Source: an uncultured Calditrichaceae bacterium
Lineage (GTDB): Bacteria > Calditrichota > Calditrichia > Calditrichales > Calditrichaceae
Assembly (NCBI GenBank): GCA_964424545.1
Contig: CAYRJN010000001.1
Location: forward strand, 1-59,421
DNA: 59,421 bases
Direction: 5' to 3'
Every line of letters starts with the position of its first letter. Position 1 is the first letter of the stretch. The notes below the pieces were generated by a model. It saw only the letters and a program-made list of their open reading frames with translations. It ran no database searches and was not told where the DNA came from. Both the position numbers and the translations under genes were made by a program. Positions 1-59,421 of this stretch are shown piece by piece.

Positions 1-236
1 GTTGTCCGGTTTTCATTATTCATTAATTCCGATATTTATCACAACCCCCTTACCCTTTTTATAAAGGGAGATTTATTGTTTCTGTTTTGCAAGATAGATT
101 GAATAAGCGTAAACATTGAAATCCCGATACAATTAATTAAGCGTGTGGAATATTAATCATTAAAAGAATTCGGATCAAATTTGTTATTGTGACGAGTCCG
201 TCTGTGCGGATAGAGGGGGTATTATTTCTCAATGCT

Positions 237-272
237 GTCATTCCGACGATCCCGTTTAGGCGGAAAAGGAGG
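237..272 (+). repeat. short palindromic intergenic repeat module (GTCATTCC head class)
   Basis: Sequence is gtcattccgacgatcccgtttaggcggaaaaggagg. It shares the 10-nt core gacgatcccg and a ggagaaggag-like tail with 1791-1823. The GTCATTC head recurs in at least 10 other intergenic modules. Confidence 0.6.
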
Positions 273-347
273 CGTTTAAAACCGTTATACCAAAATAATT
301 TCTCTTAATTTGTTTTTATTATAATCGCATTTATTCGTAAATTGTGA

Positions 348-1724
348 ATGAGAATTTTAAAAAGGCCTGCAATTTTGCTAATAAAATCTGATAAAATCGT
401 AATAAAATATATGGCGGTCTCCGGTATCGATGGTATTAACGGTAGTATTCACTATCTTGACGCGGGCGGCGGACGCGTTATTTTTGACGCCGGCCTGAAT
501 ACGCAGTCTCCAAGCGAGAGTATTGACAAAATTAGGCGTATACCGCGTTCGCCGCATGCTGTTTTTATTACTCATGCGCACATGGATCATGTGGGCGCTC
601 TGCCGGAAATAATCCGACAATTTCCTTCCATGCGCGTATATATGACCTATCCCACCGTAGTTCTTTCGGAGATTATGTTAGTTCATAGCTTGATATTGCG
701 GCAAAAACGAGCGTTTACGGAGGAAGATAAACCGGCCTACACCATTGACGACCTTGAATTGTTATTTTATCTTTTTCAGGCGCAAGACTATAAAAAGAAT
801 TTTAAAATTCATCGCACGCCCCCTTTGCCGCTTAATTTTAGCTTTTGGGATGCGGGACACATTCTCGGTTCGGCGGGCGTTATGATGGAACGAAGCGGCA
901 AGAAAATTTTTTACAGCGGTAATTTCCGTTTATCCGATCAAACCATTCTGCGCGGCGCTGATTTTCCTAAAACAACCGTCGATTTATTAATTATGGAAGC
1001 TACCTATGGCGCCGATCAACAATCTTACGACTATCAAAAAGAGAGTAAACGGCTTGCCGAATTTATCGAACAGCGTTTGAGGTTCGGCGGAGTTGTCCTA
1101 CTGCCTGTTTTTTCGCTCGGCCGCACGCAGGAACTGTTAATGAATATTGCCATGATGCGCCGTAGGGGGCAAATTCCAGCCACATCGATTTTTATTACCG
1201 GTATGGGGACCAAGATAACCAAAATTTACGATCGCCTTATGCACAAATATGACCGTAAATACCCTGAGATAAAATTACGACCGTTAGCCAAGCATTTGAT
1301 GAGACACAGAAAAATAAAAGGGCCTGCTATTGTGCTGGCTACGTCAGGGATGATGCTGCCCCAGACTTATTCCAATGATTTAGCGCAGGATTTTATTAAA
1401 GATCCAAAAAACGGAATTGCTTTTGTCGGCTATGTTTCTCCCGAATCGCCGGGTTATGCGCTCCGGGAAAAAGCGCTCGCTCAATCGCATGGAAATTATT
1501 CGCTCGATTTTGGACGCTGTGCGCTGGAATCCTTTAATTTTTCGGCTCATGCTGACTCAGCCGAACTGATGCGTCTGGTAGGGGTGATGCGGCCGCGAAA
1601 ACTAATTTTATGTCATGGTGAAACGCAGGCCTATGAAATGCTAAAAGAAAATATTGTACGGGAATTTCCCGATGTGGAAATATTAATTCCGCAAGAGGGA
1701 AAGCTCTATGAGATTGAGCTGTAA
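348..1724 (+). CDS. metallo-beta-lactamase fold, beta-CASP family ribonuclease-like hydrolase
   Basis: ORF track. HxHxDH motif THAHMDHVGA, later His in WDAGHILGSAG, and beta-CASP-like motifs FSLGRTQELL, NFSAHAD and ILCHGE. The true start is probably ATG 411 (MAVSGIDG...). Confidence 0.8.
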   Translation: MRILKRPAILLIKSDKIVIKYMAVSGIDGINGSIHYLDAGGGRVIFDAGLNTQSPSESIDKIRRIPRSPHAVFITHAHMDHVGALPEIIRQFPSMRVYMTYPTVVLSEIMLVHSLILRQKRAFTEEDKPAYTIDDLELLFYLFQAQDYKKNFKIHRTPPLPLNFSFWDAGHILGSAGVMMERSGKKIFYSGNFRLSDQTILRGADFPKTTVDLLIMEATYGADQQSYDYQKESKRLAEFIEQRLRFGGVVLLPVFSLGRTQELLMNIAMMRRRGQIPATSIFITGMGTKITKIYDRLMHKYDRKYPEIKLRPLAKHLMRHRKIKGPAIVLATSGMMLPQTYSNDLAQDFIKDPKNGIAFVGYVSPESPGYALREKALAQSHGNYSLDFGRCALESFNFSAHADSAELMRLVGVMRPRKLILCHGETQAYEMLKENIVREFPDVEILIPQEGKLYEIEL

Positions 1725-1790
1725 TTGCGGACTCCTTTCACTCCCAAAGCAACAAAGCAGCGAGTAAAATACTCTTCAATTTATCCTTTG

Positions 1791-1823
1791 GACGATCCCG
1801 CCTGAGAAGGAGAAGGAGAAATC
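1791..1823 (+). repeat. short intergenic repeat module related to 237-272
   Basis: Sequence is gacgatcccgcctgagaaggagaaggagaaatc. It shares 10 identical nt (gacgatcccg) plus a purine-rich tail ending in aatc with 237-272. Confidence 0.5.
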
Positions 1824-1929
1824 TGTCTATCGGCTGTTTTTCTGCTCGCATATAAAGCAATATAATGGTTAATTATCCGCTTTTTTTAGCCCGCGGCACG
1901 ACAAATTTTTTTTTAAATCTCAAAGAATC

Positions 1930-1958
1930 TTGACAATGGACGGATGTATTATTAAATT
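1930..1958 (+). promoter_or_regulatory. candidate sigma70-like promoter for tRNA-Gln
   Basis: TTGACA at 1930-1935, a 17-nt spacer, then TAAATT at 1953-1958, 21 nt upstream of the tRNA. Promoter consensus in this lineage is unknown. Confidence 0.3.
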
Positions 1959-1978
1959 CAGAAACTTTTTAAAAATAC

Positions 1979-2050
1979 TGGGGTGTGGCCAAGTGGTAAG
2001 GCACCGGGTTTTGGTCTCGTGATTCGGGGGTTCGAATCCTCCCACCCCAG
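1979..2050 (+). tRNA. tRNA-Gln (anticodon TTG)
   Basis: Hand-folded cloverleaf. Acceptor TGGGGTG/CACCCCA; D arm GCCAAGTGGTAAGGC; anticodon stem CCGGG/CTCGT (one mismatch) with loop TTTTGGT; T arm GGGGG-TTCGAAT-CCTCC; discriminator G. CCA is not encoded. Overall very like E. coli tRNA-Gln as recalled. Confidence 0.9.
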
Positions 2051-2110
2051 CATTTTTTCACTTGTTTATATTAAGAATTTTAATAATTATCGTTTAGGAG
2101 TATCAAAATA

Positions 2111-2758
2111 ATGGATTCTGTTCTAATTGCAGAAAAAAGAGACGAAAAAGGGAAAGCGGCGGTTCGTCGTTTGAGAAGAGCCGGCAAGGTGCCGGTGGTT
2201 ATATACGGCGAAGATATTGATCCTCAGCCTCTTTCGATAGATTCTCATGACCTGGAAATGTTAATTCGTAAAGACGTTTCGGTTATTACGCTTAAAATCG
2301 GCGGTAAAGATCAGGATGCTATTATCCGCGAAGTACAATATCATCCTGTTAAAGATAATATAATCCATGTGGATTTTTTAACCCTGCAGAAGGGGCATAA
2401 GGTTGAAATGACCGTGCCTATCCACTTTGAAGGCGAGCCTAAAGGTGTTAAGCTCGGCGGCAATTTCTCTATTTTAAAACATGAAGTAAATATTTCGGTG
2501 TTGCCGAAAGACATTCCTGATTTCATTAAAGTTGACGTAAGCGATCTAGATGTCGGCGATTCTATCCGAATTAGCGATTTATCCGCTGAGGATGTGGAAT
2601 TTTTGGACGGCGAAGAAGAAACGGTATGTCATGTTGTTGCTCCTAAGGCTGTAGTTGAGGAAGAAACGGCCGAAGGCGAAGAAGAATTGCTTGGAGCAGA
2701 AGAAGAAAGCGCCGAGCCGGAAGTTATTACAGCCCGTAAGGATGAATCGGAAGAATAA
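2111..2758 (+). CDS. rplY: 50S ribosomal protein bL25 / general stress protein Ctc
   Basis: N-terminus RLRRAGKVPVVIYG and HVDF are typical of the Ctc-form of L25. Long acidic C-terminal tail. Sits upstream of pth as in many bacteria. SD-like taggag upstream. Confidence 0.9.
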   Translation: MDSVLIAEKRDEKGKAAVRRLRRAGKVPVVIYGEDIDPQPLSIDSHDLEMLIRKDVSVITLKIGGKDQDAIIREVQYHPVKDNIIHVDFLTLQKGHKVEMTVPIHFEGEPKGVKLGGNFSILKHEVNISVLPKDIPDFIKVDVSDLDVGDSIRISDLSAEDVEFLDGEEETVCHVVAPKAVVEEETAEGEEELLGAEEESAEPEVITARKDESEE

Positions 2759-2775
2759 AAATTGGGAATGGTTAT

Positions 2776-3342
2776 TTGCGGGTAATTATCGGGCTTGGTA
2801 ATCCGGGTAGATCATACCATCTAACCAGACATAACGTTGGATTTCTTCTATTAGATTACATAGCGGGAGACTATAAAATCCCCTTTCGCCCAGGCAAAGG
2901 GGATTACTATTATTGCGACCTTCGTATATCCGGCGAACGGGTGGCGCTGGTAAAGCCCACAACGTATATGAATAACAGCGGTCTGGCTGTTAAGCAGTTC
3001 CTTAATTATTATAAAATCGATTTAGCCGATTGTTTAATTGTTTACGATGATTATCATTTGCCTCTCGGCACCTTAAGATTCAGACGCAGCGGCTCGGCGG
3101 GGGGGCATAACGGAATTAAATCAATAATCGCTCATCTCGGCACACAGGATTTCGATCGTTTGCGAATAGGTATTGGGGATCAGTTTAAGGATTCCGTCAG
3201 TTTCGTTTTGTCAAAATTTTCAAAAAAAGAGTTGTCGGTTTTAGAAGAGGTGATTCCGGAAGCATATAACGGCGTCAAGCTTTGGCTCAAGTCAGGGATT
3301 GACAGCGCGATGAATGAATATAATCGTTCGTTTAACCAGTAA
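2776..3342 (+). CDS. pth: peptidyl-tRNA hydrolase
   Basis: TTG start giving MRVIIGLGNPG; also TRHNVGF, MNNSG and GGHNGIKS, the canonical Pth motifs. Confidence 0.92.
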   Translation: MRVIIGLGNPGRSYHLTRHNVGFLLLDYIAGDYKIPFRPGKGDYYYCDLRISGERVALVKPTTYMNNSGLAVKQFLNYYKIDLADCLIVYDDYHLPLGTLRFRRSGSAGGHNGIKSIIAHLGTQDFDRLRIGIGDQFKDSVSFVLSKFSKKELSVLEEVIPEAYNGVKLWLKSGIDSAMNEYNRSFNQ

Positions 3343-3371
3343 TTCACTAATATAATGGATGGGGTAAAAAT

Positions 3372-5429
3372 ATGGAAAGCATGGTTTTGTATGTCGGCAT
3401 CGGCAGCGGCGCTTTGGCCTTATTGTTTGCATTATGGCGCAGTTCATGGGTAAACAAGCAGGATGCGGGTACGGATAAAATGAAGGAAATCGGTCAGGCT
3501 GTTCGTGAAGGTGCCATGGCCTTTCTTTCGCGTGAATATAAAGTTTTGGCGATATTTGTCGTCGCCGTAGCGGCCTTGTTGGTAATCGGCAATGAAGGCA
3601 ATATAAAATTGGTGGCGCTTTCATTTGTTTCGGGCGCAATTTGTTCCGGATTGGCCGGTTATTTCGGTATGCGCGTGGCTACCAACGCTAATATGCGCAC
3701 AACCAACGCCGCCCGTAAGGGGTTGGCGGAGGCTTTGCAGGTGGCGTTTTCCGGCGGCTCGGTTATGGGAATGAGCGTTGTCGGACTCGGTTTGCTTGGC
3801 GTTTCATTGTTATTGCTTATCTATACGGCCGGTATGGGAATGGGCACCGATATCGTTTCATTAAGAGGAACGGTTTTGCCGATTATTAACGGGTTTGCCA
3901 TGGGCGCTTCGTCTATTGCGCTGTTTGCCCGTGTGGGCGGCGGTATTTATACCAAAGCGGCGGACGTGGGCGCCGATCTCGTGGGAAAAGTTGAAGCGGG
4001 CATTCCGGAAGACGATCCGCGCAATCCGGCGACCATCGCCGATAACGTCGGCGATAATGTGGGAGACGTTGCGGGAATGGGCGCCGATCTTTTTGAGTCT
4101 TATATGGGTTCCATTATCGGCTCTATGGTGCTTGGAGCGGCCGCCGCGTCGGTTGAGCTGGTATTTTTGCCGATTATTATTGCCGCGGTTGGTATTATTG
4201 TGTCCATTATCGGGACATTCTTTGTAAAAACAAAAGAGGGCGGCAATCCCCAGACAGCTTTAAATATCGGTACTTTCGGAGCGGGCGCCATCATGGCCGT
4301 TTTAACCTATCCGATCGTTATGAATTATGCGCCGGCTACTTATACTTTATTTGGCACAACCTACTCTGCGGCCGGGATATTTTGGGCAACCATTGCCGGT
4401 TTAGTGTCGGGCATTGCCATTGGTATGCTTACGGAATATTATACGGCGGAAAACAAAAGTCCGGCGCAGAAAATTGCCAAGGCATCGGAAACAGGCGCGG
4501 CGACCAATATCATCGCCGGATTGGGAACGGGCATGATGTCCACCGCTTTGCCGGTTATTTTTATTGCGGCGGCGATCTTGGTTTCATATAATTTTGCCGG
4601 TTTGTACGGCATTGCCATTGCGGCGTTGGGAATGTTGGCCACTACGGGTATACAGCTTGCCGTTGACGCTTACGGCCCCATAGCCGATAACGCCGGCGGT
4701 TTGGCGGAAATGGCCGAGCTTCCGCCGGAAGTGCGTAAAAGAACGGATAAACTCGACGCGGTCGGTAATACAACAGCGGCCATCGGCAAAGGTTTTGCCA
4801 TCGGCTCCGCGGCCTTAACGGCTCTTGCTTTGTTTGCCGCATTTAGAACAACCGTTGGTATTGAATCGATAGATGTAACCAAACCCACCGTAATGGCTGG
4901 CTTATTTCTTGGCGCCATGATGCCCTTTTTATTCTCATCATTTGCCATGGGCGCAGTGGGTCGCGCTGCTTTTGCCATGATCGAAGAAGTGCGCAGACAA
5001 TTTAAAGATATTCCCGGTTTGCTTGAAGGAAAAGAAGGCGTTAAAGCCGAATATGCCAAATGTGTGGATATTTCTACGGGAGCGGCTATAAGGGAGATGA
5101 TTGTTCCCGGTTTGCTTGCCGTTTTGACGCCGGTTGTAGTCGGTTTTCTCGGCGGCCCCGAGATGCTCGGCGGTGTTTTGGCGGGCGTAACGGTTTCCGG
5201 CGTTATGATGGCGCTTTTTATGGCCAATGCCGGCGGCGCTTGGGATAACGCTAAAAAATTTATTGAAGGTGGCAATCTCGGCGGCAAAGGTTCCGATGCT
5301 CATAAAGCGGCGGTTGTCGGCGATACGGTAGGCGATCCTTTTAAGGATACGGCCGGCCCGTCTTTGAATATTTTGATCAAATTAATGTCGGTGGTTTCCT
5401 TGGTGTTAGCCCCGCTGTTGATTAAATAA
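3372..5429 (+). CDS. hppA: membrane-integral K+-dependent pyrophosphate-energised cation pump (M-PPase)
   Basis: Motifs [51 protein letters not shown] and DTVGDPFKD. Many TM segments. Antisense and off-frame ORFs in the track within this gene are spurious. Confidence 0.95.
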
Positions 5430-5565
5430 TGACGTGGCGATAAATTTTTGGAAATAATTTGGAGCATAGTTTGTAAATTAATTAATGATAATAATAGCGC
5501 GCGACGTGGAGCCCCCGTTGTCCGCTTTAACGGGACAATATAAATGCGGATAATGGTAAGATTTA

Positions 5566-5599
5566 GATTCCCGTCTCGTCTATACGGGATCGGGATGAC
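5566..5599 (-). repeat. GTCATyC...GGGAATC palindromic module (family with 7213-7246 and 54736-54767)
   Basis: The reverse complement gtcatcccgatcccgtatagacgagacgggaatc matches 7213-7246 at 25 of 34 positions by hand alignment. Confidence 0.7.
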
Positions 5600-5600
5600 C

Positions 5601-5626
5601 TGCGGGTGTGATTACGGGGATGAAGG
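5601..5626 (-). repeat. short repeat module related to 7187-7211
   Basis: The reverse complement ccttcatccccgtaatcacacccgca shares tcat..cc and the 10-nt run aatcacaccc with 7187-7211. Confidence 0.5.
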
Positions 5627-5802
5627 AAGAAAAGACCAGCGCCGTTATATTTCGATTAATCGGAGAAATTAAAATAGCGCCTATGTGAACTATGCTATTT
5701 TATGAAATTACGAAATTGAGAATAATATAAAAATAAATAAAATTTTCCGGAATCTGTTGTTTTTTTTGAAATTTGAAATTATTAATTAACTGAATAAATC
5801 CT

Positions 5803-5825
5803 ATTCCGTCAATAGATGACGGGAT
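5803..5825 (+). promoter_or_regulatory. stem-loop in the rpsF 5' leader (candidate S6:S18 autoregulatory element)
   Basis: attccgtca-atagа-tgacgggat forms a 9-bp stem (one G-U pair) with a 5-nt loop and ends 22 nt before the rpsF ATG. CCG/CGG-rich stem. Function is not demonstrated. Confidence 0.3.
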
Positions 5826-5847
5826 CGTAAAGTCCAAAGGAGGAAAG

Positions 5848-6297
5848 ATGGCTATTTACGAAACAATTTTTATCCTCGACAGCCTGATGCAGACCAAAGA
5901 GATCGATTCTGCAATCGAGCGTTTTTCCGAAATTCTTAAAAGCTCCGGCTGCAAGATTCGGAAAGAAGAGCGTTGGGGAAAACGCCGCCTGGCTTATGAA
6001 ATCCAAAAGAAGCAATACGGCTTCTACGGATCAATAGAGTTCGAGGGCGAAGGCGATGTGGTACGCGAATTGGAGAACGAGTATAACTTTAACGACAAAG
6101 TCCTGCGATATCTCACATATCGTTACGATAAAAGTAAGCTGAAAGTGATGGAAAAGGCCAAGGAAGATTCGCCGGTTAAAGAAGAAAAGCCGGCTGTGGA
6201 AAAACCGGTCGCTGCCGTTGTTGAAAAAGCCGAAGAACCGCCGGCGGAAAAAACCGAAAACGACGCGGTTGAAACGGAAGAAAAAAGTAAAGAATAA
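5848..6297 (+). CDS. rpsF: 30S ribosomal protein bS6 with long Lys/Glu/Pro-rich C-terminal extension
   Basis: MAIYETIFIL... and WGKRRLAYEI are canonical S6. Strong SD aaaggagg. About 50 aa of low-complexity tail. Confidence 0.93.
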   Translation: MAIYETIFILDSLMQTKEIDSAIERFSEILKSSGCKIRKEERWGKRRLAYEIQKKQYGFYGSIEFEGEGDVVRELENEYNFNDKVLRYLTYRYDKSKLKVMEKAKEDSPVKEEKPAVEKPVAAVVEKAEEPPAEKTENDAVETEEKSKE

Positions 6298-6325
6298 TTA
6301 AGACTTTTATCGAAAGGATATAAAA

Positions 6326-6553
6326 ATGTTAAAAGTAAGAAGAAAACGTGTTTGTCAATTTTGCGAAAAAGATATTGAATATATAGATTTTAAAGATGAT
6401 CGTCAGTTAGTTCGCTTTTTAACGGAACAGGGTAAAATCATTCCGCGGCATACATCCGGAACATGCGCGAAACATCAGCGGCAGTTAGCGCGAGCCGTTA
6501 AACGCGCGCGGCAAATTGCTATAATTCCATTTGTAACTGATTTTACCAGATAA
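6326..6553 (+). CDS. rpsR: 30S ribosomal protein bS18
   Basis: CQFCEKDIEYIDFKD, IIPRHTSG, CAKHQRQLARAVKRAR. Confidence 0.93.
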   Translation: MLKVRRKRVCQFCEKDIEYIDFKDDRQLVRFLTEQGKIIPRHTSGTCAKHQRQLARAVKRARQIAIIPFVTDFTR

Positions 6554-6577
6554 TTTTTAAACATAAAGGTGAATATT

Positions 6578-7021
6578 ATGGAGATCATATTACGCGAAGA
6601 TTATAAACAGCTCGGCAAAGCCGGTGAAACGGTTAAAGTTAAAGACGGATTTGCCAGAAATTACCTAATTCCGGCGGGAATTGCTTATCGCAATACCAAG
6701 GCGAATCGCAGATTGTATGAAAATGAAATACAACAGCAAACATGGCGTCAGTCGCGCGATAAAAAAGCGGCTGAAGAACTTGCTAAAAAATTGGAAACGG
6801 TTTCCTGTACGATTACCGTGCAGGTTGGAGAAGAGGATAAGTTGTTCGGTTCCGTTACTTCACAGAATATTGCCGATAATTTGAACGAACAGGGTTTGGC
6901 GATTGATAAACGGAAAATTGTACTTGACGAACCTATTAAATCTCTCGGTATCTATTCCGTACCGGTTAAACTCCATACGGACGTTGAGGGAACGGTTAAA
7001 GTTTGGGTTGTTAAAGAGTAA
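6578..7021 (+). CDS. rplI: 50S ribosomal protein bL9
   Basis: MEIILREDYKQLGKAGETVKVKDGFARNYLIP. The ATG at 6578, preceded by aaagg, is preferred over the GTG 6569 of the track. Confidence 0.92.
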   Translation: MEIILREDYKQLGKAGETVKVKDGFARNYLIPAGIAYRNTKANRRLYENEIQQQTWRQSRDKKAAEELAKKLETVSCTITVQVGEEDKLFGSVTSQNIADNLNEQGLAIDKRKIVLDEPIKSLGIYSVPVKLHTDVEGTVKVWVVKE

Positions 7022-7023
7022 TT

Positions 7024-7051
7024 AAAAAGCGGGCTTGTCCCGCTTTTTTTA
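7024..7051 (+). terminator. rho-independent terminator after rplI
   Basis: aaaaa-gcggg-cttgt-cccgc-ttttttt. Confidence 0.8.
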
Positions 7052-7134
7052 TAGTATCGGAATTTCAAATAACAACGTATTTCGGATATTTTCAATACAA
7101 TTTTTAGAATATTTTTTGTAAGCGCACAATTTTA

Positions 7135-7158
7135 GATTCCTTCTTTTGAATGAATGAC
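7135..7158 (-). repeat. GTCATTC-hairpin-GGAATC module (pair with 54788-54811)
   Basis: The reverse complement gtcattcattcaaaagaaggaatc matches gtcattccttcgaaaggaggaatc at 21 of 24 positions. Confidence 0.75.
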
Positions 7159-7186
7159 AAACGTTGAATTTTATTTTCCCAAGCCC

Positions 7187-7211
7187 GTCATTCCGCAATC
7201 ACACCCCAATC
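7187..7211 (+). repeat. GTCATTCC...AATC module
   Basis: Sequence is gtcattccgcaatcacaccccaatc, related to the reverse complement of 5601-5626. Confidence 0.55.
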
Positions 7212-7212
7212 T

Positions 7213-7246
7213 GTCATTCTCGTCCTGTATGGACGGGACGGGAAGC
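7213..7246 (+). repeat. GTCATTC...GGGAAGC palindromic module
   Basis: Sequence is gtcattctcgtcctgtatggacgggacgggaagc, with inner hairpin cgtcc-tgtat-ggacg. Homologous to 5566-5599 and 54736-54767 (both inverted). Confidence 0.7.
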
Positions 7247-7265
7247 TAAAATCTTTCCATTTGCT

Positions 7266-7298
7266 GAATTCAGATTCTCCCATTTATCGGAGAATGAC
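7266..7298 (-). repeat. GTCATTCTCCGAT...AATCTGAATTC module (pair with 45688-45720)
   Basis: The reverse complement gtcattctccgataaatgggagaatctgaattc matches 45688-45720 at 30 of 33 positions. Confidence 0.8.
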
Positions 7299-7412
7299 CT
7301 ATTCATTACGACCGCTATGGTCTTCATTATTCAATTTGTAACATTATGTTCCCAGTAGCATTTCCATTCTTCCGCTCATACTACGAAGGAATAAAAATTT
7401 AACGATATATTT

Positions 7413-7430
7413 ATGTTGTTTTTTGAAATT
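7413..7430 (+). repeat. conserved 17-18-nt motif TGTTRTTTTTTGAAATT
   Basis: Sequence is atgttgttttttgaaatt. The same motif occurs at 5755-5773, 45897-45913 and 54898-54914. It ends 77 nt before the preferred priA ATG. Confidence 0.6.
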
Positions 7431-7506
7431 AGCGCACAATAAAAAAGTGATATCTGTCCTCATTCTTTGTATATTTCGCCAGTATGAATTAATCAGGGGA
7501 AAAAAG

Positions 7507-9948
7507 ATGCCCTTTGCAGAAGTTGTTTTTAATATTCCTGTTCCCCATGCTTATACGTATAAAATTCCCATGGAAATAAAAACGGTTGAGCCCGGCATGC
7601 GCGTACTGGCGCCGTTCGGAAAACGTACCATGAGCGGAGTGGTAGTCAAAATAACGGATAAGCCTAAGGTTACCAATCTTAAAAACCTCTTGGATGTTTT
7701 AGACGATAAACCGCTTATTTCGCAAAAAATGCTAAACCTTACACAGTGGATTTCCGAATACTATTTTGCAAGCTGGGGGCAGTCGGTACAATTAGCCTTG
7801 CCTCGCGGTATCGATAAGATAGAAACGGAATTAATACATTTAATCGATGATGATAATGAAGAGGAATTAAGTGAACGCCAAGGGGAACTGTATCAAATTA
7901 TCGCTATTAATCCCGGAAAGACAAAAGAATATTACAGGAAGAAATTCGGATACGGCACGTTTTATTATTTTCTAAACGTTTTGGAAGAAAAAGGGTTTAT
8001 TTGGCGTGAAAAAATGAAAAAAGACGCTCGTGTGCACGAGTTAAGGCGGAAATTTGTAACTATCCCGCCCGATTATGAAATACGTCGGGATAATTCCGTC
8101 GATTTTCGGAAATATTTAAAACGTCGTCCCGAAATAGATGAAGTATTTATAAGGAATTGCGGAAAATCCATCGCTTTGGCCGATTTTCGTAAATTAACTT
8201 CAATGGCTTCAAAAACATTGCATAAATTGGTCGATTATGATATTTGCAAAATTGAAGAGAAACGTGTGGAGCGTAAACCGCAGTATGAAAATAATGAAGT
8301 CAAAAAAGATATTGTTCTAACGGATGAACAAAAAACGGTTGTCGCGAAATTATTACAGGATGTAAAGGAAGAAAAATTTGCCGCGCGTTTACTGCATGGC
8401 GTAACGGGGAGCGGTAAAACGCAGGTATATATCGAAGCGCTTAAAGAAGTGATAAAACTTGGCAAAACGGGAATAATCTTAATTCCGGAAATCTCTTTAA
8501 CGCCGCAAACCGTGATGCGTTTCCAATCTGTTTTTTCCGATAAAGTAGTGGTGTTCCACAGTAAAATGTCCGACGGCGAACGCTTTGACGCTTGGAGAGC
8601 TTGCTATCGTCAGGATGTAAAAATTGTGGTCGGACCCCGATCTGCCCTTTTTATGCCCTTAAAAAATATCGGTTTGATTGTTGTTGATGAAGAGCATGAA
8701 GCTACGTATAAACAAAAAGAAAGCCAACTTAAATATCATGCCCGCGATGTAGCCGTTTATTGGGCGAAGAAAAATGAAGCTCTCGTATTGCTTGGTTCGG
8801 CCACGCCCAGTCTTGAGTCGTATTATAACGCTCGTCGCGGGAAATACGGATTGCTGGAAATTAGAAACCGCGTCGAAAATATCAAAATGCCCGATGTTCA
8901 TATTGTAGATATGAAATATAATCGTTTTAAAGTTAACGATAGGCGCAGCTTGTTTTCCGAACTGCTCGTAAATAAAATAAAAGATCGTCTAAAGAAAAAA
9001 GAACAGGTGATTCTATTGCAAAACCGCCGCGGGTATTCCTCTTTTATCCAATGTAAAGATTGCGGGTTTATTCCCGTCTGTCCCAATTGTGAAATTACCC
9101 TCACCTATCATTCTTATAATAATAAACTACAATGTCATCTTTGCGGGCATATCCAGCCGGCATTCCATTATTGTCCTCAATGTGACAGTAAAAATTTAAG
9201 TTATAAAGGCGACGGAACGCAGAAAATTCAGAGCGAGCTGATGGCCATATTCCCGGATGCGAAAATCATCCGTATGGATCAGGATACCACGCAGGGTAAA
9301 AATATGCATCATAAGCTGTTATCGGCTTTTGGGCGTAAAGAGGCGGATATTTTGCTGGGCACGCAAATGATCGCCAAAGGGCTCGATTTTGCCAATGTGA
9401 CGCTGGTGGGTGTTATCTCAACGGATGTGGGGCTGGCTATTCCCGATTACCGCGCGGCGGAACGCACTTTTCAACTGCTTACGCAGGTGTCGGGACGCTC
9501 CGGCCGTGGCAATTTGCATGGCGAGGTTGTTTTTCAATCCTATCAATATTCGCATTATGCCGTTCAGTTTGCCAAGGAGCAAGATTATATCGGCTTCTAT
9601 ATGGATGAAATGAAATTTCGACGGGATTTTAATTATCCGCCTTTCAGTCGCGTAATCGAAATAATGGTTTCGGCAGCGGAAATGAGCGGTGCCATTAACA
9701 CAGCGCGGCAATTGGCCGTTGGTATTAATAAAAGAGCAAAACAATATTGCAAAGTGATCGGACCGGCTCCGGCCGTTATTCCGAAAATGAAAAATCTGCA
9801 TCGCTGGCAACTGACCATAAAATTAAATCCCGGCAGCGATCCCAACGGGAAATACACCAAAGAAATATTAAGAAATTTTATAAAACCGCAGCTTTTTTCG
9901 GCAAATTCCAACGTGCATCTTTCGGTGGATGTTGATCCGATTTTTTAA
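7507..9948 (+). CDS. priA: primosomal protein N' (replication restart helicase PriA)
   Basis: MPFAEVVFNIPV...YTYKIP N-terminus, Walker A GVTGSGKT, DEEH box, and Cys-rich zinc module CKDCGFIPVCPNCE...CHLCGH...CPQCDS. The track start TTG 7423 lies inside a repeat motif, so ATG 7507 is preferred. Confidence 0.9.
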   Translation: MPFAEVVFNIPVPHAYTYKIPMEIKTVEPGMRVLAPFGKRTMSGVVVKITDKPKVTNLKNLLDVLDDKPLISQKMLNLTQWISEYYFASWGQSVQLALPRGIDKIETELIHLIDDDNEEELSERQGELYQIIAINPGKTKEYYRKKFGYGTFYYFLNVLEEKGFIWREKMKKDARVHELRRKFVTIPPDYEIRRDNSVDFRKYLKRRPEIDEVFIRNCGKSIALADFRKLTSMASKTLHKLVDYDICKIEEKRVERKPQYENNEVKKDIVLTDEQKTVVAKLLQDVKEEKFAARLLHGVTGSGKTQVYIEALKEVIKLGKTGIILIPEISLTPQTVMRFQSVFSDKVVVFHSKMSDGERFDAWRACYRQDVKIVVGPRSALFMPLKNIGLIVVDEEHEATYKQKESQLKYHARDVAVYWAKKNEALVLLGSATPSLESYYNARRGKYGLLEIRNRVENIKMPDVHIVDMKYNRFKVNDRRSLFSELLVNKIKDRLKKKEQVILLQNRRGYSSFIQCKDCGFIPVCPNCEITLTYHSYNNKLQCHLCGHIQPAFHYCPQCDSKNLSYKGDGTQKIQSELMAIFPDAKIIRMDQDTTQGKNMHHKLLSAFGRKEADILLGTQMIAKGLDFANVTLVGVISTDVGLAIPDYRAAERTFQLLTQVSGRSGRGNLHGEVVFQSYQYSHYAVQFAKEQDYIGFYMDEMKFRRDFNYPPFSRVIEIMVSAAEMSGAINTARQLAVGINKRAKQYCKVIGPAPAVIPKMKNLHRWQLTIKLNPGSDPNGKYTKEILRNFIKPQLFSANSNVHLSVDVDPIF

Positions 9949-10045
9949 TTAACCTCTTATAATACAAATATTTGCATAAAATAGTCTAAATATGTAATAT
10001 GTTCTATAACCAAATTATGTAAATCCTGTACAAAATAGTGTAAAA

Positions 10046-11296
10046 ATGAGCCGACATTTAGAGCAAAAGAAACAAAATGCCGCCCGGGTGAATCAGATAC
10101 TTTCTACGATTGAGAAACAGAACAGGTTGAAATCCATTTCCGCCGATTCTAAGTTTAAAGAGATCGTTGACAAGTATAACACGTTAATTGAACGTTATAA
10201 GCAATTAGAAAAAGTTTATGAGTTTCATCGCGGTATCATACAAAATATATCCAGTGGCATTTTAACGACGGATATGAAAGGGCGTATTACCTTTATGAAT
10301 CGTGCGGCGCTTGAATCGTTGGGGTATGATTATCAAAGCATTCAGGAAAAGGAGATCGGCGTTCTTTTCGTCAATCCTCAGGAGGGTAATAAAATTATCG
10401 AAGACGCCCTAAGACATGGCGTGGAGTATGAAAGCCGCGAGACGCATCTGCTGACTAAAGACAAACAAATTATCACCGTTGGATTCAGTATTACGCCATT
10501 AAGAATCCCGGGCAGCGATGAAAATTACGGTTTGATCTTTATTTTTCGCAATATTGATTATATAACCAGCTTAAGGCAGCAAATTGAACGTATGGATCGC
10601 CTCGCAACGCTGGGCGAGCTTTCGGCCGGCATTGCCCATGAAATTCGCAACCCGCTGGCTGGAATAAAAACGTCCGCTCAGGTATTGGAAGAGAGTTTCA
10701 GTCCGGGCGATTTTAGAAGTCAGTTAGTTTCGCGAATCGTAAAGGAGATTGACCGCAGCAACGAACTGCTTAAACGTTTTTTCCATTTTGCCAAACCGAG
10801 CAAGCCGAAACAGGACTTCTATAACATCGAAATGATCGTTGACGGCGTCTATCTTTTGATGGCAAACCGATTAAAAAAAAATAATATTAAATTTAAAACA
10901 AAATTTGCCGATAATACTCCTCAGGTATATGTCGATGAAAGCCAGATTGAACAGGTAATATTGAATCTTTTTTTGAATGCCATGGAAGCGATGAAAAACG
11001 GCGGAGAGCTGGTGATTGAGATAGGGGTCGAAGATAAAGTGAATCTTTCTCAGTATCAGAAGAGTGAAAAAGCTGTTTTTGTTCGAATTTGTGATAATGG
11101 AGCGGGAATACCGCAAGATAAACTTGAAAAAGTATTCAATCCTTTTTATACTACAAAAAGCGACGGCGTAGGGCTCGGTCTTTCGATCTCTTCAAGGCTG
11201 CTTGAGGAAAACGGGGGGAAAATAGTGCTGCATTCAAAAATTGGCGAGGGCAGCAAATTTATTGTTTATTTACCTGTTGTAGAAACCAAAGCTTAG
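10046..11296 (+). CDS. soluble sensor histidine kinase (coiled coil-PAS-HisKA-HATPase)
   Basis: PAS-like GILTTDMKGRITFMNRAA, H-box GIAHEIRNPLAGI, N-box LNLFLNAMEAM, G-boxes DNGAGIP and GVGLGLS. No TM segment is evident. Confidence 0.88.
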   Translation: MSRHLEQKKQNAARVNQILSTIEKQNRLKSISADSKFKEIVDKYNTLIERYKQLEKVYEFHRGIIQNISSGILTTDMKGRITFMNRAALESLGYDYQSIQEKEIGVLFVNPQEGNKIIEDALRHGVEYESRETHLLTKDKQIITVGFSITPLRIPGSDENYGLIFIFRNIDYITSLRQQIERMDRLATLGELSAGIAHEIRNPLAGIKTSAQVLEESFSPGDFRSQLVSRIVKEIDRSNELLKRFFHFAKPSKPKQDFYNIEMIVDGVYLLMANRLKKNNIKFKTKFADNTPQVYVDESQIEQVILNLFLNAMEAMKNGGELVIEIGVEDKVNLSQYQKSEKAVFVRICDNGAGIPQDKLEKVFNPFYTTKSDGVGLGLSISSRLLEENGGKIVLHSKIGEGSKFIVYLPVVETKA

Positions 11297-11304
11297 GATC
11301 AATC

Positions 11305-11670
11305 ATGGCAAAACGCTTATTAATAATCGATGACGAAGAGACCTTAACGTTCAGTTTATATCAAAGTTTTATTTTATCCGACGACGATTATGAAGTGCTT
11401 ACGGCTAACTCCGGCGAAGAGGCGCTGGATAAAATAAAAGAAAAACCCTTTGATTTGATTGTAACGGATATTTTTATGCCCGGTATCAGCGGGTTTGATA
11501 TCCTGAAAACGGTTAAGGATGAATATCCTGCAACAAAAGTAGTCGTTATGACAGCCTACGGAACCGATGAATACCGTGACGAGGCTATGGAATTTGGCGC
11601 TAAGTTTTATATTGAAAAACCGTTTGAAATTAAAGAATTTAAAAAAATCGTAATGGAAATATTGGGCTAA
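11305..11670 (+). CDS. stand-alone response-regulator receiver (CheY-like)
   Basis: LLIIDDEE, phospho-acceptor context DLIVTDIFMPG, VVVMTAYG, YIEKPF. 121 aa with no output domain. Confidence 0.88.
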   Translation: MAKRLLIIDDEETLTFSLYQSFILSDDDYEVLTANSGEEALDKIKEKPFDLIVTDIFMPGISGFDILKTVKDEYPATKVVVMTAYGTDEYRDEAMEFGAKFYIEKPFEIKEFKKIVMEILG

Positions 11671-11671
11671 T

Positions 11672-12316
11672 ATGGCTTTAGTTGGAGATTTAAAAGATTT
11701 AAGGCTTCCCAGTTTAATACAATTAAACTGTATGGAAAGAAATACCGCTAAGATGACCATCGAGTATGGTAATAAATACGGGTTTATCTATTTTGACGAC
11801 GGTCAGGTTGTTCATGCGGAATTTGATCCGGAAATGGGAGAAAAAGCCATTTTCCGTTTATTAACGCTTGAAGAGGGCAAATTTAAGGTGGAAAGTGGTA
11901 TTCGGGCGCCGATTAAATCCATAAACACAAGTTGGAATAATTTATTATTGGAAGGATTGCATAAAATCGACGCGTCCGTAGAAAGCGACGAGCAAAAATT
12001 TCGCTTTCTGTTGGAAAAGATATTTACCGTACGCGGCGTAAGTTCGGCCGAACTGTTTAATTTACAAGGTGATCGTGTCGCTTCAAGCGATAAAGAACAG
12101 CAAGATAACGGAGCCATTTACGCTTTGAATTTATTCGAGGCTAATATGGCGGGAGATCAATTATCTTTCGGTAATCCGAAATTTATCAGCATTGCCGTCG
12201 GAAATTTCAGATATGTTCTGATTCCTTACAAAGATGACTTTTTTTTGGTTGTTAAGTTGGATATAAAAGTTAAGCTCGATTTAGTCTTGGATATGTTAAA
12301 AAAAGCGATTAGTTGA
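11672..12316 (+). CDS. PATAN/DUF4388 domain protein with Roadblock-like C-terminal half
   Basis: The N-terminus GDLKDLRLPSLIQLNCMERNTAKMTI...GFIYFDDGQVVHAEF...GEKAIFRLLTLEEGKFKVE fits the DUF4388 pattern. The C-terminal VRGVSSAELFNLQGDRVAS...FFLVVKLD resembles Robl/LC7. Assignment is by eye only. Confidence 0.65.
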   Translation: MALVGDLKDLRLPSLIQLNCMERNTAKMTIEYGNKYGFIYFDDGQVVHAEFDPEMGEKAIFRLLTLEEGKFKVESGIRAPIKSINTSWNNLLLEGLHKIDASVESDEQKFRFLLEKIFTVRGVSSAELFNLQGDRVASSDKEQQDNGAIYALNLFEANMAGDQLSFGNPKFISIAVGNFRYVLIPYKDDFFLVVKLDIKVKLDLVLDMLKKAIS

Positions 12317-13302
12317 TGAAAACAGAAACGTTATTGGCTCCGGGGAAAACCCATCACAAGCTATTGGCGACCCATTATACTCAAACGTGGCCGTTAATAG
12401 AAGATTTAAAAGAATCTCGATTCTCAGGTTATTTAATGCTTGAATTCTGGGAGTACGAGGGATGTATCATATTCGATACGGGTAATATTATACAAGCTTT
12501 TCAGGTGGAAAAAAACGATGTTAAATCCGGTATAGACGCTTTATCGGGGATTTATCATAAGTTTAAAGAGAAAGATGGCACCATCAGCACATTTCAGATT
12601 GATTCGGAATTTGTTCCTTTTCAATTTGCAAGGTATCAAACAAAAGTGCTAAAGGAGTTTGAGAGTAAAAAAAGCGAGGAGCTGACAAATTTCATAAAGA
12701 ATATATCGAAAGAGATAGATTTCGGCTGCATCAATATCGTTTATGGAAAAGAGGAGGCATGGGCTACCGTTTTGTTAAATAACGGACAAATTGTTGGCAG
12801 CGCTTTAAAAAGCAAAGCCGGTAAAACCGTCTATGAAACCAATGAATTGAAACTTTATGAGAATATTATAAAACTTGCGGGAACCATTAAAACATCCTCC
12901 CAGCTGCTGGGATGCGACGCTATACAATCTTATCGGCACAGCAGTCAATATACCGAGTTCTTTGATCTGTTAAAAAAATCGGAAACAATCATTTCCGTTA
13001 ATAATTTTTTAAAGGATGTCCTAACTTCGGTAATTAATAAAAAAGAAATTGAAAATATTTTTAATACGGCGTGGGAAGAAAGCTGTAAAAAAAATAAAGC
13101 CAAAAACTTGAAAATATTATCCGATGGTATTATCGGCCTTGAACAGATAAATTCCAAGCAGTTTTATCGTATTATCAGAGACTTTTTAGTAAAGCTGCAA
13201 CCTAAGTTTGATAAAACGATTAAGGGAAAGCTTGCGATGAAAGATATGCTTTCCGCATTGAATAATCAGTACACGGGCAAATTAAAAGAATTGTTGATTT
13301 AG
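12313..13302 (+). CDS. hypothetical protein with two divergent PATAN-like segments
   Basis: FSGYLMLEFWEYEGCIIFDTGNIIQAF...GIDALSGI and GCINIVYGKEEAWATVLLNNGQIVGSAL echo the DUF4388 core. ATGA overlap with the upstream gene. Confidence 0.5.
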   Translation: MMKTETLLAPGKTHHKLLATHYTQTWPLIEDLKESRFSGYLMLEFWEYEGCIIFDTGNIIQAFQVEKNDVKSGIDALSGIYHKFKEKDGTISTFQIDSEFVPFQFARYQTKVLKEFESKKSEELTNFIKNISKEIDFGCINIVYGKEEAWATVLLNNGQIVGSALKSKAGKTVYETNELKLYENIIKLAGTIKTSSQLLGCDAIQSYRHSSQYTEFFDLLKKSETIISVNNFLKDVLTSVINKKEIENIFNTAWEESCKKNKAKNLKILSDGIIGLEQINSKQFYRIIRDFLVKLQPKFDKTIKGKLAMKDMLSALNNQYTGKLKELLI

Positions 13303-13336
13303 ATAAACAGTTGTGATTAACGGGATATGAAACGAT

Positions 13337-13774
13337 ATGGGCAATAAGTGGTTGGATGAAATTATTAATATAGAAGGCGTTGACGGTGCATTTATTATAT
13401 CGAATAGAGGGAATCTGATCGCCGATACGGCGTTGCCTTTTAACGATGCGCAGTTGTATGAACTTGGCGTACATATTTTACGCATAATCGGTAGTTTTCA
13501 TCTGAAGGAGAAAAATGTAAACGAGCTGGAACTCTATTGGGATAACTACTATATTATATGCAAAAATTCAGCCGATTTCACTCTGATTACTCTATGTAAA
13601 TCGTCAAAGGTACTGTCGTTGCTTCGTATAACATTAAATATTACTATTGCTAATTTGCTGGAAGATAAGAAATTTAATAAGTTGTTGAGCGGCGAAATTG
13701 CCGATAAAGCCTTTACCTTAAAAAGAGGCGAATTTGAAGAAATTGAAAAAAAAATGATTTCAAAATTGAAATAA
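13337..13774 (+). CDS. Roadblock/LC7 domain protein (MglB/MglC-like paralogue)
   Basis: LDEIINIEGVDGAFIISNRGNLIADTA ... TLITLCKSSKVLSLLRITLNITIANL fits the Robl_LC7 pattern. Confidence 0.65.
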   Translation: MGNKWLDEIINIEGVDGAFIISNRGNLIADTALPFNDAQLYELGVHILRIIGSFHLKEKNVNELELYWDNYYIICKNSADFTLITLCKSSKVLSLLRITLNITIANLLEDKKFNKLLSGEIADKAFTLKRGEFEEIEKKMISKLK

Positions 13775-13827
13775 TTCGATAAATATCATAAATTTAACCA
13801 ATAATTAAAAAAGAGTGGAAATAAATA

Positions 13828-14313
13828 TTGTCTGACAGCCGTTCTCAAGCACATATAAACAACAACCAAATTTATGTTTTGGCAAGAGATAAATCGCCGA
13901 CGGAAGTAAGTTTAAAATCGGCCGAATGGGCAATTATTACGCAGGTTGACGGAGAAAAGACCGTTGCGGATGTGGCCGCTGCTCTTGCTTTAAACACAGT
14001 GGAATCCTTTGTTTTGTTTAAAGGTTTGCTTGAAAAGAATCTTATAGAATTAAGCGGAAGTAAGACAGTCGAAGAGCAATATGTTCCGCAAAGTTTCTTC
14101 GAAGTTTTGAAAAAAGAGTTCATTGATGTCGTGGGGCCCGTTGCGCCTTTTATTATTAGCGATGTAATCGTAGAACATGAAATAAAAATGGATAGGCTGA
14201 AAAAAGAAATGATTCCGGAGTTAATCGAAGTGTTATCGGATGAAATTAGCGATGAAACAAAAAAAGTAAAGTTTCAGCAAAATATGTTAAATCACATGAG
14301 AGGTATTTCTTGA
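13828..14313 (+). CDS. hypothetical protein (possible winged-helix-like segment)
   Basis: ORF with TTG start inside the operon. WAIITQVDGEKTVADVAAALALNTVESFVLFKGLLEKNLIEL. No confident family assignment. Confidence 0.45.
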   Translation: MSDSRSQAHINNNQIYVLARDKSPTEVSLKSAEWAIITQVDGEKTVADVAAALALNTVESFVLFKGLLEKNLIELSGSKTVEEQYVPQSFFEVLKKEFIDVVGPVAPFIISDVIVEHEIKMDRLKKEMIPELIEVLSDEISDETKKVKFQQNMLNHMRGIS

Positions 14314-15050
14314 AATTTCTAAGTTTAAAATGGAAAATAAGCGGCATTCTGATTATTTCCAATCTTGTTATAGGCGTTTTGCTGGTTATTATTGTCAATA
14401 ATGTGGTTTCAAAGGGATTGCAGAAAGAATTGATTGAAAAAGGACGGGCAATTGCCGCAAATTTAGCGCAATATTCCGCCGAAGGTTTGCTTGAAGAAGA
14501 TAAAGCTGCCTTAAAAGAGATGGCCACGGGTGTAAAAAAATTCGAATCGATTGAATATGTTTTGATTCTAAACAGTGAAGGTGCTATATTAGCGGACACA
14601 TATAACGGACAGGTGCCTGCCGAACTAAGCGTGTTGGATAAAAGCAATAAAGAGGTTGTCCAAAGGATTGACATTGGTAACGGCAATATCGGAATATTTG
14701 ACATTGCTTATCCGGTTGAAGACGGGATGCTGGGAACGATTCGGGTCGGTATGAGAAAAAGCTATATTGACGCTACGGTGTTTCAAACAAATATCATTTT
14801 GATTTTGACCATTTTGGGCGTAACGATTGCGGGTATTATTATTGTGCTTATTTTGGCCAATAAAATCATTAAACCCATTTTGTATTTAACGGAGCGTGCG
14901 GATAAAATCAGTCAGGGAGAATTGGAAGAAAAAGTTAAGGTAAATACCAATGATGAGATTGCTCAGCTTGGGGATGCTTTGGAAAGACTGCGTGAAAGCG
15001 TTAAATTAGCGTTAGACAGGTTAAAAAAACATCAAACCTTACGTATATAA
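14310..15050 (+). CDS. membrane sensor-HAMP protein lacking an output domain
   Basis: TM1 (ILIISNLVIGVLLVIIV), about 125-aa extracytoplasmic domain, TM2 (IILILTILGVTIAGIIIVLIL), then HAMP (IIKPILYLTERADKISQGELEEKVKVNTNDEIAQLGDALERLRESV), after which the protein ends. TTGA overlap with the upstream gene. Confidence 0.7.
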   Translation: MKFLSLKWKISGILIISNLVIGVLLVIIVNNVVSKGLQKELIEKGRAIAANLAQYSAEGLLEEDKAALKEMATGVKKFESIEYVLILNSEGAILADTYNGQVPAELSVLDKSNKEVVQRIDIGNGNIGIFDIAYPVEDGMLGTIRVGMRKSYIDATVFQTNIILILTILGVTIAGIIIVLILANKIIKPILYLTERADKISQGELEEKVKVNTNDEIAQLGDALERLRESVKLALDRLKKHQTLRI

Positions 15051-15069
15051 TTAAAGTGAGGAATATATA

Positions 15070-15579
15070 ATGGTACAAACAAAGAAATTGAAGGATGGTA
15101 GCCGGCAAGTAATCTTAACCGGTAAACAGTATGACGTAATTACAAAAGTATTATCGGAATTGGCAACCAAAACAAAGGCTTCAGCCATATTATTTGCCGA
15201 TATGAGCGGCCAGTTAATAAGTCAGCGCGGTAGCACAGAAGGTATGAACACTACCGTTTTATCGGCTCTCGCGGCCAGTGATTTTGCGGCAACTTCCGAG
15301 ATGGCTAAGCTCGTTGGCGAAGAAGCTAAGTTTAAACTGCTTTTCCATGAAGGGGAAAAGAGAAATGTATATCTTTCTAATGTGGGGGATAGCTTTTTTC
15401 TCGTTGTGGTATTTGATGTCAGCGTTACGCTCGGTTTAATCCGAATCTATACTAAAAAAGCGATTGAAGACCTAAATGCAGCTCTTGAAGAGTCCGGCGA
15501 AGAGAGCGATGAAGGATCAATGATTGATTCCGACTTCAGCACGCTTTTGGGCAATGCTTTGGACGATACATTTAAATAA
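15070..15579 (+). CDS. mglB: MglB-type Roadblock/LC7 GTPase-activating protein
   Basis: Collinear by eye with M. xanthus MglB as recalled: ILFADMSGQLISQRGS, DFAATSEMAKLVGEE, FHEGEKRNVYL, LVVVFDVSVTLGLIRIYTKKA, and an acidic C-terminal tail. Lies directly upstream of mglA. Confidence 0.85.
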   Translation: MVQTKKLKDGSRQVILTGKQYDVITKVLSELATKTKASAILFADMSGQLISQRGSTEGMNTTVLSALAASDFAATSEMAKLVGEEAKFKLLFHEGEKRNVYLSNVGDSFFLVVVFDVSVTLGLIRIYTKKAIEDLNAALEESGEESDEGSMIDSDFSTLLGNALDDTFK

Positions 15580-15623
15580 TAGTTTTACCATAGAACAATA
15601 AAAAATTTAGACAGAGGATAAAA

Positions 15624-16208
15624 ATGTTTATTAATTGGGCGTTACAGGAAATTAATTTAAAAATCGTTTATTACGGACCGGGAATGAGCGGTAAAACCAC
15701 GAATCTTGAACATATCCATCAAAAACTGGATCCTTCGTTAACCGGCGATCTTGTTTCCCTTAAAACCAAAGAAGATCGTACGATATTCTTCGATTTTATG
15801 CAGATAGAGGTCGGCCGTATAAAAGGTAAAAAACCGAAATTTAATCTTTATACCGTTCCGGGTCAGGTTTATTATGCTTCAAGTCGTAAAGTTATCTTAA
15901 ACGGCGTAGACGGCATTGTGTTCGTAGCCGATTCGCAGCCGCACAGGATGGAAGCAAATATCGAAACCCTCCTGGATCTTGAAGGGAATTTAAAACAAGA
16001 CGGCCACTCGCTTGATAATTTTCCTTGGGTTATTCAGTATAATAAAAGAGATTTACCCGGCGCCGAATCGGTTGATGTTTTACAAAAACGTCTGAATTTC
16101 TTTAATGTACCGAATTTTGAAGCTGTTGCCGTTAAGGGCGAAGGCGTTTTTGATACGCTGAAAGCGGTGATTAATTTAGTCGTTCAGAATGTCCAAAGCC
16201 AGTTATAA
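15624..16208 (+). CDS. mglA: MglA-type Ras-like small GTPase
   Basis: EINLKIVYYGPGMSGKTTNL (P-loop), EDRTIFFDF (switch I Arg-Thr), LYTVPGQVYY (switch II Gln), VDGIVFVADSQ, QYNKRDL, GVFDTLKAV. Near full-length resemblance to M. xanthus MglA as recalled. Confidence 0.92.
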   Translation: MFINWALQEINLKIVYYGPGMSGKTTNLEHIHQKLDPSLTGDLVSLKTKEDRTIFFDFMQIEVGRIKGKKPKFNLYTVPGQVYYASSRKVILNGVDGIVFVADSQPHRMEANIETLLDLEGNLKQDGHSLDNFPWVIQYNKRDLPGAESVDVLQKRLNFFNVPNFEAVAVKGEGVFDTLKAVINLVVQNVQSQL

Positions 16209-16235
16209 TATAAAAAATTTAACAGCAGTTATATA

Positions 16236-16267
16236 AACCTTCTCAGTTTTTTGGGAAGGTTTTTTTG
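16236..16267 (+). terminator. rho-independent terminator after mglA
   Basis: accttc(tc)-loop-(gg)gaaggt followed by tttttt. Confidence 0.75.
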
Positions 16268-16283
16268 TTGAAAGGGTGCATAC

Positions 16284-17615
16284 TTGCAAACCAATGATTT
16301 GAAAAATCATGAAGAGGCTAAAAAATTACGAAAAGCAAAACGCAAGGAGCTTTTGTCCTGGATTCTTTATGATTTTGCCAATACGGCTTTCAGCGTTATT
16401 GTTGTAACGGTTGTCTTCTCTGTCTATTTTAAACAATATATCGTGGCTGATTTTAAAGTTGATATTTTTGGTTTGACGCGCAATCCAGGCGATTTTTTAT
16501 GGGGCTTGGGAGGGGCGATATCTATGCTTTTCGTGGCTTTGACTTCGCCGGTTATGGGCGCAATTGCCGATTACGGCAAGAGTAAGAAAAAATTCGTATT
16601 TATTTATTCTTCATTATGTATTATCATGACCCTTCTGCTGTATTTTACAGGGCCGGGAATGATATGGCGGGCTTTAATCCTTTTTGTTCTGGCCGATATC
16701 GGTTTTGAAGGGGCGATTGTTTTTTATAACGGATTCTTGCCTCAGATTTCCACGAATGATAATATCGGTAAAATTTCCGGTTACGGATTTGCATTTGGGT
16801 ATGTGGGCTCTCTAATCTCTTTAATGATTGCGCTTCCCTATGCAAATATGGCATTTGCGCAGGGCAGTTTGCAAATGATGCGGCCGACCTTTATTTGGGC
16901 CGGTCTGTTTTTTCTCGTGTTTTCTATTCCGTTTTATCTTTTTGTGACGGAAAAAAAGAACGCTCCTTCCCTGCAAAGACAATCCGTAAACTATATAAAA
17001 GAAGGTTATGGGCGTCTTAAAAAAACAATTCGAAAGATAAAAGAATTTCCTCAAATCGTTAAATTTTTAATTGCTTATTTTATTTATATTGACGGCGTTA
17101 ATACGGTGATTTATTTTGGCGGTATATTTGCCAAAGATACCTTGGGTTTCACTATGACCGAAGTGATTACCTTTTTTGCTATTGTACAATTTACGGCTAT
17201 TTCCGGCGCCTATATTTTCGGTTTTCTTACTGATAAGCTGGGCGTAAAAAAGACGATAAATATAACGCTTTTTCTATGGATGGGCGTGACCGTGGGGGCA
17301 TTCCTTTCTTATAATGTGTGGTCTTTTTATTTGGTGGGACTTACTGCAGGGATTGCAATGGGCTCTACCCAAGCTGCCAGCAGGGCAATGATGGGAAGAT
17401 TAATACCCGAAGGAATGGAAGCCGAATTTTTCGGGTTTTATGCTTTAACCGGTAAGTTTTCATCTATTTTGGGTCCTTTGTTATTTGGCATAACTTCCAC
17501 GGTTAGCGCCAGCCAGCGCATTGGCGTACTGTCTATTTTAATGTTTTTTATTATCGGCTATTTTTTATTTCAACGCGTGGATGATAAAATTACATATAAA
17601 AAAGTTGTAATATAG
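16284..17615 (+). CDS. MFS transporter, UMF1/Atg22-like family
   Basis: WILYDFANTAFSVIVVTVVFSVYF is typical of Atg22-like MFS proteins. About 12 hydrophobic segments. TTG start is uncertain. Confidence 0.75.
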   Translation: MQTNDLKNHEEAKKLRKAKRKELLSWILYDFANTAFSVIVVTVVFSVYFKQYIVADFKVDIFGLTRNPGDFLWGLGGAISMLFVALTSPVMGAIADYGKSKKKFVFIYSSLCIIMTLLLYFTGPGMIWRALILFVLADIGFEGAIVFYNGFLPQISTNDNIGKISGYGFAFGYVGSLISLMIALPYANMAFAQGSLQMMRPTFIWAGLFFLVFSIPFYLFVTEKKNAPSLQRQSVNYIKEGYGRLKKTIRKIKEFPQIVKFLIAYFIYIDGVNTVIYFGGIFAKDTLGFTMTEVITFFAIVQFTAISGAYIFGFLTDKLGVKKTINITLFLWMGVTVGAFLSYNVWSFYLVGLTAGIAMGSTQAASRAMMGRLIPEGMEAEFFGFYALTGKFSSILGPLLFGITSTVSASQRIGVLSILMFFIIGYFLFQRVDDKITYKKVVI

Positions 17616-17767
17616 TCTTTTTTAATTTATGCGCTTTTCTATGATAGATAAGGCGGAATTGTTCCGAATCTTACTTACGGCTTTGTCGTTTCGTTAACAA
17701 TTTCTGATTGCTACTCGAATTAATATTGTAAATGGATGTATCTCTATTGCAATAATAAGAATAATTA

Positions 17768-18658
17768 ATGAAAATTTTTATTTATATCCTTGTATTAACG
17801 GCAATCTTTTGTACTTTTTCCAAAGCCGAGGAAAAATTAAAAATTGATCGAATGACCTTGATATTTCGCTCCGATACGAATGATAAAAACTTTATTGATT
17901 TTATTGAGACGGATATAAAACAACGCTTGACTTTAATAAAATCATTTTACGGAGGTTTGCCTGATGAAAATTATATCATATATTTATTGAAAAACAAAGA
18001 ACGATTTGAAACGTTTTCCAAAAAAGATTTACCCGAATGGAGCAGGGCAATAGCCTATGTAAAAAATAATACGATCATTCTAAAAATTAATTCGGCGGAA
18101 GATATTTTAGAATCTTCAAAAACATTGGCGCATGAATTGTCTCATATGCTTTTATACCGAAGATTTAATGAGCGCCATATTCCCGTATGGTTAAATGAGG
18201 GGCTTGCCGAATATTTGGCGGGGAAAGAGCTGTCTCTTGCTGAGAAAACGATTATAGCTAATGCGCTTTGGACAAATTCATTGATTCCCTTGAGTCGAAT
18301 AGATTCTTTACTTTTGTTTGATGCCGTTAAGGCGCGTCTATCTTATTTGGAATCTCTTGTCGCCGTAAAGTTTTATATTGGAAAGCACGGATTGAAGAAC
18401 CTGTACAGGCTTTTGGAGAATATTGACGAATCAACGGGTATTAACCCAGCGTTTTTAAAAACCGTAGGATATGATTTTATTGATTTTGAAGTCGAGTGGT
18501 ATAAAGAATTAGATGATAAATATCTTTGGATGGTTATCTTGAATTTAGATAGTTTACTATGGTTAAGCATTACCGTCTTAGCGATTGTTGTGTTTTTATC
18601 CATAAAAATCAGAAATAAGAAAAAGATTGAAAAATTGGATTCATGGGATGATTATTAA
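17768..18658 (+). CDS. peptidase-MA-like zinc metalloprotease, signal peptide and C-terminal TM anchor
   Basis: Signal peptide MKIFIYILVLTAIFCTFSKA. HExxH in LAHELSHML followed by WLNEGLAEYL. C-terminal TM LLWLSITVLAIVVFLSI. Confidence 0.7.
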   Translation: MKIFIYILVLTAIFCTFSKAEEKLKIDRMTLIFRSDTNDKNFIDFIETDIKQRLTLIKSFYGGLPDENYIIYLLKNKERFETFSKKDLPEWSRAIAYVKNNTIILKINSAEDILESSKTLAHELSHMLLYRRFNERHIPVWLNEGLAEYLAGKELSLAEKTIIANALWTNSLIPLSRIDSLLLFDAVKARLSYLESLVAVKFYIGKHGLKNLYRLLENIDESTGINPAFLKTVGYDFIDFEVEWYKELDDKYLWMVILNLDSLLWLSITVLAIVVFLSIKIRNKKKIEKLDSWDDY

Positions 18659-18711
18659 ATCCATGAAAATGAATTAAGATTGTTTAATAAATAAGTCGGG
18701 AAAATAGAAGG

Positions 18712-20337
18712 ATGTCAAGACAAGCAAGCAATAGTATAAAAAAGGCGGTCATTTTTACATTGATCGTTATTTCCGCATTTTTGTTATATGATAAAATAGA
18801 TTATTTATTTTATAGTACGGAAGATTACGAGCGTAAAGAAAATATTGATCGTCTTTCCGAAGTATTGGAGGATATTCATCGTAATTATGTGGATACCGTA
18901 GATTGGAATAAAAGCATTGACGGCGCCATCAACGGCCTGCTTGATAAATTGGATCCTCATTCGGTTTATATTGACAAGAAAGAAGTTCAGCGAAATGAAG
19001 AGAATTTTAAGGGACATTATTATGGTATAGGAATACAATTTGATGTATTGAACGGGTATATTACCGTCATCTCCGTTATTTCAGGCAGCCCGTCCGAAGA
19101 AGTCGGTTTGCAGCCGGGCGATTTGATTACCGAGATCGAAGGGAAGTCGGCCTATAATATAAAAAGAGATGAAGTGCCTTTAAAGTTAAAAGGAAAAAAA
19201 GGGACAAAGGTGACGGTAACGATAAAAAGAGAAGGGATTGCCAAACCTTTTCAGGTTACCATTACACGGGGAGAAATACCCATTTACGCGCTTAATACAT
19301 ACTTTATGCAGGATGATAGTAGCGGTTACATCTGGGTTAATCGTTTTGCGGGCACAACAACGGCCGAGCTTGAAGAAGCTTTGGAAGAGTTGGAAGCACA
19401 GGGAATGAAACGCCTTATTTTGGATTTACGCGGAAACGGCGGCGGATATTTGCGGGAAGCGGTGACGATATGCGGAACTTTTTTAAAGGGACATAAGTTA
19501 GTTGTATATACGCGAGGCAGAAATAGCCGTAATAACGAAGAATATTATACCGATACTTTCGGCCGTTTACACAGCCGCAATTATCCTTTAATCGTGATGA
19601 TAGATTACGGTTCGGCCAGCGCTTCGGAAATTGTGGCCGGAGCATTACAGGATTATGACCGCGCATTAATTGTTGGCAAAAACAGCTTCGGGAAAGGTCT
19701 GGTGCAGAATGAGTTTCCATTGAATAATGGGGCCAGATTAAGATTGACCGTTGCTAAGTATTATACGCCAAGCGGAAGAATAATTCAAAAACCATACAAA
19801 GGTAAAAGCAAAAAAGAGTATTATAATGAAATAATGGGAGAAGACTCCAGTAAAAGCGCCGAGGCCGATAGTATTAGCGAAAGACTGCTTTATCACACAA
19901 AGGGGGGGCGGGTAGTTCACGGTGGCGGAGGAATTAAACCGGACATAGAAATAGCCTATAAAAGGCCCTATTCATCGCCGGCTTTAATCCAAAAGCTGTT
20001 GCAAAAAAGAATATTTTTCGAAGTCGGCTCGGCTTATGCCAATAAACATCATGAATGGAAAAACAACTTTGCCGATTTTTTTAGAAAATTTGGCGTTACT
20101 CAGGAATTGTTTAATAATGTATATGAGCAGGCGAAGCTAAGAAAAATAAAAATATCTTTGGAAGAATTGAAGAAAAATGAAATATTTATCAGAAATAGAG
20201 TAAAAGCCGAGATTGCCAGAAGTTTGTGGGGAATGGAACGATATTGGCAAATAGAACTGCAAGCGGATGCGCAATTTTTAGATGCTTTTAAACATTTTAA
20301 CAAAGCAAAAAATATTCTTGAATCGACGGCGCCATGA
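18712..20337 (+). CDS. S41 family C-terminal processing (tail-specific) peptidase with PDZ domain
   Basis: YGIGIQF, PDZ GSPSEEVGLQPGDLITEIEG, LILDLRGNGGGYL, GSASASEIVAGALQD, FGKGLVQ. Confidence 0.9.
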   Translation: MSRQASNSIKKAVIFTLIVISAFLLYDKIDYLFYSTEDYERKENIDRLSEVLEDIHRNYVDTVDWNKSIDGAINGLLDKLDPHSVYIDKKEVQRNEENFKGHYYGIGIQFDVLNGYITVISVISGSPSEEVGLQPGDLITEIEGKSAYNIKRDEVPLKLKGKKGTKVTVTIKREGIAKPFQVTITRGEIPIYALNTYFMQDDSSGYIWVNRFAGTTTAELEEALEELEAQGMKRLILDLRGNGGGYLREAVTICGTFLKGHKLVVYTRGRNSRNNEEYYTDTFGRLHSRNYPLIVMIDYGSASASEIVAGALQDYDRALIVGKNSFGKGLVQNEFPLNNGARLRLTVAKYYTPSGRIIQKPYKGKSKKEYYNEIMGEDSSKSAEADSISERLLYHTKGGRVVHGGGGIKPDIEIAYKRPYSSPALIQKLLQKRIFFEVGSAYANKHHEWKNNFADFFRKFGVTQELFNNVYEQAKLRKIKISLEELKKNEIFIRNRVKAEIARSLWGMERYWQIELQADAQFLDAFKHFNKAKNILESTAP

Positions 20338-20450
20338 TGACGAAAAAATTTTGACTTTAGTTTTTAAAAATAGTATACTTAATGACGTATTCTTGATATT
20401 TAAAAAATTATTAATTAACAAAAAATCAGAAGAGAAAAGGAGTTTTAATT

Positions 20451-21065
20451 ATGACAGAACTTTTCTTGAATGGCGGTCCATTCATGTGGCCAATCTTAGG
20501 TCTGTTAATAATTGGTATTGGATTTTCATTGGAACGTCTGTGGAGTTTAACGCGCGCATCCGTGAATACCAGAAAGTTTTTGGCAAAATTGCATACGGCT
20601 TTAAACGAGGGCGGCGTTGAAGCTGCCGCTGCCGAATGCGAAAAGACACCGGGTCCGGTTGCTTCTATCCTTCATGCCGGTTTGGCTCGCGCCGATAAAG
20701 GCATTGATCACGTAAAAGAAGCGATTACTTCCGCAGGTGCTATTGAAATGGCTTTCCTTGAAAAAGGTATGATCGTTCTACAATCTGTTATTGTATTAGC
20801 GCCGATGTTGGGATTTACCGGGACGGTTTCCGGTATGGTTTCCGCTTTTGACGCTATTAAAGTTAAAAATGATATTTCGCCCGCTATTGTAGCCGGCGGT
20901 ATTTCCGAAGCTTTATTGACAACGCTTTTCGGACTTGTTGTAGCTATGATAATTCAAATTTTCTTTAATTATTTTACTTCAAGAATAGATAAATTAATTA
21001 TCGACATGGAAGAGAGCTCTGTCAATTTAGTTGATGCGTTAAGCGAATTGGAAGAAAAAAAATAA
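20451..21065 (+). CDS. exbB: MotA/TolQ/ExbB proton-channel protein
   Basis: GGPFMWPILGLLIIGIGFSLER, LAPMLGFTGTVSGM, ISEALLTTLFGLVVA. Confidence 0.88.
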   Translation: MTELFLNGGPFMWPILGLLIIGIGFSLERLWSLTRASVNTRKFLAKLHTALNEGGVEAAAAECEKTPGPVASILHAGLARADKGIDHVKEAITSAGAIEMAFLEKGMIVLQSVIVLAPMLGFTGTVSGMVSAFDAIKVKNDISPAIVAGGISEALLTTLFGLVVAMIIQIFFNYFTSRIDKLIIDMEESSVNLVDALSELEEKK

Positions 21066-21088
21066 ACAAGCACAATAGAGGATAAACT

Positions 21089-21496
21089 ATGTTACTCGGT
21101 AAAAAACGAGAACGTGATGTAGAAATACCTTCAGCCTCTTTATCTGATATTGTTTTTCTTCTGTTGATCTTTTTTCTTGTGACGACGGCCATTGATACGG
21201 AAAAAGGTTTGGATTTGGTGTTGCCGCCGCCCGGCGATATTGAAATAAAGATACCGAAGAAAAATATAACCAATTTATTGGTGAATGCATCAGGGCAGGT
21301 TCTTTTGGATAATGAGCTTGTTGATATTAGAGATATTTCCAGAATCATAAAAGATAAAATATATGAAAATAATTTGCTTGTGGTATCTCTAAAGACCGAT
21401 AAAGAGACAAAATTTGAAGATTATATAAGAGTATTAGATCAATTGAAGAAAGCCGAGGCTAAGCGTATTTCAATCGCTGAGCCTGAGGAAGATTAA
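21089..21496 (+). CDS. exbD: ExbD/TolR biopolymer transport protein (copy 1)
   Basis: IPSASLSDIVFLLLIFFLVTT and size of 135 aa. Confidence 0.85.
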   Translation: MLLGKKRERDVEIPSASLSDIVFLLLIFFLVTTAIDTEKGLDLVLPPPGDIEIKIPKKNITNLLVNASGQVLLDNELVDIRDISRIIKDKIYENNLLVVSLKTDKETKFEDYIRVLDQLKKAEAKRISIAEPEED

Positions 21497-21511
21497 TATG
21501 GAGGCCGCAAG

Positions 21512-21928
21512 ATGAAGTTTCAAAAGAAGACAAAGGTGAATGCGACCATCCCGACCGCTTCGATGCCGGATATTATCTTTATGTTGCTGATTTTCTTTAT
21601 GGTTGCAACGGTTTTTAAACAGTACAGCGGCTTAAAAGTAAAGGTTCCCGCAGCGTCAATGATTCAAAAGATTCCAGGATCTAAACGGCACGTGGTTACA
21701 ATTTGGGTTAATAAAGAAAATCAGGTTATTTGTGATGATGTGGTTATTAAAAAAATCTCCGATCTTAGAAATGTTGTGTATCAGAAAAGAGTTGCCGACC
21801 CGCAGATAATCTTAGCGCTTAAAATTGATAAAAATGTACAAATGGGTTTTGTTAATAAGGTACATCAGGAGTTGAGAAAAGCCAGCGCTTTAAAAGTAAA
21901 CTATAATGCAAGACCGGGAGAGTTATAA
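21512..21928 (+). CDS. exbD: ExbD/TolR biopolymer transport protein (copy 2)
   Basis: IPTASMPDIIFMLLIFFMVAT and size of 138 aa. Confidence 0.85.
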   Translation: MKFQKKTKVNATIPTASMPDIIFMLLIFFMVATVFKQYSGLKVKVPAASMIQKIPGSKRHVVTIWVNKENQVICDDVVIKKISDLRNVVYQKRVADPQIILALKIDKNVQMGFVNKVHQELRKASALKVNYNARPGEL

Positions 21929-22557
21929 TGGAAACAATTAAAAAAAATCCCGAAGTAGATTTAAAATTAAAATATAAAAATGTTCTCAATGCTGGAATGG
22001 CGCTTTCTCTACTGATAATGATTTTTACATTTTATTCTTTTCAGACCTTTGAGAGCGGCGTTACTCTGCCTGATAATCCCGATATCACTATTGAAACCAT
22101 TGAAATTCCGCAAACGCAACAGTTACAAAAACCGCCGCCCCCCTCAAGGCCTTCTATCCCGGTGGAGAGTGAGGATGAAGATCTTTTGGACGATGTAACG
22201 ATTGAAGAAACCGAAGTCACCTTGGATGAAGTAAAAGATTTACCGCCCCCTCCTCCGCCTGAAGAGGATGAAGTATATGAATTCTTTGCCGTGTCGGAAA
22301 AACCGGTAATCACGCATAAGGAAGTTCCTAAATATCCTGAGCTGGCTAAAAAAGCGGGAATACAGGGAAATGTTGTTATTACGGTTACAATCGATAAAAA
22401 AGGGAATGTTGAAAACGCCAAAGTCTTTAAATCGATACCGATGTTAGATGACGCTGCTTTAAATGCCGCTAAAAAATGTAAATTTAAACCGGCTAAACAA
22501 CGAGATAAATTTGTAAAAGTAAAAATGAACATTCCTTTTAATTTTAAGTTAAAATAA
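21928..22557 (+). CDS. TonB-family energy transducer
   Basis: N-terminal TM, Pro-rich linker (KPPPPSRPSIP, LPPPPPPEE), and TonB_C-like YPELAKKAGIQGNVVITVTIDKKGNV...AALNAAKKCKFKPA. TAATG overlap with exbD copy 2. Confidence 0.85.
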   Translation: METIKKNPEVDLKLKYKNVLNAGMALSLLIMIFTFYSFQTFESGVTLPDNPDITIETIEIPQTQQLQKPPPPSRPSIPVESEDEDLLDDVTIEETEVTLDEVKDLPPPPPPEEDEVYEFFAVSEKPVITHKEVPKYPELAKKAGIQGNVVITVTIDKKGNVENAKVFKSIPMLDDAALNAAKKCKFKPAKQRDKFVKVKMNIPFNFKLK

Positions 22558-22565
22558 TTATTATA

Positions 22566-22597
22566 GAAAGGCAGCTTAACGCTGCCTTTCTCTTTTT
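22566..22597 (+). terminator. rho-independent terminator after the tonB-like gene
   Basis: Perfect 10-bp stem gaaaggcagc-ttaac-gctgcctttc followed by tcttttt. Confidence 0.85.
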
Positions 22598-22646
22598 ATA
22601 TTGTCTTCTCTCTTGCATCCTTTTTTCTATTCAGCTATATTATCGC

Positions 22647-23519
22647 ATGAATTTAGTTTATATAATTAACCCTAATTCCGGTAAACGCGCAAAAACCAAG
22701 GATATTCTACGCCTTATAGAAGATAATTCGACTGATCGTTTTACAATTTATTTTACCGAATACAGCGGGCATGCTTCCATATTGGCGGCAGATTCAGTTA
22801 AAAAAGGTGTTGATACTGTTGTCGCAGTCGGCGGCGACGGAACTATTAATGAAATAGCTCGCTCTCTCGTTAATACAGGCGTCGTTCTCGGGATAATTCC
22901 TGCCGGTTCGGGAAACGGTTTTGCACGTTCTTTAAAAATCCCCCTGAATACAAAGAAGGCGGTTCAATTATTAAATAATTATTCTATTAAAACGATTGAC
23001 GCCGGGAAATTAAATGATAAATATTTTTTCGGTATGTGCGGCGTTGGTTTTGACGCCTTGGTTGGAGCAACATTCCAAAATTTCGGTAAACGAGGCGCTA
23101 TGCCCTATTTCTATATCGGTTTGAAAGAGTATTTTAAATACAACTTTGAAACGTTTACCATCGTAATGAGCGGAACTTCGGTCGATTATGATCCTTTATT
23201 AATTTCCGTCGCCAATACATCACAATACGGAAACGGGGCGGTTATTGCGCCGCAGGCTGATCCCTCCGACGGCTATTTTGATTTGTGTATAATAAAAAAA
23301 ATGAACGCAGGCGCAGCTTTAAAAAATATTTCCTTGCTTTTTAACGGCAAAATAAAGCAAAGTCCTTATTATATTCACAAGCGGGTTAAATCGCTTATCA
23401 TTAAGAGAGGGAATAAGAAAGGATATTATCATATAGACGGAGAGCCCTTTTTGTCGGATGAAGATTTGGAAATCAGTGTCGTCCCTTCGGCGCTTAGAGT
23501 ATGTGTTCCAAAAATATAG
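22647..23519 (+). CDS. diacylglycerol/lipid kinase family protein (YegS/BmrU-like)
   Basis: VVAVGGDGTINE, IIPAGSGNGFARSL, HIDGEP. Confidence 0.85.
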   Translation: MNLVYIINPNSGKRAKTKDILRLIEDNSTDRFTIYFTEYSGHASILAADSVKKGVDTVVAVGGDGTINEIARSLVNTGVVLGIIPAGSGNGFARSLKIPLNTKKAVQLLNNYSIKTIDAGKLNDKYFFGMCGVGFDALVGATFQNFGKRGAMPYFYIGLKEYFKYNFETFTIVMSGTSVDYDPLLISVANTSQYGNGAVIAPQADPSDGYFDLCIIKKMNAGAALKNISLLFNGKIKQSPYYIHKRVKSLIIKRGNKKGYYHIDGEPFLSDEDLEISVVPSALRVCVPKI

Positions 23520-23532
23520 TTTTGATAACAAG

Positions 23533-23567
23533 ATATTGAAGAATAGATAAAGTAGCTTCAATATTTT
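23533..23567 (+). terminator. possible terminator hairpin
   Basis: atattgaag-14 nt-cttcaatat followed by ttt. The large loop and short T-run make this weak. Confidence 0.35.
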
Positions 23568-23820
23568 GGAAAATATTTTTTCAATCATAGTTCTTTAATC
23601 GCTATTAATGATTAGCTTAATTTACTAATATTAATTATGTTATAAACAATTTAAAGGCTTTTTTTATCATAAAATAAAAGGATCGAAATAAGACTATTCG
23701 AATAGTAATTAATTCTAATTTATTTATTTCTTTGATATGAATTAATAAGCGTTTCTATTTAAAAATTGAATTTATATTGAAACCTGTTTCGTAATATATA
23801 AAACATCGGAGTAAGATATA

Positions 23821-24249
23821 TTGAAAAAAAGATTTGAAACTTCTTTAGTAAGTCGTACTTATGAATGCGATTCCTACGGGCACGTCAATCACGCTGTATT
23901 TTTAAATTATCTTGAAGTGGCGAGAATCGAATTTTTAAAAACCATGGGCTATACGCTGGATTCTTTAAAAAAGGAAAATTTATTAATGCCTATCGTTAAA
24001 CTTGAGATTGAATATAAACAGCAGGTATTCGCAGGCGAAGAGTTAATCATTACCGTAGAATGGATCAAAAAGAAAAACAGGTCCGCCGTTTTCAAACAAA
24101 TGATTTTTAATAATGACAAATCCCTATTAATATCTAAAGCATTTATAACCTGGGTAGCGGTAAACTTGCAGGGAAAAGCGGTTGCTATTCCGGAAAAAAT
24201 TGTTGAAAAATATGAAAAAAACTATGGTCACATAGATAAAAATGGATAA
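23821..24249 (+). CDS. 4HBT-fold acyl-CoA thioesterase (YbgC/FadM-like)
   Basis: YECDSYGHVNHAVFLNYLEVAR. 142 aa. TTG start. Confidence 0.8.
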   Translation: MKKRFETSLVSRTYECDSYGHVNHAVFLNYLEVARIEFLKTMGYTLDSLKKENLLMPIVKLEIEYKQQVFAGEELIITVEWIKKKNRSAVFKQMIFNNDKSLLISKAFITWVAVNLQGKAVAIPEKIVEKYEKNYGHIDKNG

Positions 24250-25408
24250 ATTACAGCAATTATCTGAAAATATAAATAAAAAAGAATCCCAATTACTTTC
24301 CGAGTTTGCAACAAGAAATGATTCTGCCGTCAGAATAAATCCGGAGTCCGATATTCATTATCGTCCACCGTATGCCTTAGATAGAGACCGGATTTTTTAC
24401 AGCGGCGCTTTTAAGCGCTACACGGGCAAAACACAGGTAATATACTTTGCTTCCATGCTGGATGAACAGCTTACCAGCCGAATTGTCCATACTTTAAGCG
24501 TTGCGCAAATAGCGAAAACAATCGGGCGGCTGCTTTCTTTGAATACCGATTTAATTGATGCTATTGCGTTGGGGCATGACTTGGGACATCCTCCCTTCGG
24601 ACATGACGGTGAAAAGTTTTTAAGCGATGTAAGCAGAAAATATAATATCGGTCATTTCCATCATAATATTCAGAGTTTGCGCGTTGTAGATGTTATTGCT
24701 AAAAAAGGCAAGGGGATGAATTTGACTTTCCAGACGAGAGACGGAATATTATCGCATAATGGAGAAGCTCATAATCAGGTTCTACAGCCAAATACGGATA
24801 AAAAAGAGACCGATTTAATTGAATATATTAATAATATGAGTAACGGCAAAAGCGTTGATATGATGCCATCAACCTTAGAAGGATGCGTTGTCCGCTTAAC
24901 GGATACGATTGCCTATATCGGTCAGGATATTGAAGATGCCATTCGCATCGGTCTGATAAAACGAGAAGATTTACCGCGGGAGGCCGCTTCCGTTTTGGGT
25001 ATTTATAACGGTAAAATTATTGAAACGCTGGTAAACGATGTGGCGCTAAACAGTGAAGGCAAAAATTATGTGTGTTTCAGTGAAAAAATATCGCGGGCGC
25101 TTCTTGAATTGAAACGTTTTAATTATAAGAATATTTATAAAAGCGAAAAATTAAAAATCAACCATGAAAAAATTGAACGAGGGTTCTATCTGTTGTTTGA
25201 GAACTATTTAAGACAGCTGGAAGAGGAGGATAAATCCAGCGAGATATATCGTCATTTTCTTAACTATAAATTGGATGCCTATTTCCGGTATAATTCCAAG
25301 GAGTTGATAGTTAGAGATTTTATTGCCGGAATGACCGACCGCTATTTTATTGAGATGTTGCAAAAATTATTAATTCCTGAGATATCGTCATATAAAATTG
25401 AGAATTAG
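24242..25408 (+). CDS. HD-domain dNTP triphosphohydrolase-like protein (dGTPase family)
   Basis: ALDRDRIFYSGAFKRYTGKTQV, SRIVHTLSVAQIAKTIG, GHDLGHPPFGHDGE, DFIAGMTDRY. 8-nt overlap with the thioesterase gene. Confidence 0.85.
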   Translation: MDKLQQLSENINKKESQLLSEFATRNDSAVRINPESDIHYRPPYALDRDRIFYSGAFKRYTGKTQVIYFASMLDEQLTSRIVHTLSVAQIAKTIGRLLSLNTDLIDAIALGHDLGHPPFGHDGEKFLSDVSRKYNIGHFHHNIQSLRVVDVIAKKGKGMNLTFQTRDGILSHNGEAHNQVLQPNTDKKETDLIEYINNMSNGKSVDMMPSTLEGCVVRLTDTIAYIGQDIEDAIRIGLIKREDLPREAASVLGIYNGKIIETLVNDVALNSEGKNYVCFSEKISRALLELKRFNYKNIYKSEKLKINHEKIERGFYLLFENYLRQLEEEDKSSEIYRHFLNYKLDAYFRYNSKELIVRDFIAGMTDRYFIEMLQKLLIPEISSYKIEN

Positions 25409-25418
25409 GGAGAATATA

Positions 25419-26660
25419 ATGGGCGTAAAAAAGTTAGATGAAATTTTAAAAAAAATTGACCAATGCCGCGGAGAGGCAATTGATCTAATGAAAGCAATCG
25501 TGCCGATTAAAGCTTTGGGGCCGTTAAACAACGGTAACGGCGAATGGGAAAAAGCCGAATTTTTAAAGGAATATTTGAAGACAATAGGATTTAAAGAAAT
25601 TGAAGAATATCCGGCAAGCGATGATATGGCGCAGGGCGGACTGCGCCCGAATTTAATTGCCAGAGTTTCCGGAGAGAATACAGACAAAACCGTATGGATT
25701 CTGTCTCATCTTGATGTTGTACCGGAAGGAGATTTATCGAAATGGAACACCAATCCGTTTGAAGCCGTCGTTAAAGACGGCCGTATTTACGGCCGAGGAA
25801 CGGAAGATAACAATCAAGGATTGGTCAGTTCTATTATCATGGCTAAAGCCTTTATCTTTAAAGGCATAAAACCGCTGTATAATATCGGATTGGTTATGGT
25901 TGCAGACGAAGAAACGGGTAGTAAATACGGATTGGAATATTTAATGGAACATCATCAGAGTATTTTTAACAAAGATGATCTGTTTATTGTGCCTGATGCC
26001 GGCGAGCCGGACGGGACAATGATAGAAGTTGCCGAGAAGTCCATTATGTGGGTAAAATTTAAGACGGTAGGTAAGCAGGTCCATGCCAGTATGCCTGAAA
26101 AAGGAATTAACGCTTTTAAAGCCGCCTCCAATCTTGTTGTCGCTTTGGATCAACTGCATGAAATTTATAATGACATCGATCCCGTATTCGATCCGCCAAC
26201 CAGTACATTCGAACCGACGAAAAAAGAAGCCAATGTTCCTAATGTAAATACCATCCCTGGAGATGATATTTTTTATTTGGATTGCCGCATCTTACCACAA
26301 TATGATATTGACGATGTTATGAAAAAGATTGAAAATATTGTTAAGAAAATTGAAACCAAATTTAACGTATCCGTTGAAATTTCCACCGAGCAAAGAGAGC
26401 AAGCTGCTCCGGCCACACCGGTGGATGCGCCGGTTGTAAAAGCTTTAAAAAGGGCTGTTAAATATGTTTATAATGTGGACGCCAATCCAATGGGTATCGG
26501 CGGCGGTACGGTGGCGGCTTTATTTCGCAGAGCGGGTTTTAATGCCGCTGTTTGGGCAACCTTAGACGATCTGGCTCATCAGCCGAATGAATATTGCCTT
26601 ATTGATAACATGATTAACGACGCTAAAGTATTTGCTCACGTCTGCTTAACGGAGCTCTAA
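25419..26660 (+). CDS. M20 family metallopeptidase (ArgE/DapE/ACY1-like)
   Basis: SHLDVVPEG, GRGTEDNNQG, ADEETGS. ATG 25419 with SD agggag is preferred over the track start 25398. Confidence 0.85.
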   Translation: MGVKKLDEILKKIDQCRGEAIDLMKAIVPIKALGPLNNGNGEWEKAEFLKEYLKTIGFKEIEEYPASDDMAQGGLRPNLIARVSGENTDKTVWILSHLDVVPEGDLSKWNTNPFEAVVKDGRIYGRGTEDNNQGLVSSIIMAKAFIFKGIKPLYNIGLVMVADEETGSKYGLEYLMEHHQSIFNKDDLFIVPDAGEPDGTMIEVAEKSIMWVKFKTVGKQVHASMPEKGINAFKAASNLVVALDQLHEIYNDIDPVFDPPTSTFEPTKKEANVPNVNTIPGDDIFYLDCRILPQYDIDDVMKKIENIVKKIETKFNVSVEISTEQREQAAPATPVDAPVVKALKRAVKYVYNVDANPMGIGGGTVAALFRRAGFNAAVWATLDDLAHQPNEYCLIDNMINDAKVFAHVCLTEL

Positions 26661-26683
26661 AACCGTGTAGCAAAAAAACGAAA

Positions 26684-27211
26684 TCAGAATAAACGGCGTT
26701 TTATATATTTATCAAGCGTTGAATAGAAGAAAAATATTAATACGACAAAAAGCGCAATGAGCAGTTCTTTATTATATTTTTTACTATAATATGATATATT
26801 GCGTAAAGGCATGTTAAGATAATAATTAATGTTTTCCCACGAAATATTATTTTTAACCCCTTTTTCCGATATAATTTTCGGTTTATCAATTTTTTGCGAA
26901 TAGATTTTGTGGGTGTTTTGGGAAAAAAGAAATAGAGCAACTATAAAAAGTAAAATTAATGATGGTACAAATAACGAATCAAGAAAGAAGTTAATTTGCA
27001 GCGGGTTTAATTTCTCTTTTATTTTTTCGAATAGATCATAATCTATTGACAAAGGTTTAATATCTTTCAGCGAATTGTGCGCGGATGTTTGCTCGTTTAA
27101 TAACCATTTACATCTTTGACAGCGCTGTAAATGTATTAACTTATCTCTATCAAATGAACTTTTGCCATCGGATAAGTAAGTTTCAAAATCGTCGATTGTC
27201 CAGTGCTTCAT
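26684..27211 (-). CDS. membrane anti-sigma factor (zf-HC2-like)
   Basis: HLQRCQRCKWL near the N-terminus, hydrophobic segments, and a 4-nt overlap with the ECF sigma gene. Confidence 0.65.
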   Translation of the reverse strand: MKHWTIDDFETYLSDGKSSFDRDKLIHLQRCQRCKWLLNEQTSAHNSLKDIKPLSIDYDLFEKIKEKLNPLQINFFLDSLFVPSLILLFIVALFLFSQNTHKIYSQKIDKPKIISEKGVKNNISWENINYYLNMPLRNISYYSKKYNKELLIALFVVLIFFFYSTLDKYIKRRLF

Positions 27212-27768
27212 AATATCTCCTCCTTTCGATACTGTTCGAGAAGAATGGCTCTTAATTTTTTGCGTCCACGATGTAGATGAGTCTTAACCGTATTTGCCGG
27301 AATTTTTAATATAGTGCTAATCTCGTCGATATTAAACTGATTCAAATAAAACAATGAAATGCATAATCCTTGCATTATAGAAAGTTGATCGATAGCTCGC
27401 TCTAAAATTGCAACGCTGTCAAAATCGGGGTTGCTTTCCAAATTAATGGTTTGGAAATATTCAATATTGTTAATATCAAAATCATCCGTGTAATGTGCGG
27501 CGTCTTTTTTATTTGAGGCATTTAGCGCCGTGCGATAGACAATGGTATATTGCCATGTTGTAAATTTACTACGGGATTGATATGCGTTAATATTCTGATA
27601 AACTTTAACAAATACATCCTGAGTTACTTCTTCCGCTTTTTCCCTGTTTTTTACGATACGATAAGCTATCGTGAAGACATAGTCCTGATGCAATTCCATC
27701 AAAGATCGTAAGGCTTCCGTATCGCCTTTTTGCAGACGTTTTATTATGTTGCTTTCATTACTCATCAT
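27208..27768 (-). CDS. ECF-subfamily RNA polymerase sigma-70 factor
   Basis: Region 2 YVFTIAYRIVKNREKAEEVTQDVFVKVY and region 4 EISTILKIPANTVKTHLHRGRKKL. Confidence 0.88.
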   Translation of the reverse strand: MMSNESNIIKRLQKGDTEALRSLMELHQDYVFTIAYRIVKNREKAEEVTQDVFVKVYQNINAYQSRSKFTTWQYTIVYRTALNASNKKDAAHYTDDFDINNIEYFQTINLESNPDFDSVAILERAIDQLSIMQGLCISLFYLNQFNIDEISTILKIPANTVKTHLHRGRKKLRAILLEQYRKEEIL

Positions 27769-27877
27769 TATTATAAGACAAGTTGAATAATTAAAAAGTT
27801 TCGCATGGTGAAACCGAATTTTTATTTATCCTGTCATATATTACAGAAATCATTCATTAAAATAAAGGAGAAAGAAA

Positions 27878-28240
27878 ATGGACGTGGATATAGTCGGATT
27901 ATTTGTACCGATAATTTTGTTTATTTCAATTGCCGTAGTGTTAATATTCTTTATCAGAGCGAGATTAAGCGAGAGAAAAGCGATAATAGAAAAAGGGATG
28001 AGCGGAGAAGATTTAAAAATTTTTCTCAATCAGAGAAAATGGAAAATCAGTCCCTATACAACCGCGAAACTCGCTGTAATTGCCATGGGGATAGGACTTG
28101 CTTTACTCATTGGCAGTTTTATTGATAGCCCCATTCAGGAGCAGTTAACTCTTGGTCTGGCTCTTCTTTTTCCCGGAATCGGTTTATTCTTTTTATATAT
28201 GCATATGATAAAAAACAAGAAAGAGAACTTTGAAGGATAA
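27878..28240 (+). CDS. small membrane protein, divergent from the ECF sigma operon
   Basis: Hydrophobic segments at the N-terminus, middle and C-terminus, with a charged loop RARLSERKAIIEKGMSGEDL. Preferred over the overlapping ORF 27805-28125. Confidence 0.55.
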   Translation: MDVDIVGLFVPIILFISIAVVLIFFIRARLSERKAIIEKGMSGEDLKIFLNQRKWKISPYTTAKLAVIAMGIGLALLIGSFIDSPIQEQLTLGLALLFPGIGLFFLYMHMIKNKKENFEG

Positions 28241-28267
28241 AAAAAGCCCCGTCCGGGGCTTTTTTTA
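28239..28267. terminator. bidirectional rho-independent terminator between convergent genes
   Basis: aaaaaaa-gcccc-gtcc-ggggc-ttttttt, with an A-run and a T-run flanking a GC stem. Confidence 0.85.
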
Positions 28268-28317
28268 TTAAGATTAAATCAAGGCAAATATTTAACGTAA
28301 GTTTGGTGCATATGGTA

Positions 28318-31300
28318 CTATCGAATCAATACCATTTTCTTTACCAGCAATTGACTGCCACCCTTAACCTGATAAAAATAGATGCCTGATGCCGCAGGGA
28401 TATTGGAACTATTTTTACCATTCCATTTAACTTTGTGATAGCCCATTTTTACTTTTTCATTCAAAAGGGTCGCAATTTCACGGCCAAGAACATCGAAAAC
28501 TTTAACCGTTATTTTCTGATTATTTAAGGATTCGGGCACTCCGAAGCGGATGGTTGTGCTGGGATTAAACGGATTTGGATAATTTTGTAGTAATTTGAAT
28601 TCCAATGGAATGATCTGCGGTTTAAAGGAGGCATCTTGTGTTGCATATATTTTGAAAGTTTTTTTGGATTTTCCCGGTGTAAAGGTATAAGTATTTTCGT
28701 TATCCATATTGATTATTTTTTCATTTTCCGGATCAATTAAATATACGTATAACGACAATTTATTCAATAATTCGTTATCCCATTTTAACAGATGTGTTTT
28801 TCCGCTTTCGGAAGTTTTAACCTGAAAATTCCAGCTGATTACATCTTCATAGCTTTTAAAACATTCTTTTAATTTCTGAGTCAGTCGTCCTTTGGCATCG
28901 GAGAAGTATAGAGAACAAAATTCGTCAAAATGTGGCGGCTCGTAAATTATATCGTCGCTTTTATTATTTGAAATTCCGATAATATTGCCATCATCGATGT
29001 AGTTCTCGTTAGACAGCGTCAAGTTTAGCTGCCAGTTGGAGATTGATACTTTTTCCAACGTCGATTTTTTAAGACTGCCAAGCGAATCGTTTACGGATTG
29101 TACAATGCGTATTGCCGGGGATTTGGGAAACAGCAAAGTTCCTTTTTGCGATGATTTAATCCAATATCCTCTCCACGGCAGGGCGAGCGCCGTATCCGGT
29201 TTTTCCCAAGTATAGCCCTGAAATTTTTTGTTTTGTATGTACCAATAGACCGCATTGGATTCCAGAACATCAATTAGCGGATATCTTTGACCGGTGCTGT
29301 CGGAGATAAATTCCATTTCGTCCCAATTAACTTTATATCCCAAAGGAATACCGATTTGGTTCCAACCCGCTTCTATAGAGGTGAATATCGTATCGTCGAT
29401 AGACGTTTGTTTATACTCGCTCAAATCAACATGATAGGGTTTAAAAGATTGAATCCAAAACGCTTCGCCCATAGAGACCTCAAAGTTTTTCGGAGGTAAA
29501 TACCCGTTTTCTTCGTTGCTCCAGCGCAGGATAATGGCCGTGCTGTCATCATTTAACTGTTTTAAACTAAAAGTTCGTGATCGGGGAAACGAGACCATGT
29601 ACCAGCGATAACGATTAATATTTACTTCGGAAGAGGCGACTTTAAAACGTGCCGTTTCTTTGTTTTGCAATCCGTGAAGGCCGTTTCCGTGGGTGTCGTA
29701 CGCCCAGATTTGAAATTCGTAATTGCCGTCGTCCAAAGGATAAAAGGTAGCGGATTTTTTCTTAACGCTGTCCGCTTCGTTGATGATCGTTTTGTCGCTG
29801 AGCGAAATTAAGCGATAATGTATATAAAGTAATTCAGGGTCGTCGCCGACGAGATAACCGCTCGTATCATCGGCAAAGAATTCAAAGTGAACGGCTGATT
29901 CCCTAACTTCCGTCGGCGGCCGAGATGTGATGGTTATATTGGGCGGATAATCATCAGAAATCCATACTAAAATATCATGGACAAAGGCAGCCGTGCCTCC
30001 GTGTCCGTCGTTGATCGACACCTCAACATGATTGACTCCGGTGTCGGATAAAGCGGGCGTGCCGCTGATAGCGCCCGAATCGGACAATGAAAGCCAAGAC
30101 GGCATCTGTACGGGACTAAAAGAGAGAGGATCGTTTTCAGCGTCGAATACCCGTATCTTATAGTAGTATTCATTTTCAACGCGAACTTTCTGAGGTGCAT
30201 TGCCAATAATTATCGGGGCATGATTTAATCCGATACCGCTGATTGGGACAATTTTTTGTCCTTTTAAATAATGGGGATCATTTGTGGTAAAAACAAGCGT
30301 ATCCAAATAAATAGCGCGATTTTCCGGTCTGAAAAGAACCGGAATTATGATATCGTCTGCAGGAGCAACAGAGTACGGCGGCGCATCTGCAAGAATAGTA
30401 AATGCAGGCAACGTTTTGGCAAAATTGACGGCGGAAATTTCCAATTCGGCGCCGCCAGCATTGCTAACCGATATATAAAGTGTATCGGATTCTCCAGGAT
30501 AAGCGGAAGTTTCAAGCGTATCCGGACTGATAATAATTCGTCCCTGAAAAGAGCGCGTGGCATAATTTGTTCCTCCAAAGGCGCCTTGGTTAATACGGTT
30601 GCCGTTTGGCTGCGGTTCCATACTGTAATCGTCCGCAGGGTCGCCGGCGTCGATTGTGGGAGACGACGGGTCGATTAATGAAGGGCCGTCATCAGGCATA
30701 TTTATAACGGGCGCAAGATTACTAATTTCAAAACCGTCGTAAACGCCTTGAATATTATCAATAGTGCTATAACGCAATGAAAGATGGTCGGCTGTTACAT
30801 CGCTTAACACGCTAATAGGATTATTCCATAAAATAGCGTTGCGTACTTTTACATCGGAGCCGGTATTGACGTTAATACCGCTAAATAGAGCATTTGTTAA
30901 AGTAATGTTTTTGATATCGACGTTACTGTTATTTATTATCAGGCCGGTGCCAACCGTGTCAATATATAGATTTTTTATCTTTGCCGATGTATTATTCATG
31001 ACCGCGGCAACGGAATCATATCCCATAGCAAAATAGGATAAGTTCAAAGGACGGTTTTGCACCCTTAGGGCCGTATCGCAATTTGATATTATAAATCCTT
31101 TCAATCTTAACGTATCTGCGCCGGGGTGTATTTTTATTCCCTTCCAAAAGGAGTCCTCATCAATTGACTGAAATTCGATAATATCATCAAATGCACCGTC
31201 TAAGGTCAGCGATCCGTAAACATCAAGTTGTAAGTCGGGCATGAATCTAAGATCGGTATTGGCACCTATTATTAAACTATTTCCGTCGGGCACATAAATA

Positions 31301-34300
31301 TCGGAACGTACGTAATACGGCGACTTTGCACTGTCGAGGGCGCCCGTAACGGAGCCTTGGAGTATTCTATCTGCGCTGACAATTTCGATATCCGCATGGT
31401 AATATACATTGCCGCCAGGCTTCCTGTCCGATATCTCAACATCCACGTGGGAATATCCGGTATCCGAAGCGGTGGGTGTGCCGCTCAATACGCCGTTTTC
31501 ATTTACGTTTAACCATTCGGGTCCGTTTTGTATAAAATAACTCAGCGTATCGCCGTCCGGATCGTATACGGGAACGGTATGTTGAAATTCTTCATTAGTT
31601 CCACCGAATAGACGCTCATATTCTTTAGTCAAAACCGGCGGCCGATTGCCGACATTCCCTTCTATGGGAATATTTTGAAAGCGGGCGACAGGATCGTTGC
31701 TTTCAACTTCCAAAAAGTCGGAATATTGACGGTTTTCGGTCGGCGAAAAAACAATCGGGAAGAATAGGTTGTCGCCGGCGCCAAGCAGTAAGTCTCCATC
31801 GTTCTCTAACAGAATGGAGTCAATCTTCAATAGATGAAATTCGGGCGTATTATTTTTTATATAGACCGAATAAATTGAAATATCCTCATCGGAAATATTG
31901 GTTATAGTTACATCTAAAGTGTCGGAACTGTCTATTGCTGTGTTGAAAACGATTTGCGGCGGTTCAAAAACCAAGTTTATTTTTTTAGTTATAGAACGGG
32001 TGGCATACGGCGTTCCACCAAAAAGTCCTTGATTAATGCGTCCGCCGTTGGGCATCGGCTCCATACTGAAATCATCGGCGGGATCTCCGGCGTCAATAGT
32101 CGGAGAATCATAAGCCGGTCTAAAGTATCCCGAATCGGGCGGCATAAAAATAGGCGGCGTTCTTAAAATGGCATTGCTTAGATGCATTCCTCCTATTGTA
32201 TCGATAGTGGAATAAGAGATAAACAGATCGTTTGAGTTTCCAACCTTGCTGACAACCGAGTTGTTGTTGTTATTCCATAAGATTGAATTTTTCACGAGGG
32301 CTTTGCTGCCGTTTTCAATATTAAAACCGCTTTCTTCTGAATTAACAATATTAATATTTTTAAGTAATGAACGCGTACCGCTTTGTAATTCGATTGCCAC
32401 CTTATTCGAATCGAAATTTATGTTATGAATAAATAGCGAATCGTTATTAACAATTAGCGCGGTATCACAATGCGTAATACCGCCAAATCCAAGCTCAACG
32501 GGTCTGCCGTCAGTAAAGATGCCTATCCTTGCATTTTCAATGTTAAACCAAGTGAAACGAACGGTATCGGCCGCGGGAAATATATGCATTCCCTTCCAGC
32601 CTTCGTCCCCATTTTGAGAACGGAAAGAAACCATGGGTTCAACTTCGCCCTGCGGATCAAAGGGGGCTCCTTTAACTTCCATTCGTCCTTCAACATCAAA
32701 GTAAGCTTGGGGAGAGAAATACATAATCACGCCGGGATTTATGATTAAGGAGCTGTCTTGCGGTACTCTAAGATAAGATTCTATTAGATAAGGAGTGTCT
32801 TGTCTTTCCAACACGCCGCTGATATCGCCGCCGATTTTAATACGTAAAACCACTTGAGCGGGAGCAGACCAAAGGGATTCTTTGTTATCGTCAAATACAG
32901 CATTAACCGCATACCAATATTCACTGGCTCCAAAAGCGTCTCGGTCTGTAAATGACGGCTCTGTAGACTGAAATGATCGATAAAAATCGGAGTTTTCGTT
33001 AAAATTAGGCGTAGTGTCTCTGACAATCTGGTAATATTGCAGGGATCCGAGATCTTGAGGGAATTCGGTCCAACTTAGTTCTACGCTATTATCATTATTT
33101 ACGTATACATAGTTTATTGTGGGTTGCCATTGGGGCTTGGAACGGGTGGCATACTGCGTTCCTCCGTACACGCCTTGATTAATGCGTCCGCCGTTGGGCA
33201 TCGGCTCCATACTGAAATCATCGGCGGGATCTCCGGCGTCTATAGTGGGAGACTCTGCGGCCATTCTAAAATATCCTGAGTCCGGCGGCATAAAAATAGG
33301 AGCTTCTTTCTTGTTATCGTATCCGCTAAACGAGCTTATAACGGTATCGACTGTTGAGTAATTAATCCATAGATTTTCGGGATAAGCCTTATTTATTATG
33401 GAGTTCTCATTATTATCCCAAATAATGGAATTTTTTACAAGCGTATTACTCCCAAATTCATTGACGATTCCTGCTGTTTCGGAATTAAATATGTCAATAT
33501 TTTTTATGAATGAACGCGTTCCGTCGCCGAGCACCATGGCCACCCGATTCGAATCGAAAATCATATTTTGCAGATACAAAGAATCCTGCGAAACATAGAC
33601 AGCCGTATCGCTTTTCTGAATGCCGCCCATTTTGAGTTTAAGGGGTCTCGATTCAGAATGAATTGCCGTTTCCGCTCCTTCAATGTTGAACGATTTGAAA
33701 ATAACCGTATCGGAAGCAGAATGAAGGAAAATACCTTTCCATTTACTCTCATAATTTGCCGAGAAAAAATGGGCCATATATTTAGGTGCGCTGTTATCAA
33801 GCAACGCTTTGGCTCCACCGACTAACTGATCACCGCCGTTTTCAATGAGTGAATCGCCTAATACTTGCAGATTTCCGTATACTTCAAAACGCGCATCCGG
33901 TTCAAAAGCGATTTTAACGTTAGCGCCGATTACCAAAGATTCATTTACGGGGACAACAATAGTACTATCCGCAAGATAAGGTTTTAGCGAGTTATTCAAT
34001 TTTCCGTAAACGTCACCATTAAGAGGAATGAATTTTTGGACATATACAGGGTCGGAAGGTAGCGTAAAGGTATTGTCATCGCCATATACCGCTGTAACCG
34101 TATACCAGTAATTTCTAAATTCTCCATAGGCTTCATCATCCGTCAAAACCGTATCATACACAAAATATTGTTTAAAAAACGGAGAATCCGGGCTAATATC
34201 TGTGGATGTGTCTCTTCTTACATTATAAAATTGCAAGGCACCCATTTCGGGGGGCAGGGAATTCCATCTCAGCAATATGGAATCTCTTCCGCTTACTTGT

Positions 34301-36765
34301 GCGAATAGAATGGTTGGTTTCCATTCCGAACCTTTTGGAGCGGTCGTTTCAAAGGTTCCTATGGCTTTGTTAAAGACAACAGGGTCTAATACGGCGTCTT
34401 TATTAAAATCGCCAAAGGCCAGACCATTAGGATTAATCGATGTGCTTACCATAGCGGATGTGTCTTGCGCAAATACAATGGATTCGGGCGCATTGGTCCA
34501 GTTTTCATAAATAACGAGTCGGTTATTATTGGTTACGGCGGCGATATCCATTAATCTGTTCACATTGTTGTTGTATAAATGGCCGCCAAAGTCCTGTATT
34601 ACAATATATTTTAATGTATCGCTGCGCGTATAAGGCAGGTTATTGCTAAGAATAAAATCCCAGCCGTTGCCGGGATTCATTCTGTATATTTTAAAGCTGT
34701 TATCATCCATAAGGGCAATAATTTCCATTAATCCGTCTTTATTCACGTCGGCGAGCTGCATATCAATAAAAGTTTGCCCCGTGATAGAAGATGATTCCAA
34801 TCCGAATTGTTTGTTGGGAGCGCCGCGTAACAATTGTAATGAATTTTGCTTATCGGTTACGGCTATATCAAGCCAACCGTCGCGATCAATATCGCCGACG
34901 CGTAAAATTTTATAGTTTGATAAGGGTGTGATATTGGTAACGGAAGGCATTTGATTTAATTTTACATCATAAAGCATAAAAAGTTGGCTGTTTGATAAAC
35001 CGAGTATATCCGGATCGCCGTTCATATCGAAATCATCAATGAAAAGATCTGATACGCCTGTTATGCTGAGCTCTGCGCTTGCTAAGGAAAAATTGAAATC
35101 AGCGCCATAAGAAGTATTTTCCAAAATATTTATGTTATTATCATCAAAGATTACGATATCCATTTTTCCGTCATTGTTAATGTCGTATTTTAATAATTGC
35201 GTATTAATAGAGGGTAAAACGGATAGGTTCGTTCCCGTTGGAATTGAAACTACATTATCGAAACCGTTGGTATCGTTACCGGCGTAACAAAAAAGCGTAT
35301 CATCCGAAAATGTAATCAGATCAAAGATGTCATCCTCATTAAAAAAACCGCTGAGAAAATTGGTGGTTTGTTTGCCGAGTGGCATCGATTTAAACTTGGT
35401 TAAAAACTTAACTTCTGATTTTACGAGGGAGAGAACATCCAGATCTCTGGACATGTGAAACAGTTTGTCATTGCTACCCTCTTTCGCCCGTATCGGTTTG
35501 ATTACGTCAAAGGATAAATGTTCACCGGGAATCGGACCGCGGCCATAATCTACGACGATAATATTGGAATCCCCCTGATCATAATTAACTGATAGCGGTA
35601 TGTTACCCGAGACGGAACTGTTTAATTGAATTCCGCTCTCCACGGATTGTAAATTGGCGGGAGAAGAGAAAAATAATCTAAAATTATCCAAGCCGTAATC
35701 GATTTGTTCGTTTTGGTCAGGTTGAATCCAATCAAGATTAAATCCGTATTTTAAAAAGAGTTGATCGCCGCCGAGAGCGAAGGCATAATCGCCGGATTCA
35801 AAACCAATTGCATTGGCGATAACCGCATTTAGTGTTCTATCTTGGATGGTGTATACATTTTGCCATGTATTATCGTTTCCGTTGGATTTGTAAATCCAAT
35901 TATCTCCCGCAACCCACATAATCGTTTTGTAATCAAATGTTTCATAACCGTCGATTGTTGAGGCGCCGGCCGGTAAGCCGCTATAGACCATTACAGCCGG
36001 ATCGAACGCTGTGCCGTTATATGTTTTTTTGAAAATATGACTTACCGTATTTATGGGGTCTGTACCGCAAAAATATATATTTTGCCCCATTCCGCCGAAC
36101 GAGTAATATGAACTTGTAACGATTTCATCGGGTATGGTATCATGCGGACTAAAGCTCGGCCCGCCTGGACCTGAACTTTTTAACGACATATTTTTTAATA
36201 TAAAGGTGCTGTCGTTTTTAATACCGTATAGGAAAAAGCCATTGGAACCGGCATCAATAAATCCTTTAATATCAATACCGGGGTCGGGAAGATTGACCGT
36301 ATTCCAAGTATTTCCGAAATTGTTTGAATATATTAATCGGCCGCCATCTCCTCCTGCGTATACTTCATTGGTATAGGAAGAATATTTAACAGCGTTTAAA
36401 CGTATCGCACCTTGATTGGATTCCTGCCAAGTCATAGAACTGTCGAGGGAGCGAATAATCGTTCCGTTGGTTCCGACTGCAAATAAAACAGTCGTGTTGC
36501 TTTGTGAATTGTAAGCAAGGTCAATATCTAACAAATTATTCGTATTTGCAACAGCTTGAGATTGCTCCCAAAGTCCGTCGTCACTAACGCGATAAATCCA
36601 TCCCGAATCGCCTACGGCTACAAGCAGTTTAAAGCCGTCGATAAGCGCGCCGTCATGAATTGCCGGGCCGCCTGGATTTTCATGCATTATTTGCCAGCTA
36701 TCCGAAAAGACATTGTTAAAGGCTATAATGATAAATAAAATAATGGTTAGTATCGTTTTGCGCAT
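28318..36765 (-). CDS. giant (2815 aa) secreted multidomain protein with T9SS C-terminal sorting domain
   Basis: Signal peptide MRKTILTIILFIIIAFNNVFS. Asp-box/BNR-like SLDSSMTW, SNNFGNTW, NDNTW. FG-GAP/VCBS-like DINNDGKMDIVIFD, GDIDRDGWLDIAV, ADVNKDGLMEII. Three beta-helix-like modules each ending in SPTIDAGDPADD(F/Y)SMEP.PNG.RINQG..GGT.YATRS. Two Ig-like units (choice-of-anchor-D-like plus He_PIG-like ...LSGTPT.SDTG). Y_Y_Y-like segment. CTD LLQNYPNPFNPSTTIRFGVPE...GIYFYQV at nt 28321-28563. Confidence 0.9.
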   Translation of the reverse strand: MRKTILTIILFIIIAFNNVFSDSWQIMHENPGGPAIHDGALIDGFKLLVAVGDSGWIYRVSDDGLWEQSQAVANTNNLLDIDLAYNSQSNTTVLFAVGTNGTIIRSLDSSMTWQESNQGAIRLNAVKYSSYTNEVYAGGDGGRLIYSNNFGNTWNTVNLPDPGIDIKGFIDAGSNGFFLYGIKNDSTFILKNMSLKSSGPGGPSFSPHDTIPDEIVTSSYYSFGGMGQNIYFCGTDPINTVSHIFKKTYNGTAFDPAVMVYSGLPAGASTIDGYETFDYKTIMWVAGDNWIYKSNGNDNTWQNVYTIQDRTLNAVIANAIGFESGDYAFALGGDQLFLKYGFNLDWIQPDQNEQIDYGLDNFRLFFSSPANLQSVESGIQLNSSVSGNIPLSVNYDQGDSNIIVVDYGRGPIPGEHLSFDVIKPIRAKEGSNDKLFHMSRDLDVLSLVKSEVKFLTKFKSMPLGKQTTNFLSGFFNEDDIFDLITFSDDTLFCYAGNDTNGFDNVVSIPTGTNLSVLPSINTQLLKYDINNDGKMDIVIFDDNNINILENTSYGADFNFSLASAELSITGVSDLFIDDFDMNGDPDILGLSNSQLFMLYDVKLNQMPSVTNITPLSNYKILRVGDIDRDGWLDIAVTDKQNSLQLLRGAPNKQFGLESSSITGQTFIDMQLADVNKDGLMEIIALMDDNSFKIYRMNPGNGWDFILSNNLPYTRSDTLKYIVIQDFGGHLYNNNVNRLMDIAAVTNNNRLVIYENWTNAPESIVFAQDTSAMVSTSINPNGLAFGDFNKDAVLDPVVFNKAIGTFETTAPKGSEWKPTILFAQVSGRDSILLRWNSLPPEMGALQFYNVRRDTSTDISPDSPFFKQYFVYDTVLTDDEAYGEFRNYWYTVTAVYGDDNTFTLPSDPVYVQKFIPLNGDVYGKLNNSLKPYLADSTIVVPVNESLVIGANVKIAFEPDARFEVYGNLQVLGDSLIENGGDQLVGGAKALLDNSAPKYMAHFFSANYESKWKGIFLHSASDTVIFKSFNIEGAETAIHSESRPLKLKMGGIQKSDTAVYVSQDSLYLQNMIFDSNRVAMVLGDGTRSFIKNIDIFNSETAGIVNEFGSNTLVKNSIIWDNNENSIINKAYPENLWINYSTVDTVISSFSGYDNKKEAPIFMPPDSGYFRMAAESPTIDAGDPADDFSMEPMPNGGRINQGVYGGTQYATRSKPQWQPTINYVYVNNDNSVELSWTEFPQDLGSLQYYQIVRDTTPNFNENSDFYRSFQSTEPSFTDRDAFGASEYWYAVNAVFDDNKESLWSAPAQVVLRIKIGGDISGVLERQDTPYLIESYLRVPQDSSLIINPGVIMYFSPQAYFDVEGRMEVKGAPFDPQGEVEPMVSFRSQNGDEGWKGMHIFPAADTVRFTWFNIENARIGIFTDGRPVELGFGGITHCDTALIVNNDSLFIHNINFDSNKVAIELQSGTRSLLKNINIVNSEESGFNIENGSKALVKNSILWNNNNNSVVSKVGNSNDLFISYSTIDTIGGMHLSNAILRTPPIFMPPDSGYFRPAYDSPTIDAGDPADDFSMEPMPNGGRINQGLFGGTPYATRSITKKINLVFEPPQIVFNTAIDSSDTLDVTITNISDEDISIYSVYIKNNTPEFHLLKIDSILLENDGDLLLGAGDNLFFPIVFSPTENRQYSDFLEVESNDPVARFQNIPIEGNVGNRPPVLTKEYERLFGGTNEEFQHTVPVYDPDGDTLSYFIQNGPEWLNVNENGVLSGTPTASDTGYSHVDVEISDRKPGGNVYYHADIEIVSADRILQGSVTGALDSAKSPYYVRSDIYVPDGNSLIIGANTDLRFMPDLQLDVYGSLTLDGAFDDIIEFQSIDEDSFWKGIKIHPGADTLRLKGFIISNCDTALRVQNRPLNLSYFAMGYDSVAAVMNNTSAKIKNLYIDTVGTGLIINNSNVDIKNITLTNALFSGINVNTGSDVKVRNAILWNNPISVLSDVTADHLSLRYSTIDNIQGVYDGFEISNLAPVINMPDDGPSLIDPSSPTIDAGDPADDYSMEPQPNGNRINQGAFGGTNYATRSFQGRIIISPDTLETSAYPGESDTLYISVSNAGGAELEISAVNFAKTLPAFTILADAPPYSVAPADDIIIPVLFRPENRAIYLDTLVFTTNDPHYLKGQKIVPISGIGLNHAPIIIGNAPQKVRVENEYYYKIRVFDAENDPLSFSPVQMPSWLSLSDSGAISGTPALSDTGVNHVEVSINDGHGGTAAFVHDILVWISDDYPPNITITSRPPTEVRESAVHFEFFADDTSGYLVGDDPELLYIHYRLISLSDKTIINEADSVKKKSATFYPLDDGNYEFQIWAYDTHGNGLHGLQNKETARFKVASSEVNINRYRWYMVSFPRSRTFSLKQLNDDSTAIILRWSNEENGYLPPKNFEVSMGEAFWIQSFKPYHVDLSEYKQTSIDDTIFTSIEAGWNQIGIPLGYKVNWDEMEFISDSTGQRYPLIDVLESNAVYWYIQNKKFQGYTWEKPDTALALPWRGYWIKSSQKGTLLFPKSPAIRIVQSVNDSLGSLKKSTLEKVSISNWQLNLTLSNENYIDDGNIIGISNNKSDDIIYEPPHFDEFCSLYFSDAKGRLTQKLKECFKSYEDVISWNFQVKTSESGKTHLLKWDNELLNKLSLYVYLIDPENEKIINMDNENTYTFTPGKSKKTFKIYATQDASFKPQIIPLEFKLLQNYPNPFNPSTTIRFGVPESLNNQKITVKVFDVLGREIATLLNEKVKMGYHKVKWNGKNSSNIPAASGIYFYQVKGGSQLLVKKMVLIR
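32027..32094 (-). repeat. 68-bp exact intragenic repeat, copy 1
   Basis: ccttgattaatgcgtccgccgttgggcatcggctccatactgaaatcatcggcgggatctccggcgtc is identical to 33173-33240 (offset 1146 nt = 382 codons). A third diverged copy lies near 30585-30660. Confidence 0.9.
33173..33240 (-). repeat. 68-bp exact intragenic repeat, copy 2
   Basis: Identical to 32027-32094. Flanks remain similar for about 150 bp. Confidence 0.9.
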
Positions 36766-37000
36766 TTGATTTACCTCGTGTGTCTTATATTTTTTGATAT
36801 TGCATTTTTATTTGTAAAGGGAATATATAAATATGTTACATATTATATATTGATAATCGTCAATATTTACAAAAAAATGAGGATTCATCCCTAAAAAAAG
36901 TATATTTTTGGCGTATTTTATAATCAAAATACGAGATTTAGGATTTAGTTGCAAGAATTTGCCGATAAATATTTTGTATTATATCTTAATTTACAATAAG

Positions 37001-37726
37001 TTAGGAATTGTTCAACAACTCGATGAAAAACGCCTCGAAATTCTTAATTTCCTTTTTATTCATTTCGTTAATATCTGCTTTGTTAAAGCTCTTTATTAAA
37101 ACGCCTTTGTTCATAATCACAATAGGTTCGCACCAGTCCCTGATCAGCGGTAAAATATGCGATGATAAAATGATCGTCTTGCCTTCTTTTATTAATTTTT
37201 CAAGATAGTTTTTTAATCGATATAGAGCTACAGGGTCCAATCCGTTGAGTGATTCATCGATGATAATAAATTGCGGACTTCCTAATAAAGCGGCCGCAAC
37301 GGCGAGTTTTTGACGCATACCGTGAGAATAGTTGCTAATCAACTCATCTTTTTTATCGCTTAAACCGGTTAGTTCAATAAAAAATGCAACGTCTTTATGC
37401 GTTGTCTCAATATTATCGTTACGAATAGAAGAAATCAATAATAAAAATTCTTTGCCGCTTAAATACGGAAAAAGAGCAGCGTCTTCCGGAGCGTATCCGC
37501 AATGTTGTTTTACCCATTGTCTGTTTTGAGTCAGCTCCATATCGTTGTATTTTATAACACCTTGATAATCCGAAATTAGGCCGACACAAGCTTTTAACAA
37601 CGAGCTCTTTCCCGCTCCGTTAGGTCCTATCAAACCGCTTATTTTTCCTTTTGGAAATTTGAAACTGAAATTATTAACGGCGGGGAGATTATCAAAATTA
37701 ATGCTAAGGTTTTCAACGGTAAGCAT
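37001..37726 (-). CDS. ABC transporter ATP-binding protein (ABC-2/DrrA-like subtype)
   Basis: Walker A GPNGAGKSS, signature variant YSHGMRQKL, Walker B FIIIDESLNGLD, H-loop SSHIL. Confidence 0.88.
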   Translation of the reverse strand: MLTVENLSINFDNLPAVNNFSFKFPKGKISGLIGPNGAGKSSLLKACVGLISDYQGVIKYNDMELTQNRQWVKQHCGYAPEDAALFPYLSGKEFLLLISSIRNDNIETTHKDVAFFIELTGLSDKKDELISNYSHGMRQKLAVAAALLGSPQFIIIDESLNGLDPVALYRLKNYLEKLIKEGKTIILSSHILPLIRDWCEPIVIMNKGVLIKSFNKADINEMNKKEIKNFEAFFIELLNNS

Positions 37727-37729
37727 ATT

Positions 37730-39064
37730 TTAATCCTTTAAAAAACGATAGCTTTTGTAAAAGTAATTTAGTAATAGAATAAAACCGATAAGCGGGCCCA
37801 CCAGACGGTAATTAATTGACATAATGACGATAAAAAGTAAAGTGAAATGATAAGCGTATCCCGCTGCTCGCGGAGAATCATAGTAGAGTATTTGAAAATT
37901 CAATTTTACGGCAATAGTGAGAACCGCAAAGCCGAATAACAGAGCGCCAAAAGAAAATACGATTTGTGGAGATGCTTGCGCTATAAGCAAAAACAAGCTT
38001 TGAATAAGAGCCACAAAAATGATATAGATAAATTCCGCTAAAAACTTGGCTGTCCATACTATACTGTATTTAAGGGGTAGTGTGTGAAAATACCAAGCGG
38101 GATCAGTGGAAACATATTTATCGCTAAAGTGATTACCGTAATGAAGCCAGGCGGTAATTAAAGAAGCCGCTAATATCCAATTTTCAGGATTGTGCAACGA
38201 TCTTAAAATAACGACAGTTAGAAAAAGGATGTAAATTGTCGTCGCGAATAGTTTGACTCTTTTATATCCCGGATTTCTCCATAAACTTAATAGCTCTTTA
38301 TTAAACAAAATCCGCAGGCTATTGTTGAAGATTCTTGAAAATAAGCTAATTCGATTTTTTATTTTTGTATTCCCGACGGGTCTGTTCTGATTAAAAGGGA
38401 GAATTATATCAATGTACAGGCAGCTGTTTTTTTTAAATTTAAAATAGGTGAGAAACAACAACCCGCTGAAAAAAATAAAATTTACGGGTAGTGTTGATTT
38501 GAATATAAATAGATTAACAATAACAAAAAGAATATAAATAAATAGATAAATTATCGTTCTTTTGTAGATTAAAGATTTCTCGCTGCTAACATTCAAATCG
38601 AATAAACCTGTAAAAAAAATAGTAACGGCCGCGAAAATGATAATAAAAAGCGTATATATTCCCGACAGTGCATCAAGGAGGATTAATGCGCTTAAAAGGG
38701 GTGAAAAAAAAAGGGGAATGATTAAAAGATATTTAAAAAAATAATAAGCGCCGACCGTTATTACATCTTTGTTTTCGAGAGGTAGAGAGTAAAAGGGCAA
38801 CAGCGTTTTTTGACGTGGAATTAGTCGTCTAAATATAAAAGGGGCGGCCATTAGGAACAGTATAATATGGATGGAAGAAACGACAGAGCGTGTCTGAATA
38901 AGATGCAATAATTCAAAATTCTTCCATTGCAGTATTAAATAATATAATCGCTCTGTTAGATAAGCGTAAAGGGTGATTCCGATAAAAGAAATCTCAAGTT
39001 TGCTTACGATTGAGAGCGACTGTATAATATGAAGCGGTTGCCGCAGTAGTAATTTTGTCAGCAT
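37730..39064 (-). CDS. polytopic membrane protein, putative orphan permease partner of the ABC ATPase
   Basis: 444 aa, very hydrophobic with many predicted TM segments. Its stop is 3 nt upstream of the ATPase start. No recognisable family motif. Confidence 0.55.
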   Translation of the reverse strand: MLTKLLLRQPLHIIQSLSIVSKLEISFIGITLYAYLTERLYYLILQWKNFELLHLIQTRSVVSSIHIILFLMAAPFIFRRLIPRQKTLLPFYSLPLENKDVITVGAYYFFKYLLIIPLFFSPLLSALILLDALSGIYTLFIIIFAAVTIFFTGLFDLNVSSEKSLIYKRTIIYLFIYILFVIVNLFIFKSTLPVNFIFFSGLLFLTYFKFKKNSCLYIDIILPFNQNRPVGNTKIKNRISLFSRIFNNSLRILFNKELLSLWRNPGYKRVKLFATTIYILFLTVVILRSLHNPENWILAASLITAWLHYGNHFSDKYVSTDPAWYFHTLPLKYSIVWTAKFLAEFIYIIFVALIQSLFLLIAQASPQIVFSFGALLFGFAVLTIAVKLNFQILYYDSPRAAGYAYHFTLLFIVIMSINYRLVGPLIGFILLLNYFYKSYRFLKD

Positions 39065-39177
39065 ACAAAGTCTTTATTTATAGTAATCTTACTGTAAAAA
39101 ACAGTAACAATGTAATGGCAACAAAGATATGGTCTGACTTGCTATAATTCAAGTTTTTCATTTAATTATGATTCCCT

Positions 39178-39969
39178 CTACCGGCGCGCGCCCATTAATT
39201 TCTTCATTGTAAAACGAAGAACCGCTTTCGGAGAAAATCGCGGAGCGAAGGTAAGTATTTTATTTGTTAAACCCGGAACAGCTACGGTTTTCCCTTTCAT
39301 CAACGCGTTATAAGCATAACGGGCAACTTCCGTGGAAGACATCATGCGCATCAGCGGATTGTTTAATAATTTCGAAGCGCTCATGTGGGCGCGTTCCATA
39401 AACTGCGAGCGTGTGGGTCCCGGACACAAGGCCGTAACGGAAATATGATTCTGCGCAAGTTCCGCGCTTAAAGACTCGCTAAAAGAGAGCACATAGGCTT
39501 TCCCTGCATAATAAACAGCCATTTGCGGGCCGGGGAAAAAAGCTGCTGTGGAGGCGACATTCATGATCTTTCCGCTTCCTTTTTTAATCATCGCAGGGAT
39601 AAACAATTTGCATAATTCGGTTAAGGCTGTGATGTTTAAGTTTATCATTGATCTTTCGATGTCAAAATCCGTTTCCGAAAAGCGGCCGTATAAGCCGAAA
39701 CCGGCATTGTTAATTAAAATATCAACAAAAATATCTCTCTTATAGGTGAAATTAAAAATCTTTTGCGGGCTTTGCGCTATACTTAAATCGGCGGTAATAA
39801 TTTCAATATTGATCTTATATTCGGCGCTTAATGAATTTTGTATCTTTTTTAATTTATCTTCATTCCTTGCCGTTAACAGTAAGTTATGTCCTTTTTCGGC
39901 GAAAATCTCGGCCAATTCATAACCGATCCCTTCGCTGGCGCCGGTTATCAGTGTATAATTTGTTTTCAT
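39178..39969 (-). CDS. short-chain dehydrogenase/reductase (SDR)
   Basis: LITGASEGIGYELA (TGxxxGxG), NNAG, YYAGKAY (YxxxK). The second ATG (39969) is preceded by ggggga; the track start is 39984. Confidence 0.85.
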   Translation of the reverse strand: MKTNYTLITGASEGIGYELAEIFAEKGHNLLLTARNEDKLKKIQNSLSAEYKINIEIITADLSIAQSPQKIFNFTYKRDIFVDILINNAGFGLYGRFSETDFDIERSMINLNITALTELCKLFIPAMIKKGSGKIMNVASTAAFFPGPQMAVYYAGKAYVLSFSESLSAELAQNHISVTALCPGPTRSQFMERAHMSASKLLNNPLMRMMSSTEVARYAYNALMKGKTVAVPGLTNKILTFAPRFSPKAVLRFTMKKLMGARR

Positions 39970-40221
39970 TTTATATTCCCCCATGGAAAATAGACGGTTT
40001 CGTTTATTGTAAATATATTTACGATTATTATTAAATCAAAACAAATTTTAACGGATCAAGGGGACTATGTGGCGGAGGATATTAAGAATATTTCATTGAA
40101 AAGAACATAGAAATTGATGATCTAAATTATTATTTCGATTCCGGATGGTCGGAAGGGAGAGAAATCTTAAAGGCGAAAACGGCCTAAAATCATCTGCTTT
40201 TGGGGAACAGAGGACTTTTAA

Positions 40222-40273
40222 GATTCCTCCATTTCCTTACGATAAGAAACATCGGAACTACAGTGGAAATGAC
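40222..40273 (-). repeat. GTCATTTCC...GGAGGAATC palindromic module (long-loop variant)
   Basis: Reverse complement is gtcatttccactgtagttccgatgtttcttatcgtaaggaaatggaggaatc, with the outer inverted repeat catttcc/ggaaatg. Confidence 0.6.
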
Positions 40274-40561
40274 AATCATGCTAAGCATCTCGATGTTTTG
40301 TATGTCAGTCACATGTCTATTCGTAAGAAAAGTTAAAAATTTACTAAAAAAGCATTAATACTATCTGTAGACTTAGTTATCCACTCAAAATGCGAAAGAA
40401 CCATATTGATAAAATACCAATTACTTATTTTTCTACTTCATATTCTCCTTCATCCAATTTAAGGATTCCATAGTTTCTTTTTCCAAAAAGGCCAAAACGG
40501 GAAATAATAATATTGCTTTCTTTCTCTCTCTTTTGCAAATTGGAATAGACGCTTCTTTTGT

Positions 40562-43500
40562 TTGGTTTATTGGTTTAATAGTTGTCGATTTATTAACTTC
40601 GAGAGCAAAGTGAAATTAATACAATATGTTTATCCTGATAGAAGGATTCTATACTGCGGCGATACCATTACCTTTGAGCTACGCATAAATGCGGAGATTA
40701 AGGGAACGGCCTACCTGCGCAGCAATATAAATAAATCACTTGAATATTATAGAGAAATTACGGACTCTTTGGAAAATAGAAAAGAGCAGAGCGGCAACGA
40801 TTGGTATGATATCCCCATGAAATTTTCCGGCGATAAACGCTACTCCCTTACTATTGCTCTAACGGAACCGGGCGTATTTTCCGCAAAAATATGGTTTTTA
40901 AAAGAGGGCGAACATAACCCTCTTTGGGCTGAAGGAGATAATATTACATTTAAAGTGGAAGCGGCGCGCAATGTAGGCGCCAATATGCTTTATTCTCTGT
41001 TTGTACGCCAATTCGGGCCGAATATGAATAAAATGCAATCCGACGACAAACACGAACAGACTATTCGGCGGCTCGATGAAGAGGGTTACACGGTTATTCC
41101 CCCTTCGGGAACTTTTCGTTCCGTTATCCAACATCTCGATTTTATAATCGGCGTTCTTAACAGTCGTATTATTCAATTGCTGCCTATTCATCCCACGCCT
41201 ACGGTTTACGGACGCATGGGGCGATTCGGCAGCGCCTTTGCCTCGCTTGATTATTTTTCCGTTGATGCGGCACTGGCGGAATTCGACAAAAAAACAACGC
41301 CTCTCGGTCAGTTTATAGAACTCGTGGATGCCGTCCATGCCCGCGGTGCAAGGATATTCATGGATATTCCCGTAAATCATACCGGCTGGGCATCCTGTCT
41401 GCATTCACAGCATCCCGATTGGTTTGTAAAAGATAAAGATGATGGATTTGTCAGTCCCGGCGCATGGGGCATCGTGTGGTCGGATCTATCGCAGCTCGAC
41501 TATTCAAATCCCGAAGTATACCGATATATGGCTGAAGTTTTTCTCTATTGGCTGCGTCTCGGCGTAGACGGTTTCCGCTGCGATGCGGGTTATAAGCTGC
41601 CGTTTGAAGCGTGGGAGTATATCAACGCCAAAATCCGTATGGAATACCCCGAAGCCGTTCTGCTGTTGGAAGGGCTGGGCGGGTTATTGGAAAAGCAGGA
41701 AGAACTGCTTAAATCCAAAGGATTAAATTGGGCTTATTCCGAACTTTTTCAAAATTACGATCGCGTGCAAATTGAAAATTATTTTAATTATTGCAACCGT
41801 ATAAATAACGAAGCCGGTTTGATGATTCATTATGCGGAGACGCACGATAATAATCGTTTGGCATCCGTAACGCCTTCATACGCTAAAATGCGTATTACAT
41901 TAAGCGCCATGCTCTCTTACAATGGTTCTTTCGGTATTACAAACGGCGTGGAATGGCTGGCGCGGGAAAAGGTGGATGTACACGGGGCTTCTGCGCTTAA
42001 TTGGGGCGCCGCAACCAATTTGGTTGATTATATTCGCCGTTTGCAAACGCTGTTGGTCTCAAATCCGCTTTTTTATCATCAAGCTAAAATCCGTTTTGTT
42101 AATAAAGGGCAAGATAATACGCTTGTGTTCTTAAGAGAAATTGCAGGGGTAAAACTGCTTGTCGCGATCAATTTAAACGGTGATAGTGAAGCCGAGGCGC
42201 TGTGGGACGAAAAAGATTTTTCTGCAGAAAATTTAAAGGCTTATGACCTCCTTTCGGGCGTATCATTGGTTTTTAATAAGAGGGAGCATTTGCTTTTTAC
42301 CAAATTATCGGCGTATCAGGCGTTGTGTTTAACTAGCGATGAAACGGCGCTCAAGGATTTGGAAAGGCGGATTGTATCAAAAAAATATATTCATACCGAC
42401 GAACCGTGGCAGCGACAATATTTAAAGGCTCAAATTTTAAAGATTTATCGGGAATATAACAATTATATTTTGCCGCAAGATTTTGATATCGAATCCTTTA
42501 TTGATACGCTTTCTAAAAATCCACGTCTGTTTTGGCAAAAAATTTCAAATAAAATGATTCCCCCCTTAACGCGCTGGCGTCCTTATCGGGATAACAAACG
42601 CATCGTTCCTTTACCGCAAAATGATTTACTGTTAATAGAAAGTTCCTTGCCATTTAAGGCGGAAATAAAAAAAGGCGATACGACTAAGGAAAGTGTAAAC
42701 GGATTTGCGCTTAACGGAAAGTATTACGGTATTTTCAGCCGTATCGATGATAAGTTGACTCAAGCGCAATCATACCGCATAAATATTGTCGTTTTTGAAA
42801 AAGAACGCGCTAACCGTATGAGCGGCGAGCTTTTGTTGTTGCCCGCCGATTCGCAGAGCCAATTTAAAAACAGCTTTACAAGGCGGCAAATTACGGAAAA
42901 CAATGTGTATACGATTGCATCCAACGATTTGGGAGGAATGAGTCAAATACGCGCTTCATGGGGATATCTGCATAGTAAATACGACGCTATACTGGCAGCT
43001 AATTGTCATGACGCTTATCCGGTCGACCGTCGTGTGATGTTTACGCGCTGCCGTGCCTGGCTGGTGCATAACGATTATTCTCAGGAGATAAATATCTCTT
43101 TTTTAGAAAGTTTTACTGCCGAAACCGATAATACGGCGCAGTGGCAATTTAACCTATCTGTCGGGCAGGGTAAAACGGTAAATTTAAATATCCGTTTTGA
43201 GATGTCGCCGCATGATAACGCGGTGCGTTTTATATTTGAACGTCCCGCGGCGCCAAGCAATCGTCAAAACCCTTTGGAGGATGATATCCCCGTTAAATTG
43301 ATTTTACGGCCGGATATTGAAGACCGCATTAATCATGAAACAACCAAAGCGTATTTGGGGGCGGAAAATCATTTTCCACAAGCGGTAGAGGCCGGAGACG
43401 GGCGCTTTGTTTTTATGCCTGATAAAAACAGGCGATTAAAAATTTGCGTTGAAAACAGCCGCTTTGTTATGCAGCCGGAATGGCGATATATGGTTTTTTA

Positions 43501-44875
43501 TAAAGAAGAAAATGAACGCGGTTTGGAAGATCACGGCGATCTATTTAGTCCAGGATATTTTGAATTTTATTTGCAGGGTGGGGAGAAAAATATATTGACC
43601 GCTTTGGTTTATAACCCTACGCTTGATATGCCCAAAGAAAATAGGTTTCCCCTGCCACAGGAAGGGATAGAGAGCGCAAACACAATCGAAAAGAGTATGC
43701 GAGAGGCTATGCGGCGTTTTATCGTTAAGCGCGATCGTTTTAAAACCGTGATTGCCGGTTATCCTTGGTTTTTGGATTGGGGCCGTGATACTTTAATTGC
43801 TTTGCGCGGTATGATCAGTGCCGGTTTTTTAACCGAGAGCCGCGATATTATTTTACAATTTGCTTCTTTTGAGGAGAACGGAACCATTCCTAATGTCATC
43901 CGCGGCGGCGATGTTTCCAATCGGGAAACGAGCGACGCGCCGCTATGGCTCTTTATCGCGGTGGAAGATTATATTGCCGCCAAGGGCGATGACAAAATAT
44001 TACGGGAAAAATGCGGAGAACGCAATCTTATGCAGGTTCTTGATTCGATTTTGTCTCATTATAGAGACGGAACGTCCAATGGTATAAAAACGGATGAGGA
44101 GAGCGGACTGGTGTTTAGTCCCGCGCATTATACCTGGATGGATACGAACTATCCTGCCGGCACGCCGCGCGAAGGTTACCCGATTGAAATTCAGGTTTTT
44201 TGGGCTTCGGCGCTGCGCTTTATGAGCCGTTATGCATCTCAATGGAAAGTCCTCTTTGAAAAAGTTACGACGTCCATAGAAAAATATTTTTGGTTGGAGG
44301 ATAAAAACTGTCTTGCGGATTGTCTGCATGCCGGCCCCGGTCAAAAAGCAAGCGATTCCGTTGCGGGAGACGCCATCCGTCCCAATCAGCTTTTTGCCGT
44401 TACATTGGATATTTTGATCGAGAAGGATAAAAAAATTGCCGTAATAAATGCCTGCGAACAGCTGTTGATTCCCGGGGCTATCCGCACCCTTGCCGATGAA
44501 GAAGTTAAAATGCTACTTCCGATTTATCGCGACGGTATGTTGCTTAACGATCCCAAACGGCCCTATTGGGGGCGCTATGAAGGAGATGAAGATACGCGCC
44601 GTAAAGCAGCCTATCACAACGGTACCGCCTGGACTTGGCCGTTCCCTTCCTATTGCGAAGCGCTTTATAAAGTATGCGGCGTGTCTGCACGGGAGCGCGC
44701 GCTTTCCTTGTTGTTATCCGCAAAGACTATTGTGGAAAAAGGGTGTATAGGACAAATTCCGGAGATTTTGGACGGCGATAGTCCGCATCAATTGCGCGGT
44801 TGCGGGGCACAGGCTTGGGGTGTAACGGAATTTTATCGGGTTTATCATATTTTGAGCGGAAAGGATGAATCATGA
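40562..44875 (+). CDS. bifunctional-type glycogen debranching enzyme: GH13 alpha-amylase-family domain fused to amylo-alpha-1,6-glucosidase (GDE_C/GH133-like) domain
   Basis: GH13 regions I-IV: MDIPVNHTG, GVDGFRCDAGYKLP, AVLLLEGLGG, HYAETHDN. C-terminal GYPWFLDWGRDTLIAL, YTWMDTNYPAGTPREGYPIEIQVFW, AYHNGTAWTWPF. The start is uncertain (TTG 40562 or GTG 40610). Confidence 0.8.
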   Translation: MVYWFNSCRFINFESKVKLIQYVYPDRRILYCGDTITFELRINAEIKGTAYLRSNINKSLEYYREITDSLENRKEQSGNDWYDIPMKFSGDKRYSLTIALTEPGVFSAKIWFLKEGEHNPLWAEGDNITFKVEAARNVGANMLYSLFVRQFGPNMNKMQSDDKHEQTIRRLDEEGYTVIPPSGTFRSVIQHLDFIIGVLNSRIIQLLPIHPTPTVYGRMGRFGSAFASLDYFSVDAALAEFDKKTTPLGQFIELVDAVHARGARIFMDIPVNHTGWASCLHSQHPDWFVKDKDDGFVSPGAWGIVWSDLSQLDYSNPEVYRYMAEVFLYWLRLGVDGFRCDAGYKLPFEAWEYINAKIRMEYPEAVLLLEGLGGLLEKQEELLKSKGLNWAYSELFQNYDRVQIENYFNYCNRINNEAGLMIHYAETHDNNRLASVTPSYAKMRITLSAMLSYNGSFGITNGVEWLAREKVDVHGASALNWGAATNLVDYIRRLQTLLVSNPLFYHQAKIRFVNKGQDNTLVFLREIAGVKLLVAINLNGDSEAEALWDEKDFSAENLKAYDLLSGVSLVFNKREHLLFTKLSAYQALCLTSDETALKDLERRIVSKKYIHTDEPWQRQYLKAQILKIYREYNNYILPQDFDIESFIDTLSKNPRLFWQKISNKMIPPLTRWRPYRDNKRIVPLPQNDLLLIESSLPFKAEIKKGDTTKESVNGFALNGKYYGIFSRIDDKLTQAQSYRINIVVFEKERANRMSGELLLLPADSQSQFKNSFTRRQITENNVYTIASNDLGGMSQIRASWGYLHSKYDAILAANCHDAYPVDRRVMFTRCRAWLVHNDYSQEINISFLESFTAETDNTAQWQFNLSVGQGKTVNLNIRFEMSPHDNAVRFIFERPAAPSNRQNPLEDDIPVKLILRPDIEDRINHETTKAYLGAENHFPQAVEAGDGRFVFMPDKNRRLKICVENSRFVMQPEWRYMVFYKEENERGLEDHGDLFSPGYFEFYLQGGEKNILTALVYNPTLDMPKENRFPLPQEGIESANTIEKSMREAMRRFIVKRDRFKTVIAGYPWFLDWGRDTLIALRGMISAGFLTESRDIILQFASFEENGTIPNVIRGGDVSNRETSDAPLWLFIAVEDYIAAKGDDKILREKCGERNLMQVLDSILSHYRDGTSNGIKTDEESGLVFSPAHYTWMDTNYPAGTPREGYPIEIQVFWASALRFMSRYASQWKVLFEKVTTSIEKYFWLEDKNCLADCLHAGPGQKASDSVAGDAIRPNQLFAVTLDILIEKDKKIAVINACEQLLIPGAIRTLADEEVKMLLPIYRDGMLLNDPKRPYWGRYEGDEDTRRKAAYHNGTAWTWPFPSYCEALYKVCGVSARERALSLLLSAKTIVEKGCIGQIPEILDGDSPHQLRGCGAQAWGVTEFYRVYHILSGKDES

Positions 44876-44878
44876 ACA

Positions 44879-45586
44879 ATGAAAAAACAAGTTGCCGTTA
44901 TTACAGGCGGCACAAGCGGCATCGGTTTGAGTACGGCCGAAAAATTATTAAATCATGGATATGATGTGACATTAAATGGGCGAAATGAAGAAAAATTACT
45001 GAAAATTTGTCGCAATTTAGGCTGTAAACCCATTGTCGGCGATATTAGTAAAAAAGGCGTTCCGGAAAGAATTCTTGAAGAAAGTTTGTCTCATTTCGGC
45101 CGCTGCGATATATTGATTAATAATGCCGGTATTATGACAGCAGGCGCCATAGAAGAAATTGATTTAGACGAAGTAAGCGATATGATTCGTATAAATATTG
45201 ATGCAACATTTAGGCTTACTTATCTGTTTTTGAGGTATTTCAAAAAACAGAATGCGGGACATGTGGTTAATATCACCAGTATTCTCGGGACAAAAGTGCG
45301 TGAAACGGCCGGCGCGTATGCCGGAACGAAATTTGCCGTTGAGGCATTGTCGGAAGCGCTGCGCATGGAATTGGCAAAAACAAATATAAAGATTACGTGC
45401 GTTGAACCCGGTCTGGTTAAAACCGAGCTGCATCGTCATTGGGATGTACATCCGATGCACTCTCTTGGTATTCACGATCCCTTGACGGCAGACGATATAG
45501 CCGAAACAATCTTATGGACGCTACAACAAAATGCCCACGTGCGTATTCCGAAAGTGCTTGTATTGCCAAAAGGACATGCAATTTAG
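44879..45586 (+). CDS. short-chain dehydrogenase/reductase (SDR), 3 nt downstream of the debranching enzyme gene
   Basis: VITGGTSGIGLSTA, NNAG, YAGTKFA. Confidence 0.85.
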   Translation: MKKQVAVITGGTSGIGLSTAEKLLNHGYDVTLNGRNEEKLLKICRNLGCKPIVGDISKKGVPERILEESLSHFGRCDILINNAGIMTAGAIEEIDLDEVSDMIRINIDATFRLTYLFLRYFKKQNAGHVVNITSILGTKVRETAGAYAGTKFAVEALSEALRMELAKTNIKITCVEPGLVKTELHRHWDVHPMHSLGIHDPLTADDIAETILWTLQQNAHVRIPKVLVLPKGHAI

Positions 45587-45687
45587 CGACTAAAGGAAAA
45601 GTTAGGTTTTACTCTTGCAAACGATGAAATTAAGAACATAGCTTTGCAAAGTGATTAATAAAAAAGTGCGGGTAGAATCGTCAAAGT

Positions 45688-45720
45688 GTCATTCTCCGAT
45701 GAATCGGATAATCTGAATTC
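45688..45720 (+). repeat. GTCATTCTCCGAT...AATCTGAATTC module
   Basis: Sequence is gtcattctccgatgaatcggataatctgaattc, with inner hairpin tccgat-gaa-tcgga. Matches the reverse complement of 7266-7298 at 30 of 33 positions. Confidence 0.8.
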
Positions 45721-45896
45721 TGAATGAGAGGATAAAATTCGCGTTTAAAACATGCGGGAATAACAATGGGGGGGCGCACCTGTTGGAATAATTGTATGAT
45801 ATATTATTTTTTCAATGCTGATTTAATCGGACAATCTGAAATAGAGCTGATACAAAAAAGATGAAGTTTAAAATGATATTAAAAATGACCGAAATA

Positions 45897-45913
45897 TGTT
45901 ATTTTTTGAAATT
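45897..45913 (+). repeat. conserved motif TGTTRTTTTTTGAAATT
   Basis: Sequence is tgttattttttgaaatt, the fourth copy of the motif seen at 5755-5773, 7413-7430 and 54898-54914. Confidence 0.6.
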
Positions 45914-46131
45914 CTTATACGATTAATTTGCAACGTCATATTCTTGATTCAGCATTTTCCAGAGCACTATTTTACCGTTTTAACCTCTTATATTTGTTAA
46001 TAGATGCAGTATAATGTTAGTTTTTTCTTTTATATTGATAATTTATTTGGAAAAACAGAAATTTTTTATGATCTTTGGCGTTCTAAGCAGTAAGGATAAA
46101 ATCATTCAACAATGAAGAGAGGGAATATAAA

Positions 46132-46419
46132 ATGGCAAAAAAAACGTCAAGTGCAAATAAAGGGAAAAAAAGGGTAACGTTTACCCTTGAAGCGGATTCC
46201 GGGAAAAAGATTTCCATAGCCGGCAGCTTTAATAATTGGGAAGAAGGCAAGAAGGTTTTGAAAGAAAAAGACGGCGTTTATAAGGTTACGATGTTGCTTG
46301 CGCCGGGTACCTATGAATATAAATTTTGTGTCGACGGCGAATGGATGGTTGATCCCAATAACCCCGATTTTGAAGCGAATGATCTCGGCACTTTGAACAG
46401 CGTGCTTCATGTAAAATAA
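46132..46419 (+). CDS. stand-alone CBM48 / AMPK-beta-type glycogen-binding module
   Basis: VTFTL...ISIAGSFNNWEEGK...GTYEYKFCVDGEWMVDPNNP...GTLNSVLHVK closely mirrors the AMPK beta glycogen-binding domain (GSFNNW, YKF.VDG.W..DP). Confidence 0.85.
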   Translation: MAKKTSSANKGKKRVTFTLEADSGKKISIAGSFNNWEEGKKVLKEKDGVYKVTMLLAPGTYEYKFCVDGEWMVDPNNPDFEANDLGTLNSVLHVK

Positions 46420-46474
46420 AACGGTTTGCGGCAACGCTTCGTCCTTTTATAAGGAAAATTTTTTGTGAATTATT

Positions 46475-46525
46475 AAAATGGATTTTCTTATGTCTTCGGC
46501 AAAAAGAAAATCCATTTTATTTTTA
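46475..46525 (+). terminator. long perfect hairpin / terminator after the CBM48 gene
   Basis: 14-bp perfect stem aaaatggattttct-16 nt-agaaaatccatttt followed by attttt. Confidence 0.7.
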
Positions 46526-46652
46526 ATTAATCTTTTGTAATTTGTTTTTATTTAGTATTTTACCATGCAGAAATAAGAGTGTGAATTTGACTTTGTAACA
46601 TACGGTGAATTCAAAATCAGTTAATACGTTTATGATTTACGGAGATATATAT

Positions 46653-49190
46653 ATGAGAAGTTTACAGCTTTTTAACGTAGCGCCAAAAATACCTAAGGAA
46701 TTAATCTTTTTAGAACAACTTTCGTATAGCATGTGGTGGTCGTGGCAGCCCAACGCGCTCGATTTATTTGCGCGTATTGATCCTATTTTATGGCGCAAAA
46801 GCGGTAATAATGCCCGCCGTCTGCTCAATATGGTGCCGCAGGAGCGTCTCGAAGAACTTTCAAAAAACAAAGAATATCTTAGACAGCTAAAGCGCGTTAA
46901 AGCGGATTTTGAAAACAAGGTGCTTAATTCGGCCGAAAAAAAGGACGAAGAGGTTATTGCCTATTTTTCCATGGAATACGGCATTCATCAAAGTATAAAT
47001 CTCTATTCCGGCGGTCTCGGTATCCTCTCCGGCGATCATTTAAAAGCGGCATCTGATTTGAAATTACCGATTGTGGGCGTTGGGTTGCTTTATAATCAAG
47101 GTTATTTTACACAGTTTTTCGATCATAACGGCTGGCAGCGGGAACGTTATCCCGAGAATGAGATCAATAATATGCCTCTTGTTAGGGCAATGAATAAAGA
47201 TGGCAGCGAATTATTCGTCAAAGTGCGTCTGCTCGATCGCGAAATCATTGCTTCCGTTTGGAAATTGGAAGTGGGCAATGTGGAACTTTATTTGTTAGAT
47301 ACGGAACTTCCGCAAAATCCGACGGAATTCAGGGAAATTACAAGCAGGCTTTACGGCGGTGATCGCAAAATGAGATTGGAGCAGGAGCTGCTTCTTGGAA
47401 TCGGAGGTTATCGCGCTCTTGTTCAGCTGGGATATGAACCGGCTGTCTGCCATATGAACGAAGGACATGCCGCATTCTTATCTCTGGCGCGTATACCGCA
47501 TATTATGGAAAAATATAAGCTCGATTCGGAGGCGGCCTTGGAAATTGTTTGGAGAACCAACGTTTTTACGACACATACGCCCGTGCCGGCCGGTAATGAA
47601 GCCTTCGATATTAAGTTGTTGAAACCTTATCTCGAGGCCTTGCAGGATGACATTAAACTGGATACCGAAAGAATAATACAATGGGGCCTGCCGCCGGAAA
47701 ATAAAGATATAAAAGAAATGTCCATGACTGTTTTGGGTTTCCGTATGTCTAATTATTGCAACGGCGTAAGTAAATTACACGGCGAAGTTTCGCGCCGGAT
47801 GTGGCAGCATATTTGGCCAGGACGCGCATTGGAAGAAATCCCCATGTCTCACATTACTAACGGAGTGCATATCGCCACCTGGCTGGCGCGTCGTAAAAGG
47901 ATTTTATACGACCGTTTTATGGATTTCGGCTGGCTGGAAAGCTTAAATAAAAAACGTCTGCGCGAAGCTATTGAAAATATTCCCAATGAAGAATTGTGGA
48001 TGGCGCACGAAATGTGCCGTCATACTTTAATAAAACATTCCAGAGATAATATAAAAAAGCAGGCGGGCAACAGCGCTTTTTCCCATTCGCATCTGCATGA
48101 TGTTAAATTGCTTGATCCCAATGTGTTAACGGTCGGTTTTGCCCGTCGTTTTGCTACTTATAAACGCGGAGCGCTCTTGTTGCGCAATCCCGAACGTTTT
48201 GAGGCATTGCTTACCAATCCGGAGCGTCCCGTGCAGTTTATCTTCGCCGGTAAAGCCCATCCCGCCGACGACGAAGGGAAGAAGATCATACAACAGTTAA
48301 TTCAATTTTCACGCAAACCGGAAGTTTGGGGAAAAATCATCTTTCTCGAAGGGTATGATACCTCTTTAGCGCAGGATTTGGTGCAAGGCGCAGATATTTG
48401 GTTAAATACGCCGCGTCGTCCGATGGAGGCCAGCGGAACTTCGGGAATGAAAGCCGCGGCTAACGGCGTAATCAATTGCAGTATTCTCGATGGCTGGTGG
48501 GCGGAGGCCTACACGCCGGAAAGAGGTTGGGCAATCGCCACCAACGAAAATTACGACAATGCCGAGGATGGCGACGAATATGAAGCCAATGCGCTTTTTA
48601 ATTTATTGGAGAATGAAATTATTCCCTGTTTTTATGATCGTCCCGAAGGCACTTTTCCCGTACGCTGGATTCAGAAAATGAAAGAATCGATTATCATGGC
48701 TTTGGATACTTTTTCTACTTTACGCATGGTAAACGAATATAATGAAAAGTTTTATCAACCGGCTAAACAAACTTTTGACGAATTACTGGAAAATGATTTT
48801 GAGCAGGCCAGAAAATTGGTTCAGCAGAAAAAACGATTGGTCGACAATTTTGATAAAGTTCATATTGACGCGCCCGTTGTTGAAGGAGATTTGAATAATA
48901 TTCATGTGGGGGATATATTTGAGGTGACAACCAAGGCTTATTTGAACGGACTAAGGCCGGATGAAGTGGATGTTCAAGTCTATTATGGTCAGGTGGACAG
49001 TCGTAATAAAGTGCACAACGGAAGTACGGATAATATGGAAATGGCCGAAGACCTCGGGGGAGGCGGTTATTTGTATAAATATAAATTAAAATGCGATACG
49101 ACCGGTCGTTTCGGATTGACATGTCGAATCACGCCGCACGGAATAGCCTGGAAAAACAGTAAACCCGGATTTATTTGCTGGTCCGATTAA
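46653..49190 (+). CDS. glgP: alpha-glucan phosphorylase (GT35, alpha-glucan family/DUF3417-type)
   Basis: LSYSMWWSWQP N-terminus, YSGGLGILSGDHLK, PRRPMEASGTSGMKAAANG (PLP-Lys motif), DGWW. ATG 46653 with SD ggag is preferred over GTG 46605. Confidence 0.9.
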   Translation: MRSLQLFNVAPKIPKELIFLEQLSYSMWWSWQPNALDLFARIDPILWRKSGNNARRLLNMVPQERLEELSKNKEYLRQLKRVKADFENKVLNSAEKKDEEVIAYFSMEYGIHQSINLYSGGLGILSGDHLKAASDLKLPIVGVGLLYNQGYFTQFFDHNGWQRERYPENEINNMPLVRAMNKDGSELFVKVRLLDREIIASVWKLEVGNVELYLLDTELPQNPTEFREITSRLYGGDRKMRLEQELLLGIGGYRALVQLGYEPAVCHMNEGHAAFLSLARIPHIMEKYKLDSEAALEIVWRTNVFTTHTPVPAGNEAFDIKLLKPYLEALQDDIKLDTERIIQWGLPPENKDIKEMSMTVLGFRMSNYCNGVSKLHGEVSRRMWQHIWPGRALEEIPMSHITNGVHIATWLARRKRILYDRFMDFGWLESLNKKRLREAIENIPNEELWMAHEMCRHTLIKHSRDNIKKQAGNSAFSHSHLHDVKLLDPNVLTVGFARRFATYKRGALLLRNPERFEALLTNPERPVQFIFAGKAHPADDEGKKIIQQLIQFSRKPEVWGKIIFLEGYDTSLAQDLVQGADIWLNTPRRPMEASGTSGMKAAANGVINCSILDGWWAEAYTPERGWAIATNENYDNAEDGDEYEANALFNLLENEIIPCFYDRPEGTFPVRWIQKMKESIIMALDTFSTLRMVNEYNEKFYQPAKQTFDELLENDFEQARKLVQQKKRLVDNFDKVHIDAPVVEGDLNNIHVGDIFEVTTKAYLNGLRPDEVDVQVYYGQVDSRNKVHNGSTDNMEMAEDLGGGGYLYKYKLKCDTTGRFGLTCRITPHGIAWKNSKPGFICWSD

Positions 49191-49251
49191 CGTCCGTTAA
49201 TTTAATAAATGCGGGGGAACAGAGCCGTTAAACTCATCGGGAGGATTTGAG

Positions 49252-50775
49252 ATGAATAAAGCATCTTCGGTAAAAAAACGGGATGTAAGGATATTAATTG
49301 TAACTCCTGAAATTACATACCTTCCGCAGGGAATGGGTAATATGTCTAACGTGTTGCGGGCAAAGGCCGGCGGTATGGCCGACGTATCGGCGTCGCTTGT
49401 ATCGGCTCTCTATAAACAAGGAGCGGATGTACACGTAGCATTACCTCATTATCGCAGAATGTTTAATATCGACGTCGGTCGTATGATCGACAGCGAATTA
49501 AGACTTTATATGACGCATCTTTCCAATAAACGCGTCCACCTTGCTGAAGATCGCGCCTTTTATTATCGTGATTCGGTTTATAGTAATTATGAAGAAGACA
49601 GCTTAAAATTTGCGCTGGCTTTTCAACGCGAAGTTATTAATAATATCATCCCTAAAGTAGAACCGGATATAATCCATTGTAATGATTGGATGACGGGTTT
49701 AATCCCCGCTTTTGCCCGCCGTCTCGGCATACCGAGTCTGTTTACGGTTCATAATATTCATACCCATAAATTAACGTTAGATTTCATTGAAGATCGCGGC
49801 ATAGATGCTGCGGAATTCTGGAATTACCTTTATTACGAACGTCCGCCTTATAATTACGAGGAGAGTAGAGGTACCAATCGCGTGGATTTGTTGACCAGCG
49901 GTATTTTTGCCTCCCATTATATCAATACGGTCAGCCCCACGTTTCTTAATGAGGTCGTGGAAGGACGGCATACTTTTATCCCCGATTATATCCGAGCTGA
50001 AATGAGCGCAAAAAAAAATGCTAACTGCGCAGCGGGAATCCTTAATGCCCCTGACGAAGGCCTTGATCCCGAAAAAGATCACCATATTTTATTTAATTAT
50101 AACGTCGATAATTTTGCCGAAAATAAAAAGAAGAATAAAACGGCCTTTCAACTGCGCACCGGATTGAAACAGGATGTGGAAGCGCCCATTTTCTTTTGGC
50201 CGTCGAGGTTGGATCCGGTACAAAAAGGATGTCAGCTTCTCGCCGATATTATGTACCGTGTGGTTTCCAAATATTGGGATGAAAATTTGCAGATTGCTAT
50301 TGTAGCGAACGGCAGTTATCAAAGCTCGTTTCAAGAAATCGTTCGTTTCCACGGCTTTTATGAGCGGGTTTGCGTAGTTGATTTTGATGAAATACTTTCT
50401 CACCAGGGCTATGCCGCATCGGATTTTATGTTGATGCCCTCTCTTTTTGAACCGTGCGGATTGCCGCAGATGGTGTCACAAAAATACGGCTCGCTGCCTA
50501 TTGTGCATGATACGGGCGGGCTGCATGATACGGTGGAACATCTTGATCTTGAAAATGAAAAAGGCAACGGTTTTATTTTTAAAGATTACGATTCCAATGC
50601 CCTCTTTTGGGGTATAGACGAGGCTATGAAGTTTTATAAGATGCCTGAAGAGGTGAAAAACCGACAGATCGGCAGAATTATGAAAGAAGCCAAAGCACGA
50701 TTTAATCATGATGTTACGGCGCAGCATTATATTGATATTTACGAAAGCATGTTAAAACGGCCTTTGGTTTACTAA
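49252..50775 (+). CDS. glgA: glycogen/starch synthase (GT5)
   Basis: KAGGMADVSASL (K-x-G-G motif), HCNDWMTG, PSLFEPCGLPQM, GGLHDTV. Confidence 0.88.
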   Translation: MNKASSVKKRDVRILIVTPEITYLPQGMGNMSNVLRAKAGGMADVSASLVSALYKQGADVHVALPHYRRMFNIDVGRMIDSELRLYMTHLSNKRVHLAEDRAFYYRDSVYSNYEEDSLKFALAFQREVINNIIPKVEPDIIHCNDWMTGLIPAFARRLGIPSLFTVHNIHTHKLTLDFIEDRGIDAAEFWNYLYYERPPYNYEESRGTNRVDLLTSGIFASHYINTVSPTFLNEVVEGRHTFIPDYIRAEMSAKKNANCAAGILNAPDEGLDPEKDHHILFNYNVDNFAENKKKNKTAFQLRTGLKQDVEAPIFFWPSRLDPVQKGCQLLADIMYRVVSKYWDENLQIAIVANGSYQSSFQEIVRFHGFYERVCVVDFDEILSHQGYAASDFMLMPSLFEPCGLPQMVSQKYGSLPIVHDTGGLHDTVEHLDLENEKGNGFIFKDYDSNALFWGIDEAMKFYKMPEEVKNRQIGRIMKEAKARFNHDVTAQHYIDIYESMLKRPLVY

Positions 50776-50825
50776 TACGAGAAGTTTAGCTCCGGTTGGT
50801 CCCGATAAAATGCATTAAGGTTTAT

Positions 50826-52841
50826 ATGAAAAAACGAAGAATAATTCTTAATAAAACCCGTCCCTTGTTGGATGACCCTTGGCTTGCGCCTTATAAAGCT
50901 CATATCGAATACAGGGCAAAGAATATTATCGAGGCGGAAAAGCGTTTAACCGGCGATATAATAAGTCTGGCGGATTTTGCGTCGGGACACGAATATTACG
51001 GCTTGCATTATAAAAAGGGACAATGGGTTTTTAGGGAGTGGGCGCCTAACGCTTCGGCCGTATTTATGGTGGGTGATTTTTCTTTATGGCAGGAAGTAGC
51101 GGAGTTTCAACTGCAAAGGATTAATGAAAAAGGCGATTGGGAAATTAATCTTCCCCATGATGTCATAGCGCATGGACAGTATTATCGTTTGCGCGTTCAT
51201 TGGCAGGGCGGCCGCGGCGACCGCATCCCTTCCTACGCTCGTTTTGTAGTGCAAGACTCGCAATCCCTCGTTTTTAGCGCCCAAGTTTGGCATCCCGATA
51301 ATCCGTACCGTTTCAAAAACACTGCTCCAAAATCGGATGAGCCGCTTCTGATCTATGAAACCCATGTGGGTATGGCCGGCGAAGAAGAACGCATAACATC
51401 CTTCAACGAATTTAAAAATTTTATTTTACCCAAAATTGTCCGGTCTGGATACAATACTATTCAGTTAATGGCTGTGATGAGCCACCCCTATTACGGTTCA
51501 TTCGGTTATCATGTGGCTAATTTTTTTTCCATCGCTTCTCGTTTCGGCACGCCCGACGAATTTAAAGCGCTTGTTGATGAAGCGCATGCGCTCGGTTTAC
51601 GCGTTATTATGGATTTGGTGCATTCCCACGCCGTCAAAAACGAAGTGGAAGGGATAGCGAAATTTGACGGCACGGTTTATCAATATTTCCATGACGGAGA
51701 ACGTGGACAGCATGTGGCTTGGGATTCACTCTGCTTTAATTATGCCAAACCGGAAGCGTTACATTTTCTTTTATCCAATTGCCGATTCTGGATTGATGAA
51801 TATCATGTGGACGGATTTCGTTTTGACGGCGTTACCAGCATGCTGTATAAACATCACGGATTGAATTATACATTTACATCATACGGCGATTATTTTAACG
51901 ATCGGATTGACGAAGACGCCTATACCTATTTGGCTTTGGCTAATAAAGTCATTCATGCCGTTAAAATGCAAGCTGTGACGATAGCGGAAGATGTCAGCGG
52001 TATGCCGGGATTGGGAGCGCCGACAGAAGACGGCGGCTGCGGTTTCGATTATCGTCTGGCCATGGGCGTAACCGATTACTGGTTTAAATTATTCGATAAA
52101 CCCGATGAGGAATGGCCCATAAATACACTATGGCATGAATTGACTAACCGCCGTCTCGACGAACAGGCCGTTAGCTATCTTGAATGTCATGACCAGGCAA
52201 TCGTAGGAGGACAAACGGCCATTTTTCGTATGATCGGCGAAGCGATGTATTATGCCATGTCGCTAAATTCAAATAATCTAATCGTAGAGCGAGGCGTGGC
52301 CTTACATAAAATGGCTCGGCTTGCCACGATCGCTACGGCGGCAAACGGCTATCTTAATTTTATGGGCAATGAATTCGGGCATCCCGAGTGGGTTGATTTT
52401 CCGAGGGAAGGCAATAATTGGTCTTATAAGTACGCCCGTCGTCAATGGTCATTATCGGAACGCAAGGATTTATATTATTTTTATTTGAATATGTTTGATC
52501 GCGCTATGATTCGCCTCGTTAAAGATAACAGACTTTATGACGCGCTACCCAATAAGCTGGTAGTTAACGATAACGATAAAATAATGGCTTTTGAGCGTAA
52601 CGGGTTATTTTTCTTTTTTAATTTTAATCCGACTGTTTCGTTCACCGATTATGGCATCGAGGTTTTGCCGGGAGAATATTACCTTGTTTTAAACAGCGAT
52701 TCTCCCGAGTTTGCCGGACATGACCGGATTGATGAAAATATTCCTTATATTACAATTCCTCATAAAGAAAATAATACCGTTCGAAATTTCCTTAAACTGT
52801 ACATACCCGCACGAACGGCTCTTGTATTAAAACGAAAATGA
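50826..52841 (+). CDS. glgB: 1,4-alpha-glucan branching enzyme, eukaryote/Bacteroidota-type (GH13_8-like)
   Basis: DLVHSHA, HVDGFRFDGVTSMLYKHHG (as I recall, nearly identical to the human GBE1 motif), AEDVSGMP, ECHDQ. ATG 50826 is preferred over TTG 50796. Confidence 0.88.
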   Translation: MKKRRIILNKTRPLLDDPWLAPYKAHIEYRAKNIIEAEKRLTGDIISLADFASGHEYYGLHYKKGQWVFREWAPNASAVFMVGDFSLWQEVAEFQLQRINEKGDWEINLPHDVIAHGQYYRLRVHWQGGRGDRIPSYARFVVQDSQSLVFSAQVWHPDNPYRFKNTAPKSDEPLLIYETHVGMAGEEERITSFNEFKNFILPKIVRSGYNTIQLMAVMSHPYYGSFGYHVANFFSIASRFGTPDEFKALVDEAHALGLRVIMDLVHSHAVKNEVEGIAKFDGTVYQYFHDGERGQHVAWDSLCFNYAKPEALHFLLSNCRFWIDEYHVDGFRFDGVTSMLYKHHGLNYTFTSYGDYFNDRIDEDAYTYLALANKVIHAVKMQAVTIAEDVSGMPGLGAPTEDGGCGFDYRLAMGVTDYWFKLFDKPDEEWPINTLWHELTNRRLDEQAVSYLECHDQAIVGGQTAIFRMIGEAMYYAMSLNSNNLIVERGVALHKMARLATIATAANGYLNFMGNEFGHPEWVDFPREGNNWSYKYARRQWSLSERKDLYYFYLNMFDRAMIRLVKDNRLYDALPNKLVVNDNDKIMAFERNGLFFFFNFNPTVSFTDYGIEVLPGEYYLVLNSDSPEFAGHDRIDENIPYITIPHKENNTVRNFLKLYIPARTALVLKRK

Positions 52842-52872
52842 TAATGTTTTAACGAGACCGCAATACCGCGTC

Positions 52873-52906
52873 CGCTTCTTTTATTCTGTAGAAGCGTCAT
52901 TTTTTG
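52873..52906 (+). terminator. rho-independent terminator after glgB
   Basis: cgcttct-10 nt-agaagcg followed by tcattttttg. Confidence 0.65.
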
Positions 52907-53195
52907 CCGTGTTATTTGAAAATATCTCAATGAAGAATCTTGTTTACGATTGTTTGGAACGCTGTGTATGGAACAATCAGAGCAGTGGAGATCAGGAAAT
53001 AGATATTTAGATATGAGTTTATTAAAAGATAACAAAGATCAGGAGTTGCCGCAGTTGGCGCAAGCGGGATAGCCTGCATTCCGCTACGCTCCATTTCGGC
53101 TACCCCGCTGGGTCCTGGGTTAGGAAATAATTTACACATAATTTTATACTTGACTATCGGGCGTTTTGGTGAGTTCTAATTATTAGGAGGTAAAA

Positions 53196-53519
53196 ATGAA
53201 AAAGAATGATGAAGAAGCAATATCAATCGGGAAATCTATCATTAAGCGATTTTTTGAGTATTATGAGGCTGAAGGACTTGATGACGAAACCGAATTTTTC
53301 CCTATTTTAAAAATAATAATATTGAGTATTGCCGATGGTTTTAAGAATAGTTCCCAAAACGAAGAAATTGAAAAGGAATTAAAGAATTATTCAAGAAAAC
53401 TTTATAGTTATTTGTGGCTCTTGCATGCCAGAGAAGATGAAGAAGAAATCGATGAAGAATATGAACAACGAGAAGCAATCTCTAATTTTGAGAAAATATA
53501 TAGGGAAGTGAAGGTATAA
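53196..53519 (+). CDS. hypothetical acidic protein
   Basis: ORF with strong SD (aggaggtaaaaATG). No recognisable motif. Glu/Asp-rich C-terminus. Confidence 0.55.
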   Translation: MKKNDEEAISIGKSIIKRFFEYYEAEGLDDETEFFPILKIIILSIADGFKNSSQNEEIEKELKNYSRKLYSYLWLLHAREDEEEIDEEYEQREAISNFEKIYREVKV

Positions 53520-53634
53520 GAAATTTAATCATAAAACTCGCTGCAGCCGGCCGCTTTCCGCGCTGTTTCGCTCTGCTCCATGCAGCAGGTGAGCTTGGTC
53601 GTTATATGCAGAAGAAAGGTGGTAAGCAATAGGC

Positions 53635-53910
53635 ATGAAGAAAGGCTTTGCATGGTACCGATCAGACCAATGGGAACGTCTACTTTCCGTCTCAGCGGAC
53701 AGGAAAGACCTTGAAGACGCGTACAATGAATGGGCGAAAAATGCACAGTCCCATATCGATGAATTGAAACAAGCTGGTGTCGACAATGAAAAACATGAAA
53801 TCGATGTCAATTAACTGGTAACTTGGCGCTAAGCGCAGAAACTGAAAATCGACGCCGGTTCATGATCCATGTTCATTAATCACAAACTGAGGGAGCGATA
53901 TAGCAGATAA
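53635..53910 (+). pseudogene. small conserved-hypothetical gene disrupted by three in-frame stop codons
   Basis: The reading frame MKKGFAWYRSDQWERLLSVSADRKDLEDAYNEWAKNAQSHIDELKQAGVDNEKHEIDVN*LVTWR*AQKLKIDAGS*SMFINHKLRERYSR* stays protein-like through TAA 53812, TAA 53830 and TGA 53863. The first 59-aa segment falls just below the 60-aa track cutoff. Confidence 0.6.
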
Positions 53911-54089
53911 CAAATTGCTCAAGCCGGAGAAATCCCGCGTACTTGGCGGCCAAGCTCAAACGGTGGACAGAGCGCATGTCAAGGTTCTTTGTATTTTGGA
54001 AGTTTATCAAGCGCACTCATCCCATGTGCCCTGTTCGTTATGTTTACAGTTATAAATTTCTCAATAAGTAATAAAGGAGATGTAATATA

Positions 54090-54614
54090 ATGGAAAGTCG
54101 TATTAAATTATTTCGATTATTGCTTTTGATTGCTGTGCTCTTAATATTTAATAGCTATCAAGCGCTCGCTCAAAACAAAATAAATATATTAGCCGGGGTT
54201 GGAATACCTGAATTTTTAAATGCGGGTATAAATTTTCAGCACAATCAAACACAATTTGGTATCAGGATCGGATCTTGGCCTACCGATGAAAAAATGATTT
54301 GCTTTTCAGGCGATTTATATTATCACTTTAGTGGAATATCTACGTTATCAACGAGACGCGTTTGGTATGCGAGATTCGGGTTGGTGTATCTCTTAGATGA
54401 AACGGAAACAATAATTGATAAATATGTATATTTAAATTCACGGATTGGTAGAGATTTCAATATTTCAAAAAAAATTGGGATAGAAATTGATGCGGGTCTT
54501 ATTGTCCAATTATCCCATAATGAAAAGATAAAGAAATCATCAGACTTTTGGAATATTGTTCCCAAGCCTTCTATTGTGCCCAGCATTGGAATAGCTATGT
54601 TTTATAGAATTTGA
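54090..54614 (+). CDS. small outer-membrane beta-barrel-like protein
   Basis: Signal peptide ...LIFNSYQALA-QN, alternating hydrophobic strands, aromatic C-terminus AMFYRI, and SD aaaggag. Confidence 0.6.
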   Translation: MESRIKLFRLLLLIAVLLIFNSYQALAQNKINILAGVGIPEFLNAGINFQHNQTQFGIRIGSWPTDEKMICFSGDLYYHFSGISTLSTRRVWYARFGLVYLLDETETIIDKYVYLNSRIGRDFNISKKIGIEIDAGLIVQLSHNEKIKKSSDFWNIVPKPSIVPSIGIAMFYRI

Positions 54615-54735
54615 AAGAACAAATTCGAATATTGCTTTGTAAATTAATTAATAAAGACCATAGCGAACGACATGGTGGCGCCTTTGTCCGATTTAACGGG
54701 ATAATCTAAAAGTGACAAAATGGCAAGCTTTCAGA

Positions 54736-54767
54736 CCCCCGTCCCGTCTATACGGAATCGGGAATGA
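54736..54767 (-). repeat. TCATTCCCG...GGGGG palindromic module
   Basis: The reverse complement tcattcccgattccgtatagacgggacggggg is homologous to 7213-7246 and to the reverse complement of 5566-5599. Confidence 0.7.
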
Positions 54768-54787
54768 AAGCAGTGGAGAGACTCTTT

Positions 54788-54811
54788 GTCATTCCTTCGA
54801 AAGGAGGAATC
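54788..54811 (+). repeat. GTCATTCC-hairpin-GGAATC module
   Basis: Sequence is gtcattccttcgaaaggaggaatc, with stem attcctTC/GAaggaggaat. Matches the reverse complement of 7135-7158 at 21 of 24 positions. Confidence 0.75.
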
Positions 54812-54923
54812 TAAAATATGGCCTATGTGAACGATGCATAATTTAGTAAATTACGAAATTGAGAATAATACAAAAATAAATAAAAAAATCTGAAATTTGG
54901 TATTTTTTGAAATTCCTGTACAA

Positions 54924-55583
54924 TTATTTAACGCTTTCCTTTATCGCCCTGATGGCCGTGGGGATATCATCTTGTCCGAAAACGGCGTTGCCGGCTACGA
55001 GAACATCGGCGCCTTGCGCGACGACTTCCGGAGCAGTCTGCGTGTTAATCCCTCCGTCCACTTCAAGATAAATATCTTTAGCGCATTCCGCTATCATAGC
55101 GCGCGCCGCGGCAATTTTATCCAAACCCTTGCGGATAAATTTTTGTCCACCGAAACCCGGATTGACGGTCATGATCAGCAATAAATCCAAATCACAAATA
55201 ATCTCTTCGACCATGGCGAGTGGCGTAGCCGGATTTAGCGATACGCCCGCCTTTTTACCGAGAGCGTGGATACTTTGAATAGTGCGGTGCAAGTGCGCAC
55301 AAGTTTCCGCATGCACGGTGATAATATCCGCTCCGGCTGCGGCGTAATTTTTTATGTAAAAATCGGGGTTGGAGATCATTAAATGAACGTCCAACGGCGT
55401 TTGAACAAAACGTTTTAAAGCCTTAACCATATTCGGGCCGAATGTGAGATTGGGTACAAAATGTCCGTCCATAACATCTACATGGATAAAATCAGCGCCG
55501 TTTTCCTCCGCAAGCCGCACTTGTTCTTTCAGTTTTAATAAATCCGCGGATAAGATGGACGGAGCTATGTAAACAGTTTTCAT
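54924..55583 (-). CDS. rpe: ribulose-phosphate 3-epimerase
   Basis: IAPSILSADL, HVDVMDGHFVPNLTFG, MTVNPGFGGQKF, VDGGIN. Confidence 0.93.
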   Translation of the reverse strand: MKTVYIAPSILSADLLKLKEQVRLAEENGADFIHVDVMDGHFVPNLTFGPNMVKALKRFVQTPLDVHLMISNPDFYIKNYAAAGADIITVHAETCAHLHRTIQSIHALGKKAGVSLNPATPLAMVEEIICDLDLLLIMTVNPGFGGQKFIRKGLDKIAAARAMIAECAKDIYLEVDGGINTQTAPEVVAQGADVLVAGNAVFGQDDIPTAIRAIKESVK

Positions 55584-55770
55584 ATTAATGTTCTCCGTTA
55601 CGCTAATTGTCAGGTTAATTTGGTTTACGCATAAAAATTAATTTGTCTAATTTAAAAATTTTTGTTTAATTTACAAAATGGAGAATATTTGCAACATTTT
55701 TTTCGTTACAACGTCTAACAAAAAAATAAATAAACAGGTAAGTAAATTAAGTTATGTAAGGTGGTTTTAA

Positions 55771-56661
55771 ATGAATAAGAAACGTTTTTTATTGTCATTA
55801 TTGATGATTTTTACGCTGCTCGCGACGGTTTCTATAGGGCAGGTAATGAAAAACGGCGCTAAGCTCGGCGCATGGACGATGGATTATGATGCCGCCGTTA
55901 AATTGGCCAAATCCAAGAATCTTCCCCTGTTTTTGAATTTTACCGGTTCCGATTGGTGCGTTTGGTGTAAATTAATGCAGGAAAAAGTTTTCAGTCAAAA
56001 AGAGTGGCAAGATTACGCCAAAAAAAATCTGGTTCTGGTAACGCTCGATTTTCCGAAGGATCAAAGCATTGTGCCCGATAAATACAAAGAACGTAATCAA
56101 TCGCTGCAAATGGAGATGGGCGTGCGCGGTTATCCCACGTTCATTTTATTGGATTCCGACGGCAAAAGCAAATTAGGTCAGCTCGGCGCGGCGCAGGATA
56201 TCACGCCGCAAAAGTTTATCGATCAAATAAAACAGACGTTAAAAACAAGTTCGGCTTCTATTAACCGATTTGCCAAAACCTTATCCGCCAAACAGGGCAA
56301 GGCTTATAAAAAATATTGGGCGGCATTGAAAAAAACGCAGAATGAACGCGACGCCTGGTTGGCGACAAATCCGCAGCAGAGCGAAGTAAATTTAAAAAAG
56401 TTTGATGAATTCAATACAAAAATATCCGATTATCAGAAAAAAATACGCGATATTGAAGTTAATAAATATATGAAAAAATTATCCAAAGCCGATGCTGCCA
56501 AATATCGCGAGCTTAATAAAAAATTGGACAAGGTCCAAAAAGAGTTAGAAGCCTGGCTGGCGACCAGGCCGGAGCGCACAGAGGAAAATACGAATAAGTT
56601 TATGACTTATCAGAGCGATATTAAACAGATCAGCGATCAGATCCGCAGTTTTGAAAATTAA
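55771..56661 (+). CDS. secreted thioredoxin-fold protein (CxxC) with repeated coiled-coil C-terminal region
   Basis: Signal peptide. LFLNFTGSDWCVWCKLM (WCxWC redox motif) and GVRGYPTFILLD. The C-terminus has two copies of (D/E)AWLAT.P...E.N..KF... Confidence 0.75.
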   Translation: MNKKRFLLSLLMIFTLLATVSIGQVMKNGAKLGAWTMDYDAAVKLAKSKNLPLFLNFTGSDWCVWCKLMQEKVFSQKEWQDYAKKNLVLVTLDFPKDQSIVPDKYKERNQSLQMEMGVRGYPTFILLDSDGKSKLGQLGAAQDITPQKFIDQIKQTLKTSSASINRFAKTLSAKQGKAYKKYWAALKKTQNERDAWLATNPQQSEVNLKKFDEFNTKISDYQKKIRDIEVNKYMKKLSKADAAKYRELNKKLDKVQKELEAWLATRPERTEENTNKFMTYQSDIKQISDQIRSFEN

Positions 56662-56812
56662 AATATTTTTATTGCATTGCCCTGCGCTTTTGATTATTAT
56701 AGGAAAACAGTTATAAATAAACTATGGAAAGTTATAGCGGGCGCATGTTATAAAACTCGTTTTAATGTAGCTGACCAAAAGGGAATGTATTAAGAAAAAG
56801 AGGGGGCGTTTT

Positions 56813-57244
56813 ATGTCACTGCCGACAGTAAGAGATTTTATGGATAAAACGTATGTTACGTTAAGTTCTGAAATGGATGTTTATAAGGCGATTGATGTTT
56901 TGCTGGATAAAGGTTTAACCAGCGCGGTTGTGGTAGAAAGCGATAATAAAATAGTCGGCATTCTATCGGAAAAAGATTGTTTAAAACTGTTGACTTCGGG
57001 CACATATCACGAACTGCCTGGCGGGACGGTTGCCGACTTTATGACTAAAGACGTTGTAACGACTCCACCGACTATGGATGTTTTTCATGTGGCCGAACTG
57101 TTCCTTACTCATTTTTTCAGAAGAGTGGTTATTGCCGACGAAAATAACAGGATGATCGGGCAGATTACGCGACGGGATCTTTTGCGCGTGATAAAAAAGT
57201 TTAAAAAAGAAGAATCAAAGAAAAAGATTGCGCCTATTTTGTAA
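56813..57244 (+). CDS. CBS domain pair protein
   Basis: Two CBS-like units (VRDFMDKTYVTLS...VGILSEKD; ADFMTKDVVTT...IGQITRRDLL). 143 aa. Confidence 0.8.
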   Translation: MSLPTVRDFMDKTYVTLSSEMDVYKAIDVLLDKGLTSAVVVESDNKIVGILSEKDCLKLLTSGTYHELPGGTVADFMTKDVVTTPPTMDVFHVAELFLTHFFRRVVIADENNRMIGQITRRDLLRVIKKFKKEESKKKIAPIL

Positions 57245-57375
57245 AGTAGGTATTACAAAAATCGTATGAATACGCATTGCAATATTTTATCGCCCGAGTC
57301 GTATATTATATTAATTGATTTGTGCGACGATGTTCCAATTAAATAATTTGTAGTAATATCAAATTGAAAATAAGC

Positions 57376-57418
57376 AAATGATTTGTTCTCGCCGATAGAG
57401 GGCAAATCATTTTTTTTT
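57376..57418 (+). terminator. rho-independent terminator
   Basis: Perfect 10-bp stem aaatgatttg-17 nt-caaatcattt running into a T-run (tttttttt). Confidence 0.7.
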
Positions 57419-57435
57419 ACCGAAAGGGGAGGAGA

Positions 57436-59421
57436 ATGCGTAGCGTTTTACTATTCATAACGGTTGTCTTGTTTATATCGCATGCAATCGCCGCAGATTG
57501 GTATCGAATAGAGGGAAAATACGCTTCTGTTGAATTTACGGAAGGATACGAAAGCACAGCGGACTCGATCCTTAAAATTGCGGAATTAGCCCTGCCCCGT
57601 TTGGCCGAAATGGTAAACCTGCCCCTTTCCGATGTAAAAAAAGCGCCGGCTCGAATCATCTTGTCCGACGCGATGGATATATCCAACGGTTATTCCATTG
57701 AAAATACGGTCGTTATTTATACGATTTCATCCATGTATCTGCCCATGTGGACGGGCAATATCCCTTGGTATAATCAGGTGTTAACACATGAACTGGCGCA
57801 TTTTATCACTTTTAAAAAATTAAAACGCGGCGGCGATAAAATTTTCGGGCAGATTGGCGCCCTAAACGTCCCGCGCTGGTTTTACGAAGGCGTCGCTCAG
57901 TATTTATCGGAAACCTGGAATACTTTTCGCGGCGATATTTATTTAAGAAACGCCCTGTTAAGCGGAAAATTTAATTTGCAGTCCCTATATAATATTCAGG
58001 ACGGCCGATTGTTGTACGCATCCGGTCACGCCTTTGTTCGCTATCTCGTAACGGAATACGGAGACTCTTCCCTGATCAATTTAATGGATTATGATAAACA
58101 AAGCTGGTTTTATGATTTTAACGTCGCCTTTAAAAAAGTTTATAAAAAAAGCGTCTCAGATATATTCCCGCAATTATATCGCAACTTGGTTATCTATTAC
58201 GGCGATCGCCTTGCCGATTATCCCGTATTGGAATTCGGTCATGACCTTCCCGATTTCGGCGGGCGCATATATCAGCTTACGCCTCTTTCCGCAAGCGATT
58301 CCACCTATTTAATTTCCAGACAAGTCCAATCCAATCAATTATACTTAACGGCTTCAATCGTGCAGATTAAAGATAAAAAGCGGCATACCATTGAATACAT
58401 CGGAAACAATTATAATACGGGTCTAATATTAAGTCCCGATGATAACCTCATTGCCTACGGGCGCTATAATCTGGGCGCTAAGAACGATCAAAACAGTTTG
58501 GATTACCGTTGGTATATTTATGATAGGAGCAAAGCTGCAACGACGGAACTAACAACAGGGGTCAAGGCTAAATACGGCGTTTTTTTAAAAAACAGGCAAT
58601 TAATATTATTGGATGTCCGTGATAGAGAGACCGTGTTTTTGCTATACGATTACGATAAAGGGACGATAAAAACTTTTTACAGCGTAAAAATGCAGGTAGG
58701 CGTACCCGAACGTTCGGCGGACGGCGGTATACTGTTTTCCGCGCAGGACGCTAACGGCCGCAGGGATCTTTATCTTTTAGAAACCGGTAAACTGCGGCGT
58801 CTTACAAACGATATTTACGATAATCGTCGTCCTCTTCAGATTGATAAAGAACATATTTTGTTTAACCGTCTTGTAGATAATAAAGCGCAACTCGCTCTTT
58901 TCGATTTACAAACATCGCGTATAAAAACGCTGGTGGATGCTCAGGACGATTACTGGATTCATGCTTTCGATAAAAGAGCAGATGAAATTATATTGAGTTA
59001 TTTTGATCCGCTTAAAAAAATAGGCTATTTATCCGTTAGCGCGGACAGCCTGCTCATCGCCGCCGTTACGCCGCGCGAATCATTTCATGATAACCGCTAT
59101 GCGCGCTGGACAAAAAAAGAGCCTCAGGCGGCCGATATTTTCTCTTTACCCGATACGGCCATGAACTATCCGAGACCAGAAAATGTCAGACTGCCGCAAT
59201 TTTCAATGATAAATATTATGAACGGTTTTTTGCCCTTATATACCAAAAGCGATGGCTGGGGCGTCGGCGCGGCTACGATTTGGGCGGAAGCCCTGCAACG
59301 TCAGGCCCTTTCGGGCATGGTTGCTTTCTTCGGTACGGGTTGGGAAAATAGTTTCGTATTGCTTAATTCCTTAACGAGAGCGTATAATTCCTTTTTTAGT
59401 CTGGCTTACTATCACGGTCCT
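57436..59421 (+). CDS. 3'-partial CDS: secreted peptidase-MA-like metalloprotease fused to TolB-like beta-propeller region (open at window end)
   Basis: Not in the ORF track because there is no stop codon before the window end. ATG 57436 follows SD aggggaggag, and the frame stays open for 662 codons to 59421. Signal peptide MRSVLLFITVVLFISHAIA. HExxH in LTHELAHF followed by WFYEGVAQYLSE. Repeated propeller-like stretches (SPDDNLIAYGR, DLYLLETGKLRRLTND). Confidence 0.8.
   Translation, partial: MRSVLLFITVVLFISHAIAADWYRIEGKYASVEFTEGYESTADSILKIAELALPRLAEMVNLPLSDVKKAPARIILSDAMDISNGYSIENTVVIYTISSMYLPMWTGNIPWYNQVLTHELAHFITFKKLKRGGDKIFGQIGALNVPRWFYEGVAQYLSETWNTFRGDIYLRNALLSGKFNLQSLYNIQDGRLLYASGHAFVRYLVTEYGDSSLINLMDYDKQSWFYDFNVAFKKVYKKSVSDIFPQLYRNLVIYYGDRLADYPVLEFGHDLPDFGGRIYQLTPLSASDSTYLISRQVQSNQLYLTASIVQIKDKKRHTIEYIGNNYNTGLILSPDDNLIAYGRYNLGAKNDQNSLDYRWYIYDRSKAATTELTTGVKAKYGVFLKNRQLILLDVRDRETVFLLYDYDKGTIKTFYSVKMQVGVPERSADGGILFSAQDANGRRDLYLLETGKLRRLTNDIYDNRRPLQIDKEHILFNRLVDNKAQLALFDLQTSRIKTLVDAQDDYWIHAFDKRADEIILSYFDPLKKIGYLSVSADSLLIAAVTPRESFHDNRYARWTKKEPQAADIFSLPDTAMNYPRPENVRLPQFSMINIMNGFLPLYTKSDGWGVGAATIWAEALQRQALSGMVAFFGTGWENSFVLLNSLTRAYNSFFSLAYYHGP

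Follow-up and report, generated by a model that had tools for sequence, protein, structure and literature searches.

The window, a stretch of 59,421 nt from a Calditrichota genome, carries at positions 10046–16208 a cassette of nine genes that ends in mglB-mglA. Seven of them, coding for a receiver (REC), a PATAN-Roadblock protein, a Roadblock-like protein, a DUF8082 protein, a sensor-HAMP protein, MglB and MglA, form a core of constant order; the other two, for a PAS histidine kinase and a double-PATAN protein, often accompany this core but can be dispensed with. We propose, with a probability of about 0.5, that the cassette is an MglA polarity module controlled by a receptor and by phosphorylation, and that it probably serves type IV pili; the functional links between its members are inferred from genomic context.

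All nine ORFs are tightly packed and co-directional on the plus strand, at the coordinates given in the original prediction. The distances between consecutive genes, from the kinase gene to mglA, are 8, 1, − 4, 34, 53, − 4, 19 and 44 nt, in agreement with the predicted range of − 4 to + 53 nt. The TTGA overlap at 14310–14313 and the 1-nt gap at 11670/11672 had also been given correctly. An ATGA overlap claimed at 12313–12316 is absent: bases 12313–12319 read TTGATGA, with the stop codon (TGA) of the PATAN-Roadblock gene at 12314–12316. The gene that follows can start either at TTG 12313 (4-nt overlap) or at ATG 12316 (1-nt overlap), the latter being the choice of public gene callers (328 aa). 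The terminator that had been placed at 16236–16267 was found as a strong intrinsic site on the plus strand (16235–16272), consisting of a 12-bp stem with 4 GC pairs and a 4-nt loop (16235–16262), followed by a T-run, TTTTTGTT. It is the top-scoring terminator-like site within positions 9500–17000. Judged from this layout, the nine genes at 10046–16208 probably constitute a single transcription unit.

The identity of the last two genes as mglB-mglA was supported by phmmer searches against the PDB. The 194 aa product of the final gene (15624–16208, plus strand), a small Ras-like GTPase, retrieves MglA of M. xanthus (9e-70, 58% identity) and T. thermophilus (2e-61). Its motifs (P-loop GPGMSGKT, R-T in switch I, G3 TVPGQ and G4 NKRD), set against the Group-1 definition of PMC4316618, assign it to Group-1 MglA. 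The preceding gene (15070–15579, plus strand) codes for a 169 aa MglB, the Roadblock-type GAP of MglA, with an acidic C-terminal tail or helix (Robl_LC7 3e-11). It retrieves MglB of M. xanthus (4e-23, 34% identity) and T. thermophilus (5e-15). All MglA and MglB peptide motifs quoted originally are found in the translations. Both genes are present in 55 of 55 Calditrichota loci (species-level loci with enough flank, the basis of all counts of presence given for this phylum), and MglA identity among 80 Calditrichota loci is 84–95%.

At the other end of the cassette, Pfam matches support the expected pair of a soluble kinase and a stand-alone receiver. The kinase (416 aa; 10046–11296, plus strand) is a cytoplasmic sensor histidine kinase composed of an N-terminal coiled region, PAS (PAS_9 6e-12), HisKA (1e-13) and HATPase_c (1e-22); no hydrophobic or membrane segment was noted in it, and its top NCBIfam match is AtoS-like and under the cutoff. 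The receiver (121 aa; 11305–11670, plus strand; Response_reg 1e-27) carries the canonical DD, D54, T and K residues in its translation and occurs in every one of the 55 loci. The PAS kinase was found in 45/55 and is thus missing in about one fifth. In these roughly ten loci, GNAT, CAAX-protease or T9SS-cargo genes stand upstream in its stead.

The membrane sensor (246 aa; 14310–15050, plus strand) was confirmed by Pfam and hydropathy as a two-TM sensor-HAMP protein devoid of an output domain. It consists of TM1 (residues ~ 10–32), a periplasmic sCache_3_2 domain (2.5e-8), TM2 (~ 160–184) and HAMP (2e-11), with both Pfam matches above the gathering score, and ends 15 residues past HAMP. The HAMP AS2 helix and the short tail are strongly conserved between phyla, while the sensor domain varies (sCache, TarH or dCache). 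The original prediction wired the proteins in series, and a relay of this kind would make the sensor-HAMP protein and the soluble PAS kinase two halves of one split sensor kinase, in which the former supplies the sensor and controls autophosphorylation of the latter; the signal would then pass via phosphorylation of the receiver and a PATAN/Roadblock platform to MglA. The two proteins are indeed complementary, one having no membrane segment and the other no output, and they share the operon in the window and in 45/55 Calditrichota loci. However, the sensor-HAMP protein is kept in 54/55 loci, also when the kinase is gone. The L049 group and Anaerolineales either lack the PAS kinase or have something else in its place; beyond Calditrichota the kinase is missing in L088 and L090 (both Anaerolineales) and in L091, and an unrelated HisKA_3 kinase takes its place in L085. 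In addition, the kinase gene opens the upstream block and the sensor gene closes it, the latter being invariably located directly 5′ of mglB. The wiring is therefore unsupported as originally written, and we consider a serial relay unlikely. Retention of the HAMP protein in loci without the PAS kinase, or with a substitute for it, suggests two inputs that act in parallel.

Between receiver and sensor, four genes code for PATAN, Roadblock and DUF8082 proteins. The first (214 aa; 11672–12316, plus strand) combines PATAN (DUF4388/PatA_N; 8.5e-21, above the gathering score) with a C-terminal Roadblock/LC7 half (Robl_LC7 0.003), as had been predicted. Foldseek, run on its AF2 model (mean pLDDT 88.7), pairs the C-terminal half with Asgard Roadblocks and with M. 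xanthus MglB at E-values of 4e-7 to 3e-6, target TM-scores of 0.75–0.83 and rmsd values of 1.6–2.3 Å, so that this half is modelled as a true Roadblock fold. The protein is encoded in 55/55 loci. Two PATAN-like segments were likewise borne out for the next product (12316–13302, plus strand; 328 aa, or 329 aa from TTG 12313), an accessory protein with a variable helical C-terminal region. The window protein itself matches DUF4388 at 2e-4, which is under the gathering score, but 17 of 19 orthologues match this family (best 3.6e-7). Its N-terminal and middle segments align with the PATAN domain of the preceding protein (hhalign P 7e-5 and 3.5e-4), and the conserved motifs of the family alignment (A3) occur in repeat. 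The gene is found in 16–19 of the 55 Calditrichota loci, hence missing in about two thirds, and in 4/4 outgroup cassettes. Given the patchy distribution of this gene and of the kinase gene, the nine genes do not represent a fixed operon.

The third protein (145 aa; 13337–13774, plus strand) is probably a second Roadblock/LC7-like protein with a C-terminal helical extension. This grading rests on a Robl_LC7 match of 0.0045, a family-profile match to a Thorarchaeota Roadblock in the PDB (7f8m, 1.7e-4) and an hhalign comparison with the MglB family (79% probability, P 1.5e-5, 102 columns). Its slot is filled in 55/55 loci, with 43 ORFs assigned and 12 divergent ORFs of 145–159 aa. The fourth product (161 aa; 13828–14313, plus strand), initially listed as unknown, belongs to DUF8082 (PF26309, precomputed Pfam) and is present in 53/55 loci. 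In its AF2 model (mean pLDDT 84.9), a winged helix forms the N-terminal part and four helices the C-terminal part. Matches to its fold are confined to winged helices, generic ones in the case of Foldseek, and include weak hits of the MarR type. A weak similarity to DUF742 (E 0.013) is under the gathering score, and 4 of 19 members match that family.

Synteny of the upstream genes with mglBA was confirmed by the neighbourhood survey, in which the same gene order was observed in 55/55 Calditrichota species loci. The same ordered cassette was also detected in Anaerolineales of the phylum Chloroflexota (L088, L090) and in two further lineages (L085, L091), where the flanking genes differ and blastp matches between each gene and its counterpart in the window are significant (MglA 53–74% identity). 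The FCB setting assumed originally is therefore too narrow. In L085 and L088 the receiver forms the N-terminal part of the PATAN-Roadblock protein, and a PATAN-DUF8082 fusion occurs in the L049 group, Anaerolineales, L085 and L091. It could be argued that shared ancestry inside a single phylum is all that keeps the upstream genes beside mglBA, and that they are functionally uncoupled from it. Within Calditrichota, conserved synteny often extends to priA on the upstream side and to an MFS transporter gene on the downstream side, so some local order is simply inherited. Yet the cassette retains its order in Calditrichota where both flanks change, recurs across phyla despite the low MglA identity, shows operon-like spacing and has members fused to each other. 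Cross-phylum synteny and gene fusions contradict this explanation, which we regard as extremely improbable. The same order in all 55 loci and in lineages with different flanks shows that the arrangement is far beyond chance.

In the polarity module that we favour, MglA-GTP would mark one cell pole and MglB would stimulate GTP hydrolysis, as in Myxococcus and Thermus. The C-terminal half of the PATAN-Roadblock protein and the second Roadblock-like protein may build a Roadblock platform, together or with MglB, that tunes or localises GAP/GEF activity like MglC and RomY in Myxococcus. The PATAN domains would anchor this platform to PilB/PilC of the machinery that extends type IV pili, the role of PATAN in Synechocystis, where it binds PilB1 and PilC (bioRxiv 10.1101/2021.06.11.447907). 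Since receiver and PATAN-Roadblock are one polypeptide in other lineages, phosphorylation of the receiver, by the adjacent PAS kinase where present, may switch the PATAN-Roadblock adaptor. The sensor-HAMP protein would act parallel to the kinase, not through it, and pass an extracytoplasmic signal straight to the cytoplasmic complex via its conserved AS2 helix. Comparison with CvnC/MfpC of actinobacterial conservons marks out the DUF8082 winged-helix protein as the foremost candidate for a subunit that promotes nucleotide exchange or serves as an adaptor. The output would be signal-dependent control of polarity or reversal in pilus-driven surface movement. A type IV pilus cluster is present in C. 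abyssi, and gliding machinery of the Bacteroidetes type is absent from it (PMC5317091). The target machinery is nevertheless uncertain, because C. abyssi also has flagella and its motility was reported as ‘tumbling’ (PMC5317091). Pilus genes were found neither in the window nor adjoining the cassette in any locus examined; a PilZ gene lies within the extended cluster of L085. Recurrence of the cassette in a second phylum suggests that this mode of directing surface motility is widespread.

Conservons (AGPS; CvnA-D, Mfp) resemble the cassette in being operons for a membrane HAMP sensor, a Roadblock GAP, a small winged-helix-like protein and an MglA-family GTPase, and work as prokaryotic G-protein signalling cassettes, with CvnB as GAP and CvnC as likely GEF (PMC13343842). 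By this parallel (CvnA, TM-HAMP; CvnB, Roadblock; CvnC, DUF742; CvnD, MglA-like GTPase), the module might control gene expression or development instead of motility, in which case the DUF8082 winged helix might bind DNA. The weak DUF742 and MarR-type matches and the lack of adjacent motility genes fit such a role. However, the conservon GTPase belongs to Group 2 (GTPGQ, no Arg finger), whereas that of the cassette is a Group-1 protein (RT, TVPGQ) 58% identical to the motility regulator MglA. CvnA has its own kinase-like ATPase, which the HAMP protein lacks, and the DUF742 similarity stays under the gathering score. Conservons are confined to Actinomycetota and have neither receiver nor PATAN, of which the cassette contains up to four modules and whose sole experimentally known partner is the pilus motor. 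We judge this reading to be quite unlikely.

With the Myxococcus/Thermus module, the cassette shares mglB-mglA, a Group-1 MglA with intrinsic Arg finger and TVPGQ, and a Roadblock-type MglB with C-terminal tail. Regulation in Myxococcus likewise involves an additional Roadblock paralogue (MglC) and receiver-domain proteins (RomR/FrzX/FrzZ; PMC9481161, PMC4719450 and PMC3441718). These partners are scattered over the Myxococcus genome and not joined in one operon, the receiver of the cassette is a bare REC and not RomR, and the input is a two-component pair plus HAMP receptor instead of the Frz chemosensory array. Searching the PDB with the profile of the second Roadblock-like protein did not bring up MglC, and counterparts of RomX and RomY were not identified. 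For the PATAN-Roadblock and DUF8082 proteins of the cassette, Myxococcus has no characterised equivalent.

Cyanobacterial PatA-type regulators (PixG, PixE, LsiR, PatA) also combine PATAN with a receiver and control type IV pilus polarity in a phosphorylation-dependent manner via PATAN-PilB1/PilC binding (bioRxiv 10.1101/2021.06.11.447907). Their order is PATAN-REC within chemosensory (Tax) systems, whereas the receiver of the cassette is separate or, in other lineages, N-terminal (REC-PATAN-Roadblock), and its PATAN is joined to Roadblock and co-encoded with a small GTPase. Ragulator-Rag and Asgard Roadblock platforms similarly have several Roadblock-fold subunits encoded alongside a small GTPase. 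The Roadblock half of the PATAN protein superimposes best on Asgard Roadblocks, and LAMTOR subunits match as well (Foldseek), but the fold alone is shared; longin and Rag-type GTPase domains are absent from the cassette.

Adjacency of PATAN genes to Group-1 mglA/mglB was reported for Chloroherpeton, Chloroflexus, Roseiflexus, Herpetosiphon and Aquificae (Wuichet and Sogaard-Andersen 2015, PMC4316618 Table S2) and, as cited there, by Makarova et al. (2006). These surveys, whose genome set did not include Caldithrix, recorded ‘PATAN’ adjacency only, and Group-1 neighbourhoods were said to ‘vary widely’ (PMC4316618). Neither the constant gene order (REC, PATAN-Roadblock, Roadblock, (PATAN-)DUF8082, sensor-HAMP, MglB, MglA) nor the Roadblock part of the PATAN protein is described there, and the same holds for the DUF8082 protein and the output-less HAMP sensor. 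No paper describing the full architecture was found in the literature searched, in line with the original prediction, which knew of no characterisation of it. Thus, PATAN-mglBA adjacency was already known, while the full cassette appears new as far as the literature was searched.

The operon consists of nine genes, all of which are located on the forward strand between positions 10046 and 16208 of the window. They encode a PAS kinase (g1, 10046-11296), a receiver (g2, 11305-11670), a PATAN-Roadblock protein (g3, 11672-12316), a protein with two PATAN-like modules (g4, 12313/12316-13302), a probable Roadblock protein (g5, 13337-13774), a DUF8082 protein (g6, 13828-14313), a sensor-HAMP protein (g7, 14310-15050), MglB (g8, 15070-15579) and MglA (g9, 15624-16208). 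In the ORF listing, the nine co-directional ORFs of the original prediction were all recovered with exactly the same coordinates. The spacings from g1 to g9 are 8, 1, -4, 34, 53, -4, 19 and 44 nt. The terminator expected after the operon was found as a 12-bp stem with a T-run at 16235-16272 (+), the strongest such site in the operon region. An ATGA overlap between g3 and g4 had been described at 12313-12316, but the junction actually reads TTGATGA, with the TGA stop codon at 12314-12316. The start codon of g4 is either TTG at 12313 or ATG at 12316; the latter is used by public gene calls and yields a protein of 328 aa. A sigma-70 promoter scan was uninformative, with 26 sites observed and 22 expected.

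Downstream of the operon, the window features an ExbB-ExbD-ExbD-TonB_C set at 20451-22557 (+), and genes for an MFS/ATG22-like transporter, a Peptidase_MA_2 protein and a CtpB-like PDZ/S41 protease lie in between. A protein of 2814 aa is encoded at 28318-36765 (-) and contains FG-GAP, He_PIG/Ig and beta-helix domains as well as a C-terminal Por_Secre_tail, the sorting domain of the T9SS, which backs the earlier view of a T9SS-bearing organism. Directly downstream of its gene follow an ECF sigma factor gene (27208-27768, -) and a 174-aa ORF without a Pfam match (26684-27211, -). The look-up of the protein at 37730-39064 gave no record. A glycogen metabolism cluster at 40562-52841 (+) encodes a 1421-1437-aa amylo-alpha-1,6-glucosidase (GDE_N/GDE_C plus an alpha-amylase domain), a short-chain dehydrogenase, a small CBM48 protein, glucan phosphorylase, glycogen synthase and branching enzyme. 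Assembly GCA_054022255.1 also contains proteins that are identical to window proteins. In this assembly, proteins of the left part are encoded on JBPMRS010000071.1 (59,735 nt), a contig that would end near window position 29.8 kb, and the protein at 49252-50775 on another contig, JBPMRS010000139.1. The window therefore either stems from a more contiguous assembly or includes a join, with the operon well within the first part.

The assignment of the last two genes as mglB and mglA is backed by matches in the PDB and by sequence motifs, and all MglA and MglB peptide motifs quoted in the original prediction are present in the translations. The GTPase matches MglA of Myxococcus xanthus (phmmer, 9e-70; 58% identity over 188 aa) and of Thermus thermophilus (2e-61). 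Its P-loop (GPGMSGKT) and G4 motif (NKRD) are intact. MglA proteins of Group 1 are characterised by an Arg next to the Thr in G2 and by TVPGQ in G3 (Wuichet and Sogaard-Andersen 2015, PMC4316618). Both signatures were found: switch I (G2) reads KEDRTIFFDF, with the intrinsic Arg beside the conserved Thr, and G3 reads LYTVPGQ, i.e. TVPGQ and neither GTPGQ nor DxxGQ. The mglB stop codon is located 44 nt 5' of mglA. The MglB protein matches its counterparts from M. xanthus (4e-23, 34% identity, the alignment extending into the C-terminal tail) and T. thermophilus (5e-15), and scores above the gathering score for Robl_LC7 (3e-11). With 81.9 bits it stays below the cutoff of 200 for NCBIfam NF052242, the Thermus-type MglB equivalog, but since this is a narrow equivalog, the value does not count against membership in the MglB family.

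As had been expected, the first gene encodes a soluble PAS-HisKA-HATPase_c histidine kinase (Pfam) and the second a stand-alone receiver of 121 aa with a canonical acidic pocket, Thr and Lys. The composition of g3 from a PATAN and a Roadblock domain is likewise confirmed. Its PATAN domain (PF14332, also DUF4388 or PatA_N) was detected with 74.7 bits (gathering score 25, E 8.5e-21) and Robl_LC7 with an E value of 0.003. In the AF2 model (pLDDT 88.7), a beta-rich domain at the N-terminus is followed by an alpha-beta-alpha domain at the C-terminus. In Foldseek, the latter could be superposed on both Asgard Roadblocks and M. xanthus MglB (E 4e-7 to 3e-6), with target TM values of 0.75-0.83 and an rmsd of 1.6-2.3 A to 9jue, 7f8m and 6hjm.

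For g4, the score of the window protein against PF14332 (21.7 bits) is just under the gathering score of 25, whereas 17 of 19 orthologues match DUF4388, the best with 3.6e-7. The PATAN core motif is present in two copies in the family alignment, and hhalign relates the two segments to the PATAN domain of g3 (P 7e-5 and 3.5e-4). The C-terminal third is variable; a DUF8082-like C-terminus gave no hhalign signal and was rejected, and the g4 profile had no matches in the PDB. We consider g5 a probable Roadblock protein on account of its Robl_LC7 match (0.0045; 5 of 31 orthologues match), the match of its family profile to the Thorarchaeota Roadblock 7f8m in the PDB (1.7e-4) and an in-register hhalign alignment to the MglB family over 102 columns with 79% probability.

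The product of g6, formerly a 161-aa unknown, can be assigned to the Pfam family PF26309 (DUF8082), which the precomputed annotation lists, without a score, for the identical protein as well as for all 22 homologues. In its AF2 model (pLDDT 84.9), a winged helix precedes four further helices. Searches by sequence and by structure yielded only generic winged-helix proteins and a sub-threshold similarity to DUF742 (15.7 bits, cutoff 27, E 0.013; 4 of 19 family members match). True membership in DUF742/CvnC was consequently rejected and the similarity is retained solely as an analogy; a relationship to Roadblock or PATAN gave no hhalign signal. Among PDB structures, Foldseek ranked winged-helix parts of NPRL2/NPRL3 (Npr2/Npr3) from GATOR1/SEA complexes highest for the model, with weak scores (E values between 3e-3 and 1e-2, rmsd about 15 A). 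In GATOR1/SEA, NPRL2 and NPRL3 are GAP subunits for Rag GTPases on Roadblock platforms. The match is curious in the present setting, although it probably reflects generic winged-helix similarity, and homology was not adopted.

The g7 protein is a sensor-HAMP protein with two transmembrane segments and without an output domain, as proposed before. Hydrophobic segments at residues of about 10-32 and 160-184 flank an sCache_3_2 domain, the HAMP domain follows, and the protein stops 15 residues later. Across loci, the periplasmic domain is swapped among sCache, a TarH four-helix bundle and dCache, while the HAMP helix AS2 and the few residues following it are nearly invariant across phyla (consensus ERxRxSLKxAxxRL). 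This combination indicates a genuine receptor with the conserved cytoplasmic tip as its output surface.

Conservation of the cassette, i.e. of the operon and its syntenic counterparts, was analysed by a scan with MglA of one genome per species, which resulted in 80 loci with MglA identities of 84-95%. Most of these are named as Calditrichota or Caldithrix and the rest as Bacteroidota, Caldisericaceae, Deltaproteobacteria or unclassified. Thirteen loci deposited as Caldisericaceae, Deltaproteobacteria or Bacteroidota (L007, L046, L049, L053, L056, L057, L062-L064, L066, L068, L075 and L080) encode an MglA that is 84-92% identical to that of Calditrichota and carry the same cassette wherever the upstream flank suffices; these labels are probably wrong or outdated.

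Genes were counted by tblastn and ORF mapping in those 55 loci in which the sequence upstream of mglA extends over at least 6.2 kb. Receiver, PATAN-Roadblock protein, MglB and MglA are each present in 55/55 loci, the sensor-HAMP protein in 54, the DUF8082 protein in 53 and the PAS kinase in 45. The g5 slot is assigned in 43 loci and occupied by divergent ORFs of 145-159 aa in the other 12, and g4 was found in 16-19 of the 55. The commonest layout has eight genes without g4 (19 loci); the nine-gene layout of the window occurs in 11 loci and a seven-gene layout lacking both kinase and g4 in eight. In the seven-gene subgroup, which consists of MAGs labelled Bacteroidota, g6 is a 266-aa PATAN-DUF8082 fusion and the genes 5' of the receiver are unrelated (GNAT, CAAX protease and a T9SS cargo protein), which indicates that the core survives a change of flanks. 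The originally predicted unit is therefore not a fixed set of nine genes, as g4 and the kinase are dispensable. Synteny of the genes upstream of mglBA in 55/55 Calditrichota loci and in other phyla excludes chance adjacency. That this synteny persists beyond the phylum also makes it scarcely conceivable that the arrangement is devoid of functional meaning.

Word-indexed searches with g6 and g3 returned Calditrichota and close relatives only. When g3 was compared exhaustively by phmmer with 1.84 billion cluster representatives, 2831 matches were obtained and other phyla were reached for the first time; the matches include proteins of ~358 aa in which a receiver precedes PATAN-Roadblock. Two cassettes (L088 and L090) are assigned to Anaerolineales on the basis of how members of their 90% clusters are named. 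They comprise REC(-PATAN-Roadblock), a g4-like protein (337-338 aa), a g5-like protein, PATAN-DUF8082, TM-HAMP, MglB and MglA; in L090, the receiver has its own ORF of 143 aa, and a PATAN-Roadblock gene was not called. A metagenome locus (L085) encodes a HisKA_3 kinase and the same series with a TarH-HAMP sensor, and a fourth locus (L091) the order REC, PATAN-Roadblock, a g4-like protein (432 aa), an 80-aa ORF, a g5-like protein, PATAN-DUF8082, dCache-HAMP, MglB and MglA. All genes of these four outgroup cassettes have a significant blastp match to their window counterparts. MglA is 53-59% identical to the window protein in L085 and Anaerolineales and 74% in L091, and the accessory proteins are 25-39% identical. 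On this sequence comparison, the outgroup cassettes are regarded as orthologous and as having diverged long ago, not as recent transfers. The occurrence of g4 in 4/4 outgroup cassettes as well as in two distinct clades of Calditrichota indicates that this gene is ancestral and was repeatedly lost. Overall, we hold the identity and conservation of the cassette to be very well founded.

Additional genes were observed around some of these loci. Directly 3' of mglA, the Anaerolineales loci carry genes for a 131-aa Roadblock (L088 9557-9952, L090 11881-12276) and a HEAT-repeat protein of roughly 265 aa (L088 10433-11233, L090 12662-13456), both absent from the Calditrichota operon. In L085 (13886-16681), the genes past mglA code for a HATPase_c protein of 243 aa, another Group-1-like MglA (190 aa, 59% identity with window MglA), PilZ and two further Roadblocks. 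The presence of PilZ hints at a connection with c-di-GMP or pili. In a Candidatus Eisenbacteria MAG (L087 8001-11101) and a MAG labelled Chloroflexota (L092 8001-11098), a 218-aa PATAN-Roadblock gene is followed by genes for a 435-436-aa protein with a g5-like N-terminus and a 305-aa protein, in which an N-terminal extension of roughly 125 residues precedes a Ras/Roc-like GTPase domain that is 21% identical to MglA. This context indicates that PATAN-Roadblock proteins pair with non-MglA small GTPases too.

Gene fusions indicate which pieces of the cassette act together. Receiver and PATAN-Roadblock protein are separated by 1 nt in the window and form a single polypeptide in Anaerolineales and L085, so that the receiver most likely controls the adaptor directly. 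PATAN-DUF8082 fusions, which occur in every lineage but the main Calditrichota group, suggest that DUF8082 and PATAN also act together. The original prediction had proposed a linear relay from HAMP protein via kinase and receiver to PATAN/Roadblock and MglA. However, the HAMP gene, which invariably lies directly 5' of mglB, is retained in cassettes that lack the PAS kinase or carry a replacement for it. This finding speaks against an obligatory relay, which we regard as unlikely, and favours two parallel inputs.

MglA and MglB are the model system of bacterial front-rear polarity. To our knowledge, nearly everything known about their regulators stems from Myxococcus, in which the partners are scattered in the genome and partly lineage-specific. 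At least two phyla encode a full partner list in one operon, comprising a receiver, a PATAN-Roadblock adaptor, a second Roadblock, a winged-helix DUF8082 protein and an output-less HAMP receptor. MglA-GTP marks the leading pole and MglB is its GAP. In Myxococcus, the cycle is shaped by MglC, an extra Roadblock protein, and by RomR and FrzX/Z, which are receivers (PMC9481161, PMC4719450, PMC3441718). In Synechocystis, the PATAN domain of PatA-type regulators binds PilB1 and PilC and suffices to reverse pilus-driven phototaxis (bioRxiv 10.1101/2021.06.11.447907). In Caldithrix abyssi, a cluster of type IV pilus genes is present along with flagellar genes, but Bacteroidetes-type gliding machinery is absent (PMC5317091).

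Based on gene content and domain composition, we propose that the operon may constitute an MglA switch under receptor and phosphorylation control, coupled to the type IV pilus motor by its PATAN modules (probability about 0.5). In this scheme, MglB and the Roadblock domains of g3 and g5 would assemble into a regulatory platform, and the DUF8082 protein is a candidate exchange factor or adaptor. A more far-reaching version, which we consider doubtful as a whole, would see an ancient self-contained G-protein platform common to several phyla. Here, receptor signals would pass by HAMP alone to a heteromeric Roadblock scaffold of PATAN-Roadblock protein, g5 and MglB, DUF8082 would be the long-sought exchange factor of Group-1 MglA outside myxobacteria, and PATAN would tie the GTPase state to the type IV pilus motor. 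If true, the cassette would be the prokaryotic counterpart of receptor-Ragulator-Rag logic and would represent the ancestral form, encoded in an operon, of the polarity network that is dispersed in Myxococcus. The operon and the gene fusions open hypotheses on the route of environmental and phosphorylation signals to a bacterial small GTPase, the role of PATAN outside cyanobacteria, the purpose of DUF8082 and HAMP signalling without a fused output domain.

In the searchable literature, we found no description of the fixed order of several genes, the Roadblock half that the PATAN protein carries, the DUF8082 protein, the output-less HAMP receptor, the REC-PATAN-Roadblock fusion or the cross-phylum distribution, in line with the earlier impression of an uncharacterised architecture. 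Searches for Caldithrix MglA, DUF4388 with Roadblock and DUF8082 returned nothing, and PATAN with Roadblock only irrelevant papers. Makarova et al. 2006, as cited in PMC4316618, had already pointed to PATAN genes adjoining mglB/mglA, and Table S2 of PMC4316618 lists PATAN beside mglB/mglA in Chloroherpeton, Chloroflexi and Aquificae; the Synechocystis preprint (bioRxiv 10.1101/2021.06.11.447907) restates this adjacency. Group-1 neighbourhoods are said to "vary widely" in PMC4316618, the only conserved operons being those of the actinobacterial conservon (Group 2).

An alternative would be a conservon-like system controlling gene expression. In conservons, the Roadblock protein acts as the GAP, and the GEF is probably the DUF742 protein (PMC13343842). 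In contrast to the window GTPase with RT and TVPGQ, however, the conservon GTPase belongs to Group 2 (GTPGQ, Thr replacing the Arg finger). CvnC is a DUF742 protein, while g6 stays below the DUF742 cutoff, and CvnA is a membrane HAMP protein with its own HK-like ATPase, which g7 lacks, the kinase here being separate and soluble. Taken together, GTPase group, DUF742 and fused kinase show that the cassette is not a conservon, and a conservon-like role in gene expression appears rather improbable. It is not a PatA-type regulator either, since the domain order differs: PatA-type proteins are PATAN-REC in one polypeptide, whereas the domains are encoded by separate genes here and fused as REC-PATAN-Roadblock elsewhere. 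RomR of M. xanthus consists of a receiver with a Pro-rich and Glu-rich tail, whereas g2 is a bare 121-aa receiver without a tail, and MglC was not retrieved from the PDB by the g5 profile at E<=10. The cassette is an extended, operon-encoded Group-1 MglA module, of which the PATAN-mglBA adjacency was known before, and it links the motility-type MglA to actinobacterial conservon-type G-protein operons and to archaeal/eukaryotic Roadblock platforms.
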